Assembly (NCBI GenBank): GCA_965637545.1
Contig: OZ281499.1
Span: 558,001-622,000 of the forward strand
Direction: 5' to 3'
Length of the DNA stretch: 64,000 nucleotides
DNA from: Phallusia mammillata
Lineage: Eukaryota
The translations under genes and the position numbers were made by a program. Positions 1 to 64,000 of this stretch are shown piece by piece; position 1 is the stretch's first letter; the number at the start of each line of letters is the position of its first letter. The notes below the pieces were generated by a model. That model was not told the DNA's origin. It ran no database searches and saw only the letters and a list, made by a program, of their open reading frames with translations.

Positions 1-20
1 TGAAAAGTATAGGCCTATCC

Positions 21-219
21 CAGTGGTTCTCAACCTTTTTTCTTTCGTGGCCCACTTTCATTGCAAAAAAATTCTGTGGCCCAGTAAATAGGTTCAGAAC
101 AAAAAACAGAACAAAAACATTCCTTCTCAATTCCTCCCCAAGCTATTATTCTTGAAAAATTGATTGTAGTTACACAAATGAAACTAAATTCTTTAAAAAA
201 GCCCACTGGTTGAGAACCA
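21..219. mobile_element. hAT-type MITE, right end truncated
   Basis: CAGTGGTTCTCAACC at 21 and GGTTGAGAACCA at 208-219; terminal CTG and TSD missing on the right. Confidence 0.65.
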
Positions 220-511
220 AATTTTTAAAAATTTTTAAAATTGCTAAGTGAGTCTATTTTGCTCATCATTTGCGTGTGAGTATTACCAGTGCAATGGTCT
301 GCTATAAAACAATTTATTTTTAACGAAATCATAGAGTGAAATATTTGTGGATTGGGAAGTGAACGTTTTCAAAACAAACGGACACAGCGTTTTTACTATT
401 TTTTACATTTCATTGAACATGTCAATTACTGAATCATCTGCTTCACACAGCAGCTGAAACCCATTTAATTTTAGTTCCACTTTTGTACACGTATTTTTGG
501 CTTGATGCGTA

Positions 512-1752
512 TTTTCCAACGCTTGCGGATGGACAGTTGTTCGCATGCCAGTAGGAGAACGATGGGCGGACGAAAACGTTGTACTCATAACATACCTATA
601 AGACTGCTTGGTTGGTGTTTACAATTTTCTGCGCATGTGTATTCTTGCTGTGTGTTTTCCAACGCTTGCGGATGGACAGTTGTTCGCATGCCAGCGGGAG
701 AACGATGGGCGGACGAAAACGTTGTACTCATAACATACCTATAAGACTGCTTGGTTGGTGTTTACAATTTTCTGCGCATGTGTATTCTTGCTGTGTGTTT
801 TCCAACGCTTGCGGATGGACAGTTGTTCGCATGCCAGCGGGAGAACGATGGGCGGACGAAAACGTTGTACTCATAACATACCTATAAGACTGCTTGGTTG
901 GTGTTTACAATTTTCTGCGCATGTGTATTCTTGCTGTGTGTTTTCCAACGCTTGCGGATGGACATTTGTTCGCATGCCAGCGGGAGAACGATGGGCGGAC
1001 GAAAACGTTGTACTCATAACAAACCTATAAGACTGCTTGGTTGGTGTTTACAATTTTCTGCGCATGTGTAGGCTATTCTTGCTGTGTATTTTCCAACGCT
1101 TGCGGATGGACATTTGTTCGCATGCCAGCGGGAGAACGATGGGCGGACGAAAACGTTGTACTCATAACAAACCTATAAGACTGCTTGGTTGGTGTTTACA
1201 ATTTTCTGCGCATGTGTAGGCTATTCTTGCTGTGTATTTTCCAACGCTTGCGGATGGACATTTGTTCGCATGCCAGCGGGAGAACGATGGGCGGACGAAA
1301 ACGTTGTACTCATAACATACCTATAAGACTGCTTGGTTGGTGTTTACAATTTTCTGCGCATGTGTATTCTTGCTGTGTGTTTTCCAACGCTTGCGGATGG
1401 ACATTTGTTCGCATGCCAGCGGGAGAACGATGGGCGGACGAAAACGTTGTACTCATAACAAACCTATAAGACTGCTTGGTTGGTGTTTACAATTTTCTGC
1501 GCATGTGTAGGCTATTCTTGCTGTGTATTTTCCAACGCTTGCGGATGGACATTTGTTCGCATGCCAGCGGGAGAACGATGGGCGGACGAAAACGTTGTAC
1601 TCATAACATACCTATAAGACTGCTTGGTTGGTGTTTACAATTTTCTGCGCATGTGTATTCTTGCTGTGTGTTTTCCAACGCTTGCGGATGGACAGTTGTT
1701 CGCATGCCAGCGGGAGAACGATGGCCAGACGAAAACATTGTACTCATAACAA
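512..1752. repeat. Tandem satellite, 8 full units plus a partial ninth, 143/148 bp
   Basis: TTTTCCAACGCTTGCGGATGG recurs at 512, 655, 798, 941, 1089, 1237, 1380, 1528, 1671 (spacings 143,143,143,148,148,143,148,143). Confidence 0.97.
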
Positions 1753-1934
1753 CTCCCCTCCCTAAGTTTGTGCTCCGAATAGTCGCTCAAAGCATAAGGC
1801 ATGTTTACAAGCGCAATTTATTCATCTGTCCCTAAACAACCGCAATTCAATACAGTTCTTTTACAACTTAATCCCAAACTTTGAAGTCAAATTTTTGCTT
1901 TCTGCAGAAAGCATGCTGTTTACAAAACTGCCAC

Positions 1935-2040
1935 TATGTTATCCACCTATAAGGTGTCATCAGTGCAGATAGTGACAAGAGATCGGCCGTATTGGCTCGT
2001 GTAGCCAACTAACGGCACACCAGTTTGTTGGGAGCACAGG
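1935..2040. repeat. Dispersed ~100-bp repeat, second copy at ~3770-3870
   Basis: CCTATAAGGT...CAGTGCAG...ATTGGCT...CCAGTTTGTTGGGAG shared by both copies with moderate divergence. Confidence 0.75.
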
Positions 2041-2317
2041 CTAAAAAGTCATTCCTCACCAAATCTGTTCGATGCCACAACTAAGCATAAATCACAGAGG
2101 AAACAAAAGTTATAGCGAAAACAAGGAACATTTGTATTTTATTGATTTTATATTAAACATCTCGCGTTCCTACATGTCAGAATCCCCTCATGGCCTTTTG
2201 TACGAGATTAAGACACTTTTGCGTGTCTTTGTTTTGGCAAAAACACGTGACTTGTTTTAATAGTTATCTCCCATCATGTGACTTAATTGGAGAAACGCAC
2301 TTTGATTAGGGTTAGAG

Positions 2318-2577
2318 CAGCGGTTTCCAACCTGTTGGTCGCGACCCCAACAGGGGTCTCCTGACAACTTGCCTGGGGTCGCCTAAGGCAAGTTTCCCAA
2401 CTTTTTTAGACCAAGAACCACCAGCCCAATAAAATAAACTCATAGACCACTTAACTTTATTGCTGAGAAAAATGCAGTCAATTTTAATTTAGGGACTACT
2501 AATTTTATCCGTGGGGTCACCGCAACTTGGCAAATGTTATCAAGAGCCCACGGCACCAGAAAGGTTGGAAACCGCTG
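2318..2577. mobile_element. hAT MITE upstream of GPCR gene 1
   Basis: Perfect TIR CAGCGGTTTCCAACCT / AGGTTGGAAACCGCTG; perfect 8-bp TSD GGTTAGAG (2310-2317, 2578-2585). Confidence 0.92.
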
Positions 2578-3248
2578 GGTTAGAGAGTTGAGTTGAATGT
2601 AAAAACTTTATTCTGTAAACAAATACACGCTTAAAACGTTTTTTTTTTCTACACAATTACTTACAATCAAATGGGGTATATGACCCGCACGAGTTGTCGG
2701 GTAAATGCAATTAAGTTTCTTGAAAACAGAAATAAACCTAAAACATTCGGACCAACTCTTAAATGTGCTTTTAACGTTTAATTTTATTTTACAAAACAAA
2801 CGCACAGACAGTACGTAATGCACATCCGTATATCTCAGAGGATTCCAGAAACACGCCGGATGACACCAGATGTGTGAGATCGGAAGATAGAAGGCGGTGC
2901 TACGTAGAACCTGTCGTTTCCGTTTTAATGCCTATAAATTAACCGCAAAAATGGGTTTTCCATACAGTAAAAAGTGGTATCTAGCATATCTAGATTAAAG
3001 GGAATGTATGCTGGAGAATTCTGCGAGATAAATTTCTGAAAATAACAGTTAAACAGAACTGTTCGGGTTTAAAATTATTTTTTGTGCAAAAACGAATTTT
3101 GTTTCTTTTTGCCGTTTGCGTAAGCAATCTTGAAATTTTTTCAACAAACTGGAAATGTCAGCACTTTTTGTTCACTCACTATCTCAGTTTTAACAACAAA
3201 AACAAATTTTAAACTGTCGTGTTAACAGCTAACATCGGAATCGTAGAC

Positions 3249-3342
3249 ATGCTGTGGTTACTGTTTCTTATGTTGGTCGTCGGATGCGCGGAAGGTGAAT
3301 GTCCGGGCGAGGATTTCAGTCTTGCTCCTCGACCTTATATAA
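3249..3342 (+). CDS. LDLa-repeat GPCR gene 1, exon 1 (signal peptide)
   Basis: ATG at 3249 encodes MLWLLFLMLVVGCAEGECPGEDFSLAPRPYI, then a phase-1 GTAAGT donor at 3343. Near-identical paralogous exon at 29343. Splices in frame to 7552. Confidence 0.88.
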
Positions 3343-4119
3343 GTAAGTTTGCTTGGTTTTAAATAAATTTAAAAGTTATATATATGTCCTTTAGCGGTGT
3401 GGCGGTAGGACTGAAATCGTCGTTTTTTCTGTCCAAACCAAGTTTGCGTTTTTGTTATTTTGTTTGACAACATATGAGTGACGTTTACCAAACATTGGGG
3501 GCAAAAAATGTAAAGTAAAAACGTTGGACTATAAATTTGACGCCGAACTAATAATGACATTAGTAAAAGGGGATGTCAAAATCACTTTGATTTTACACTT
3601 GATTGCGATGCATCATACGTACAAATAAATGTTAGAAATTTACGTTTCTACATTTCAGCAAAGCAAAATCAGAAATAAACCGTGAAATAATAATCTAATG
3701 AAAGAGAAAGATAGACTTAATACCCAATGCTTGTCCCAGATTAAAATCTTGTTAGCTGCAGACAGTGCATACTATCCTATAAGGTCTTAACAGTGCAGCT
3801 GGTGACGAAAGATTGGCCACATTGGCTAGTGTGGCCATCCAACGGCAATCCAGTTTGTTGGGAGTATACAGTCTGATGTTGTAGCAGGTTTTTTACTGCG
3901 CACTACACGGTTACCAGACTGGCACGGTTTGTTAATTCACCCAGTAACGGATTTGCCATCCGTTGTGCACAATAACAGTCTTGACTTTAAGTACTAGTTT
4001 GGTTCGTTAATGGTTTTTCAGAGTCACTACTGTATACCGGCCTGGACTAACAAGATCCTAAAATAAACGTCGAAAGTGGAATGCGTTCATAGAATTTAAA
4101 CAAAACACTGCGATTTGGA

Positions 4120-4250
4120 ACACTACATACGGATCTGTTCATATGTTTAATGATAAACACAACGGTCCGAACAGACGTAAAAAGCGACATGCTTTATTGT
4201 TTAAAGTTTAAACGTTTCGGCAAATGCTCATGCCATCATCAGTGATATTA
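4120..4250 (-). mobile_element. Penelope-like pseudo-LTR remnant with degenerate hammerhead core; second copy at ~61315-61437
   Basis: Minus strand reads CTGATGA-T-GGCA...TGCC-GAAA-CGTT. Flanks (TACACGGATCTGTTCAT, AAAAAGCGACATGCTTTAT) shared with the 61.3-kb copy. The Penelope assignment is inferred from the motif. Confidence 0.55.
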
Positions 4251-5862
4251 AGGGCCAAACCGCGATTTAATGTAACATGTCATTGTGCAACAGCCTGTCG
4301 TCGACACAGAGATAAAAATTGGCTACGGCATGGAATGTTCTGACCTGAGTGGTAATGGAACACCTTTCAATTCTAGATGGTCTCTCATTTGTTTCAAAAA
4401 AGAGATCCAAAGTGCTGTAGGCCTACTCGGCAATATGCATAATAAATATATTCTTCAAAGCAACAACAAAAATATGCGTAATTGCCAATCGCAATATCGA
4501 ACTTCGATATTTATGAACAATTCGACCTGAAGGTTTTGGACTGGTTACACTTTCTCTTGTGGGGCTTTTCGTACGTTGATAAGCAAGCCAATAGACCAGT
4601 TGAAAGACAATGGACAATGCTATGCGAGTACTGTGATGCGGTGCGTGGGTTCATTCACACAGGCTAGCATAAGTGCGTCGGATTTCATTTCAGTTTGGAA
4701 TCGTTTTTTCAAAACATTAATTTTTCTGCACCTTTCATGCTATTTCCTGTTTCTTGCTGCGCATTTTCCAGCGCCTGTGGATAAACAGTATCTTGAATGT
4801 CAGCGTTATAAACGCTTAGAATTTATATTTACCTTCTAATGCTTTTTTACAAAACAAAACTACAGACTCTGTGTAAGGCTTGTCAGTCGATTCAGAAAAC
4901 ACGCCAGATGAGTCTGTGAGATCAGAAGGTAGTTCTATGTATGAGCTGTAGTTTCTGTTTTAATGCCTATAAATAAAGGCTGCTGCGAAATTGGCTTCCC
5001 TCGCAATAAATTGCCCAAAGAGCCGTGTGAACGCTTCAATAATTATTTAATTTCAATAGACATAAAAAGAATCCGGTTAATCGCATAATCCGTTTAATTG
5101 CATCACAATTAAAAATCCCAAACCGTCGTCCATCGTTTGTTAAGAAAATCGTCCGGTTAATTGCATAAACCGGATATTCGCATCGATTTTCAACGAAATA
5201 TGCGATTAACCGGATTGATGATCTCCATGTGAAAGTCGCACAGAATGAGTTTTTGAAATGGAAAAAGACGATATGATAGTGAAATGAACCGCTAATCCCA
5301 GAATAGCTGCGCAACGTCGCGAACGACTAAGTGCAGTTGCTCTTGAATTAAGTAACTGCAATTTTTTTCGGTACCCCTTTTTTGAAAAGTTATTAGGAGA
5401 TTAAATAGACTTCCATAACCGCTGAGCGATAAGGAGTCGTTATCTCAAAGCAGTGCGCACTAATCATTTTTTGTTGGCTTATCTAATTGCCAATAGTGAA
5501 ATAACAAGCATGTAAATGATGAGTTCATTGTGTTGAAAATACGAAACTAATGTTCCGGCAAAGACGCTGATTGTAATTTCTGCAAAGTGCGAACTGCACC
5601 AAATTCAAAGTATCAAACTGTATTTGAATAATGTTAAATGTGAAACAAATGGTAAAAAACGTTTACTGTTATGTTGTTTATGACCCACAAAACACGTAAT
5701 AGTTGTCATAAATGTTAGATCGCAGGTAATCAAACTATGTTGTTTAGGTTCACGTATTTAGTAACGTGCAAATGCTTGGGATATTTTATGTTTTCTATTC
5801 GCGACCTTGCGCAACTTATCAGGTGGATCACCGATTCAGAAGGCGTTTTTATCCCTCTAGCA

Positions 5863-6552
5863 CAGGGCTTCTCAAACTGTGGGTCGCGACCCCAATTGGA
5901 ATATAATTTTGGGGTCGCGAAACATTTTGCGTTATTATGTCGATCACAATAAATGATATACGTGCGTACATTTATTGTTTAAACATCATTCCCGTGTATA
6001 GGCTATACCAGGGGTGCACAACCTTGCGGCCGTACAGAGACGAGTTTGTGCGGCCGTGAACATGTTTATTAGAATATATGTACTGGCAGCCGTAACGTAT
6101 ATAAAAACTTTTTTGTCAAATATTTTGATTTTCAAACTGCTCTAAACACATTTTGTGGAACTTACAAGAGTATTACCAGCCTAGTAGCCATATGCGACCG
6201 ACTTTTTTATGCCTATATTGTGTGCAAACAATGCGAAAAAGCAGATACCACAAGCGTCACAATATAGATTATGACGTCATAAAAGCTAAGACTGTCAATC
6301 CGTGCATCAAGTTAGAAATTAACCTAGGCGCCATTAGATGGTATATATATAAAATATATAAGTATTTCTTTACATCAGTAATTTTAAAACACAAGCAAGC
6401 AGGCAATTGGCGGCCGTTGGTGAAATAAAGATCTGTGATGCGGCCGTCATAGCGAAGAGGTTGTGCACCCCTGGACTATACTCATCAAGGGGTCGCGTAG
6501 AAATTTCTGTTTCAAAATGGGGTCGCAGAGCAAGAAAGTTTGAGTAGCCCTG
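5863..6552. mobile_element. hAT MITE in gene 1 intron, host of a nested MITE
   Basis: TIR CAGGGCTTCTCAAACT / AGTTTGAGTAGCCCTG; perfect TSD CTCTAGCA (5855-5862, 6553-6560). Confidence 0.9.
6009..6473. mobile_element. hAT MITE nested inside 5863-6552
   Basis: TIR CAGGGGTGCACAACCT / AGGTTGTGCACCCCTG; TSD GGCTATAC / GACTATAC. Confidence 0.9.
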
Positions 6553-7551
6553 CTCTAGCAGTTGTTGCTGGTTTCAAGTTTTGAAGCAACGATCATACGT
6601 TAATCACGTGACAGTCTAATCTTCCAGCTGCAGTTTTGCTGAGTAAGCTAGAAAGTATGAGCGCAGCAATCTGAGTCTTGCTAAAAATCAATTATTAAAA
6701 TGTTAATTGGATAACGGGTTATAATAGAAACTGATGCAGTCCGGACTCCCCCCTTTTTCTTTCTGTTAATTGGACGGGTAGAGGATAAAGCGCTTTGCCG
6801 CTTCAACGCGCCATTTAGAACTAGAAAACGGGACAATTTAGTGGCAGTTTGACGTGTGAATTGTGTATTCACTTGCGGTCTAGCACATTTGTGTGGGAAA
6901 TTTTCCGAACAAAGTGTTGCAGATTTAATGACGTCATAAAGCGCCATTAGGGAAATTCCCCAAACAAAGTGTTGGACACACTCCTTTAAAAATACGCCCC
7001 TGCTATAACCTATTTTGAAACATTAATATATTAATATTGGCTCCCATAGTAGCCAATGTTTTATAACCTTTGTTCGTTTCTGCAACCAGAAACTTATGGG
7101 TCCTCACACATGCAAAGTTGTAAATAATGGAAATTCTGAGATTGGCTAACCATAATTAAGTTTAGAGCCGTAAGTTGAAACATGGCAATGCATATTCTGC
7201 TAAAATAACCATGGAGTTACAAACTATACAAATCTCATTCAATTCAAAATCGTTAAAATGTTTTTACCCATTTTAGGAGTTAGTGGAGTAAACGGTGGGG
7301 CTACAGGGTGAGACGCAGATGCGTCCCCTTCAGGGAAGGGAAGCCATAATTAAAAGTGTTGACAGTTCGTGTAACGGTAATCAAAAGTGCGTGTTTCCAA
7401 CGGTTTAAACTAGTGCAATGTGAATTAAAATGGTGTGTTCGTCCCACCATAGAGTGCCACATTTTTAAGAGATCCACACAAAGTTCAGCACTATAAAAGT
7501 TTCTTTGAATTACCAAAGTTACTTAAAATATTTTTTGTGACTTTACTACAG

Positions 7552-10500
7552 AACCTGAAAATCTGTCGGTGTGCGAACCCCCATACAAAACATCCAACTG
7601 CACCTGCCCTTCTTCAATGTTCGAATGTGCTTGTCACAAGTTTGGTCGGTGTGGGGACAAACCAGGATGTATTGGGATGTGGAAGGTATATGACTTGAGT
7701 TCTTCACTGCGTGGGACTGGAGGTCATCGATTGTACGAATACGAAAACGACTGTGGTGATTGGAGCGACGAGTATAGTGAGGTTTGCCATGAAGGCAGGT
7801 TTCAGTGTGACTGCTTCAACACAACTTGCAAAGGTCATGTTGGGTGCGTGTGGGAGAGGTTGCGATGTGATGGAGTCATACATTGTTTAGATGGCAGTGA
7901 TGAAGTTAATTGCACTTGTCCAGCTCATAAGTTTGAATGCGATTGTTACAAAACAAACAACTGCAGAACTTACAATAGTGGATGCATGGGCAAGATGTAT
8001 CAATGTAATGGAAGAATAGAATGCATAGATGGCAGCGATGAAGTTAATTGCACTTGTCCAGCTCATAAGTTTGAATGTGATTGTTACAAAACAAAGAACT
8101 GTTCAACTTCAAGAGGTGGTTGCATCAACAAAGACTGGCAATGTGATGGATGGAATGACTGTGGAGATTTGAGTGATGAGGTTAATTGCATTTGTCCAGC
8201 TCGTAAGTTTGAATGCGATTGTTACAAAACAAGGAACTGTACAACTGGATATGGTTGCATCAACAAAAACAAGCAATGTAATGGATATAATAACTGTGGA
8301 GATTGGAGTGATGAAGTTAATTGCACTTGTCCTGCTAAAAAGTTTGAATGCCCTTGTTACAAAACAAAGAACTGCACAACTGGATATGGTTGCATTAACA
8401 AAGACAAGCAATGTAACGGATACAATGAATGTGGTGATTGGAGTGATGAAGTTAATTGCACTTGTCCAGCTCATAAGTTTGAATGTGATTGTTACAAAAC
8501 AAAGAACTGTACAACATACAAGCAGGGTTGCATTACCACAGCCAAGCAATGTAACGGATACAATGAATGTGGTGATTGGAGTGATGAAGTTAATTGCACT
8601 TGTCCAGCTGATACCTTTGAATGTGATTGTTACAAAACAAAGAACTGTTCAATTTTCATTGGTGGTTGCATCAACAAAGACAGGCAATGTAATGGATGGA
8701 ATGACTGTGGTGATTGGAGCGATGAAGTTAATTGCACTTGTCCAGCTCATAAGTTTCAATGTGCATGTGTTGGCAACAAACAATGTGACATCGATATGAA
8801 GGGAAGTTGTATTGACCGATCTTTGTTGTGTGATGGAAATCGTGACTGTTTTGACGGTAGTGACGAGACACATTACTCATGTAACTGCTCTGGAGTTTAT
8901 GCCAGATGTCCGTGTGATCCTGGTAACAAACATTGCCCATCTACTGGCAGATGCATATTTTTTGACTGGTTGGGTGATGGCTTTGAAGATTGCTATGATG
9001 CAAGCGACGAACTTTGTTCAGTTTCCAACTTCACTTGTCAGTCTTGCACAATGTTTGCCACAACTTGTAAGAGTGAACAACTTGCCAGGTATCTTGTACA
9101 TTCCACAGTTCCAGCAAAGTGCAACACAGTAATCCGACCATCATGTGCTGATGACATCAACAGTTGTGAAAGCAAGAATGTGATTTGCGTCACTTCCACC
9201 TGCAAAAAAACAGAAAAATTTTGTCAGAACATTTTTGTTTGTAAAAATAAAGAAGTCATCACTGAAAGTTCCTTTTGTGACTCAATTGGTAATTGTAATG
9301 ACAATAGTGACGAAATCAAGTCAGGATTTGGATTTAAATGCTCTGGATCATCGAGACAAGGTGTTTGTGTTTTGCCTCAAACCAACATTTACGATTCAGT
9401 GGCTCAATGTTCTGATAAATCTGATCTTTGTTTTGCCAACGGACAGTTTAGATGTTTTCAGTGCTTGGATAAAAAGTTAATCATATCACCCAAGCAAGTT
9501 TGTGACGGTATAGTGGACTGCTTTGATATGTCAGATGAGTGTTTGTGCTTGAATCAAAGTTTGTGTGATGATATAAGGGGTGGTTGTCCATCAAATCAGA
9601 TACATTGCCAAAATAAATCTGTTTGTTCATTTCAAAGTGGAAAGTTGTGTAATTCAAGTGTGCAATGTGTTGATCAAATAAACACAAAATACTGTTCGTC
9701 TGCTAATAATTTGGAACAAACTCAGTGTTTACCAGAAAATGTTGAAGACCTCGGACTTGACGAAATATTTAAGTGCGCAAAAACTGACAACAAAGCACTG
9801 AGGAGTAAATTTTCGAAATATTCAAATAAAAAAGTTTTGTTAAACTCCATATGTGATGGAATTATTGAGGACGACTTAAAACTACTTGGTGAAGTAAACT
9901 GTACAAATATGTTTTATTGTTTCTCAAATGGAAAGATCAGCATAAAAAACACCCAGGTTTGCGATGGAACAATTGATTGTGATGATGGCTCAGATGAATT
10001 TCCTGAACTTTGTCACAAAACTCGTTTTTATTGCAAGACCAAAAATTGGGTTTCTATTGACAGAAACACTTTTTGTGATGGAATTATCGATTGCGACAAC
10101 GAATCTGATGAAAGTAGATGTCGTTGTGAAAACAAAAGGTTTTATTGCACAAATAAACAACCTTTGTCAATTGAATGGAAACTGGTGCAGAATGGAATTC
10201 AAGATTGTTCAGATGGAAGTGATGAATGTGTAAACTTGGCTGGGGACGCATTTGCAGATATGAATGAAATGATTGCCAATCCCGTATACCAAGCAATTTT
10301 CTGGATAACAGCTATGCTAGCCTTGGGAGGAAATTTGTTTGTGTTCCTTGCAACTGCTCACAGCCTATGGAATGTAGACAGAAACAAAAATGTTTTCATT
10401 AACACTAATATTTTCATTCTCAACCTCTGTTGCTCAGATTTCCTCATGGGAATTTATCTGCTTGCAGTTATAGTGCAAGCCACACGATTTTCTGGCTCCT

Positions 10501-11438
10501 ACTGTTTGTTTGATAAGGAATGGAGATCAAGTAGTTTGTGTTCAGGGCTTGGAGCACTTGCAATTGTATCATCAGAAGGATCGGCCTTGACAATGACAGC
10601 CATGACCACTTTTCGTCTTGTATCAGCCTTTAAACCATTTATAATTCGAAGTGTAGGTGTTTACAGAATTTTACTTGCTGAATTGTTTTGCTGGATTTCG
10701 GCTGTTGTTTTGGCAACTGTTCCTTTACTAAAAGTTACTTCGCATTATTTTATAACTGATGTTCGGTTTCCAAACAACATTTTTGGAAATGATTTTGTTT
10801 CCAGGGAAAACATGTCACTTCTTGCAAAAAGAATTACCAATGTAGAGCCAGAAAGTTGGAATGATGTGAAACAAACTATCAAGCAAACGTTTCCTCGCAA
10901 CCCAATCGAAGGAGAGTTTGGATATTATGGAGAAACAAGCGTTTGTTTGCCACGTTTGTTTGCCACAACTAGTGAATTTGCTTGGGAATATTCAACTTTC
11001 CTCATCACAATCAACTTCCTCATGTTCATCTACATGGTGGTTGCATACGTTCTCATCTACAAACAAAGTAACCAGATGAAAGAATCCAGGAGCAATGATG
11101 TCAGCTCCAAGATGCAGAAGAGAATCTCAAGGTTGATTTTGACCGACTTCTGTTGCTGGATTCCAATTTGTGTCATGGGATATTTGAGTGTTGGAGGAAT
11201 CAAGATGCCACCAGATGCTTATGTGTTGAGTGCTTGTCTGTTGCTTCCAATCAACAGCGCTCTTAATCCCTTGCTTTACTCAAAAGCATTGGAAGATCAA
11301 CTTGTCAGGGCAAAGAAATGGCTAATGGAGAAATTATCCTCTCTACGGGCATCTACAAATCGTTCATCGGATTTAGCTGTGAAATACAACGCTGGTGCAG
11401 AGGAAGAGGGCGACAGAGTGATTGAAATAGTTGGGTGA
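7552..11438 (+). CDS. LDLa-repeat class A GPCR gene 1, main exon (GRL101/RXFP-like, LRR-less); spliced product 1326 aa
   Basis: Acceptor TACTACAG at 7551. Many LDLa motifs (CDG..DC.D.SDE) followed by a 7TM with NLCCSDFLMGIYL (TM2), WRSSSLC (ECL1/TM3), FCCWIP (TM6), PINSALNPLLY (TM7). Spliced length 3981 nt = 1327 codons. Confidence 0.95.
7917..8738 (+). repeat. Six coding tandem repeats of 135/138 bp (8-Cys LDLa variant) in gene 1
   Basis: CPAxxFECxCYKTxNC...GC......QC.G...C.D.SDEVNCx units start at 7917, 8055, 8193, 8328, 8463, 8601. Confidence 0.95.
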
Positions 11439-11502
11439 AAATAATAAAAACACAACCAAATGATAACTCGAAACTTTTTGCTGCAGTTACGAAGTAATAA
11501 AC

Positions 11503-11795
11503 CAGAGGTCGGCAACCCCTGGCATGCGAGGTGGTTTTTGATGGCATGCCAACCGATTTGCGTGTTTATATTGAAGTAACAATTTAACCTGTTACACTGC
11601 TTGTTTTCAGTTTTTAGCATGCCATTGTCTTAAAATTCAGCCTTATATGCAAAAAAACACTCTGCTTTCTCTTTATTATTGATATCTGCTGGCACGAACC
11701 AATATTATTTAGAAAAACCTTGACATGCGAGGTCATTAACACAAGAAAATAACAAGTAAATTGGCACGTGTCGCCTAAAATGTTGGCAACCCTTG
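11503..11795. mobile_element. hAT MITE just 3' of the gene 1 stop; same insertion in gene 2 (40774-41063)
   Basis: TIR CAGAGGTCGGCAAC; TSD TAATAAAC / TAGTAAAC. Same family also at 61838-62126. Confidence 0.85.
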
Positions 11796-13908
11796 TAGTA
11801 AACCATGTTATTGTTAGTCTGTTTTTATTATGAAAAAATGCTTTCGTAAATAATTTTTCCTAGGTGTGGTGTCATTTGTGAAATATCTGTGTGCATGTAA
11901 TAACAAGTTGTACAGAAGTGTTATTTATTCATTTGTTGACAATATTTAATCAAAGCAAGTTATAAAGATTGTTATTTACAGAAGAACAACAGCATTTCAG
12001 GCATGAAGCAAGGTTATAAAAATGAAAAGTTAAAAAGTTCCTCAAAATGTGTATCCCTACACCACAATAGTCTGTAAAATTAATTTGATTGTTACCACAT
12101 CAAAAAGAGCCAAACAAAAGAGAAGTCACACTTAGGTATATTTTGATACCTTTTAATTCTTTATTTAGCAGCACCAAAACAATTTCTTTTATAAACACTG
12201 ACCTGATTCAAGCCCTTATTGTAAAACCATATTTGGTAAACAAAACACTTGTGGATTTAGATTTGCTTTGGAAACAGATTGCAGAACTTTAGCTGAACTA
12301 CAAAAGAAACAGATTGCTAAAAATTTCCATTTAGTAGGGGGCGTTGTCACTAAGGAACAAACCACTTAAACCTATTGTTTGCACTGGAATAGTCACAACA
12401 TTTAAAAGCTCTTGCTTGTCGAAAATTTTAGACTACCATCCAAATACAAGTCACTTACATGTATCAACCACCATAAAAACAAAACAGAAGGTAGTTACTC
12501 AGTTATCTAGCCAAAAAAATATGAAAAAGTACTACAGTGGTACCATGTTATTGGTTTGCTAAGAACAGTAGGCTTTGTTACTTCAACAAATAAAGGGGAA
12601 AAATATTTGTTTATTTACTGTTAAAAGATAGACCACCATGCTGATTTAATACACTACTCCAATTTTGTAAAATATTAGGTCAACCCAGCGTTAGGAACAA
12701 CAAAAAAATAGATAATATATAAGTGCAATGAGCAACACCAATGGAGAAATTATTATAAATTCACTTAAACTTAACTCAAATTTTGAAATCTCATCTGCAA
12801 CAAGAAGTTTAACTATTGCAAATTGCCGGAAGAGCTCCATAAACTTGAAGAAGTTTAATTATTACTTAAATAAAACTTTAAACTTTGGATAAAGAGAAAG
12901 GATCTAAGCTTGCATGGTCGTTTGGTTTCAATGAACCAAGTACTCTGCTACAACACACAGTTAAAGACACATGTACTGATGTACACATGTACATGCCTAT
13001 ATTTTGACAGAACATGTCGAACAGTGCAATGAACGCTACTTGAAATTTGAGAACACAACACAAATACTGTAATGTGATATTCTATGTATATGTCTAGTGT
13101 ACTTTGCTATGCCCAGATTTTAGGTCTAAATTTTAGGTCTAAAAATGTTTAACTTATATAGCACTCAGGTGCAAATACTTATACACGACAAGGTTAACGA
13201 TATTCTAAACCGTTATTATCTTTTAGTTGATTTTAGAAACGTCAAATGTAACCTGTGTTGCGCTGCCTTTTAATTGGTAGAAGGCGGGACTCTATGCGCC
13301 CAAACAGCATAGCAGGGTCGATCGCTCAGCGCGCCTTTCCTCGCGCTCAACAATTCCAAGTCACCAAGAGCCAAAATAACGAGTTGTTTTATTAAGGCAA
13401 TTAAGGACATGCGGTTTCTGCAAATATGCACTACTTTAGTTGAGGAAACAGACGAGAAATTATCAGTAAAGTTGACTCTTACCGAACTATTATAGGACCA
13501 GAGTCACAGTAAAGTTCTGTAAATACAGCATTAAATTCCATAAACATTAACAAACCACATAAGTAACGAACTGCGAGACTTTAAGCAACAAAGCTTACCG
13601 GAATAATACAGTTATTTACAGAAACAACACGTTGGCTGACGACGGTGGAATCCATGGTCCAGAAATGCACAAATTACACATTGGACGACCGGCAACAGTT
13701 CAGTTAGCACAGATTTCCTATTCGTTAACAATAAAACAAACATAACCGGTCAGTTAGATAAAGCATGCTGCCTCTATAACATCCAGTCGCTAATAAACAG
13801 GAGACAGCCACGCTTACAAGACTTCAGTAAAACAATGCCAAGGTTGTGACATCACAAGCACCGATTGTGTGATGCATTATTATTGTGTATAATGTCACCA
13901 GGTTGCAC

Positions 13909-14404
13909 CAGGGCTGCCACTCCTTGGGATTTTTCTCCCGATCTTAGGATTTCAGTGCTGAGCTTGGGATCTTGGGAAAACTATTTAAACCTTGGAATTT
14001 TTTGAAATTATTTATTTAATACATTTATGATTCAATTAATACTATTGTTGCAAACAAAAATGATCGTTTTGCATCAATTTTGTGTTTGAAGCCGTGTACG
14101 TTGATTGAAATTCCCTGTCAAAACTAGTGAGTCAGGCCAGTACTACGATGTAGCATGTGCCAGTAAAACAAATGTAAACAAAAAAATATTTTTTCTTTTG
14201 CATTTTTCTGGTAGTTCCTAGCGTCTTTTCAAAGGTACGTGATGGCTGGGACCTGCTGTAACTATAAAGATTATGTTGTGTGCGCCAGCTAGGATTTAAA
14301 CTGTGTATTTTCCATCTTTTGGTTATCTTGGGATTTTTGGACAAACCTTGGAATTTTTAGTGAGGGAACCTTGGGATATCTTAAAATTCTCAGTGGCAGC
14401 ACTA
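13909..14404. mobile_element. hAT MITE present only in unit U0
   Basis: TIR CAGGGCTGCCACT / AGTGGCAGCACTA; perfect TSD GGTTGCAC (13901-13908, 14405-14412). Confidence 0.88.
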
Positions 14405-14796
14405 GGTTGCACAACATTGCGCCATACAAGTGAATAAAGGGTACTGGCGGGAAACATAGAACACGTAATTAAGACAGTTGATGACCGGTGCATGCAGTGA
14501 TTAGTAAAACTGGTTTTGTTCGATTAGAAACTGGTCAAGCTTTTGTACAGAAAAAAGGCAAGGTAATTTAAACGGAAAATTTAAAAATACGTCACTATTA
14601 TTGCATGCGAATGAAATGAAACACAAATAAGTTTAAATCAACTGTTTTATTCCTTTCAGATGATTTCATTTTGTTAATGCCGACGAACATTAGTTTATTA
14701 TATTTAGACTATATTCAAAAGCCCGCGTTACCTCCAGGAAGATGACAAACAGCCCCTCAGGGCTCTCTACCCACGCGTTAAACACCACTGGTTCAA

Positions 14797-15293
14797 GGGT
14801 GCCTTCGAATACTACAGGTGCGCTAGGTGCGCTAGGTGCGCTTGGTGCGCTTGGTAACTCGCTTGGTAACCTTTTTTCGGGCAACGTAACTTAAAAATAC
14901 TGCAGGTAACTCTTTTTAGATCGATTAAACTCATAATAAGCACGACGTGACTCGAAAATACTGCAGCTGCCCTGTTTTTATGCGAGGAATTGTAAATACT
15001 GCAGTTAACGCAAATAATGCTGGAAAAGTGTTACGATAGTCCCAACACAACCAAAAACCAAAACCCTAAACTCTGAACCCGAAACTATGAACCCTAGCCC
15101 TAACCCTAACCCTAACCCTAAAAACAGTACATATACCACTATCATGTTACGTCGCAGTAACTACGCGTTTACTCGTTTCAAAAAAGGTTACCTGCACTGT
15201 TTACGGGCTTTGTGGAATTAAAACGAGTTACCTGTAGTTTACCAAGCGAAGTACCTAGCGGACCAAGCGCACCTGCAGTTTTCGAAGGCACCG
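14797..15293. mobile_element. MITE with 9-bp TSD (Mutator-like), subterminal 9-mers and internal telomeric repeats; U0 only
   Basis: TIR GGTGCCTTCGAA.ACT.CAGGTGCGCT; TSD CTGGTTCAA / CTGGTTAAA; (GGTGCGCTW)4 at the left end; (CCCTAA)3 at 15098-15115. Empty site in U1 at ~20860. Confidence 0.75.
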
Positions 15294-16065
15294 CTGGTTA
15301 AATACAGAGTTGTAAGCAGGCCTGAAATTTGAACCGAAACCCCAATCGTAGAATCTTGTTTAGGCCCAAAAGTTTGATTGACAGGCCAATAATATTGAAG
15401 ACATGGACAATAATAGATAATGGCCAAAACAAGGCGTTTTAGGGCATTAGGTCAGGTCCAGCAACTAGCTACTTAGCTAAGACCAGGTAAGTTTCCCGTT
15501 TTGCCAGCAAACGTTGTCCATATTTGTGCCAATTTCGCCTGAGTGACCTTTTTACTTTCTTTCATAATAACGTAAAAACGATATAATAACGCCAATTCCA
15601 AACACACATTCCATTACAACCTGCAAAAGGACCATATCACCCATTGATGACGTTTCTTTCGATGCAGCCAAAGAAGTGTCAGCAAGCGAATGATCCAGCG
15701 CGCCTGGCCCATACACAGACATAAAAAATGATCGGGATTCATCCCTGGGAGCGTCCTGGGTTTGAACCCTGAGAAAAAAATGTAACCTACAAGCAAGTTG
15801 CCTACTCTACTCAAAAAAGTATTGTGCTTTATTTGATATTCACATCAAACACATAGTTTGCCTGCACTCGATATGTTATTGCATGAGCATTGTTGCGGAT
15901 AAGCCTTCAAAATATCAGTGCTTCATTGGTCCGCGCATGCCAATACTTTACTTGCTTATTTTCCTGGCTTGGTTTATAAAAGAAGGTTTTGTTGCCAAGT
16001 TTTAAGCCCCAAATTGAAAAAGATTCTAAAACACAACATAAAAATTGTTCTCATATAGTTTAGTC

Positions 16066-16281
16066 CAGTGGTCGGCAACCGCCGTCCGCGAGGAGTTCGT
16101 TGTCGGGCCCTATAATTTTTCAGGTTTAATGCTTTAAATGATTTTGCTCATGTGTCCCGGGGATGATCAACTAATTTATGCATTCTCACTGATAAATATT
16201 TGTAGTTTTTTAAACGCCCGTCCGCGATAATATTTTAGTTTCAAAAACGGTCTCCAGTGCAAAAAAGGTTGCCAACCCCTG
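16066..16281. mobile_element. hAT MITE present only in U0
   Basis: TIR CAGTGGTCGGCAACC / GGTTGCCAACCCCTG; TSD GTTTAGTC / GTTTAGCC. Empty site at ~21125 and ~26220. Confidence 0.85.
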
Positions 16282-16834
16282 GTTTAGCCCATGTTATCTT
16301 GCTATCATGATTGACCTTCTCGCAACACAACAAATATTCTAAAGACATTTTTCATCTGGCAATGCCACCGCGTCAGCCATTATACAAGTCGGAATTACTT
16401 TGACAGCGTAAGATCGACAATGAAAACCTCAGCTACTTTCAACTCGGTAAAGTTGGAAAATAATTCTAGTTGTGATTATAAAGCGACGTGAAACATCTCA
16501 AACCGTGATGCTGTCTTTAATATTTCACACATTTGTAGCCTACTACCGGCATTTCACATTAGCACTATTCCACTGTAAATAAGTACTATTGCCGGTCCAG
16601 CAAAAGCCCTTAACGGACCACTGTTATAGAAAGCCCCTGCGTTATTATGCCTTGCCAACTGTGGCCCTCGCTTGTCATTTTTATGTTATTTGACCCACCG
16701 TGAACTAAGTTTAGTGACCCCTGCCAGAGGGCGTCGCAAAATTACATCTACCCTTTACTATTAATAATATCGATGGTAAAATTTGCACTGGTACATAGGG
16801 TTGATTGAACAACATTTTATAAGTGCATAAATCT

Positions 16835-17014
16835 GGTAGAGCTACTAACACAGGACCTCACATTAGCTAATTTCCGGTAAGTGGCGCAACAGAGGATTAG
16901 CGTTTGCAATGGCTATTGCGCTGAGTCAGCTATTGCGCATTATTGCCATCGCAAACGCCAATGCTCGGAAATTAGCACGTCTGTAATGTGAGCTCCTGTG
17001 TTAGTAGCTCTACC
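16835..17014. mobile_element. 180-bp fold-back (near-palindromic) MITE; copies at ~21915-22093 and ~27010-27188
   Basis: GGTAGAGCTACTAACACAGGA.CTCACATTA pairs with TAATGTGAGCTCCTGTGTTAGTAGCTCTACC, with further nested inverted arms. No clear TSD. Confidence 0.7.
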
Positions 17015-17027
17015 CGAATATCCTTTC

Positions 17028-17601
17028 TAGGGTTGGGATTTCGGGAACGGGATTTCCCAGGATTTTTCGGGATTGAAATACCAAGCTAAAAAGTACATTT
17101 AAAGCTGTTTTAGCTAATCGACACGGTCTTTTTTAATTGTTCTTGCCAAACTGAAACGAGTATTTTCGTGTGGTTGTGCGAATGAGCGATTTAGTGCAAT
17201 ATGTAAGTAGACACCAAGCCAACTAGCGTCGTATTTTATTATCTTTTTAGTTTACCGCGCTACTTAAAGTTGAGTTATGTTGTCACCATTAATTGTCTAT
17301 TTATAGACGCAACGCGAAACATTTACGTGGTCGTAATGCTAACAAATCTTCAAGCCTCGGTATAATACATGTGGCCAGCACACAATAGTAGTAACATGAT
17401 GTGTTATTTAAATCAATAATACTATGTCTGTGAATGTTATTCCATTCAAAGACCTTTTTTACCAATTTAGAACACATGCACCTTGATTTAGTGATATTAC
17501 CTGGAAATGCAAGTCCATGCAGTGATTTCACTATAATAAACCCCTGACAGGGATTTAGAAAAAAGTGAAAAATACCGGGATTTGCCGGGATACCAACCCT
17601 T
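17028..17601. mobile_element. TIR element (TAGGGTTGG...CCAACCCT) with GGGATTT subterminal repeats; copies at 22107-22696 and 27202-27792
   Basis: Inverted termini AGGGTTGG / CCAACCCT and repeated CGGGATTT motifs at both ends. TSD not recognisable. Confidence 0.55.
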
Positions 17602-20600
17602 CTATTTTGATATGAGGTTATCTGAGTTTTCCAATTTGCACACCACTGAATGTGTAGCGCAGTGACAACGCGTTAGAACGTTTGATGGTTCGCAGCATTG
17701 GCATTTATGACCCACTAAAACAAATTGTTGGCAGAACTACCCAAGACGATTTTTCAATGTGTTTAATGGCAAAAGTTTCGCAATAAAGTTGTGAACAGAA
17801 AAATAAAACACTTGCGTTTCAAATGTGAGACATCGCAAAAAAAAACATTTTATTTCATCGATTTTATAAATTAATAATTGAATGTTTTCAAATTTGCAAA
17901 CAAAACAAAACTTTCCACGCAACACCCGAGACGACGAAATTCGAATTCCTCTTACGTTTTAGTTACTTTCGTCATATTATTAGATCGGGTTCGCGTAAAC
18001 AGACTGGGTTTTGGCACAAACAATTTTCAGCGGAAACAGCGTCAGGCAAGTCAGGCTTTTACTCATAATTAATCATTCAGGAAGCGCTACGTTCAATATA
18101 CGATGTGATTATACACCGACCTTTTCTTAGTTAGAAACCACAATTGGTTAAACGTTTGCACACAAAGGCAAAGGCATAGTGAGAATCAAATCAGTAGTTG
18201 TTTTGGTGATGTGAAGCGCAGATTAATAAACTTTGCCCTGCTACAAATCGGTCTCGGCCAGACAATGTAATGAAACATTCATTTAATGTAAAAGGTAATT
18301 TTAGTCTATAAAAATGAAACTTGTTTCACACATCACCTACCATCACCGCAAGAACTGTTATAAACACTGACCTGATTCAAGCCCTTATTGTAAAACCATA
18401 TTTGGTAAACAAAACACTTGTGGATTTAGATTTGCTTTGGAAACAGATTGCAGAACTTTAGCTGAACTACAAAAGAAACAGATTGCTAAAAAAAAAATTC
18501 CATTTAGTAGGGGGCGTTGTCACTAAGGAACAAACCACTTAAACCTATTGTTTGCACTGGAATAGTCACAACATTTAAAAGCTCTTGCTTGTCGAAAATT
18601 TTAGACTACCATCCAAATACAAGTCACTTACATGTATCAACCACCATAAAAACAAAACAGAAGGTAGTTACTCAGTTATCTAGCCATAAAAAGATGAAAA
18701 AGTACTACAGTGGTACCATGTTATTGGTTTGCTAAGAACAGTAGGCTTTGTTACTTCAACAAATAAAGGGGAAAAAATATTTTGTTTATTTACTGTTAAA
18801 AGATAGACCACCATGCTGATTTAATACACTACTCCAATTTTGTAAAATATTAGGTCAACCCAGCGTTAGGAACAAAAAAAATAGATAACATAAGTGCAAA
18901 GAGCAACACTAATGGAGAAATTAATATAAATTAACTTTTATTTCACTTAAACTTAATTCAAATTTTTATATCTGATGTGCAATAAAAAAGTTTAACTATT
19001 ACAATTTCCAGAAGAGCTCTATAAACTTGAAGAAGTTTAATTATTACTTAAATAAAACTTTAAACTTTGGGTAAAAAAAGGGATCTAAGCTTGCTGGTCG
19101 TTCGTTTTTTATAAACAAAGTACTCTGTTACAACACACAGTCAGTGACAGGTTTAGGCCTACTGACCCTTAGGGTAGACAATTCTAAACACTTCGTATAT
19201 CTAAGTCTTTGAAGAAACTACTAATTGCTGAACATATTAAACCTATATGACACCAAATACTAGAGTTAAGTTCCCAAGTCCATATTTTGACAGAGCATGT
19301 CGCACAGCACATGGAGCGCTACTTGCAATTTGAGAACGCCTAATGTACTTTACTATGCGCTGATTTGAAGTCTAAAAAACGCTTGACTTATGCAGCATTT
19401 AGGCCACGTTATTAACATGGGAGCGTATAGTTGCAAATACGTATACACGACAAGGTTAACGATGCTCTAAAATCTAAACCGTAATTATCTTTTAGTTTAT
19501 CTATTTAGAAAGCAGGGGCGATCGCTTAAATTCCTAAAAAAACGTGATTAAAACCGTAATTATCTTTAGTTTATCCATTTTAGAAACGTCAAATGTAACC
19601 TGTGTTGCGCTGCCTTTAAATTGGTAGAGGCTGTGAAGTGACTCTATTCGCCCAGACAGCACAGCAGGGGTGATCGCTTAAATTCCTAGAATTGTTCTTA
19701 ACGCGCCTTTCCTCGCGCTCAACAACTCCAAGGCACCAAGAGCCAAAATAACGAATTCTTTTATTAAGTCAATTGTGGCCAGTGGCGCTTGAGGGTTCAG
19801 CAGCAAGACGAGGACAGAGTCAAAAACGGTTTTGGCAAATATGCACTAATTTAGTTAAGGAAACAGACAAGAAATTATCAGTAAAGTTGACTCTTACCGA
19901 ACTATCATAGGACCGGAGTCACAGTAACATTCAAAGCGATCAGGAGATTTTAGGTTCTGCAAATACAGCATCAAATTCAATAAACATCACCAAACCACAT
20001 TAGTAACGAACTGCAAGACTTTAAGCAACAAAGCTTACCGGAAAAATACAGTTATTTACAGCAACAGCACGTTGGCTGACGACGGTGGAATCCATGGTCC
20101 AGAAATGCACAAATTACACATTGGACGACCGGCAACAGTTCAGTTAGCACAAATTTCCTATTCGTTACCAATAAAACAGACATAACCAGTCAATTAAATA
20201 AAGCATGCTGTCTCCATAACACCCAGTCGTTAATAAACACAAGGCAGCCACGCTCACAAGAAGTGACTTCAGTATAACAATGCCAAGGTTGTGACATCAT
20301 AAGCACCGATTATGTGATAGACATTGTGTCATACAGGAAAGTTAAGGCTACTGGCGCGAAACAAAGAAAACATAATATGCACGGTGACAATGTAACAACG
20401 TGACTAAATGCTGTTTTAGACGTTGCTTCTCGGTAACATGTAAAGGGACGATATAATAATAGCTTTAAGACAGTTTATGACCGATGCATGCGCTGATTGT
20501 TAAAACTGGTTTTGTTCGATAAGAAACCGGTCAAGCTTTTGTATCGAAAAAAGGCAAGGTAATTTAAACGGAAAAATAAAAATACGTCACTATTATTGCA

Positions 20601-23600
20601 TGCGAATAAAATGTTCAAATTTAAAATCCAAAGTGCAATACACACGCTTCACCTACTACAAGCGTTTGGACGTTTTAATATTGTAAGAATCATAATGAAA
20701 CACATAATAAGTTTAAATCAGCTGTTTGATTGTTTTCGGACCTTTTTATTTTGTTATTGCTGACAAACATTAGCTTTTTTAAATAATTGAAAGCCCATGT
20801 TACCCCAAGGAATATGACAAACAACTCCTTCGGGGCTCTCTACCAACGGGTTAAATACCACTGGTTTAGTGCGGAGTTGTAAGCGAGCCTGAAATTTGAA
20901 CCCGAACCCCAATCGTAGAAGCTTGTTTTGGCCCCAAAGTTTAATCGAAAGGCCAATAATAATGAAGACATGGACAATAATAGATGATAGCCTAAACAAG
21001 GTATTTTAGGGCTGTCATCATAAGACGTAGGCGAGAACAATAGAAAAAGAAGGTGTTGCCGACAAATTTGAAGGCCCAAACAGAAAAAGAATTTAAAATA
21101 AAACATAAAAATTGTTCTCATATAATTTACTCCCATATGTTGTCTTGCGATCATGATGAAGGTCTTCTCGCAACACAACAATCAATCTAAAGACATTTTT
21201 TATCTGACTATGCCACCGCGTCAGCCGTTATACAAGTCGGAATCACTTTGAATAATTCTAGTTGTGATTATAATGCGAAGTGAAACATCTCAAACCGTGA
21301 TGCTGTTGCTGTTTACTTGACAAACCCAGTTACAAAGCTTTTGCTGTTTGAGTACTAAAACATTTTTGACTTTGTGGACCAATTTTGCCATTAGGGCAGG
21401 AGTAACCAAACTACACGGCCCGCAATAATATTTAGTCTTAATACAAATCATTAAACATAACGCTTGAGTAAACCGTTGAAAGTTAATTTACTGCGAAACA
21501 ACATGTAGGATTAAGTTACCCTAGTTTTGCGGGACGAATAAAAAATAGTCCAACAGCAGTTTGCAAATCGTGTGATGGAATAAATAAGTATTGTCAGTGA
21601 AGAACTCTTTAATATTTCACACATTTGTAGCCTACTACCGGCATTTCACATTAGCACTATTCCACTGTAAATAAGTACTATTGCTGGTCCCGCAAATGCG
21701 CTTAGCGGACCAATGTTATAGAAAGCCGCTGTGTTATTATGCCTTGTCAGCTGTGGCCCTCGCTTGTCATTTTTCAGTTATTTGGCCGCTGTGAAAAAAG
21801 TTTAGTGACCCCTGCCACAGGGCGTCGCAAATTACATCTACCCTTTACTATTAATAAGATCGATGTTAACATTTGCAATGGTACATAGGATTGAATATAT
21901 AGTGCGTAAATCCAGGATAGCTACTAACACAGGAACTCACATTAGCTAATTTCCGGTAGGTAGCGCAACAGAGAATTAGCGTTTGCATTAGCTATTGCAC
22001 TGAGTCAGCTATTGCGCAATATGGCTATCGCAAACGCCAATGCTCGGAAACTAGCACGTCTGTAATGTGAGTTCCTGTGTTAGTAGCTCTACCCAAAAAT
22101 CCAGTCTAGGGTTGGGATTTCGGGAACGGGATTTCCCGGGATTTTCACTTCCTAATCCAGGGATTTTTCGAAATACCAAGCTAAAAAGTACATTTAAAGC
22201 TGTTTTAACTAATTGACACGGTCTTTTTTAATTGTTCTTGCCAAACTGAAACGAGCATTTTCGTGTGGTTGTGCGAATGAGCGATTTAGTGCAATATGTA
22301 AGTAGACACCAAGCCAACTAGCGTCGTATTTTATTATCTTTTTAGTTTACCGCGCTACTTAAAGTTGAGTTATGTTGTCACCATTAATTGTCTATTTATA
22401 GACGCAACGCGAAACATTTACGTGGTCGTAATGCTAACAAATCTTCAAGCCTCGGTATAATACATGTGGCCAGCACACAATAGTAGTAACATGATGTGTT
22501 ATTTAAATCAATAATACTATGTCTGTGAATGTTATTCCATTCAAAGACCTTTTTTACCAATTTAGAACACATGCACCTTGATTTAGTGATATTACCTGGA
22601 AATGCAAGTCCATGCAGTGATTTCACTATAATAAACCCCTGACAGGGATTTAGAAAAAAGTGAAAAATACCGGGATTTGCCGGGATACCAACCCTTCTAT
22701 TTTGATATGAGGTTATCTGAGTTTTCCAATTTGCACACCACTGAATGTGTAGCGCAGTGACAACGCGTTAGAACGTTTGATGGTTCGCAGCATTGGCATT
22801 TATGACCCACTAAAACAAATTGTTGGCAGAACTACCCAAGACGATTTTTCAATGTGTTTAATGGCAAAAGTTTCGCAATAAAGTTGTGAACAGAAAAATA
22901 AAACACTTGCGTTTCAAATGTGAGACATCGCAAAAAAAAACATTTTATTTCATCGATTTTATAAATTAATAATTGAATGTTTTCAAATTTGCAAACAAAA
23001 CAAAACTTTCCACGCAACACCCGAGACGACGAAATTCGAATTCCTCTTACGTTTTAGTTACTTTCGTCATATTATTAGATCGGGTTCGCGTAAACAGACT
23101 GGGTTTTGGCACAAACAATTTTCAGCGGAAACAGCGTCAGGCAAGTCAGGCTTTTACTCATAATTAATCATTCAGGAAGCGCTACGTTCAATATACGATG
23201 TGATTATACACCGACCTTTTCTTAGTTAGAAACCACAATTGGTTAAACGTTTGCACACAAAGGCAAAGGCATAGTGAGAATCAAATCAGTAGTTGTTTTG
23301 GTGATGTGAAGCGCAGATTAATAAACTTTGCCCTGCTACAAATCGGTCTCGGCCAGACAATGTAATGAAACATTCATTTAATGTAAAAGGTAATTTTAGT
23401 CTATAAAAATGAAACTTGTTTCACACATCACCTACCATCACCGCAAGAACTGTTATAAACACTGACCTGATTCAAGCCCTTATTGTAAAACCATATTTGG
23501 TAAACAAAACACTTGTGGATTTAGATTTGCTTTGGAAACAGATTGCAGAACTTTAGCTGAACTACAAAAGAAACAGATTGCTAAAAAAAAAATTCCATTT

Positions 23601-26600
23601 AGTAGGGGGCGTTGTCACTAAGGAACAAACCACTTAAACCTATTGTTTGCACTGGAATAGTCACAACATTTAAAAGCTCTTGCTTGTCGAAAATTTTAGA
23701 CTACCATCCAAATACAAGTCACTTACATGTATCAACCACCATAAAAACAAAACAGAAGGTAGTTACTCAGTTATCTAGCCATAAAAAGATGAAAAAGTAC
23801 TACAGTGGTACCATGTTATTGGTTTGCTAAGAACAGTAGGCTTTGTTACTTCAACAAATAAAGGGGAAAAAATATTTTGTTTATTTACTGTTAAAAGATA
23901 GACCACCATGCTGATTTAATACACTACTCCAATTTTGTAAAATATTAGGTCAACCCAGCGTTAGGAACAAAAAAAATAGATAACATAAGTGCAAAGAGCA
24001 ACACTAATGGAGAAATTAATATAAATTAACTTTTATTTCACTTAAACTTAATTCAAATTTTTATATCTGATGTGCAATAAAAAAGTTTAACTATTACAAT
24101 TTCCAGAAGAGCTCTATAAACTTGAAGAAGTTTAATTATTACTTAAATAAAACTTTAAACTTTGGGTAAAAAAAGGGATCTAAGCTTGCTGGTCGTTCGT
24201 TTTTTATAAACAAAGTACTCTGTTACAACACACAGTCAGTGACAGGTTTAGGCCTACTGACCCTTAGGGTAGACAATTCTAAACACTTCGTATATCTAAG
24301 TCTTTGAAGAAACTACTAATTGCTGAACATATTAAACCTATATGACACCAAATACTAGAGTTAAGTTCCCAAGTCCATATTTTGACAGAGCATGTCGCAC
24401 AGCACATGGAGCGCTACTTGCAATTTGAGAACGCCTAATGTACTTTACTATGCGCTGATTTGAAGTCTAAAAAACGCTTGACTTATGCAGCATTTAGGCC
24501 ACGTTATTAACATGGGAGCGTATAGTTGCAAATACGTATACACGACAAGGTTAACGATGCTCTAAAATCTAAACCGTAATTATCTTTTAGTTTATCTATT
24601 TAGAAAGCAGGGGCGATCGCTTAAATTCCTAAAAAAACGTGATTAAAACCGTAATTATCTTTAGTTTATCCATTTTAGAAACGTCAAATGTAACCTGTGT
24701 TGCGCTGCCTTTAAATTGGTAGAGGCTGTGAAGTGACTCTATTCGCCCAGACAGCACAGCAGGGGTGATCGCTTAAATTCCTAGAATTGTTCTTAACGCG
24801 CCTTTCCTCGCGCTCAACAACTCCAAGGCACCAAGAGCCAAAATAACGAATTCTTTTATTAAGTCAATTGTGGCCAGTGGCGCTTGAGGGTTCAGCAGCA
24901 AGACGAGGACAGAGTCAAAAACGGTTTTGGCAAATATGCACTAATTTAGTTAAGGAAACAGACAAGAAATTATCAGTAAAGTTGACTCTTACCGAACTAT
25001 CATAGGACCGGAGTCACAGTAACATTCAAAGCGATCAGGAGATTTTAGGTTCTGCAAATACAGCATCAAATTCAATAAACATCACCAAACCACATTAGTA
25101 ACGAACTGCAAGACTTTAAGCAACAAAGCTTACCGGAAAAATACAGTTATTTACAGCAACAGCACGTTGGCTGACGACGGTGGAATCCATGGTCCAGAAA
25201 TGCACAAATTACACATTGGACGACCGGCAACAGTTCAGTTAGCACAAATTTCCTATTCGTTACCAATAAAACAGACATAACCAGTCAATTAAATAAAGCA
25301 TGCTGTCTCCATAACACCCAGTCGTTAATAAACACAAGGCAGCCACGCTCACAAGAAGTGACTTCAGTATAACAATGCCAAGGTTGTGACATCATAAGCA
25401 CCGATTATGTGATAGACATTGTGTCATACAGGAAAGTTAAGGCTACTGGCGCGAAACAAAGAAAACATAATATGCACGGTGACAATGTAACAACGTGACT
25501 AAATGCTGTTTTAGACGTTGCTTCTCGGTAACATGTAAAGGGACGATATAATAATAGCTTTAAGACAGTTTATGACCGATGCATGCGCTGATTGTTAAAA
25601 CTGGTTTTGTTCGATAAGAAACCGGTCAAGCTTTTGTATCGAAAAAAGGCAAGGTAATTTAAACGGAAAAATAAAAATACGTCACTATTATTGCATGCGA
25701 ATAAAATGTTCAAATTTAAAATCCAAAGTGCAATACACACGCTTCACCTACTACAAGCGTTTGGACGTTTTAATATTGTAAGAATCATAATGAAACACAT
25801 AATAAGTTTAAATCAGCTGTTTGATTGTTTTCGGACCTTTTTATTTTGTTATTGCTGACAAACATTAGCTTTTTTAAATAATTGAAAGCCCATGTTACCC
25901 CAAGGAATATGACAAACAACTCCTTCGGGGCTCTCTACCAACGGGTTAAATACCACTGGTTTAGTGCGGAGTTGTAAGCGAGCCTGAAATTTGAACCCGA
26001 ACCCCAATCGTAGAAGCTTGTTTTGGCCCCAAAGTTTAATCGAAAGGCCAATAATAATGAAGACATGGACAATAATAGATGATAGCCTAAACAAGGTATT
26101 TTAGGGCTGTCATCATAAGACGTAGGCGAGAACAATAGAAAAAGAAGGTGTTGCCGACAAATTTGAAGGCCCAAACAGAAAAAGAATTTAAAATAAAACA
26201 TAAAAATTGTTCTCATATAATTTACTCCCATATGTTGTCTTGCGATCATGATGAAGGTCTTCTCGCAACACAACAATCAATCTAAAGACATTTTTTATCT
26301 GACTATGCCACCGCGTCAGCCGTTATACAAGTCGGAATCACTTTGAATAATTCTAGTTGTGATTATAATGCGAAGTGAAACATCTCAAACCGTGATGCTG
26401 TTGCTGTTTACTTGACAAACCCAGTTACAAAGCTTTTGCTGTTTGAGTACTAAAACATTTTTGACTTTGTGGACCAATTTTGCCATTAGGGCAGGAGTAA
26501 CCAAACTACACGGCCCGCAATAATATTTAGTCTTAATACAAATCATTAAACATAACGCTTGAGTAAACCGTTGAAAGTTAATTTACTGCGAAACAACATG

Positions 26601-29342
26601 TAGGATTAAGTTACCCTAGTTTTGCGGGACGAATAAAAAATAGTCCAACTGCAGTTTGCAAATCGTGTGATGGAATAAATAAGTATTGTCAGTGAAGAAC
26701 TCTTTAATATTTCACACATTTGTAGCCTACTACCGGCATTTCACATTAGCACTATTCCACTGTAAATAAGTACTATTGCTGGTCCCGCAAATGCGCTTAG
26801 CGGACCAATGTTATAGAAAGCCGCTGTGTTATTATGCCTTGTCAGCTGTGGCCCTCGCTTGTCATTTTTCAGTTATTTGGCCGCTGTGAAAAAAGTTTAG
26901 TGACCCCTGCCACAGGGCGTCGCAAATTACATCTACCCTTTACTATTAATAAGATCGATGTTAACATTTGCAATGGTACATAGGATTGAATATATAGTGC
27001 GTAAATCCAGGATAGCTACTAACACAGGAACTCACATTAGCTAATTTCCGGTAGGTAGCGCAACAGAGAATTAGCGTTTGCATTAGCTATTGCACTGAGT
27101 CAGCTATTGCGCAATATGGCTATCGCAAACGCCAATGCTCGGAAACTAGCACGTCTGTAATGTGAGTTCCTGTGTTAGTAGCTCTACCCAAAAATCCAGT
27201 CTAGGGTTGGGATTTCGGGAACGGGATTTCCCGGGATTTTCACTTCCTAATCCAGGGATTTTTCGAAATACCAAGCTAAAAAGTACATTTAAAGCTGTTT
27301 TAACTAATTGACACGGTATCTTTTTAGTTGTTCTTTCCAAACTGAAACGAGCATTTTCGTGTGGTTGTGCGAATGAGCGATTTAGTGCAATATGTAAGTA
27401 GACACCAAGCCAACTAGCGTCGTATTTTATTATCTTTTTAGTTTACCGCGCTACTTAAAGTTGAGTTATGTTGTCACCATTAATTGTCTATTTATAGACG
27501 CAACGCGAAACATTTACGTGGTCGTAATGCTAACAAATCTTCAAGCCTCGGTATAATACATGTGGCCAGCACACAATAGTAGTAACATGATGTGTTATTT
27601 AAATCAATAATACTATGTCTGTGAATGTTATTCCATTCAAAGACCTTTTTTACCAATTTAGAACACATGCACCTTGATTTAGTGATATTACCTGGAAATG
27701 CAAGTCCATGCAGTGATTTCACTATAATAAACCCCTGACAGGGATTTAGAAAAAAGTGAAAAATACCGGGATTTGCCGGGATACCAACCCTTCTATTTTG
27801 ATATGAGGTTATCTGAGTTTTCCAATTTGCACACCACTGAATGTGTAGCGCAGTGACAACGCGTTAGAACGTTTGATGGTTCGCAGCATTGGCATTTATG
27901 ACCCACTAAAACAAATTGTTGGCAGAACTACCCAAGACGATTTTTCAATGTGTTTAATGGCAAAAGTTTCGCAATAAAGTTGTGAACAGAAAAATAAAAC
28001 ACTTGCGTTTCAAATGTGAGACATCGCAAAAAAAAACATTTTATTTCATCGATTTTATAAATTAATAATTGAATGTTTTCAAATTTGCAAACAAAACAAA
28101 ACTTTCCACGCAACACCCGAGACGACGAAATTCGAATTCCTCTTACGTTTTAGTTACTTTCGTCATATTATTAGATCGGGTTCGCGTAAACAGACTGGGT
28201 TTTGGCACAAACAATTTTCAGCGGAAACAGCGTCAGGCAAGTCAGGCTTTTACTCATAATTAATCATTCAGGAAGCGCTACGTTCAATATACGATGTGAT
28301 TATACACCGACCTTTTCTTAGTTAGAAACCACAATTGGTTAAACGTTTGCACACAAAGGCAAAGGCATAGTGAGAATCAAATCAGTAGTTGTTTTGGTTA
28401 TGTGAAGCGCAGATTAATAAACTTTGCCCTGCTACAAATCGGTCTCGGCCAGACAATGTAATGAAACATTCATTTAATGTAAAAGGTACTTTTATTCTTC
28501 AAAAATGAAACTTGTTTAACACATTGGCCACCATCACCGCAAGGCCTGTGATTTTAAACCTTAGGTGCAATTTTTCGTTTTTCTAGTTCAATAATTTACG
28601 CCAAATACCTGAAATTTCCTCCGTCTAAAGTTACCACAACCCAACCAATCAGGCAATCATGTCCGATCACGTGACTTTATTGGAGAAACGCGCATGGTTC
28701 GGTGTTTGGACAGTTGCTTAAAATGTAAAAAGTTTGTTCTGTGTATTATGACACGCATTCAGCGGGTTTTCTTAACAGCTTCGTACAATCAAATGGGGTG
28801 TATAACATGCACGAGTTTGCAGGACAAAAGCAGCCACGCTGCGCAGTATTGAATGAACAACACCTAAACAAATATTTTTGGTTAACGCTAAATATACATT
28901 TAGTCATTTACTTTATAAAACAAACGGTCAGAACGTGCACAGTGTAACGCAAATAGTGTGAGTGGATTTAGAAAACAAGCCCCATGACACCAGCGTGAAG
29001 ATAGAAGGCAGTGTTACGTAGAACCTGTCGTTTCCGTTTTATGACTAAAAATATTCTAAGAAAGTGGCTTTCCTTACAGTAACAGGGGGTACGTAGTATA
29101 TGTAGATTGAAGGGTGGACTTAATGCTAAATAGAATTCTGCGAGGTATTTTTCAGAACATAACAGCTAAACACTGTTGGGGTGTAAAACTATCTGTTGTG
29201 CAAAAAAAGTTCGTGTTGCTTTGGCAGCCTTGACAGAACATAGACTGAATGCGTCATCACTTGAATGTTTGCCTCTTGGCTTAATTTTTGCAACAAAATT
29301 AAACTAAGATCTTATGTTAACAGCAAAACGAAAAACTTAGAC

Positions 29343-29436
29343 ATGTTGTGGTTATTGTTTTCATTGTTGGTCGTCGGATGCGCGGAAGGTGAATGTCCGG
29401 GCGAGGATCTAAGTCTTGCACCGCGACCTTATACAA
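29343..29436 (+). CDS. LDLa-repeat GPCR gene 2, exon 1 (signal peptide)
   Basis: MLWLLFSLLVVGCAEGECPGEDLSLAPRPYT, then a phase-1 GTAAGT donor at 29437. In frame with the acceptor at 36538. Confidence 0.88.
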
Positions 29437-30840
29437 GTAAGTTTGTCTATTAGTTACGAAGTGTACACGCTATGACATTTCTTATTTATTACGTTTTAAC
29501 AATCGAATGGCCACCAGTTAAAATGCATTAAAATAAAGAGTAAAAACGAACACAAACAAGCAGCACAGATATAACGGTCAACAACATGCCTCGTGGGGGA
29601 ACGTCTCTTCCACAATTTCGCTTTTCCCTTTCATACAGTGACGTAACATAGAATGGCAATTATGACGTCAGAGAACGGTACCAAAATAAAATCGGTATAG
29701 TTCACCTCATAATGAAAGTAGCATGTGTAGCAATGTGTATAGTTCAATTGAATTAGCAAACGCAAAATGTACAAGAAATGCGGCTACAAGACACGTTTCT
29801 ACGATTACGTAAATGCTAGGGCGGGTAGTTTTGGAAAACACAATCAAAGGCCGCTAGACTTTAAAGGAAATACAAAATTGCCTTGACGTGTCAGATGTGT
29901 CGCTAAAATGAAAATACACATTGCTACACACGAAAGAATGGAAGTAAAACTAGAAGGGTGGCTTAGCATTTTGTTGTTGCATTTACACTATAACCTATTT
30001 TAAAACATTAATATACTTCCTATGCTTATTTTGTATTGGGTCCCATATTAGCCATCGTCTTTTATAACCTCAGTCGTTTCTGCAAGCAGAAACTCATGGG
30101 TCCCCACGCATGAAAGTTGAAAATAATGCAATTCAAGAGATAACCATGAGAAAGTCGGGTGTTGTTGGGTTCGACACACAAACTAAAAAATATATATACA
30201 AACCACAATGACTCAATCACTACTACTACAAAATTTCAGCCCAATCCACCAATGTTTTTTTTTGTTTTTTTTTAATCCGCCAATGTTTAAAATTTCGACC
30301 ACTAGAGGCCTCAATGTGTAACATACAATTGGTGGCCCTTGTAATACCATTGCGCCACAGAAATCTTTCGTTTGTGGTGCCCAGTAACATACAAATGCGT
30401 TTTACACTTTGGGGGCTTGTGGGGTAAATGTTAGGACTATAGGGTTGAACACAACAATCGACACCTATAAATGGCATACTACACAAGCTATCCAAATTTC
30501 AGCCAATTCTGACACTGTTTACAAACTCACCCCTTTCAGGGGGCTAGCGGGGTAAATACTGGGGTTATCAACAAAAACAAAGTGGGATGCACATCTACAT
30601 AACTATATCTACCATCTGTGTAAATTTCAGCCCAATCCATTAAACATTTGATGGAAAAACGATTCGGACAAACTTCGGGAAGAAAAAAAAAGGAAGGGGA
30701 CCCATAAAAATACTACATTTAAACCGCAACCCGTCATCAGCACAACACACACACACATACGCACAGCTTGGTAATATTTTTATTTAGGTTACAAAAGCGC
30801 GTTAGTACACATTATAAGTGTTAGCAAATTTAAGCCCCAC

Positions 30841-31054
30841 TGTAACGTTCCACACTTTTAGTAGGTCACCAAATCAGTTTTATTATCACCTTAGTTTGCC
30901 TGTACGATCTTATTCAAATAGAATCCAACGATTAAACACGATAATTAGAGATACAAAACACACACAGCAATATAGCCACACCACGAGACAAACGGGCGAC
31001 AACCTCACGTAATCTCGATACCAAAACTTAAACAGAGAAATCATAATCGTTACA
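30841..31054 (-). repeat. 3' LTR of the Gypsy element
   Basis: 7 mismatches out of 214 against the 5' LTR. Preceded on the minus strand by PPT AGGGGGGAG (31058-31066). Confidence 0.95.
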
Positions 31055-31069
31055 GAGCTCCCCCCTAAA

Positions 31070-34000
31070 TAGGTTTGCGACCCGCAAACTACAAAACAGG
31101 CTCGGCAATAACACATACACAAACGAACGACAAGAACGAAAAAGACGCAATAGCAAGACATTTGCACTCCCGTTAACCATAATCCCAATCGCCGAGGGCG
31201 GACACAACGACCACGCCGTGTATACTGCTCAGGCTGCCCAACAGACTGTGGAGCACCCACGATATCATCCATTTCGGGTTCATCCTCTGCCAGCGCCATA
31301 TCCTTCTGTGGCAACTCGTTACTTTCAGTTCCTGTTTCCTGATGGTCCCGCACATGGAATGGTTTTAACTTATCAAAGCTGACAAGCAGCCGACGGCGAC
31401 CCCAACAATGTGACTGAATCCGATACGTTGAGTCACTCAACACTTTAATGACTTTGAAAGGTCCAACCCAGGGTTTCCAAAACTTCTTACAAGTTCCCTT
31501 CGGCATCACCGGTTCGTGAAAATAGACGAGGTCGCCCACACGGAAAGGAGAACCATGAATTCGCTTATCGTACAATGCTTTTTGGCGTTTTTGCTGTGTC
31601 CAACCATGGTCACGCGCGATTTTAAATGCAGTGCGGAGATCTACTTGAATCTTCTCAGCGTAAGTTCCAGGTGTCACATCTTCTGGCGGATCATTTTGTT
31701 GAAGGTCAAGAGAAATTTCCATTTCACGACCATGCTGCATGAAGAATGAAGTGTAACCGGTCGTCTCGCTAACGCTACTGTTGTACGCCGCCATCACCAT
31801 CGGTAATCGCGTATCCCAATCTGTTCCATCAGCAGCGACTCCCGCACAAAGCATTTGTCCGATAGTTTTGTTCAGAAAGGAAATTCGTTCCGCGATCATT
31901 GTGAATCCTTTCTGGGATGCCCTGTTCACAGATCCACTTGAAAACAAGCTCATTTGCCACGGTTTCGGCACATTGATCTTTAATTGCACAGGCCTTTCCA
32001 TACTTAGTGAAGTAGTCCACCATAACCAGAATATATTTGTTGCCCAATTCAGATTCAGGCAGCGGTCCAACAATATCAATCCCGATCCGAGCATTTGGAT
32101 ATCCTACTCTGCTGGGAACCATGGGTGTACGACGTGCTTTCTGGGGCGATTTTCTGGATTGACAAACCGTACACGACCGACAAAAGGCGACGACCGCATC
32201 ATTAAGCCCCGGCCAATAATATCCTTGTCTAATTGGAGCCAATGTCCTGTTGACACCCATGTGTCCTGCCAATGGCTTGTTGTGAAACTCTTCCAGAATA
32301 ATTTTTCTTAATGCACATGGGACAATAGTTTGCAAACCCCTGTGAGGCTTTCCTGCTGCGTTTTCCGCACGTCGACACGCAACACCATCCTCCCTCAAAA
32401 CTAACATGTCCCACATGTTCCAATATGTACGGAGCTCCCTCGGTAGCCCGTCCAATTCGTTTGACGAAGGTCGCTCACCGCATTCCAACCACTGGATGAC
32501 GTGACTAATTACATCATCTTTCTTTTGGCAATCCAGAAAGTGTGAAGCACCTAGCTCTGCTCGAGTGCTAATTTCTTGGGTTAGCCGACATACTGGTTCT
32601 GACGCTGGAATGCGGGAAAGAGCATCGGCATTCTGATGTTTTCTGCCGGCTCGGTGAATAATCTCCAAATCATAAGCACGGTCTTCCAAGTAGGTAGGTG
32701 CGGTAATACTTCAAGAAAAACACCACCGCAAGTAACTCTTTGTGTGTAGTTGAGTAGCGACCTTCCGCCTTGCTTAATGTCCTGCTACCGTACGATAAGA
32801 CGTATTCGACCCCATCATGCACCTGGGAGAGGACAGCACCGATAGCCTTGTCGCTAGCGTCACAATCCAACACAAACTTTCCTTCATCCCTCGGAAACGC
32901 CAATATGGGAGCGGAAGTCAAACGGCATTTTAAGATATCGAAGCTTTCCTGGTGGGCCGAGCTCCATTTGAAACTGTTTTCACCGCCTGTTGCTACCAGT
33001 TTGTGCAGTGGGCATGCAATTCGGGCGAAATCCTTAATGAAACGTCGATAGTAGGACGCCAAACCCAAAAAGCTTCGCAGCTCAGTGACAGAACTCGGGA
33101 CGGCCCATTGTGTCACAGTCCATACCTTCCCCGGGTCAGGGCCCACCCCTTTATTACTCACAATGTACCCCAAAAAAGGAACTTCGTCACGGTTGCAGTT
33201 GACACACGGGTTTTAATTTCAACCCAGCACGCTTAAGGCGATTTAAAACTTTCCCCAAATTCTTAATATTGTCAGTCTCATTAGATGCGTAACACGAAAC
33301 ATCGTCAATATAGAACAAACAAATATCACCCAAACCCCTTAGCACAACAGCCATCAAACGCTGAAACGTGGCACAAGCATTAGTTAAACCAAATGGCAAG
33401 CGATTAAACTCATACAAACCGCTGTGTGTCGCAAATGCCGTTTTGTGTTATATCCCGACGTTTTGTGTTATGCCGTTTTGTGTTATATCCCGACGTCAAA
33501 TCCAGTGTTGAGAAAAATTTCGCACCTCCAAGGACATCTAATGTATCGTCGATACGAGGGAGGGGAAAGGAATCTTTTACCGTCGCACTATTGAGACGCC
33601 GATAGTCAACGCAAAACCGATAGGAACCATCAGGCTTCTGGACTAAAACAATTGGAGAACTCCAATCAGAAGAACTCGGCGAAATCACGTCGTATCGGAG
33701 CATCTTCTCCACCATTTTGTCAATCCTCTTCCGGTGCACGATCGGTGCCCTCCGGGGATGCTGTTTGATTGGTGGCCCAGTAGTTTCAATTCGGTGTTCA
33801 GCCAACTCGGTAAAACCCAGGTCGTCAGAATGCTGAGAAAACACTTCCCGGTGGTCCCACAGCAACTGGGCAAGGGTTTCCGGCTCAGCCAGCCTTAAGG
33901 AATCTCTTCGTACTTTAGCGCAGCTAAGAACCCTCGAAATTCATCGTCGCTCCAGTCGATGGGCGTGCCCTGTTCCCTTGAATCTTCTTTCCTCGACACA

Positions 34001-34798
34001 TCACGCACAGCCACGGATTCCTCAGGCATAACAGCCAGTTGGCCGAACCCAGCCACAGGATGAATCACACCAACGTTTGTACCTTTGTGTAGACAAACCG
34101 GTTCCTCAGACGTATTTAACGCACGCACAAGTAATTGACCATCGTCTGACTGTAAAAGGGACCTCGCACCTCGCACCTTCGAGTCTGGATTCGACTCGAA
34201 CATCCCGATGAGAGGGGATCTGTTTAACTTGCGGTTTCCAATATCTGCAGCGACAAAACTTTTACATCCAGCAGCTATTACTTGATCACAACTTGCATAA
34301 ACACGATAACAGAAGGACACACCTTGGCGAGACGTGAACGGCACAAATGCTCCACCAGCATGCAACACTCTCTGGGAGTACAGAACGTCACACTGGTGAG
34401 CCAACAGAAAGTCATGGCCAAGCAAGCAAGCGTTACCAGTCAGACTCCTGTTAACGAAGAAGTTACACAACACATCTAAACCACCGATCTTAACACGTAG
34501 TTCCGCCACACCATCAGCAGGAAGCAAGGTCGATCCATCCGCTTGGTACAAAACAGAGGTCGGTGCGGCCAAGGTGATCACTCGAGACCCTCTTACTCTT
34601 TCTAGAACGTCATAACTCATCAAACATACAGGTGACCCTGTATCCACTGTGAAAGTGATCCCTTGTTCTTGTACGCTTCCGAACACATACACTAACAGAA
34701 TCTGCGTCGTCAGGTTGACTCAGAGTAGCTAACGGAACTACATTGGTTGGGGTTGGGCCAGACTCCTCTCGCAATCTTCCAACCCATTTCCGTTTAAA
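31070..34798 (-). pseudogene. pol: Gypsy pol (protease, RT, RNase H, integrase), multiply frameshifted
   Basis: PR VDTGS (33895-34692); RT YRFCVDYRRLN and FYIDD (33187-33865); RH LDCDASD (32670-33173); IN GHMG, IGIDIVGPL and the GPF motif (30910-32689). Confidence 0.92.
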
Positions 34799-36203
34799 GC
34801 AGGGGTCACCAAACTTTTTTTACTGCGGGCCGGATAAGTTTAATAAAAATTTGCGCGGGCCGGACAGTTTACATGCCCCAGCGCCGTCTTCCCGAACTTA
34901 GCCCGCAAGGCAGTTTTGATAAGGGATCAAGATATGGTCTTTCTATACTCCCATTAAAAATCTGGTGGTGCGACTATTAAATTGTATAGTTAGTCTCATC
35001 TTACAAGCAATGTTTGTATATTACGTCATAAGTGACCTAAGAAAGCAATTGTTTGCGCACAATTGACACTTGTAGTCTTGTTTGTGACGTAACAAACTGG
35101 CTTTGGGTCAATCCTGGGCGTTGTAATCCCACAAAACAAGGTAATATTAATTCTACATATCGCGACAGGAAAACTTTCGTAAGAAGTAGATTATTTTTTA
35201 AAAGTTACAAAGTTATCAATGCGATTTGACAACCTAAAAAATGTGGTCGTGGGCCGGATGAAATGACCTCGCGGGCTGGATCTGGCCTGCGGGCCGTAGG
35301 TTGGTGACCCCTGGTTTAAAGGACAATTGCGCCGTATGTGGCCAGATTTGCCACATCCATAGCACGTGATATTGCTTGGGCGGTTGTATGAAACTCTTCT
35401 GGGAGGCGGAACTTTGGAGATACGTTGTAGCTTTTCCACAATCTCCTTCCTTGTCTCCTGCGTCTGGGTGTGCACCGCTAAGTTTTTCCAACCGATCGCC
35501 TATGGAAGGTTTGTTTTCCTGATTTACTCCATGTACCCTCTCCCCACTCCACTTTGAAGCAATTCCCAGCAGTTCAGAACCACGGCGATGTTTGTTGGCA
35601 GCCTCTATCAGTTCTTCCGGCGTCAGATTTTGGCCCACATTGAAAATGTAAAAAGCAAGATTCCTGTCCTGTAGACCACGGAAGAAAGCGCTGCATACAG
35701 TACGGTCACGTATTTGCATTACACTTTCCACAGTACTATCACCGTAGGCTAGACGAGCTATCTCACCCAATTCCCCCATGTAAGTTTCAATCGATTCACC
35801 CACTTTGTGCTTTCTCTCCATAAGCTTACACATGGCAGTGCTGCTATCAATTTCAGGTGCAAAATCTTGTTCTCAGGCGATTGCAAAAATACTTAAAATC
35901 TTGTTTTTGTTCTGCAGTGAGGTTTATTTTCTTTATAGCCAAACCAATTTCGGGCGCACAAAAAGTTGTTAAAGACATTGAACGCTGTTGCATGGGGATT
36001 TTAAGTAGGTCAGCAAAATTTTCAAAACTCACTAACCACGCTGCAAAATCATGTTTCCCATCAAATTGAACCGGTGTATTTTTCCATTTCGAAGAACAAG
36101 CTTTTGCCTCTTTTACCTTCTCATCACGACGTTCTGGGGTATCAAGGGGAGTTTTATTCGAAATTGAAGTAGATGGAAATGGTTCTCCTCCAGCTAAATC
36201 CAT
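34738..36203 (-). pseudogene. gag: Gypsy gag, frameshifted and interrupted by a MITE
   Basis: Fragments 35853-36203, 35234-35833 and 35191-35475, the last with the CCHC knuckle CYGCGKSGHIRRNC. Removing the MITE continues NCPLNGNGLEDCERSLAQPQPM to TAG at 34738-34740. Confidence 0.85.
34800..35313. mobile_element. hAT MITE inserted at the gag-pol junction
   Basis: TIR CAGGGGTCACCAA / TTGGTGACCCCTG; perfect TSD GTTTAAAG (34792-34799, 35314-35321). Confidence 0.93.
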
Positions 36204-36249
36204 TTTGTTTTCGTTTCTTTTGATGAATCAAGATAATCTTCTGAAATGG

Positions 36250-36264
36250 CCACCGCTGCCACCA
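36250..36264 (-). other. Primer binding site, tRNA-Leu type
   Basis: Minus strand TGGTGGCAGCGGTGG is complementary to ...CCACCGCUGCCACCA, the 3' end of metazoan tRNA-Leu(AAG/UAG) as I recall it. Confidence 0.8.
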
Positions 36265-36265
36265 C

Positions 36266-36479
36266 TGTAACGTTCCACACTTTTTGTGGGTCACAAAATC
36301 AGTTTTGTTATTACCTTAGTTTGCCCGTACGATCTTATTCAAATAGAATCCAACGATTAAACACGATAATTACAGATACAAAACACACACAGCAATATAG
36401 CCACACCACGAGACAAACGGGCGACAACCTCACGTAATCTCGATACCAAAACTTAAACAGAGAAATCATAATCGTTACA
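36266..36479 (-). repeat. 5' LTR of the Gypsy element
   Basis: Followed on the minus strand, after one nt, by the PBS. Confidence 0.95.
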
Positions 36480-36538
36480 CCCACTAAGTTCCTTTGAAAT
36501 ATTTAAGTTGCTTATATTATTTGTAACTTTACCCACAG

Positions 36539-39500
36539 AACCTGACAATCTCTCGGTGTGCGAGTGGCCGTACCGCGGTCCCAACTGCACCTGCCCTTCT
36601 TCAATGTTCGAATGTGCTTGTCACAAGTTTGGTCGGTGTGGCCAAAAACCAGGATGTATTGAGATGAATATATATGACAGGATTTTTTCATCCAATGGGC
36701 CTGGCAGTCCCGTATTGTCCAGTGCCAACAACAACTGTGGTGATTGGAGCGATGTATTTAGAGAGGTTTGTCCTGAAGGCTGGTTTCAGTGTGACTGCTT
36801 TAACACAACTTGTAAAGGATATGTTGGGTGTATGAGGAAGGAGCAGCGATGTGATGGAGAGATAGATTGTTTAGACAGAAGTGATGAAGTTAATTGCACT
36901 TGTCCAGCTCATAAGTTTGAATGCCTTTGTTACAAAACAAACAATTGCAAAATTGGATATGGTGGTTGCATCAACAAAGACTGGCAATGTGATAGATATA
37001 ATAACTGTGGAGATTGGAGTGATGAAGTTAATTGCACTTGTCCAGCTCATAAGTTTGAATGCCCTTGTTACAAAACAAACAACTGCACAACTGGATATGG
37101 TTGCATCTCCAAACACAGGCAATGTGATGGAACTAATGACTGTGGAGATTGGAGTGATGAAGTTAATTGCACTTGTCCAGCTTACGAGTTTGAATGTGAT
37201 TGTTACAAAACAAAGAACTGCACAACTAGACATGGTTGCATCAACAAAGACAGGCAATGTGATAGTTATAATCACTGTGGAGATTGGAGTGATGAAGTTA
37301 ATTGCACTTGTCCAGCTCCTAAGTTTGAATGTGATTGTTACAAAACAAAGAACTGTACAACTAAACAAGGTTGCATCAACAAAGACTGGCAATGTGATAC
37401 ATATAATGACTGTGGAGATTGGAGTGATGAAGTTAATTGCACTTGTCCAGCTCATAAGTTTGAATGTGATTGTTACAAAACAAAGAACTGTACACATCCA
37501 TGGGGTGGTTGTATCGTCAAAGACAGGCAATGTGATGGAAATAATGACTGTGAAGATGGGAGTGATGAAGTTAATTGCACTTGTCCAGCTCATAAGTTTG
37601 AATGTGATTGTTACAAAACAAAGAACTGTACACGTTCATGGGTTGGTTGCATCAACAAATTCCTGCAATGTAATGGAAGAAATGACTGTGGAGATTTGAG
37701 TGATGAAGTTAATTGCACTTGTCCAGCTCATAAGTTTGAATGTGATTGTTATAAAACAAAGAACTGCACAACTGCATGGGGTGGTTGCATCTACAAAGAC
37801 CAGCATTGTGATGGATATAATGACTGTGGAGATTGGAGTGATGAAGTTAATTGCACTTGTCCAGCTCATAAGTTTGAATGCGATTGTTACAAAACAAAGA
37901 ACTGTACAACTTACAGTGGTTGCATCAACAAAGACAGGCAATGTGATGGAAATAATAACTGTAGAGATTACAGTGATGAAGTTAATTGCACTTGTCCAGC
38001 TCATAAGTTTCAATGTGCATGTGTTGACACGAAACAATGCAATATCAGTATAGAGGGAAGTTGTATTGACCGGACTTTATTATGTGATGGAAATCAGGAC
38101 TGTTTTGATGGAAGTGATGAGACATATTACACGTGTAACTGCTCTGGAGTTTACTCAAGATGTCTGTGTGATCCTGGAAACAAACACTGTCCATCTACTG
38201 GCAGATGCATACCATTTGATTGGATTGGTGATGGATTTAAGGATTGCTACGATGGGAGTGACGAACTTTGTTCAGTTTCCAACTTCACATGTCAATCTTG
38301 CACAATGTTTGCCACAACTTGTAAGAGTGAACAAATTGCCAGGTATCTTGTGCATTCCACAGTTCCAGCAGAGTGCAACACAGTAATCCAACCATCATGT
38401 GCTGATAACATCAACAGTTGTGAAAGCAAGAATGCGATTTGCATCTCTTCAAACTGCGAAAAAATAGAAAATTTTTGCAAGAAACTATTTATATGTGAAA
38501 ACCAACAATTCCTTCCCAGCAGTTCATTTTGTGACTCAGTTACTAGTTGTAGTGACAATAGTGATGAAATCAAGTCAGGATTTGGATTTAAATGTCCTGG
38601 ATCATCAAGACGAGGTGTTTGTGTTTTGCCCCAAGCCAATATTTACGATTCAGTGGCTCAATGTTCTGATAAATCTGATCTTTGTTTCGTCAACGGACAG
38701 TTCAGATGTTTTCAGTGCTTGGATAAAAAGTTAATCATATCATCCAAGCAAGTTTGTGATGGTATAGTGGATTGCTTTGATATGTCAGATGAGTGTTTGT
38801 GTTTGAATCAAAGTTTGTGTGATGAGATAAGGGGTGATTGTCCATCAAATCAGCTGCATTGCCAAAATAAATCTGTCTGTTCTATTGCAGGTGGAGTGTT
38901 GTGCAATTCAAGCATACAGTGTGTTGATCAAGTAAACATGAAATACTGTTCTTCTGAAAATATCTTGGAAGAAACTCAGTGTTTTCCAGAAAACGTTAAA
39001 AGTCTCGTTGAAAGATTTGATGAAATATTTTGGTGTGCAAAAACAGACAACAAAGTGCTGAGGAGAGAGTTTCAAAATCAGCTTTTACAAAGGAAAGATG
39101 GCAAAGTTCTGATGAACTCAATATGTGACGGCATTATTGGGGATGACCTAAAACTAATTGGTGAAGTTAACTGTCCAAATATGTTTTATTGTTTCTCAAA
39201 TGGAGACATCAACATAAAAAGCACTCAGGTATGCGACGGAAAAGTTGATTGTGATGACAGCTCAGACGAATTTCAAGAACTTTGTCACAAAACGCGGTTT
39301 TATTGTAAAAGCAACAGAAAATTGTCAATTGACAGAAAAACTGTTTGTGATGGAATTATCGACTGTGACAATGAATCTGATGAAAGTAAATGTCAATGCG
39401 AAAAAAAAAGATTTTATTGCACAAATGAACAACCTTTGTCGATTGAATGGAAACTGGTGCAGAATGGAATTCAAGATTGTTCTGATGGAAGTGATGAATG

Positions 39501-40710
39501 TGTAAACTTGGCTGGGGACGCATTTGCAAATGTCAATGAAATGATTGCCAATCCAATTTACCGAGCAATTTTCTGGATAACAGCTGTATTGGCCTTGGGA
39601 GGAAATCTGTTTGTGTTCATCGCAACTGCCCAGAGCTTATGGAATGTAGACAGAAACAAAAACATTTTTATTAACACTAGTGTTTTCCTTCTCAACCTCT
39701 GTTGCTCAGATTTCCTTATGGGAATTTATCTGCTTGCAGTTATAGTGCAAGCCACACGATTTTCCGGCTCTTATTGTTTGTTTGATAAAGAATGGAGATC
39801 AAGTAGTTTGTGTTCCGGGCTTGGAGCACTTGCAATTGTATCATCAGAAGGATCAGCCTTGACAATGACAGCCATGACCACTTTTCGCCTTGTATCAGCT
39901 TTCAAACCATTTACAATTCGAAGTGTAGGAGTCTCTAAAATTATATTTACTGAAATATGTTGCTGGATTTTAGCTGTAGTTTTGGCAACCGTTCCTTTAC
40001 TCAAAGTCACTTCGGAATATTTTACAACTGATGTTTGGTTTCCAAACAACATTTTTGGAAATGACTTTGTTTCCTGGGAAAACATGTCACTTCTTGCAGA
40101 AAGAATTACCGATATAAGACCCAAAAATTGGAATGATGTAAAACAAACTATCAAGGAAACATTTCCTCGCGACCCAATCAAAGGGGAGTTTGGATATTAT
40201 GGAGAAACAAGTGTCTGTTTGCCACGTTTGTTTGCCACAACCAGTGAATTTGCTTGGGAATATTCAACTTTCCTTATCACAATCAACTTCCTTATGTTTA
40301 TCTACATGGTTGTTGCATATGTTCTCATTTACAAGCAAAGTAATCGCATGAAAGAATCCAGAAGCAATGATGTCAGCTCCAAAATGCAGAAGAGAATCTC
40401 AAGATTGATATTAACAGATTTCTGCTGCTGGATTCCAATTTGTGTCATGGGATACTTAAGTATTGGAGGAATCAAAATGCGACCGGATGCTTATGTGTTA
40501 AGCGCTTGTCTGTTGCTTCCAATCAACAGCGCCCTTAATCCCTTGCTTTACTCTAAAGCAATAGAAGATCAACTTGTCAGGGCAAAGAAATGGCTGGTGG
40601 AGAAATTGTCCATTATACGGGCATCCACAAATCGTTCATCTGATTTAGCTGTGAGATACAACGCTGGTGCAGAGGAAGAAGGCGACAGAGTGATTGAAAT
40701 AGTTGGATGA
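36539..40710 (+). CDS. LDLa-repeat class A GPCR gene 2, main exon; spliced product 1421 aa
   Basis: Acceptor ACCCACAG at 36538. Same architecture as gene 1, 7TM/C-tail about 90% identical by eye. Spliced length 4266 nt = 1422 codons, uninterrupted. Confidence 0.95.
36901..37992 (+). repeat. Eight coding tandem repeats of 135/138 bp (8-Cys LDLa variant) in gene 2
   Basis: Unit lengths 46,45,45,45,46,46,46,45 aa; the next, divergent module starts at 37993. Confidence 0.95.
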
Positions 40711-40773
40711 AAATAATAAAAACTTAACCAAATGTAAACAACTCACAACTGTTTGCTGCAGCTCGTATTAAAC

Positions 40774-41063
40774 CAGTGGTCGGCAACCCCTGGCATGCGA
40801 GGTGGTTTTTCATGGAACGCCAACTGATTTGAGTGTTTATATTGAAGTAACAATTTAACCTGTTACACTGCTTGTTTTCAGTTTTTATCATGCAATTGTC
40901 TTAAAATTCAGCCTTACATGCACAAAACACTCTGCTTTTTCTTTTTTATTAATCTGCTGGCACAAACCACTATTGTTTAAAAAAAACTTGACATGCGAGG
41001 TCATTAACTCATGAAAATAACAAGTGAATTGGCACATGTCGCCTAAAAGGTTGCCGACCCCAG
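40774..41063. mobile_element. hAT MITE 3' of gene 2, same site as 11503-11795
   Basis: TIR CAGTGGTCGGCAACC / GGTTGCCGACCCCAG; TSD TATTAAAC / TATTGAAC. Confidence 0.85.
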
Positions 41064-42582
41064 TATTGAACCATGTTATTGTTGGTCTGTTTTTATTATG
41101 AAAAATGCTTCTGTAAATAATGGTTACCAGGTGTGGTGTCATTTGTGAAATATTTGTGTGCATGTGATAACAAGTTGTACAGAAGTGTTATTTATTCACT
41201 TGACGACAATATTTAATCAAAGCAAGTTGTAAAGATTGTTATTTACAGAAGAACAACAGCATTTCAGGTGTGAAGCAAGGTTATAAAAATGAAAAGTTAA
41301 AAAGCATCTCAAGATGTGTGTCCCTACATTACAATAGTGAATAAAACTCATTAGTTTTATTGTTAACACATCAAGAGGAGACAAAACAAAGTAAAGTCAC
41401 ACACTTGGGAATGTTTTCATCCCTCTAATTCTTTCGTGATATTTAACAGCAACCAATTAATTTATTTTATAAACACTAACCTGGTTTAAACCAGATTTGA
41501 TAAACAAAACACTTGTGGATTCAGATTTACTTTGAAACAGATTGGAGAACTTTAGCTGAACTACAAAAGAAAACATATATTGCAAAAAAACTATTTTCGT
41601 TTAGTAGGGGACGTTGTCACTAAGGAACAAACCACTTAAACCTATTGGTTGCACTGGAATAGTCACAAATTTTAAAATCTCTTGCTTGTCTAAAACTTTG
41701 CACTACCATCCAAATACACAAAGATACTTACATGTATCAACCACCATAAAAACAAAATAGAAGGTAATTACTTAGTTTTCTAACCAAAAATGTATGAAAA
41801 ACGACTATAGTGGTTATACCATGATATTGGTTTGCTAAGAACAGTCGGCTTTGTTATTCTAATAAACAAACCAACAAATATTTTGTTTGGTTACTGTTAA
41901 AAGATTGACCAGTATTTTGAACTAAAAAGTATCAAAACATATCGGCTGAAGTAATACATTATTCCAATTTTGTAAAATCTCAAGTAAACCCAGTTTTAAG
42001 AACAAAAAAAGATAAAATAAAAGTTACACTAATAATGGTGGGCTTAATGGAGAAATTTACTCACTGTTTAACCAACCCTAAACTTTATTCAAATTAATTT
42101 TTGAGGCACAAAAGCCCATGTTCAAATATATGTTTATTACTAATAGTAAAACAAGAGTTTTTATCAGCATAATATATGTCTGTTTCGTAAAAAAAAATAA
42201 CACCCATAAGTTTTGGTTGCAAATCTTTTGAAACTAAACTATAACTGCGATTACCGAATATAATTAATAAAAGTTTAAAAATCGGTATTACACAACTTTT
42301 TAAAACCCTTTCAGGTGATCTGACAATTGGAAAATACGGTTTGTGTCATCAAACAAACAATGTCATAATACTAAAGCGGGGCCAACTAAAAGTCTACGAA
42401 AGCGCCGTTTTTTGGTGAACAACAACAAAAACGCAGCTAATTACTGTTTAGGGTTGGGGTTCTCTAATACCTTTTTCTTGTATACCAAAATTTACCTAAT
42501 CAATACTTTATACAGCAAGTAATCAATTTTTAAAAACTTTTACATTAAATGACCCTTTACCGGCACTTTTATAGTTTGTTTT

Positions 42583-42611
42583 TGCCACCTAGCGGCTGTT
42601 ACTATATCAAC
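42583..42611. promoter_or_regulatory. Candidate CTCF motif adjacent to an RFX X-box-like motif upstream of CCDC146
   Basis: Minus strand CCGCTAGGTGGCA (42583-42595) fits the CTCF core. GTTACTATATCAAC (42598-42611) and GTTGCTATAGAAC (42862-42874) are imperfect X-boxes. Motif match only. Confidence 0.35.
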
Positions 42612-42927
42612 CAGACTATTTTTGCTGCGTTCTTAGCGAACTTTATTTAGTTAATATTGTTTTGCTGTAAAGCCTTGTTTTACGAACATAGTTTTGCTTT
42701 CAATATTTAGGAGTTGACAGAAACACACAAAATAAATTAAGATTTGCGACGAATACCAGAGAAACAAGGTTTAAGGTTCTGTTCGACTAACAATAACACA
42801 ACAGCTTCTTATAAGTTTTTATGCCAAAAATAAAGTGGAAAGCAATTTTTTGAGGGGTTTAGTTGCTATAGAACTTTCAGTAAGGTATGATTAAACTGAA
42901 GTGGTCTATTATTGGGACGTAAACGTC

Positions 42928-45836
42928 ATGAGCTCAAACTTTCCAACAAACGATGACCAAGAAGGAGATGAATCTCAGGAAAGTCGGCCAATCTCAGCGT
43001 TGGCACCAACTGTTCGGTTACAAGAAGAAAGTCAGGTTGAAGTAACTGCAAGTCCAGCATTTCAATGTCTTGAAGAGGTATATGCAGTTAGAATATAAAA
43101 ATGTATTACTAAATTATGCAAGATGTTTGACAAATCAGATTTGTTACAGTTGCTGAATGTGATTAAACCAGTGTTGTTTGTTTTTTAGTTGTTTGAGGCA
43201 GGAAAAGTGACTGGCACACGAATGGCAGAACTGAAGGCAAAGTACACTGCCCTTCATGACATGCTAAAACAGTAAGTTGGTTTTATTACTTGTTATGTGA
43301 ATCCTACTTTATATTTTTATTCTTTTTACAATTGACTTAATTCACATAACTGTATGACAGAAAAAAATCTGTCTATTTGCAATCTTTTAGAACTAGGGAG
43401 TCAGAAAGTAAGTTATTACAAGATGCAAAAAGTTACACAGTGGAATTGGAAGGCCAGCGACAAGACCTTGAAAGGGTAAGTTTCAATGATTTTCAATGAA
43501 GTATTTTCTCTATAATACTGTGGCTTTTTAAGAATGTCAACTTATCGTTCATATATTATTCTAATAGATGTAAGTTCAGAAAAAATCTGTCAGTCACCCT
43601 TTAGTTTTAATGATATATATATATTTCGCAAGAAAAATTTCTGCTTGTTTGCAGATACTGATGATGCTGTAAAGGCGAAATATGTATATATTTAAAACTA
43701 AAGGGTGGACAATTAAGTGTTTTTCTGAAGTTACATCTATTGCTATAAGGCTCATTAGTCTTCATCCACCAAGCAACGAACTGGGTGATTCCAGCTTTAA
43801 GTTTCAATAAGGTAGTGATGGGATGATACCAGGTTTTGAATGAGTACTGATACCGAGTCTGGTAATTACGAGTATTATTCTAATAGTGGTGAAGTTTGAA
43901 AATAAATTAAAGTTGATTTTTCGAATGTTTTAGGCTGACCACTTTCCAGAAAACATTGATTCTGAAGTGGGAAAACTCCGTCAAGAACTTTTAAAACGTC
44001 ACAATGAGATTCAACAAATTGAAGAACGGGAGTATGAACTGCAATACAAAATAACAGCGTAAGTACTTCTATGTATGCCACAAGAAAAGCAGTGATACTA
44101 AATACTGCATGTTAACCAGTGGTTGAATTCAGCCGGTTCGCACCTGTTCTAAAGAACCATCCCAAATTTTATGAGACCAGCGAACCGGTTAGCATTACTG
44201 GTTACTGTAAATGGACTTTTTGTAACAAAACCGGCAGAAAAATATGACTTTTGTGATAGAACCAGCTTACAAAAACTTTGAATTCCACCACTGATAACGC
44301 ATAATACCATATGTTACTGCATGCTACCTCATGGTTTACCGCATGTTATCACACGGCAAGAAGTTAAAGGACTCAACTATGCTTTTACGAAAATATATTT
44401 TTGCCAACTTTTGACAGCGCTAACGGTTAGAGCTATTCGGGTTGGGTGAGGGTTTATAATTAAAATAATGCTAGAATCTGGTCTCAAACAAGAAAATATA
44501 AGCCACTTTATCTAGGGCAAATAGAATAAGTCATGTTTGTAACAATTATTTTATGTTAAGGGTTTATGGGTAAGTGTGCAGATATTTATAGCTTTGAAAG
44601 CAATATCTTAATATTTTTGCTACACTCCAAATATTTTACTTAAGTCTCTAAGGTCTTAAGCCTGGTTAGCTATGAGAATTTGTGACTAAAATTTAGTGCC
44701 ATACCAAATAGACTGTGTGCTAATAAAGTAATATCTCATACTATTTGTTATACTTATAACACAATTTAAATGTTTAATTTCAGTCTTCAAGAGGAAGACC
44801 GTTTGTTGAAGCGTGAATATGAGAGGATTCCAAAACACGATGAAGTGGAAGCAAAGAAACGTGAAATTGAAAACCAAACTGAACTGGCTAAAAAAGAAAA
44901 TTCACAAAGGATTAATGAACTAAAAAATCTAAAGGTATTAATCAATATTTCATCTCGGTTTCTACAAACGCTGCTTCACAGTTATGTGACCATCATGTAA
45001 AAAGCAGAAAATGTGATAAAAGCAGTTTATAATTATCCACAGAATACATACAACTCTAAATACATACAATTTTATCAAATTCAGTATTTTTCATGTCAAG
45101 TGCTAAACCATAACACAATGTGAAAAAAACTATTGTGGTTAATGAAAAGAACAAAAACATGGCAAAATGAAGTTACTAACAGTGAGTCTGTGCAAGTTGA
45201 TTTATCAGGCAATGTTTGGTCTTCCAACAGTGTGTCATGCTCACTTCTACTTGATAAATATTAATTATATAAGGTTAGTTTACCAATATTACCAACATGC
45301 ATTTAATACAGACAATTCCATTATGGATAATATTTACTAACCTGAAGCTTTCAGTGCACTTCACTTTATAACAAAAAACACAGACTGATTGGTTGCACTG
45401 AATGCTTCAGTTTACTAAGTTAAGATTATACATACAACAGAAATAGTCCTGAACCAACGTGCGCTTAATACAGATGATTCAAGTTCCAGGAAATCATAGT
45501 AACTGAATCTTGCAGTGCGCCTAAATCAATATGTGTTTTTTCATATTGCAATGTATTCTAAATGATATTGATTTCGCCAGTTTAATGGCATCCCCAGTTC
45601 TTGTTCAAAAGCTTCAGTTTACTAAGTTACATAAGGTTAGTGTTGCTGCAAATCTGGCTTGTTGTTTTTTCAGGAAGACTTGGAAAACAAGTTACGACAG
45701 AATGGACTCGATGCGAAAGAACTTGAAGCTAAACGTGAAGAGATGGAATCGATAAAAAATGATCTTGTTCAAATCCATGGAATCCCAACACAAATATCTA
45801 AAGAAATTGACAAAATTAATCGTCAAAAACAGTAAG

Positions 45837-45872
<36 letters not shown>

Positions 45873-48800
45873 TATTCATGAACAAACAAACAAACGCTAT
45901 TAAATTCTGATGTGGAAATGTACCCTATATGAATAAACACATGCGTCTGTAACCAAATAGTTACTATAATCATGTAACAAATGTATAAACCTTGGTTAAA
46001 TCGGATTGGTTAATCTGGGGCTTCACATATTTAATGTGGTAAGGCTTTAACTAATCGACGTTGGTTAGTCCGGATCTTCACCGAGTTTGGACAAAACTTG
46101 AGGTACAAATGATTTGTAATGTGGTAAGGCTGTAACTAATCGACATTGGTTAATCTGGATCTTTGCATAATGTGAAATGTCTTTATTTTAATTACAGAGA
46201 AATCAGCAAAAAGCAAGCTGAATTAAATTTAACTTGCAAAAATCTGGAAGCTGAAATACAATTGGTTGAGGGAAAGAAAAGCAGAATTGAAGAAGAAAAG
46301 GGAGAGGTGAGACTTTATGTAAAAAGCAAACAAACAAATATCATGCTGCTGAAACGTTTCAACAAAAAAGTTTGTTCATTTTTACGCTTATTTGAGCCAT
46401 GATATTCATCTCCAAACTTATGAACAGATCCATGTATAGTGTCCTGAACTTTATTCTAATCATAACAAAACTTATTTAAGTGTTTAGGTAATTTGCTTTG
46501 TGCAAAAAGCTACACAAAGGTTTTAGATTTTGCACATTTACATTTTTAGTTAAAATGACAAAGCCAAAAAATTGTTCAAACACTACACACACACACACAC
46601 ACACACATGTATTGTTGATTGTTGCACTGATATTTTGTAATGTTTAGGTGGAAGAGGAACTTGACTATCAACGCTCCTTACTTGAAGGGAAGGAGCGCGA
46701 ATACAACAAACTTATGAGAGACTTTGAATTTGAAAAAGAGCGAGAAGCTGTCCTACTTGGCGACAGGTGAGGATTTAATGTGTCCTACATTTTAGAGTGT
46801 TTATTTCTAGTGGTGGGATTTAAATTTATTGTCAGCTGGTTCTATCACAAAAGTCATATTTTTCAGCTTGTTCTGTTGTAAAAAGTCTATTGACTTGTTT
46901 TATGTTCCAGAGCATGTTTCTATGCTAGTGTTGCATATCAATATTCACAATTAATGTTAAATGAATATGTTGACCTTAAGTAAAAAACGTTTTTAAAACC
47001 TCCCAAATAATCAAACATATATGCAATATTGAGCAAGTTTATCTACGGACTGTTTCTTTTCATTATCTTTTTGTTAAAGGCTTTGTTCAAGAGCATGTTT
47101 ATACCCCAGTGTCGTATACAAATATTCACCATTAGTTTTCAAAAATAACAAATAACAATCAAACATATATGCAGTAAGTTTATGTACAGTCTGCTACTTT
47201 CCATTGATTAATCATGGGGTTTTCTTAGTCCAATCTTGACTTGATTGGTTTTAAAGTTTATTTGACATAATCCAGAGCGTCTCTGGACCTTTCACTTCGT
47301 CACACTCAACTTGAGAAAAAGACCGGACACGACACTCTGACTCGAAAGCAAAGGGAGAAAGATAGAGATTTGAGGCAACTGAAAAAGTTGGAGCAACAAT
47401 TAAGAGTTGCAAATGATGCACTTTCACATCAACAAACTATTAAGGAGAAAGTTAAAGATCAGGTAAAATGAAAACAAAATTTGAACAAAAGTGTTTTTTA
47501 CCCTTCTCTGTACATTTTGTTTGGAGCAATATTAAGAACGTCTAAATCACAAGCTCTGCTCTTATGCCATTCTAGTATAATTGTGTAAACAAACGAGGGA
47601 TTTTAACATCTTTAGTATTCAGCCAGACCAGTGCTTCCCAACCTTTTCCAGCTCACGGCCCATTTAAAAAAGATATTTTTTGGGTGGACCACCGTTTAAT
47701 ATTACGACAAAAGCACAATGAAAAAGAACTAAAATTGACAGAAAAATAATAACCGCACAAGCAATACTTCTGTTAATGTGAAGCTTGAGCTTGCTGGTTT
47801 GATATGATTTATGAGATCACTACTACTTTCTGGGGAAAAAAAACTATTCATTTTGCAGCTACGCAAAGACCAAATAAAGCTAACAAATACAGTTACAGCT
47901 TCAAGATTTTACAACTAGTACAAGTACTATTGTGACGCGACAATTGCAGTTTGTTTGTGTATTAAAGCTTTGTTAAACGTGAAATCTTATGCGGCTTTCA
48001 TAGTGCATAATATTATATTTTTGCGAAAAAAGGTTAAATTTGAAAGTACGTTCGCACAAACTGTGTAACTTTTTTTCCCTTCTATATTGGTATGGTAATA
48101 GTTTGAAAAGCTTCACGGCCCACCAGAAAGTACGTCGCGGACCACCAGTGGGTCGTGGCCCACCGGTTGGGAAGCGCTGAGCTAGAGCGCTGTTTTCAAC
48201 ATTTTGCGTGTTTACAAAAAAGTCCAATCTTTGAGCATTTGTTACATCTTTCCCACCCATAAACAGCCCCAAAAAGTACCATTGGTTGACTGCACAAACT
48301 CGTCTAATATTAAATGTCACAAGTTTGCATAAAACGCATCACAGAGAAACAGGACAACTGCTGGTTCATGCCGAATATTGCCCATCTCAGCAGTTTTATA
48401 GCTGATGTCAGCAGTTTTATAGCTGTTGTATTAAGGTGTTAATGTTCGATTCCAGGTTGATCTGGTTCCCAAGGATGACGGGTCGCTCCACGAGAAGCGG
48501 AAACAGCTCCAGGCTGAAGTGGACGAAGCGAAACGAAAACTCGGACAACAGGTGAAAGATAAATGTTCTTTTTTCCTTTGTTTATCGTGCGCTGTACTAC
48601 GCGCATTCGGTGTTATTTACCCTGATGAAGGCGACCTGTATAAGACGTTGAAACGTCGGAATGACATAAATTTGCGAGGAGAGCTCTACAAACTTGATAA
48701 ATGATGCCGTTACATTCAGAGTGGGCTTCTCTAAAATTCGCAATCTAATTAGAAAACGCATAAAAATTTAAAAATGTTGACGGTTAGCGCGTAATCACAG

Positions 48801-51800
48801 TAACATTAAGATTCAATCCCAGATACCTCTTTTAGGCTGATATTCTTACACGGGTTGAGGAGGTGGGGGAAGATACCTAAAAACGCAAATTAACACATGG
48901 TAGTGGTACTGCACCGTCAACAAGTTTAAGTTGATGCATTTTTGGAGTTGCCCAACCGGGGTTGATTTAGTTGAAATAATACACTAGGGTTGAATGTTTA
49001 AGTAGCGTATACTTTTGTAGCGTTAGTCTAGTTGGTTTGAATTTCCAGGTTTTGCAGCCAACAATTTTGAGGACTTTACATTTTATTTAAGCGCTGCTCA
49101 TTGAAATAGTTTCGCCAAAAAAGGGAAAATATTTTGTGGAATGTGAGCAACTACTTTGTATTTACCAATGTCCGTTGTATTAGTGGCAAACGAATTTTAA
49201 TTTGTCGCGCAGAATTCCCTTACTTCGGTGGAGCAAGTGAAAGTTGACGATTGCATTCACGAAGAGGAGAGATTGATCAAAGAACAGGAAAACCTCAGAT
49301 CAGCTGTCGGAGATTTAACGCGACTCGCACAGATTAAAGCGGATGAGAGAGAACAAAAGTCCCGGGACTACATGAGAGCAGAGGTATTGTTTTGTTGTTG
49401 CTGCTAAGTGGTTTAAAATAACATTTCAGCATTTTCATTTGGCTAATACGATAAACACATACGTGTATGTGACATCACAATACTTATTTGTCAACGTCAC
49501 AATCTGTTTCCTAGCAACGAGCGAAGCGGGCCGAGCAGGAATTGAAAAGCAAAGACCTTGCGATTAACGATCACAAGAAGAAAAACGTTGAAGTCCAAGT
49601 TCGTCTACAGGAGTTTGCAAAGCTTTATGACGTCATAAAGGTAGGTTGTGACGTGGCGCAATTTTGTTTGTGACGTCAGTAATGGTGTGATTGTCTTGTA
49701 GAATGAGCGAAACAAATGCGTGAATCAGATTCAAGCGAGTGCGCAAAAGTCGGCCGAGATGAAAGAAAAGATTAAAATACTCGCAAATGAAATCGAAATT
49801 CTGCGAACAACCGTCACAAACATTGAAAGGTGAATGTTATTAACCGATGTAACTTGTGTCGAAGGTACAGGGTTCAAATCCCACTGTCCCTCACCTGCAC
49901 AAAACCTTGTATGACCAACTAAAGTGCTTTTCTCCCAATTCAGGAACTTGCAGAAAGCGAAACTGAAGAAAATGAACTCTCTCGTTCTCCGCGATTCGCT
50001 TCGTAACGAGAGAGCGAAGGCGCTTGCTCTGGAGAACGAACTAAACGAGAAGAGGGAACAGTTGAAGATGCAAATCGGGAAGTTGAACACGCTGAATAAC
50101 CAGGCTGAAGAGGGGATGGTACAGCTGCGCAAGAAGTACGAGACAGCAGTGCAGCACAGGAACGACAGGTTAGTTGCGATCAGGTTGATTGGTAATTACG
50201 ATTGCTGGGCTGTATGGGTTTTGCATACAACATATCCATTGTTGGGCTGATTATTCCATTGTTACTCGGTTGGAATAAATTGTTAACATTTAAATGTGGT
50301 TGAACTAATGTGGTCCTCTGACCTTAACTGGGTTGGGTGATGATGTTTATTGTTTTTAATAAAACGCCCAAGACCGAGGTGGGAATTAAACCCTCAACCT
50401 TTCGTTTTCATTAAACCACCGGCTGTTTGGTGTTTTTGTTGCAAACGCAGTAAACCTCGGTTAATCCGGACCCGAAAAATTTGGCCATATTAGGGGGAAA
50501 ATGGAATCCCCGATGTCGATTAGTTAAAGCCTTACCACATAACAAATCATTTTTACCTCAAGTTTCGTCCAAATTAGGTGAAGATCCGGATTAACCGAAT
50601 CCGGTTTACCCGTGGTTTACTGGAACTCGTTTACGCTCCACAAAAAAGTCTCATTAACGAGCCAATTGCGTCCAACCTGAACATATTGTGTTGCCCATTA
50701 ATGGACAGCCACATTTCAACGCAGTAAAATGTTACGAAACCTGCCCAACTTATTTTACAGAGGAGTTCAGCTTGTGGAGCGCGAAGAGGAAGTTTGTATT
50801 TTCTACGAGAAGTTCAACATCCAGGAGACGATGATCAGGAACGGAAATGTTTCGGTTCAAGCTATGGAAGAGGAAATCCGGTAGGAAAAAGCGTTTCCGG
50901 TCAAAATGTTTGTTCGTTTTTGTTGCTGTTGTCATCCGTGATTAAGTCAAGAAAGAGTAGCGTTTACATTTTCCTAAATCCTGGAAGATATTACTTTAAA
51001 ATTTAATAAATCTTGAAATTATTTTTTTGACTCCAGTTAAATTAAATCCGCGATTAAAAGCAGGATAAACTACATTTTCTGAATTTTCGTCATACATTTA
51101 TCCAGGAATCGCATTTCTACAAGGCAATGGTATTTTTTTGTCGGCTGAACAGGGTTTTGCTTATAATATTCTCCTACGAATCTATATTACTTTGCATCAA
51201 TGTTACTTTGTTTCTTTGCAGTTTTCTCAAAATGCAGTCGTCGGAAGAGCAGCGGCAAATCAACCTTGGCAGGAAAAATAAACCGAACATCAGAAATCTC
51301 CACAATGAAATGGCGACTCTGCAAATTCAAGTGAGAAATATAATCTAAGCAGTAATCCCCATAATTGTACTGAGGACATTGGATCGACGATAAACATTGT
51401 ACTAAGCAACAAAATTTGCAAACTTTTTCTGCTTTCGTTAACAATATATTTTGGAACAAGTCATCAAACCTTCATAGAACACCGCACTCCAGGGTTTCAA
51501 TCACTTCTTCATCTTTCAGCTCTCCCAGTGCCAGGACCGGATGAGAGAACTCGAGAAACAACTGGAGGATCCGGATAAACCGGGTAGAGTGAGACTACTA
51601 CAGGGAAAGGATCCAAATCCAACCGAACTACGGACGATGATTGAAAAGGTGAACATGAAAACAGCTTATATTTATTTATATATATGTATAGATATGACAG
51701 AGCAGCACGCACGCAATGTCCATAAGGTTTTTTGGTTCAAACACCAACCAGTCCTGCTTAAAAAAGACATAAATCGAAAAAATGAAACAAATGTAACTTT

Positions 51801-53896
51801 CGTGAAATTTCTTCACCAATGACTTTGACAACATTTTACACGAAGTGACGAAGGCCTTACCTCATTTTAAATTAACACATACAAATTCTATGTGACAAGA
51901 TTTGACTTTGAATGACAGGGGGCAGCTGTCAGAAGTTCGTAAAAACACACGCCGAGCGCAAAATCTTATTCAACGATGAAATATTGTTGCTGGGGATAAA
52001 CTTAACAAACTGAAAATTACTCTTTCAGCTTGAAATCCGATTGGCCGAAAAGGAAGAACAACTACTGGAGCGTGACCTGGTGTTCGAGCAGTCGTCACGG
52101 TTGACTGATCGCGTCAACAACAAGGTCAACGTTGGAAAAGACGACTCACTTGTCCTCGCAAAAAAAGTGGGTTGGTTTTCATTTACGGTCACGCAAGATA
52201 CAAAGCTAGTTGTGTTGTAAATTTGCGAACCTGCTTGAACCAGAACCCTAGAGAGGAAAATGATATAAAAGACATGTTCTTGGTACTTTCGAGCACTAGT
52301 TATATCTAGACCAGTTAGTGTTAAAAAATTAGGAACTTGTTAGTGATAAAAATAGGGAATTAAAATGCTTTACCCGGCAGTAAGCTTAAATGTTTTAGCT
52401 TCAAAGCAACAATAAAACATTATAATGGATCGGGCACATGGCATATAAAAGTCTGATCACCAAAATTTAAACCGACAATTCGGTACATGTTTTTGTCGTG
52501 GGTCCTGCTTCAAACTAAGCCAATTTCGAGCGAATTCTAAAAGTAATGGCGTCAATTTCATCCTATAGAGATGAAAGTAAGAGATAATTTCACGTTGCTT
52601 AACAGGTAAACAACTATCAATCCCGCATTAAAGACGTGACAAGGAAAATGATGAGCCTTGTTTCGGAGTTGGCGATGAAACAGGCTGACGCGATGAAACT
52701 TCAACAACAATCGAAACAAATGTACAACGACCTGGAGCAGTGTTACGTCAGAATGGAACAGGTACACGTTGCTATAACAACAGCTGTTGAATGGTGAACA
52801 GACATTGGTAAACTCGCTTGTTTCAACATGCACTGAATTTCTCTACTTTTATTCGGACATGTAGCCTACTTGTTTATTCGACAAAACGGTTAAATTCCAA
52901 ATCTTGTCCTTGCGTGCCGGCGCCAACGCTCTCTGCTGCAACTAACTTGGTACTTTTTGTTAATCAACTCATTCGACAAAATATTTAAACTCAAAATCTT
53001 ACTCTTCCCTGCTGGCGTCTATGCTCTCTGCCGCCAACTTACGTTTGTTCGTTTTGTTTTAGGGCGAAGCACCGAACGAGGAAATCGCGCTGGAATGGGA
53101 AAAATCGCTTCGTTCCGACGATCAGCAGCGCGTCCAAGCAGCTGAGAAAGCGATGGTAAGTAGACATGTGCGGTTTATCCAACATTACTGTGACTAGGAA
53201 TAGTTTTGCTTCTGATAGAACAGCACCGAGAAATAGTTGTTGTGGAGCCATCACTTATTGCTGATGTGCAAAAACACAATAGCTGTTAATTAAAGCGTTT
53301 TAACCCGCAAACTGTAAAGCGAAAAACTATTTAGTGTGTTTTCTCAAATTCCCCCATGTACATAATTATAGTACTCCACACCCATTCAAGGCGTGGTATA
53401 GAATCAAGTCGGTCTCTTTTCACCACCATGTGGCAAGGCGTAGGTTAGAAAAATCTCACCTGCGGTGGGATTCGAACCCACGACGGGAGTCCTTCCTGGG
53501 ACTTACGGTTTACCAACTGAGCTACGCAGACTCAGTGGTGAACCTGCCGAAATTTGTATCACAATCACCGTTGCCTGCCTTAGTGTGTTTTCATGCTACT
53601 CTGACAAAACGCATACAATTGAATGCTGCACATGTCAGCTTCGTAGTAGGGGATCGCCAGTTCGACTCATTTACACGTTTTTCTAACACCAGGTGGAGCA
53701 AGAAGAGCAGCAGTATCAGATCGCAGGCGGATCGACAACCACCGCCGAACCGCGACCCAACGCTTATATTCCCGACGATGAATCCGAATTACCCATTCCG
53801 CGTCCTTATGGCTCACTTGCCCCATTCAAACCCACAGAACCCGGCTCATCAATGCGTCACATACGGAAACCGGTTCTACGACCCATCGAGATATGA
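42928..53896 (+). CDS. CCDC146: Coiled-coil domain-containing protein 146 (axonemal; MBO2 family), 21 coding exons, 953 aa
   Basis: Exons 42928-43077, 43189-43271, 43391-43475, 43934-44058, 44784-44934, 45674-45831, 46198-46306, 46648-46766, 47276-47462, 48456-48551, 49213-49383, 49515-49640, 49702-49829, 49944-50168, 50761-50880, 51222-51330, 51520-51648, 52029-52166, 52606-52761, 53063-53155, 53693-53896. All GT-AG and phase-consistent, total 2862 nt. C-terminus [12 protein letters not shown]...[30 protein letters not shown] matches the vertebrate CCDC146 tail as I recall it. Confidence 0.95.
43600..43810 (+). mobile_element. Penelope-like remnant with hammerhead-like motif in CCDC146 intron 3
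   Basis: GATA-CTGATGA-T-GCTGTAAAGGC-GAAA-TATGTA-TAT at 43654-43689. Element boundaries are approximate. Confidence 0.5.
45839..45868. repeat. Poly(A)30 tract just after the exon 6 donor
   Basis: 30 consecutive A. Confidence 0.9.
47629..48179. mobile_element. hAT MITE in CCDC146 intron 9
   Basis: TIR CAGTGCTTCCCAACC / GGTTGGGAAGCGCTG; degenerate TSD AGCCAGAC / AGCTAGAG. Confidence 0.8.
48612..48700 (+). ncRNA. Candidate minimal hammerhead ribozyme motif (Penelope type) in CCDC146 intron 10
   Basis: CC-CTGATGA-A-GGCG...CGTT-GAAA-CGTC-GG. Related copies at 57505-57600 (minus) and 57695-57750 (plus, partial). Confidence 0.45.
50448..50622. mobile_element. pogo/Tigger-like MITE; related fragments at ~45990-46160 and ~57127-57250
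   Basis: TIR CAGTAAACCTCGGTTAA / TTACCCGTGGTTTACTG; shared internal AAAGCCTTACCACAT...AAGATCCGGATTAACCGA. TA TSD not preserved. Confidence 0.6.
53360..53533 (-). mobile_element. tRNA-derived SINE-like element in CCDC146 intron 20
   Basis: Minus strand has A box TAGCTCAGTTGG, T-arm GTGGG-TTCGAAT-CCCAC and pairable acceptor arms, but a broken D-stem and a 6-nt anticodon loop, followed by a non-tRNA tail. Confidence 0.6.
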
Positions 53897-54091
53897 TTTC
53901 TGTGTGTGTTATATTGTTTCTATGGTTGACTGTTTTGTTACTAACAAGTGCGAAGAACTGATAGTTTCGTTTATAAATTTTATCATGCACATAAATTGCT
54001 TATACTGGCTGCAGGATTGCAAGAGAAGTGCAGCACGTGTCCAATCTTTACTGCAACATAGTTCTTTGGTAGACCCGGTGGATGGTAACAG

Positions 54092-54477
54092 TAGGGACGG
54101 GTCAAAACTGCAAATGTTCTGTTTGGTCGAGCACCGAGCGTCTCACGATAATGCTCGGTGCATTATGACGCCACAAACATTCCCGATTTCACGCCAGTTT
54201 TGCAGCTTTTCAAGGTCCCTTACGTCACCAGCGGTGTATTAAGCTGTACAGGCCCCAGAAGTACGCGTTTGTCACAAACTAACATTCTAACGCATATAAA
54301 AAGGCCATTTTTGTTCTGGGATACCCTTTAGAACACTATCGTATGATAGCAGGGCACAAATATGCAAATTTAATACCCGGGTCAGTTTGTGCAACTGCTC
54401 GGCCGAGCACCGAGCATTAAAAACAGCGATGCTCGGTACCGAGTAGTCGGGTTTTGGTTCGGTTCGGCCCATCCCTA
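54092..54477. mobile_element. hAT (TAGGGATG-type) MITE; copies at ~60310-60676 and 62578-62942 (inverted)
   Basis: TAGGGACGGG / CCCATCCCTA termini; TSD GGTAACAG / GTTAACAG. The 62578 copy has TSD CTGGTAAC / CTGGTAAG. Confidence 0.85.
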
Positions 54478-55225
54478 GTTAACAGTTGACTGCACGAAGC
54501 TGGTTGCCGAACCCGCTATACCATCAGAAATCCGGTTGTAATACGGAAAATTGCACAACATAATATTTGCGTCACAGTATATCAAATAATGTGAAATATT
54601 CGGGGCACAAAGTAACAATTTCAGCGAAACATGCATTTATATTAATCTGCTGGTGATATTAATGAAAGGATCGACTTGTATTTCAATGTTTTATGATGAC
54701 GTAAACAGAACACTCCGATTGTTCATAACAATGCGGATGTTCTAAATCCCACCCACTACATAAATACGCTTGCATACTTGTAACGTAACGAAATAGAAAG
54801 GCAGAAAAAAATGACAAAGAAAATTACACAATCAATGAGATTTGGCAAAATAACTAATTTGTCAAAACTGGAAACTCATTCACAAAACCCAATGTTTAAA
54901 TGGGTACTACCCCCAATCAGCTACGTTTGCAGATTTATATTTCAAAGGATTTAAAGCAATTAAGCGTTTAATCGACTTTTAGGCAAAAAAGCGTCGCAAT
55001 CAAGCAAACCAAATCGGAGACAACTGAAAAAAGAACATTCTGTTCTTTATCGTTGACATTTTTCACTGCACGTTTTTTTACGAACGGTCCAAACTTTAAC
55101 CTCAATAATACACCAACACAAGTAGACGATGCGAATATTTTAGTAGAACTGCATCGCGTGAAGGAATTGGTGAATTACAACACAACACAACTTAACAACC
55201 TTGCACATTGGAAGGGAGCGCCGTG

Positions 55226-55239
55226 GTTGCCATGGTAAC
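55226..55239. promoter_or_regulatory. Consensus RFX X-box
   Basis: GTTGCCATGGTAAC, within the near-palindrome GGTTGCCATGGTAACC. Function untested. Confidence 0.45.
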
Positions 55240-55406
55240 CCAAGGGATCATGTCTCCAAAGTTATAGTGATTTTACATTGGTCTGGTTTTTAGTGATTTT
55301 GACTGCACAACTGACTGCACAAAGTTCGTTCGTCAAACCCGCTTTCGAGTGTTGAAACTTGTACCCCTGTGAAAATAACTATGGCACACAAAAATCATAA
55401 AATAAT

Positions 55407-58400
55407 TCAACCTTCCAATAAGTCCTCATCGTCGTCGTCATGATACGAAGAAACTTGCTTCTCTCCCCCAACCCCTGGTGCCCGGGATTTACCCGAAGCC
55501 GGTTTGTCCTTGAGAAACGGCAGAAGGTCATCACTGTCGCTTTCCTCGAACGGATTTGGGCTTCGACGTTTCGATTTGTTCCGATGCGGTTTGGGGGCTT
55601 TCCCGCGTTTCGAGGTCTTTACGTCAACATCCGGGACTGCGAACAAATCGTTGGGCTCGTCTGTCTCCGCAGCGCCACCTATGGACGAGAGAGGGACCGC
55701 GGAGGCTGAAGGTTAAAACACGAAATTAAAAGTTGTACTTGATACTAAGAAGCTTGACTACTTTGACAACGCTATTCAACGCAAATCACTAGTGCGCTTG
55801 GTACTTGCATAGGAAATTATATATTGCTGGTAACTCATTTCAAAGCGACAAAGGTCGCAAATAGCGCAGGTAACCTTTTTGATGCGAGAAAACTCGTAGT
55901 TAGTGCGACGTAAATTAAAAATGCTGTACCTAGGCCATATGTTAATGCTTGAGAGCCCGGCTGATTCTGCGTAACGCCTTAATGGGCCTGGCGTGCTATG
56001 ATTTACTTTCATTTAAAAGTTAAAACTTCCCTTAGTAACACTATACACGTGGGTTGAAACAATAAAGCTCATCTCACCTGCAGTATCAGTAGATCCATGC
56101 ATTCTCTGTCCTCCTCCCAACAAACTTGTCTCCTGCTGCATCTGCAAGTCGCCTACGTCATCAAACAATGACGTACCTTCATCGTAATCGTCATCACCAC
56201 TCTGTCACACAAATATATGAAAAATCTCAAAGTTACAGTCTGCGTGTGTAAACAAAATAAAAATTTTGGTTGATTGTTTTGTGGTCCACAGTCGATAAAA
56301 ACATTTGTTTGGGGCATGGAATTTATTTAACAGCCATCATGACAATGAAGTCAGTGGCATTAATTTGTTTTGCAAAACAAACATATGTACGGACATGTGA
56401 ACAAAAGCTTAGCATTGGTGACAGATTCTTTTATTTGTGACTGGACAACTGCTTTTACACGGTATTTAGTTTTTGGTCTGTGGACAACATAAAAGCAAAT
56501 GGTGTAGGCATGAACACTTCTGCATCTGATAGGAATCATGGCAATGAGCTAGTCAGCGGTATTGTGAGTTATTTTGTCTCCTTGAAATGTTTCAAACTTG
56601 GATTGATTGTGCATAAAAGGAATACCGCAGCACATATTTGTCAACATTATCCATTTAAAATCCCCTTTAGGTAAACCCCCCATCCCAACACCCACCCTGA
56701 TATATCGATAACTGGGATCGCTTCCCCCAAAACCGAGGATCCTCTTCACCGACATCCGGAACGATCTCCTCCTCCCGGCGTTGTGGAAGATCAGGATGAG
56801 GAGACAGATGAGAGCGAGGGAGCCGAACACCGCCGTTACTATGACAACAGAGTCGCTGTGCTTGTCCGCCACCTCGTGGACATCGGTTTGCGTCTTTGTC
56901 GGGGAAGCAGAAGATGATGGGGAGACTGCTGTGTCTGTTCTGAAATATAAGAGAAAGATGTGTTACAAAGTTGTGTTGGAATAAGATTGTGCAAAAAGAT
57001 CTGAATAATTTGCAAAATTAAAAGCAAATTATTTTGGTGTGCAATTTGAGAAGGGCCAGAAAAACTAATTGAGTTTTTAAGTCGAAGTGAGATCGTTTTG
57101 TGGGGGGGTTCGGCTGTTTACAAGTACAGTAAACCTCTCGGTTAAACATTTGTCTAAAATAACCGATGTCAATTAACTAAAGCCTTACCACATTACAAAT
57201 CATTTGTAAGTTTTGTCCGAATTAGTCAAAGATCCGGATTAACCGAGGTTCACCGAAAAGCACTGCACTGGTATCTTACAAAATCTACAAACTTTACGAA
57301 GTAGAGGTTTTACAACAAATTTTAACTTACTCCATGACGTCAACGCACATGACGCTCGTATACCACTCGAAGAAATATCCGCATTCCATCGATTCGTAAA
57401 CAAACACAGGACTGCCCAAGCCACTGGAAACAAATATGCGAATTTAAATCAGATAGATCCGGTTAATAGCATCTTCATAACTCTTGCAATTAACCGGAAC
57501 ATATATTAATTAAGTTTATAGAGCTCTTCTGGCTATTGTTTTTTATACCGACGTTTCGACGTCCTATACAAATTGCCTTCATCAGGTTAAATAACACTGA
57601 ATGCGACTAGTACAGTGCACCATAAACGAAGGGGAAATAATTAAACAAAATCACGTCACAAAGCAACGAAAACACTGCGCGATAACGACAAAATTGGGTC
57701 GAAACGTCGGAATAAAAATAAATTTGCCAGAAGAGCTTTATAAACGAGCTTATATATATTAACTAACGTTAAGACTAGATTTGTATTCACCATGCAATAA
57801 ACCGGATTGCGATTAACCGGAGTCTTCCGTATGGACACGATCAAAACGTTACTTGAGTTTTAGATACAAGTTTACTTTATTAAACAACTTTTTTTGTAGC
57901 AAACGAACCCGTATGGAGAACATCGTAGAGATAAGAGAGAGTGACTTTTCTTGGCCGGATCTTTACCGCAGCTGTTATTTGATTTAAATGTTACCTCCAA
58001 AGTTTCGTCTGCAAAACACGTGATCAATTTAGCTGAAGGACAAATAAGTTTCAGTGTATTTTATAATTTAAACTGGCAGTGGACGCAAGTTCAAATCCCA
58101 ACGCTTTTAAATAAGGTTGATTCTCGCGTAAACCAACAACTTTTTGTCGATTGTTATTAACATTCGTGTAGTTATCCATTGCAGCGTCTAGTCACCTGTT
58201 AGCTGGTGGAGTATTACAAATGAGAATCGGCTGGCATCGATTGTTGCCGAGTTGTGCGTACAAGAATTACGGTGTAAAAACAAACTACGGTGTGCCAGAT
58301 ATAAAGCACTGAGCTAAATCAAGCCGGGTCATCCATCACTTGCAATGCGAGAAAGGGTGGGCTAGTAAAAGTCTATACTGCGGTGGGATTCGAACCCACG

Positions 58401-61400
58401 ACAGTAGCTTATCCGAGGCTGTCGTGTACCAAGTATTGTTAAAAGATAAACGAAACATATTCGGTACAATATTATCTGTCAGTTCTTACCCGACATAACG
58501 TATGTAGGAGGTGGATTTAGAGCCCCTAGTGGTCTAGTAAAGTCGCCGTCCGGGTTGTACTGACACACGGTGACGCCCTTGCCACATTTGCCCCCCGCGC
58601 GCCCCTTGAAGTCGACGATATACTCGTATCGGGTCGGGTGGTTCCCCTCCTGTCGCATGTCGCCACTCGCAATCCAACTTCTGTGGAAAAAGTTAATTAT
58701 TATGTTACGTTTATAGAGCTGGTGGCTTGTGCGAGTGAAAACAATGGTGATGTTTAGAAGCAGCCAATAAACTATCGACCCTCAGTCATCAGCATAGAGC
58801 TATAAGAGGAACTCAAACGTCTTTTTAAATTGTTTGTATCTTACATAGAAACACAAAGCACCTTTTAATGTCTCTGTATATTTAGAGTCAACTTTCCTTT
58901 GCAAATTTGTATTTTTCAATTAAACCCGTCGATTTGATAATTTTCGACATTTTGATCAGTTTAGCCATAGTTGGTTTAAATATTATTTCAAAACATTTCT
59001 AATAAAATTCGTGTAACAAGTCAATCTCGTACCTTCTCAGCAGAGGGGAAATATCAATGTTGGCACTGGATTTCGGGTCCACAAATTTTCCCTCACTTAC
59101 TGCAACTTTCACTGGTTCGTTTTCACAAGCGATGCGGGTTTGCCAGTCGATGTGAAAAGTGCAACTATCCTGAGAAAGTCTACCACAAAAATAAGGTACA
59201 ACACCCAATTAGTACTAGCTTCGGTACAAGTTGATGAAATAATTCGACGTAGTACTTTAGAATAGACCTCATTAAGACATAGACCAGTGGTTCCCAACCG
59301 GGAAGAAATTTAAAAATTCCGGGGAGGAATTTACTTTAATTTTTACATGTGGTTTGTAAATAGACACTTTAGCTCTGGGAATATAACCTGTCAAGCTGAT
59401 AAAAGAGCCAAATTTGTAATGTAATTTCTATTGTTTAGCATTTACTAAACAGCCTTTTGGGGAAGAGTAAAAATGTTTTTGTAAAGGGAGGAATTCGTCG
59501 TTAAAGGTTGGGAACCACTGACATAGAAGACTATGGTGGATTAAAATTAGACCAAGGCTACATTAACGAGTAAAATATTAAAGGTTTAAAAGTTAACCTT
59601 TTGAAAGTCGGTTTTGCGCTGATGGAAGGATTGCAAGTGAGAGAAATTTCAACTGACGCCAATTTATCCGGGTCTGTGCAGATTCCCTTCTCTCCTTTCG
59701 AATAACGAACCATTAACTTGTTCTTTGACTCTACCGTGATGGATTGAGTTGAAAGGACGCCAATGTTTTGAATCTTAAAAATACGGAAGGTTTTAACAAA
59801 AGTTTCAACCAAATTTATCAACAGAAAAGTAATCACCTTTTGTGAAGATTGCAGCTTTCTACAAAGTGTAGCGTTTTCAGCACATTTGCTCTCTGCCATA
59901 TTCCGACACAGATTCAAGTAATATCTGCAAATATATTTTACACGTGTTGTATAATTGTCAGGAGGTTATTTACTGTGGAGCAGTATATCGCCATCCATAG
60001 GCAGACTTTGACAACTAGATTTCAAATTAGATTAGAATAAAATTAGAGTATCTCACTTTTTACAAATTAGACTAGAACTAGAAAAAGCGCCATTTTGCTC
60101 TAATCTGTCCAATTAGACAATTAGACTTATCTAGTTGTCCAAGTTCATCTGCGGGACTTCAACTCACCTGTTCCCGTCGTTATCAGGGAAGGTCCACGCG
60201 TGAGTGAGAGATGAGAGAAGGGAAAGATCGTAAGTTGCTCCACTCCCAGAATCCGTCACAAAGCAACTGTGATGAAAGATAGAAAAATGTATATGAGTTA
60301 TATATAATATGGGGATGGACCAAAACTGAAAATGTTCTGTTTGGTCGAGCACCGAGCATCTCACTTAATATTGGTTCTCGGCTGAGCACTCTCGGTGCAT
60401 TGTGACGTCACAAACATTCCCAATCGATCCATGCTAGTTTTGTAGCTACACAAGGTTTCTTACGTCACCAGCGGTGTTTAAGCTGTACAGGCCCCAGAAG
60501 TAAGCATTTTTGTTCTTGGATACCCTTTCGAACACTAGTTACGTATGTTATCAGGGCAGAAATATGGTTTAATGCTCGGGTCAGTTTGTGCAAGGGCTCG
60601 GCCGAGCACTGAGCATCAAAAACAGCGATGCTCGGTACCGAGTACTCTAGTATGGCTCGATTCGGCCCTTTCCTACTAAATTACCTTGTAACGTGTGTAA
60701 AGCACCCGTGTTCTTTCAAGGCCGACTGAAACGGCTTTACTTTTTTGTTACAAATTAAAGTAGGCTCTGCAAATTTAGTTTATTTTTGTGCGTGAAGCAG
60801 TTATGGTTTTAATGTTTTGCAACACATTACAGTAAACAAACGCATCTTGAAAACACATTTAAAGTAGTTTTCCACTTGAAATGACTGCATGACAAGCTTA
60901 TTTTTACGACTTATTTTCAAGCTATTTTGCTTGTCCCCAGTTCCAGCAGTTTTATCTGTGCAACATTTTCAAATCAAGTTTAAGTTGTCAATTACCTTTT
61001 GGTGGGTGGGAGACACACATGTGGTGTCGGCCAATAAATCAAATACCGACAAATATTTCCCTTTGCAATAACAGTTGGAGGATTCGATTCTGGGTTCCGA
61101 TCGCAGCGAAGCATTATCCAAGTCTCACTGTTGCCTGAACCTAAAAGTCAAAAGGTCAAAATATTTTTTTATTTTTTATTTATAAATTTTTGATGGTTTC
61201 TTGTTGTAGAATTTTTTAGCCCGAATAGGATTAGTTTATTTCGTTTTTATCCTGACAATTGAACGCTTGTAAGGTTTTTCTGCTACATTTTTGATGAACT
61301 GTTTGTGTTATGAAACGCTATACACGGATCTGTTCATAAGTTTAATGGTGAAAATAACGGCCCAAATAGACGCAAAAAGCGACATGCTTTATATTCCAAA

Positions 61401-64000
61401 CGTTTCGGCAAAATGTTCATGCCATCATCAGTGATATGATTGTATTACACTTAAATAAGCCAATAATATAACATATATTATTTATTACTAACCTATTTGG
61501 CATTTTTCACCATTTGTGTATTTCACTTGTACAGGAATTTGATCAGATCCACTTGCAGATATTTCTTGAGTAGAAGTTTTGCCCAGTGAAGAACTTGCAC
61601 CGTCAGCAGAAATACGACACACTGATGAGTCAGCACAATTTGAAGTGGGAAGGGAATGACACAGCGATATTTGGTATGTCCCGGATGTAGTGGTCACCTG
61701 TGAAGATGGAGGTTGAAGATGAGGTGGTTTAGGGACTAAAGGGTTAACCAGTGGGGCTATGGAGTCGAACAAAACAGATAGCAAATGTTCATAACTATAT
61801 CTACCATCTGTGAAAGTATTATTCAAATACATTAAACCAGGAGTCGACAACCCCTGGCACGCAAGGTGGTTTTTAATGTCACGCCACTGATTTGCGTGTT
61901 TATATTGAAGTAACAATTACCTGTTACACTGCTTGTTTATAGTTTTTATCATGTCATTGTCTTAAAATTCAGCCTTACATGCACAAAACACTCTGCTTTC
62001 TCGTTATTATTGATATCTGCTGGCACGAACCACCATTATTTTGACAATCGTTGGCACGCGAGGTCATTAACACATGGAAATAACAAGTAAATTGGCACGC
62101 GTCGCCTAAAAGGTTGCCGACCCCTGCATCAAACCTTTCGTCGTTAATTCCACAGGAGAAAAATCCAGAGTTAACCATATCAAGGTGCCTCACCAGTGAA
62201 ACTATTCCGTCAGTACGTTAATTTCCGTAAAGTTAGAACAAAAAATGAACCATAAGAGTCGCTCTAGAAACTCACAGCAAATACTCACATTGATAGGTTT
62301 GATCCTGGACAGGTCAAACACATTGTGCTGCTGATCAGTGAATGAGCAACTTTTATCCGGAACTTCGGGTTTCTTGTCCAGACAAACTACGTCAGTCGGC
62401 CACTCGAAGAGGTAAACGCAGTCATCCGTGACCGTCGTCAAGCGGGGATAACCCTAAACAAAGAATCAGTGGCTTTAGGCAAAAATGTGGTTATCAACAA
62501 TTCGTTGCACTTCAACAAATTACTGTCAATGCAACAAGAGAGAACTAAGGGAATAATATGAGCACAACACTGGTAACTAGGGATGCGCCGAGCCGAGCCA
62601 GAACACGAGTATTCGGTACCGAGCATCACTGTTTTTCATGCTCAATGCTCGGCCGAGCAGTTGCACAAACTGACCCGAGCATTAAATTTGCATATTCATG
62701 CCCTGCTAACATACGTAACTAGTGTTCTAAAGGGTGTTTATAAACAAAAACGAATGGTTATTCAAATGCACTAGATGGTGGAAAAACGCGTACTTTATGG
62801 GCATGTACAGCTTAAAAAAACACCGCCCGTGACGTAAGAGACCTTGTAGAGCTAAAACGTAGAAAGAGGGATTTTTTGTGACGTCATAATGCATCGAGCG
62901 TGCTCGGCCAAACAGAACATTTACTGCTTTGGCACATCCCTACTGGTAAGATTAGCAATAACTAGTGGAACAGAACTTTAACAACTTAAGTACACGACCC
63001 ACGGTTGTAAAATCCTAACCAGAAACAAACAAGCCAATATATTCGTGTAAAACATGACGTTTTAACAGCAACTTGTGTCATTCTGAAATGAATGAATGTA
63101 AAACCAAAAAGCAAGTAAGAAGGGCTAGTACGTGCAAGAATAGGAGGTAAAAACGTGATAACATGTGACTATTTAATCTTATATCAGTGCTATCTGTGAA
63201 AGTTTTTGGCTTGTTTGTTTCTAGTTAGCATTAACCAAATGAGATTTAAAATTCGAAATTTGCACTTCTTATTGCAGTGATTCTGAAACTTTGATTTTTA
63301 ACATGCATAATTTATTTCTCACCTTTCCTGCTGTGGACAAACATGTGAAGATGATTCTTGTTGAAATATTCGAAGTTGGATGAGATTCACAAACTCTTCC
63401 AGTTAAATATTCCAACCCGACCGATCCATTTGTGTAGAAAACATGTCGCTTGGTTGGATCGATGTAGCCGAGTGACTGTTAAAACATTTACATGTTTAAA
63501 TAGATCAATTGAAAACGAGTATGCAGAAAACATTTTTTCAAATTCATTGAACAATAGCAGGAGTCTCTACCATATCTCGCTGAACAGCTGTGGCCCTTAA
63601 ATGTCTTAATTCAGGACATTAAATTATTAAACAAACATTAAGAAATAAGAAAGTTTATTGAAAAACAAGCTTTGTAATAAATATACAAAACAAATGTATT
63701 TCATAAACATATATTTAAAAAACCCTGATCCAATCCTTAGCACATCAAGCCAGAAGCATTAGTGTGTTTCCATCAACAACAAAATTCACATGTTAAAAAA
63801 ATTCTGATGATGTAAACATTTCAGCAAGGTGGCCCATTAAAAGACCCCTGACCAGCGTAAGCAGTTGTAAATGTTACAAGACCTACCTGTGGTTTAGTTC
63901 CATTCTTTGCAGCGCACACTGAAGCCCCAGCTGGACAATTAATGCCATGGATCGGTTCCAATGGTCGGCAGACATTAATGAAGTAAACCGTCCTATCTCC
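55407..64000 (-). CDS. IGF2R: Cation-independent mannose-6-phosphate receptor (IGF2R ortholog), 3' part: repeats 12-15, TM, cytoplasmic tail; gene continues past the window
   Basis: Exons (high to low) 63887-64000 (partial), 63323-63475, 62289-62453, 61493-61697, 60996-61140, 60168-60266, 59837-59924, 59598-59773, 59033-59179, 58490-58680, 57909-58008, 57331-57423, 56696-56939, 56078-56201, 55407-55705; phase-consistent. Shows CIMR repeats (FINVCRPL, FEWPTDVVC, YDLSLLSSLT, ASGDMR, EWYTSVMC), a TM helix, YRYI sorting motif and terminal acidic dileucine HDDDDEDLL. Confidence 0.94.
57505..57600 (-). ncRNA. Candidate minimal hammerhead ribozyme motif in an IGF2R intron
   Basis: Minus strand C-CTGATGA-A-GGC...GTC-GAAA-CGTC-GGTATA (core 57550-57585). 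Confidence 0.45.
58180..58420 (-). mobile_element. Second tRNA-derived SINE-like element
   Basis: Shares GTCGTGGGTTCGAATCCCACCGCAG with the 53.4-kb element; body differs; boundaries approximate. Confidence 0.4.
59285..59520. mobile_element. hAT MITE in an IGF2R intron
   Basis: TIR CAGTGGTTCCCAACC / GGTTGGGAACCACTG; TSD ACATAGAC / ACATAGAA. Confidence 0.88.
61392..61437 (-). ncRNA. Candidate minimal hammerhead ribozyme motif in an IGF2R intron
   Basis: Minus strand ATATCA-CTGATGA-T-GGCA-TGAACATTT-TGCC-GAAA-CGTT-TGG. Confidence 0.5.
61838..62126. mobile_element. hAT MITE, same family as 11503 and 40774
   Basis: CAGGAGTCGACAACC / GGTTGCCGACCCCTG; TSD CATTAAAC / CATCAAAC. Confidence 0.85.

Follow-up and report, generated by a model that had tools for sequence, protein, structure and literature searches.

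Among described receptors, those that most closely resemble the genes analysed here form the LDLRR-GPCR cluster of Ciona, described by Kamesh, Aradhyam and Manoj in 2008 (PMC2396169). Its 14 confirmed members carry one to ten LDL-A modules and no LRRs; they have a 7TM domain like that of the relaxin/INSL3 receptors, are orphans, and are the product of a lineage-specific expansion. Lipoproteins or large complexes were proposed as their ligands, and EST matches – from Ciona, not Phallusia – came mostly from blood and haemocytes (PMC2396169). The searchable literature yields nothing on the LDLRR-GPCR family past the 2008 paper. It is also of relevance that ascidians, judging from Ciona's GPCR census, are without vertebrate-type olfactory receptors.

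Parts of the same architecture recur in other well-characterised proteins. RXFP1 and RXFP2 (type C LGRs) have an LA module N-terminal to the 7TM domain, and they have in common with our genes the CWxP and NPxxY motifs and the Arg of DRY. They differ, however, in having one LA module plus about ten LRRs – it is these LRRs that bind relaxin – whereas the two genes described below have 12-15 LA modules, no LRRs, and TFR for DRY. Lymnaea GRL101 and the type C2 LGRs likewise place several LA modules on an LGR-type 7TM domain, but GRL101 has LRRs as well. The LA modules of LDLR, VLDLR and LRP2 share with our repeat units both the fold and the calcium-cage motif, and their lysine-clamping Trp and acidic pocket correspond to unit columns 30, 33, 35 and 37; the units depart from them in having an extra cysteine pair, a one-residue linker, and a pocket that varies where theirs keeps its Trp and acidic residues.

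The window – by which we mean the whole stretch of 64,000 nucleotides of Phallusia mammillata DNA that was analysed – contains two genes of this kind, laid out as follows.

3249..3342, + strand: gene 1 exon 1, ATG and hydrophobic signal peptide (phase-1 GTAAGT donor at 3343)
7552..11438, + strand: gene 1 exon 2, a single open frame comprising ectodomain, 7TM domain and tail (ORF 7569-11438, 1289 aa; Pfam)
7599..7910, + strand: gene 1, two divergent LA-like modules preceding the array (translation)
7911..8732, + strand: gene 1, array of six tandem 8-Cys LA units (7911-8048, 8049-8186, 8187-8321, 8322-8456, 8457-8594 and 8595-8732)
8733..10274, + strand: gene 1, non-array ectodomain, with further non-repetitive LA modules as far as TM1 (translation, Pfam)
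10275..11282, + strand: gene 1, 7TM domain of LGR/relaxin-receptor type (PDB sequence search, motif positions)
29343..29436, + strand: gene 2 exon 1, signal peptide (94 nt, length and phase as gene 1 exon 1)
36539..40710, + strand: gene 2 exon 2, 15 LA stretches and 7TM domain (ORF 36508-40710, 1400 aa; Pfam)
36895..37986, + strand: gene 2, array of eight 8-Cys LA units (TRF, in-frame reading)

Gene 1 is a predicted two-exon gene, the exons of which were analysed separately. The phase of the first exon fits an AG acceptor at 7550-7551, and the MLWLLF...GCAEGECPGEDFSLAPRPY exon, present in the window, is also kept 5' of 10 paralogs. Pfam recognises 12 stretches of PF00057 (Ldl_recept_a) in the ectodomain and PF00001 (7tm_1, E 1e-14) in the 7TM domain. 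In genes 1 and 2 these are the only families found: Pfam detected no LRR family at E <= 0.01, and the EGF, YWTD beta-propeller and single-pass TM regions of the endocytic LDLR/LRP proteins are absent. Among solved structures the best match to the 7TM domain of gene 1 is RXFP1 (7tmw_R, E 9e-25), followed by TSHR, LHCGR, FSHR and LGR4, while the ectodomain matches LRP2. TFR stands in place of DRY, with the Arg kept (10605); CWIP lies at 11154 and NPLLY at 11265. A modular ectodomain of LA repeats mounted on a GPCR, which had been proposed from a sequence-only reading of this DNA, is thus borne out by Pfam and by PDB sequence search.

The nearest relatives that bear a species name are proteins of Ciona intestinalis, Phallusia mammillata, Clavelina lepadiformis and Styela clava, and all combine PF00057 with PF00001. 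Over the 7TM domain the identity of named relatives is at most 49% (47-48% for the Ciona proteins); the UniProt Phallusia mammillata protein P0033 is 100% identical to this genome over residues 77-1371. Gene 1 is therefore a Phallusia mammillata member of the ascidian LDLRR-GPCR family, and an orphan. With the Ciona proteins it shares the signal peptide, an ectodomain of tandem LDL-A modules only, the lack of LRRs and the relaxin/INSL3-receptor-like 7TM domain; the Ciona protein P0015, too, has a C-D-C-x4-C insert and an 8-Cys array. The suggestion that the locus might represent an undescribed system consequently fails at the level of architecture, since LA-repeat GPCRs with a relaxin-receptor-like 7TM domain and no LRRs were already in the 2008 report (PMC2396169). 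Against 14 confirmed Ciona members with one to ten modules, Phallusia has at least 98 scored paralogs; its 8-Cys units, unlike those of Ciona, are near-identical, share a framework specific to Phallusia (C-D-C-Y-K-T-K-N-C) and bear two N-x-T sequons each; and diversifying selection on pocket residues is absent from the Ciona report (PMC2396169). We found no description in the searchable literature of the 8-Cys module array, of a family of about 100 or more paralogs, of its partial homogenisation, of pocket-focused diversification, or of the recurrence of hot columns in homologs.

The nature of the repeat unit is central to what follows. TRF places the gene 1 array at 7889-8761 (period 138, 6.4 copies, 84% matches) and that of gene 2 at 36880-38057 (period 135, 8.3 copies). 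Read in frame, the gene 1 units measure 138, 138, 135, 135, 138 and 138 bp in order, that is, 45 or 46 residues each. The six in-frame 135/138-bp repeats reported earlier are accordingly real, and in-frame translation returns every peptide that had been listed for three variable segments as well as the series Y/W/K/K/K/R at the Trp position. The unit reads C-T-C-P-A-H-K-F-E-C-D-C-Y-K-T-K-N-C-[loop]-G-C-I-N-K-D-W-Q-C-D-G-Y-N-D-C-G-D-W-S-D-E-V-N. HMMER alignments to LRP2 modules identify C3, C10, C25, C32 and C38, together with C1 of the next unit, as the six canonical LA cysteines; in the same alignments W30 corresponds to the conserved Trp that contacts the ligand, and D33-G-x35-x-D37-C...D40-x-S-D43-E44 to the calcium cage. 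Successive modules are joined by a single residue, and an additional, disulfide-capable pair of cysteines (C12 and C18, C-x5-C) sits in the Cys2-Cys3 loop.

Structure prediction is in accord with this assignment. An AF2 model of a lone unit (103-row alignment) has a pLDDT of 83.9, and Foldseek matches it to modules of LRP2, VLDLR, CD320 and LDLR with TMq 0.64-0.72 and probability 1.00. Each unit is an LDL-receptor class A (LA) module: the six-Cys fold of PF00057 plus two extra cysteines. A three-module model, built from a 39-row alignment of near-identical sequences, reached a pLDDT of 44, and we claim no inter-module geometry from it. Across 106 units the cysteines and D40, S42, D43 and E44 are invariant or nearly so, and the cage is predicted to bind calcium. 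The two sequons of each Phallusia unit, N17-C-T19 and N46-C-T2, may be glycosylated.

These 106 units derive from a collection obtained by strict pattern matching, which gave 107 units (106 without a stop codon) in 30 arrays of one to eight units. The family from which they are drawn is large. Searching with the 7TM domain of gene 1 yielded 529 first-look candidates, and the 98 matches scored among them all have identities of 72-91%; some 80 of the 98 lie in open frames longer than 1000 aa, and some 15 are truncated or contain stops. C3 (0.3-18.6 Mb) and C5 account for most of them, and further ones lie on C6, C1, C2 and C7. Matches to the array DNA number at least 120, spread over about 40 loci or more. 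Of 20 loci that were fetched, 14 are intact (1077-1311-aa frame) and six are broken, and pseudogenes make up some 15-30% of paralogs. There are, then, about 100 or more paralogs, mainly clustered on C3 and C5; they constitute a germline multigene repertoire that ranks among the largest sets of receptors in Phallusia. In outline it resembles other germline repertoires – the expanded TLR, NLR and SRCR families of sea urchin and amphioxus and, as a looser analogy, the lamprey VLRs – in its conserved repeat scaffold, in variability focused on the binding surface, in forming a large clustered family with pseudogenes, and in the wealth of Tyr, Trp, Arg, Asn and Asp at its hot positions. The likeness goes no further: fold and output (here a GPCR) are different, and there is no evidence of somatic assembly.

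How the framework is maintained can be approached through silent sites. The claim that it is nearly invariant even at silent positions proved overstated, given that framework codons among the 14 units of the window have a pS of 0.22 (dS 0.26), largely through TGC/TGT flips. What stands is a comparative statement. Across 16 genes the four-fold third-position difference is 0.117 between units of different genes and 0.092 between units within a gene, as against 0.244 for the 7TM domain and 0.214 for the non-array ectodomain of the same genes. General codon bias does not explain this low divergence, because codon choice across the 106 units is set by position and not by amino acid: TGC, for instance, encodes Cys at columns 1, 18 and 25, and TGT does so at columns 12, 32 and 38. 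That non-orthologous units are closer to one another than are the gene bodies points to sequence exchange or array replacement, a form of partial concerted evolution. In the units, silent divergence is thus roughly half the level seen elsewhere in these genes, which suggests partial homogenisation. Concerted evolution, however, is only partly upheld: the two-fold reduction is there, but units are not chiefly grouped by gene (11 of 35 cherries are from the same array, in a weak FastTree tree), a pattern that fits birth-and-death of units with exchange between genes better than strict homogenisation within arrays.

Against this framework, amino-acid variation in the 106 units is focused in columns 6, 7, 11, 16, 20-23, 27, 29, 30, 35 and 37, where the residues are mainly Tyr, Trp, Arg, Lys, Asn, Asp and Gly. 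The most serious rival to an adaptive account is that this represents neutral drift at the surface of a structural LA stalk, the turnover and gene conversion of units mimicking a framework-and-loop pattern with no adaptive diversification. Standard site models prefer M2a to M1a, with an LRT of 185 for 97 unique units, 17% of sites at an omega of 3.7 and posteriors above 0.99 at columns 7, 21, 22, 27, 29, 30, 35 and 37. But recombination inflates such tests and clearly occurs in the arrays; this, together with the weakness of the FastTree tree, leads us to treat the result as supporting evidence only.

We placed more weight on a tree-free cross-validation, in which the eight columns of highest entropy were picked in half of the arrays and measured in the other half. 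The held-out columns have a dN/dS of 2.7-2.8 when silent change in the remaining codons serves as reference (bootstrap over arrays 2.2-3.6), and a ratio of 2.0-2.65 when that in the hot codons themselves does. Pocket columns 30, 33, 35 and 37, chosen beforehand, have an omega of 1.96 (1.24-3.89) over 51 independent nearest pairs. There are findings that favour drift: over the wider set of 11-12 variable columns, independent nearest pairs give an omega of only 1.1-1.35 with intervals that include 1, and in the three youngest paralog pairs – 15 changes only – the array is under purifying selection, with an omega of 0.23 compared with 0.32 elsewhere in the gene and thus no acceleration. Set against these, besides the bootstrap lower bound of 2.2, is the disposition of the changes. 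At the scale of single codons, the hot positions alternate with nearly fixed silent sites (columns 28, 31, 34 and 36), which argues against a local mutational hot spot and makes patchy conversion a poor explanation as well. Nor does CpG account for the replacement excess, CpG being scarce in the arrays (7 in 822 nt in gene 1 and 4 in 1092 nt in gene 2).

Two further points tell against drift: the hot set maps onto the ligand pocket known from LA modules, and it recurs elsewhere. The nearest homologs in databases, P0001-P0023 of JGI/ENA assemblies, have 8-Cys arrays with a different framework, C-D-C-Y-Q-S-x-x-G-C; column entropies in 38 of their modules track those in Phallusia (Spearman 0.78, p 2e-10), and they repeat both the Phallusia hot columns and an Asp/Asn dimorphism at column 33. 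Taken together the data show a replacement excess at about eight of 46 codons, among them the Trp position and two positions of the calcium cage and lysine pocket, and we regard neutral drift as rather improbable. The earlier proposal that binding surfaces have diversified is supported for the Trp and cage columns, where held-out dN/dS exceeds 1, but finds no counterpart in recent pairs, where the array shows no excess.

The explanation that we favour – and to which, as a whole, we give a probability of roughly 70% – is an LDLRR-GPCR repertoire with diversified pockets, in which the gene 1 array forms the distal ligand-binding ectodomain. The receptor is an LRR-less, ascidian-specific relative of the relaxin-type LGRs, built from a signal peptide, LA modules only, and a rhodopsin-family 7TM domain. 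Arrays would gain and lose units through unequal exchange, and swaps within and between genes would hold the framework DNA similar. Selection would meanwhile favour replacements at about eight codons per unit: at the hairpin tip before Cys3, at three positions around the Trp, and at two positions of the calcium cage and lysine pocket. Each module would in this way present a differently shaped pocket, and each receptor might read its own set of extracellular macromolecular or peptide ligands. The LDLa module of RXFP1/2 relays binding to the 7TM domain, and by analogy the membrane-proximal LA module could do so here. We infer that the modules serve as variable pockets for diverse extracellular macromolecules.

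An alternative is that the receptors serve a few endogenous ligands – lipoproteins, vitellogenin-like proteins or peptide hormones, as for the Ciona LDLRR-GPCRs or snail GRL101 – with paralogs differing mainly in expression and modules tuning avidity. LA modules classically bind lysine-rich endogenous proteins, and the 7TM domain is under strong purifying selection: between genes 1 and 2 omega is 0.16 in this domain, compared with 0.25-0.29 in the non-array ectodomain and 0.23 overall (dS 0.36 outside the array). Ligands of this class were, moreover, those proposed for Ciona (PMC2396169). Yet the number of paralogs, the proportion of pseudogenes, and the alternation of pocket residues among Trp, Arg, Lys and Tyr are hard to fit with a handful of ligands; the tri-acidic lysine pocket, in addition, is mostly lost, column 35 being mainly Tyr, Ile or Asn. 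We consider this account quite improbable. Somatic diversification in immune or germ cells, whether through hypermutation targeted to the array or through conversion of its cassettes, shares with the data only the likeness of tandem cassettes with localised variability and is very improbable indeed, given that all observed variation is germline-encoded across paralogs, that recent duplicates differ little, and that neither diversification machinery nor a donor-cassette arrangement was found within the 64-kb window.

If the diversified-pocket repertoire is the correct reading, its biological role can be ordered by plausibility. Recognition of a haemocyte or immune type is possible and comes first; chemosensation is a possibility we rank just below it; and endogenous lipoprotein or peptide ligands are the least likely of these roles. 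A more ambitious proposal is that ascidians rely on a germline repertoire of 100 or more LA-array GPCRs as their principal variable receptors for recognising macromolecules of non-self or environmental origin, with each 45-residue module acting as a small paratope and diversifying selection operating on its Trp and calcium-cage pocket. Although we regard this as doubtful, it would, if true, supply a parallel, coupled to a GPCR, to the innate receptor families that have expanded in other invertebrate deuterostomes, and the LA fold would be a variable binding scaffold coupled to G-protein signalling. Tunicates are the sister group of vertebrates, and such a system would bear on how they sense chemicals and non-self with neither olfactory receptors nor adaptive immunity. 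Irrespective of role, the LDLRR-GPCRs have been orphans since 2008, and the size of the repertoire, the variability of the pocket and its recurrence in homologs together provide a testable hypothesis of specificity diversification, with the hot columns suggesting residues for mutagenesis and modules for exchange.

Several minor observations concern annotation. Some Ciona relatives have been automatically annotated as 'GRL101-like', and other relatives carry automatic 'LRP1B-like' names. The nearest ESM Atlas clusters bear the label 'Ctenophora', which we rejected because relatives from protein search are ascidian and because of the 100% Phallusia match. A PRKCSH-like Pfam match falls just below threshold (34.8 bits against a cut-off of 34.9). 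Finally, off-frame and antisense open reading frames overlap both arrays – 8109-8549 on the minus strand and 8173-8799 on the plus strand in gene 1, 36871-37593 on the minus strand and 36881-37699 on the plus strand in gene 2 – and are by-products of a stop-free repeat, not genes.

The chief silent polymorphism within the framework of the LA-module units lies at unit codon 10 (window 7938-7940 and 8076-8078 are examples), which reads TGC in 42 of the 106 units compared across the family and TGT in the remaining 64. Where TGC precedes GAT a CpG is formed across the codon boundary, and because of this the sequence pattern suggests that the alternation between TGC and TGT reflects decay of CpG rather than random drift.

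Two observations concern contig C3 of the Phallusia mammillata genome, which is rich in family members. At one paralog locus, L032, an array of five units (C3, 659762-660571) comprises copies that are identical or a single residue apart, and it lies within a broken frame: the array is the product of very recent tandem amplification, and its host gene is probably a pseudogene. Between 4.19 and 5.05 Mb of the same contig are several copies of the relaxin-receptor-like 7TM domain:

C3 4196363, 4428028 and 5052674: 7TM copies of equal score and frame
C3 4291066 and 4934833: further such copies

Since the scores of these copies are identical, as are their 1238-aa open frames, they suggest either recent segmental duplications – of ~100 kb or more, and carrying family members – or duplication in the assembly.

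Other features occur within the window:

30910-36203, minus strand: remnant of a Ty3/gypsy-type LTR retrotransposon, within intron 1 of gene 2
53334-54242, plus strand: open frame of 302 aa
501-1751: tandem satellite of 143-bp period, 8.6 copies, 96% identity
15090-15121 and 14816-14855: interstitial telomere-like (AACCCT)5 run and adjoining 14-mer and 9-mer microsatellite

The retrotransposon remnant includes a gag-like ORF that carries a CCHC knuckle; it also encodes an aspartyl protease and RT-RNaseH, as well as an integrase zinc-binding domain with core, plus the integrase C-terminus. These coding domains are spread across several separate ORFs, and the frame is thus broken. The 302-aa ORF, for which there was no Pfam match, could either belong to an unrelated gene as one of its exons or have arisen by chance. 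The satellite shows higher-order periods of 291 and 439, and exon 1 of gene 1 is situated ~1.5 kb downstream of it.

What the first reader, a model, noticed from the sequence alone, without database searches (positions are those of the whole stretch)
36901..37992. Paralog 2 has eight modules with a different loop repertoire and cassettes shuffled relative to gene 1
Seen: loops are KIGYGG, TTGYG, TTRHG, TTKQG, THPWGG, TRSWVG, TTAWGG, TTYSG. The cassette CCCTTGTTACAAAACAAAxAACTGCACAACTGGATATGGTTGCAT (PCYKT.NCTTGYGC) is in repeat 4 of gene 1 but repeat 2 of gene 2. GDLSDE is in repeat 2 of gene 1 and repeat 6 of gene 2. NKDWQC is in repeat 2 of gene 1 and repeats 1 and 4 of gene 2. Repeats do not align positionally between paralogs, though flanking modules and the 7TM do. 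Inference: unequal exchange or gene conversion through the shared framework gives combinatorial ectodomains on a conserved signalling unit.
Basis: partly seen in the sequence, partly recalled or inferred. Interest (0 to 1): 0.7.

Follow-up and report, generated by a model that had tools for sequence, protein, structure and literature searches.

The report
Sea-squirt receptor with fast-evolving repeat array
Gene 2 is an intact sea-squirt receptor of a known orphan family, and its eight-repeat tip differs from its neighbour's mainly through recent local repeat duplication followed by fast amino-acid change in the binding loops, not through swapping of ready-made cassettes between the two genes.

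Summary
Every literal observation holds. Gene 2 (exon 2 at 36539-40710) carries eight 45-46-aa LDL-receptor class A modules at 36895-37986, with exactly the listed loops.

Both genes belong to the tunicate LDLRR-GPCR family described in Ciona in 2008. This family has an LDLa array, no leucine-rich repeats and a relaxin-receptor-like 7TM core. This genome holds at least 100 copies, and this scan has already noted the family several times on other DNA here.

- **Not sisters.** Genes 1 and 2 are not sister genes (dS 0.36).
- **No positional pairing.** Their modules do not pair by position.
- **No exchange tract.** No significant exchange tract links the two arrays (best P 0.24).
- **Motifs weak as evidence.** NKDWQC is the family consensus. 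The P/TTGYG cassette is a module type also present in two genes on another contig. GDLSDE recurs nine times genome-wide.
- **Private loops.** Seven of gene 2's eight loops are unique among 95 modules.
- **Young array.** Gene 2's array has within-array dS 0.13 and adjacent sister modules. Hypervariable positions show 41.5 replacement against 1.5 silent changes.

Unequal exchange in arrays is real elsewhere in the family. Examples are the L036/L037 step, the L037 block repeats and the mosaic of gene 1 modules 4 and 5.

The parts
29343..29436 (+). Gene 2 exon 1 (94 nt). It holds the start codon and a signal-peptide-like MLWLLF..VVGCAEG stretch, then a GTAAGT donor in phase 1.
   Evidence: The only strongly conserved block upstream of both genes. 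ATG, donor and reading frame were checked. Splicing is predicted, not shown by RNA.
36539..40710 (+). Gene 2 exon 2, holding the whole mature receptor. It follows a polypyrimidine tract and CAG acceptor.
   Evidence: Single open frame. Pfam gives LDLa x15 plus rhodopsin-type 7TM. The acceptor is conserved with gene 1. The joined model of 1421 codons has no internal stop.
36539..36894 (+). N-terminal framework of two divergent LDLa-like modules, conserved across paralogs. It holds a length-variable insert.
   Evidence: Alignment of 19 paralogs. 80% nucleotide identity to gene 1.
36895..37986 (+). The eight-module array. Modules lie at 36895-37032, 37033-37167, 37168-37302, 37303-37437, 37438-37575, 37576-37713, 37714-37851 and 37852-37986. 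Each is an LDLa domain with two extra cysteines, and a single residue separates it from the next.
   Evidence: LDLa by sequence and by fold. Within-array dS is 0.13. Adjacent sister pairs 1+2, 3+4 and 5+6.
37062..37106 (+). The 45-nt P/TTGYG cassette in gene 2 module 2.
   Evidence: Exact match apart from the free base. The same 45-mer occurs four times in L037. Its 35-nt core occurs seven times in the genome.
37987..39483 (+). Conserved post-array ectodomain. It holds further LDLa modules and cysteine-rich linkers, plus a second poorly conserved stretch at about 38890-39340.
   Evidence: Pfam. Paralog alignment and sliding identity, with median identity 73-76% in that stretch.
39484..40710 (+). 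Seven-helix core and C-terminal tail, related to the relaxin receptor.
   Evidence: PF00001. Best solved relative is RXFP1 7tmw, E 2e-26, followed by the TSH, LH and FSH receptors. 85-92% amino-acid identity to dozens of paralogs.
3249..3342 (+). Gene 1 exon 1 (signal peptide).
7552..11438 (+). Gene 1 exon 2. Its six-module array is at 7911-8732 and its copy of the cassette is at 8351-8395.

Best explanation
Gene 2 is an intact member of the ascidian LDLRR-GPCR family. It has a signal peptide and an N-terminal framework. These are followed by a tandem array of eight LDL-receptor class A modules and a conserved LDLa stalk. It ends in a relaxin-receptor-like seven-helix core and has no leucine-rich repeats.

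Its array differs from gene 1's because each array has had its own history of module gain and loss. Replication slippage or unequal crossing-over between the near-identical module frameworks is the likely cause. Genes 1 and 2 separated long ago (dS about 0.36). Gene 2 kept at least four or five module lineages that other paralogs also carry, then doubled three of them locally. This gives the adjacent sister pairs 1+2, 3+4 and 5+6, with dS about 0.08.

After duplication the copies diverged almost only by amino-acid replacements at the family's hypervariable positions. These positions are the extra disulfide-bounded loop, the residues around the canonical LDLa tryptophan, and the acidic calcium and ligand pocket. 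That pattern fits selection for new binding specificities.

Shown here: the anatomy, family membership, lack of positional pairing, the young and silent-site-homogeneous array, the excess of replacements, and exchange break points in arrays of other family members. Inferred: that the variable residues bind ligands, that selection is for ligand diversity, and that signalling runs through the conserved stalk and 7TM.
For: **Family and anatomy**
- Pfam gives LDLa x15 plus 7tm_1 and no LRR. RXFP1 is the best solved relative.
- The modules match LRP2, VLDLR and LDLR by sequence and by fold.
- The nearest named proteins are from Ciona, Clavelina and Styela. The family is described in PMC2396169.
- At least 102 matches to the 7TM part in this genome, most inside open frames of 1100-1450 aa.

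**Separate array histories**
- Genes 1 and 2 are not sisters. In one segment gene 1 pairs with L031 (97/88) and gene 2 with L034 (100/98).
- Non-array dS between them is 0.358, and divergence is even along both genes.
- The module difference matrix has no diagonal.
- AU tests disfavour several positional pairs and also a single origin of all gene 2 modules (p 0.028).

**Recent local growth of the gene 2 array**
- Within-array dS is 0.131, against 0.235 for random eight-module sets (P 0.024; label permutation P 0.014).
- Adjacent sister pairs have 87-90% bootstrap support, and pair 3+4 is starred in the full tree. Pooled dS of the three pairs is 0.076.
- In the 101-module tree, six of the starred sister groups are adjacent modules of one gene.

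**Replacement excess**
- At the 13 columns defined as variable on the other 20 genes only, gene 2 shows 41.5 replacement against 1.5 silent minimal changes. The per-site ratio is about 5 (P 0.007). The framework ratio is 0.46.
- 68 distinct loops among 95 modules; seven of gene 2's eight are private.

**Exchange in arrays elsewhere in the family**
- L036/L037 step (Fisher P 8e-26), L037 duplicated blocks, and the gene 1 module 4/5 mosaic (global P 0.036).
Against: - Modules have only about 135 informative-poor columns, so most tree nodes are unresolved. The adjacent sister pairs are not all starred.
- The AU p-values (0.014-0.045) would not survive correction for ten tests.
- Whole-module dN/dS in gene 2 is about 1.1-1.6 and not significant on its own.
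- Low silent divergence inside gene 2 could also come from intragenic gene conversion rather than recent duplication.
- A PHI test on the 14 window modules is significant (P 0.002 at a 30-nt window). Some sub-module mosaicism therefore exists, and I could only localise it to gene 1.
- No RNA, haplotype or binding data were obtainable. The public runs gave only 40-240-nt unitigs.
- Only 22 of at least 100 paralogs could be read in full.
Confidence: 0.7

Rival explanations
1. Pre-existing sub-module cassettes are moved between gene 1 and gene 2, and among other paralogs, by gene conversion or unequal exchange through the invariant framework. New ectodomains are then new combinations of old cassettes.
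For: - The three motifs are at non-corresponding positions.
- PHI on the 14 modules gives P 0.002. Two silent Cys-codon sites 24 nt apart show all four combinations within gene 2.
- Third-position PHI across the gene bodies of 21 paralogs gives P 0.002.
- L036/L037 show that a different array can sit on a near-identical signalling unit.
- Gene 2 modules 1 and 2 are closer to L037 modules (7-9 differences) than to any gene 1 module.
Against: - No gene 1 to gene 2 fragment is significant (best P 0.24).
- The motifs are family-modal or recurrent states.
- The GDLSDE pairing dissolves in the reduced tree.
- Seven of eight loops are private, and no module is identical in protein between different genes apart from the near-identical pair L048/L049.
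- PHI on 93 modules is not significant.
- Between-gene array dS (0.24, CI 0.17-0.34) is not clearly below gene-body dS (0.345).
- Silent sites inside the variable codons are no older than framework silent sites in gene 2.
Confidence: 0.15
2. There was no exchange at all. The two arrays are collinear descendants of one ancestral array. Two modules were inserted or deleted, and the loops have diverged beyond recognition.
For: - Some positional pairs are not rejected: N-register 3-3 (p 0.20), C-register 6-8 (p 0.27) and 2-4 (p 0.23).
- The best single pair, gene 1 module 2 with gene 2 module 4 (12 differences), lies on the C-terminal register.
- Gene divergence is old and even.
Against: - Other positional pairs are disfavoured (p 0.014-0.045).
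- Adjacent modules of gene 2 are each other's sisters.
- Within-array dS of 0.13 is far below the 0.36 between the genes.
- The P-type module is fourth in gene 1 but first and second in gene 2.
- Gene 1's other modules group with L033 and L034 modules rather than with gene 2's.
Confidence: 0.08
3. The array is an artefact or a relic. Either the tandem repeat was misassembled, or gene 2 is a decaying pseudogene whose repeats drift freely.
For: - No read or contig spanning the array could be obtained.
- An LTR retroelement ends 59 nt upstream of the exon 2 acceptor.
- No RNA evidence.
Against: - The 1421-codon frame is intact.
- Framework dN/dS is 0.16-0.46 and gene-body dN/dS is 0.23.
- All cysteines and the SDE motif are kept in all eight modules.
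- Modules differ by at least 11 of 135 nt, so they can be placed uniquely.
- The contigs are tens of megabases long.
Confidence: 0.03

Closest known systems
Ciona LDLRR-GPCR cluster (Kamesh, Aradhyam and Manoj 2008, BMC Evol Biol 8:129; PMC2396169)
   Same: Rhodopsin-family 7TM most like the relaxin/INSL3 receptors. It has 1-10 tandem LDL-A repeats at the N-terminus and no leucine-rich repeats. It is tunicate-specific and orphan. The nearest named homologues of gene 2 are Ciona proteins at 35-39% identity.
   Different: The paper lists 14 confirmed members in Ciona, whereas this genome has at least 100. The paper truncated the receptors to their TM regions for its tree and, in the passages I read, does not analyse the repeats' hypervariable loops, their selection or array turnover. 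The array module here has eight cysteines and a one-residue linker.
Vertebrate relaxin-family receptors RXFP1/RXFP2 (type C LGRs; PDB 7tmw)
   Same: Best solved relative of the 7TM (E 2e-26). An LDLa module is part of the ectodomain. In RXFP1/2 that module is needed for signalling, as cited in PMC2396169.
   Different: RXFP1/2 have one LDLa and a leucine-rich-repeat domain that binds the hormone. Gene 2 has about 15 LDLa modules and no LRR. No relaxin-type ligand is implied.
Lymnaea GRL101 and GRL101-like receptors
   Same: Several LDLa repeats on an LGR-type 7TM. Styela homologues of gene 2 are labelled GRL101-like by their source.
   Different: GRL101 also carries LRRs (PMC2396169). The ascidian genes do not.
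LDL-receptor family ligand-binding arrays (LDLR, VLDLR, LRP2/megalin; for example PDB 2fcw, 8jut, 8yw1)
   Same: Same module fold and the same calcium and acidic motif. Tandem modules bind ligands through the tryptophan and acidic pocket (established knowledge of LDLa-ligand complexes; 2fcw is among the fold hits).
   Different: The modules here have an extra cysteine pair bounding an added variable loop. They vary at the tryptophan and pocket positions themselves. They are joined to a GPCR rather than to an endocytic receptor.
Repeat-array receptors that evolve by birth and death with diversifying selection (for example LRR arrays of plant resistance genes)
   Same: It works alike. Repeat number changes by unequal exchange, a conserved scaffold carries solvent-exposed hypervariable positions, replacements are in excess, and the genes form large clustered families.
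   Different: A different fold and kingdom. No link to immunity is shown here. This is an analogy from general knowledge, not a tested homology.

Membership tests
Tunicate LDLRR-GPCR (Kamesh et al. 2008) | Rhodopsin-family 7TM most similar to the relaxin/INSL3 receptors | tested here: met
   PF00001 E 8e-15. Best PDB sequence hit is RXFP1 7tmw, E 2e-26, ahead of TSHR, LHCGR and FSHR.
Tunicate LDLRR-GPCR (Kamesh et al. 2008) | One to about ten tandem LDL-A repeats in the N-terminal ectodomain | tested here: met
   PF00057 with 15 stretches, E 2e-65. Eight of these are the array. That total is more than the 2-10 quoted for Ciona.
Tunicate LDLRR-GPCR (Kamesh et al. 2008) | No leucine-rich repeats | tested here: met
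   No LRR family at E 0.01 or better in the Pfam scan of either gene.
Tunicate LDLRR-GPCR (Kamesh et al. 2008) | Closest relatives are tunicate proteins of the same architecture | tested here: met
   Hits P0001-P0077 all carry PF00057 and nearly all PF00001. The named ones are Ciona intestinalis, Clavelina lepadiformis and Styela clava. LRR-bearing relaxin-receptor-like proteins appear only at E 5e-39 or weaker.
LDL-receptor class A module (PF00057) | Six-cysteine pattern with the C-terminal D-x-S-D-E acidic motif | tested here: met
   All eight modules keep the cysteines and SDE. Residue-level alignment to LRP2 modules. Two extra cysteines per module are an addition.
LDL-receptor class A module (PF00057) | LDLa fold | tested here: met
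   AlphaFold2 model of modules 6-8 has mean pLDDT 76.7. Foldseek hits VLDLR, LRP2 and LDLR tandem modules at probability 1.0, E down to 5e-9. Disulfide pairing was not inspected.
LDL-receptor class A module (PF00057) | Calcium binding and ligand docking on the Trp and acidic pocket | not testable with these tools
   Pocket positions are partly substituted. Column 40 is D 57 / N 43. Column 44 is D 53 with the rest N, H, S or E. The Trp column holds 12 different residues.
Type C LGR (RXFP1/2) | Leucine-rich-repeat hormone-binding domain between the LDLa and the 7TM | tested here: not met
   No LRR detected. So gene 2 is a relative of the 7TM core, not a member.
Cassette-exchange (gene-conversion) diversification between paralogs | Statistically supported shared tracts between donor and acceptor that are younger than the flanks | tested here: not met
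   For gene 1 against gene 2 the best run is 23 polymorphic sites, global P 0.24. The only significant tract is inside gene 1. The feature is met for another pair, L036/L037.
Cassette-exchange (gene-conversion) diversification between paralogs | Variable segments drawn from a shared pool | tested here: not met
   58 of 68 loop types are singletons. Seven of eight gene 2 loops are private among 95 modules. Only 22 of at least 100 genes were sampled.

The most novel reading that the evidence does not exclude
The ascidian LDLRR-GPCRs may form a germline-encoded, rapidly diversifying recognition repertoire of at least 100 genes. On this reading the distal LDLa arrays are hot spots of unequal exchange, and they are under positive selection at the ligand pocket. 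New array and signalling-unit combinations arise continually, as in L036/L037. In Ciona most ESTs of the family came from blood and haemocytes (PMC2396169), so the repertoire could serve non-self, microbial or chemical recognition. That would make it a GPCR-based diversified receptor system in the closest invertebrate relatives of vertebrates.
Probability: 0.2. Interest if true: 0.75.

Novelty: new member of a known kind. Interest (0 to 1): 0.4.

Why it matters
The gene family is known but orphan. What ascidians use more than a hundred LDLa-array GPCRs for is an open question, and they lack vertebrate-type olfactory receptors.

This window gives a clean small case of how the ligand-facing tip evolves. 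Local module duplication is followed by very fast replacement at the positions that form the ligand pocket in LDL-receptor modules, all on a slowly evolving signalling unit.

The case also corrects an attractive but unsupported idea, that cassettes were shuffled between these two genes. It points to a better natural experiment in the same genome. L036 and L037 have near-identical stalk and 7TM but completely different arrays. That pair would let ligand specificity be assigned to the array.

Tried and rejected
1. **Public reads.** The one run search found no run holding more than 41% of the sampled words. Laying four runs gave only 40-240-nt unitigs that match many paralogs. No piece spans the array, so there was no test of haplotype repeat number, assembly or expression.
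2. **More paralogs.** All family statistics therefore rest on 22 of at least 100 genes.
3. **PHI on 93 modules.** It was not significant, and it is confounded because hypervariable sites cluster, which makes neighbouring sites more incompatible.
4. **Array dS against gene-body dS.** I tested whether arrays are homogenised between genes. The result was inconclusive: 0.24 (CI 0.17-0.34) against 0.345, and 15% of 45-codon windows of the gene body are as low.
5. **Segment trees of the gene body.** I looked for supported conflicts involving gene 1 or gene 2 and found none. Both stay in a five-gene clade with L031, L033 and L034.
6. **Position labels on the module tree.** First, internal and last labels show no clustering. 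There is only a weak tendency for first modules to be the 46-aa type (P 0.04).
8. **Spliced model.** The joined two-exon coding sequence was built only inside a script to check frame and length. It was not sent to any search. Searches used exon 2 by reference, and exon 1 was not searched.
9. **Species name.** I could not verify the name. I could only confirm that the nearest named relatives are ascidian.
Full report
**What is there**

The window comes from contig C6 of a 240-Mb eukaryotic genome. It holds two same-strand genes 29 kb apart. Each is one long open frame: 7569-11438 and 36508-40710. Pfam finds 12 and 15 LDL-receptor class A stretches plus a rhodopsin-type 7TM, and no leucine-rich repeats.

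Upstream of each gene lies one conserved block. It holds an ATG, a signal-peptide-like stretch and a GTAAGT donor (3249-3342 and 29343-29436). This block fits, in phase, a polypyrimidine/CAG acceptor at 7552 and at 36539. The predicted models are two-exon genes of 1326 and 1421 codons without internal stops. I joined the exons only in a script to check frame and length. Splicing is predicted, not observed.

**Check of the observation**

Gene 2 has eight 45-46-aa modules at 36895-37986, and gene 1 has six at 7911-8732. The 6 x 8 matrix of nucleotide differences has no diagonal. Values run from 12 to 37 of about 135, and the best pair is gene 1 module 2 with gene 2 module 4.

**What the module is**

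Each unit is an LDLa domain by sequence, aligning to LRP2, VLDLR and LDLR. It is also LDLa by fold. The AlphaFold2 model of modules 6-8 has pLDDT 76.7 and hits VLDLR, megalin and LDLR tandem modules at Foldseek probability 1.0.

The unit has two extra cysteines between canonical cysteines II and III. These bound a short segment that is followed by the hypervariable loop. The sixth cysteine is separated from the next module's first cysteine by a single residue.

Across 101 modules from 22 paralogs, the variable columns fall in three places:
- the loop;
- the residues around the canonical LDLa tryptophan, a column that itself holds 12 different residues;
- the x positions and one acidic position of the D-G-x-x-D pocket.

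A related unnamed protein (P0007, from an ENA assembly; 41% identity) has the same eight-cysteine modules, variable at the same places.

**Which family**

The 7TM is closest to the relaxin receptor RXFP1 (7tmw, E 2e-26), then to the glycoprotein-hormone receptors. Public proteins with the same architecture are at most 43% identical. The named ones are from Ciona intestinalis, Clavelina lepadiformis and Styela clava.

This is the LDLRR-GPCR cluster that Kamesh et al. defined in Ciona in 2008. It has 14 confirmed members, single or 2-10 tandem LDL-A repeats, no LRR and a relaxin/INSL3-receptor-like TM region. It is orphan, and most ESTs came from blood and haemocytes (PMC2396169). It is the only paper in the searchable library that uses the term.

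In this genome the 7TM part finds at least 102 matches, most inside open frames of 1100-1450 aa and mostly on contig C3. Earlier notes of this scan reached the same family assignment on other DNA of this genome and name the species Phallusia mammillata. I did not verify the species name.

**Are genes 1 and 2 a meaningful pair?**

They are old duplicates. Non-array dS is 0.358 and dN 0.082. Identity is even along the genes, at 80-90% from exon 1 to the 3' flank.

They are not sisters. With L031, L033 (both on C6) and L034 (on C1) they form a five-gene clade. In the most variable segment gene 1 pairs with L031 (97/88) and gene 2 with L034 (100/98). Arrays of gene 2's nearest relatives also lack a diagonal against it.

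**The three 'shuffled cassettes'**

- **NKDWQC** is the column-wise consensus. It occurs in 10 of 101 modules in six genes.
- **The 45-nt cassette** is the P-type short module carrying the family's commonest loop, TTGYG (14 of 95 modules). The exact 45-mer occurs four times in L037. Its 35-nt core occurs seven times genome-wide in four genes: gene 1, gene 2, and L037 and L047 on C3. Proline at column 12 is linked to a silent TGC in the preceding codon and to the 45-aa length (21 of 24 modules). So this is a real module lineage. In the reduced tree gene 1 module 4 is sister to gene 2 modules 1+2 (71/87). The position shift is therefore genuine, but it needs only different gains and losses on either side of a shared module.
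- **GDLSDE** is one G-to-T change. It occurs nine times in the genome with at least three different silent contexts. Its tree pairing (83/81 in the full tree) disappears in the reduced tree, where gene 2 module 6 pairs with module 5.

**Tests for exchange**

A GENECONV-like search scored the longest run of matching polymorphic sites over all registers, with site order permuted for the null. It finds one significant tract. This runs from the 3' half of gene 1 module 4 into module 5, matched against gene 1 modules 5-6 (global P 0.036). The two modules visibly share five linked changes there, including silent ones, while their 5' halves differ. The best gene 1 to gene 2 tract has P 0.24.

| PHI test | Result |
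|---|---|
| 14 window modules | P 0.002 |
| 93 unique modules | not significant |
| Third positions of the gene bodies | P 0.002 |

AU tests disfavour several strict positional pairs in both registers (p 0.014-0.045) but not all. They also disfavour a single origin for all eight gene 2 modules (p 0.028). These p-values are uncorrected. Position labels (first, internal, last) do not cluster on the module tree. As a control, the near-identical genes L048 and L049 pair module by module.

**How gene 2's array was built**

Silent divergence among its eight modules is 0.131. That compares with 0.365 inside gene 1, 0.26 between the two arrays and 0.235 for random eight-module sets (P 0.024; label permutation P 0.014).

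Adjacent modules are sisters: 1+2 at 90/74, 3+4 at 87/81 (starred 98/86 in the full tree) and 5+6 at 88/76. Their pooled dS is 0.076. Family-wide, six of the starred sister groups are adjacent modules of one gene.

I defined variable columns on the other 20 genes only, to avoid circularity. At those 13 columns gene 2 shows at least 41.5 replacement against 1.5 silent changes. The per-site ratio is about 5 (P 0.007). The framework ratio is 0.46.

Seven of gene 2's eight loops occur nowhere else among 95 modules. 58 of the 68 loop types are singletons. No module protein is shared between different genes apart from L048/L049. The best non-self match to the whole array in the genome is 78% identical, against 92% for the 7TM.

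The simplest reading is recent local duplication followed by rapid, selected replacement at the pocket positions. Intragenic conversion cannot be excluded as the cause of the low silent divergence. However, silent sites inside the variable codons are not older than framework ones.

**Exchange does happen in the family**

L036 and L037 lie 39 kb apart on C3. Their pattern of identity shows a sharp step:

| Region (L036 against L037) | Identity |
|---|---|
| From about 23 nt inside the last array module to the stop codon | 11 differences in 2715 nt |
| 3' flank | 98-99.6% |
| N-terminal part and 5' flank | 93.5% |

The step is significant (Fisher P 8e-26). The arrays hold 3 against 7 modules, with 7-17 differences per module pair. 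L037 itself contains identical and near-identical module copies, a recent block duplication. So tract ends and unequal exchange do fall in arrays, and a different array can sit on a nearly identical signalling unit.

**Verdict**

The thing is a new member of a known orphan family. Its array evolves in a familiar way, by repeat birth and death with diversifying selection. The scan has found this family several times before on other DNA of this genome.

**Limits**
- Only 22 of at least 100 genes were read in full.
- Modules are short, so trees are weakly resolved.
- There are no RNA, haplotype or binding data.
- The species name was not verified.
- The search for homologous proteins only sees proteins of 0.55-1.75 times the query length.

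Noticed in passing
window 30837-36479 (minus strand): A Ty3/gypsy-type LTR retroelement lies in intron 1 of gene 2. It has gag-like and pol-like ORFs (protease, RT, integrase) and 218-nt LTRs at 30837-31054 and 36262-36479 that are 97% identical. Its end is only 59 nt upstream of the exon 2 acceptor, so it may affect splicing of gene 2.
   Followed up: partly
L036 (G000:C3:796771-801748) and L037 (G000:C3:835488-840465): Two paralogs 39 kb apart are 99.6% identical from inside the last array module through the 3' flank, but 93.5% identical upstream. They carry 3 against 7 modules. This is a natural array swap on one signalling unit. L037 also has identical internal module copies.
   Followed up: partly
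window 38890-39340 (and the matching part of gene 1, about 9640-10090): There is a second poorly conserved stretch in the post-array ectodomain, a non-LDLa linker. Median nucleotide identity among paralogs is 73-76% there, against 85-92% elsewhere. This is the segment where gene 1 pairs with L031 and gene 2 with L034.
   Followed up: partly
window 16922-27095: Two copies of a 5079-bp unit lie in tandem at 99.4% identity (16922-22000 and 22001-27095), between the two genes. Other parts of 12186-18352 also recur at 23450-28543.
   Followed up: no
window 501-1751: A tandem array with a 143-nt period, 8.6 copies and 96% matches. Higher-order periods of 291 and 439 nt are also reported.
   Followed up: no
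window 15090-15121: A short interstitial run of AACCCT (5.3 copies), which is telomere-repeat-like.
   Followed up: no
window 11498-11792 / 61833-62123 and 18393-18810 / 41488-41911: Dispersed repeats at 86-88% identity lie just downstream of both receptor genes and elsewhere in the window. Part of the apparent 3'-flank homology of the two genes may be repeat-derived.
   Followed up: no
window 53334-54242 (plus strand): An open frame of 302 aa that I did not examine.
   Followed up: no
L034 (G000:C1:30536867-30541850): The open frame of this paralog starts inside the array. A second match upstream carries a TAG. It may have more than seven modules or a broken 5' part.
   Followed up: no
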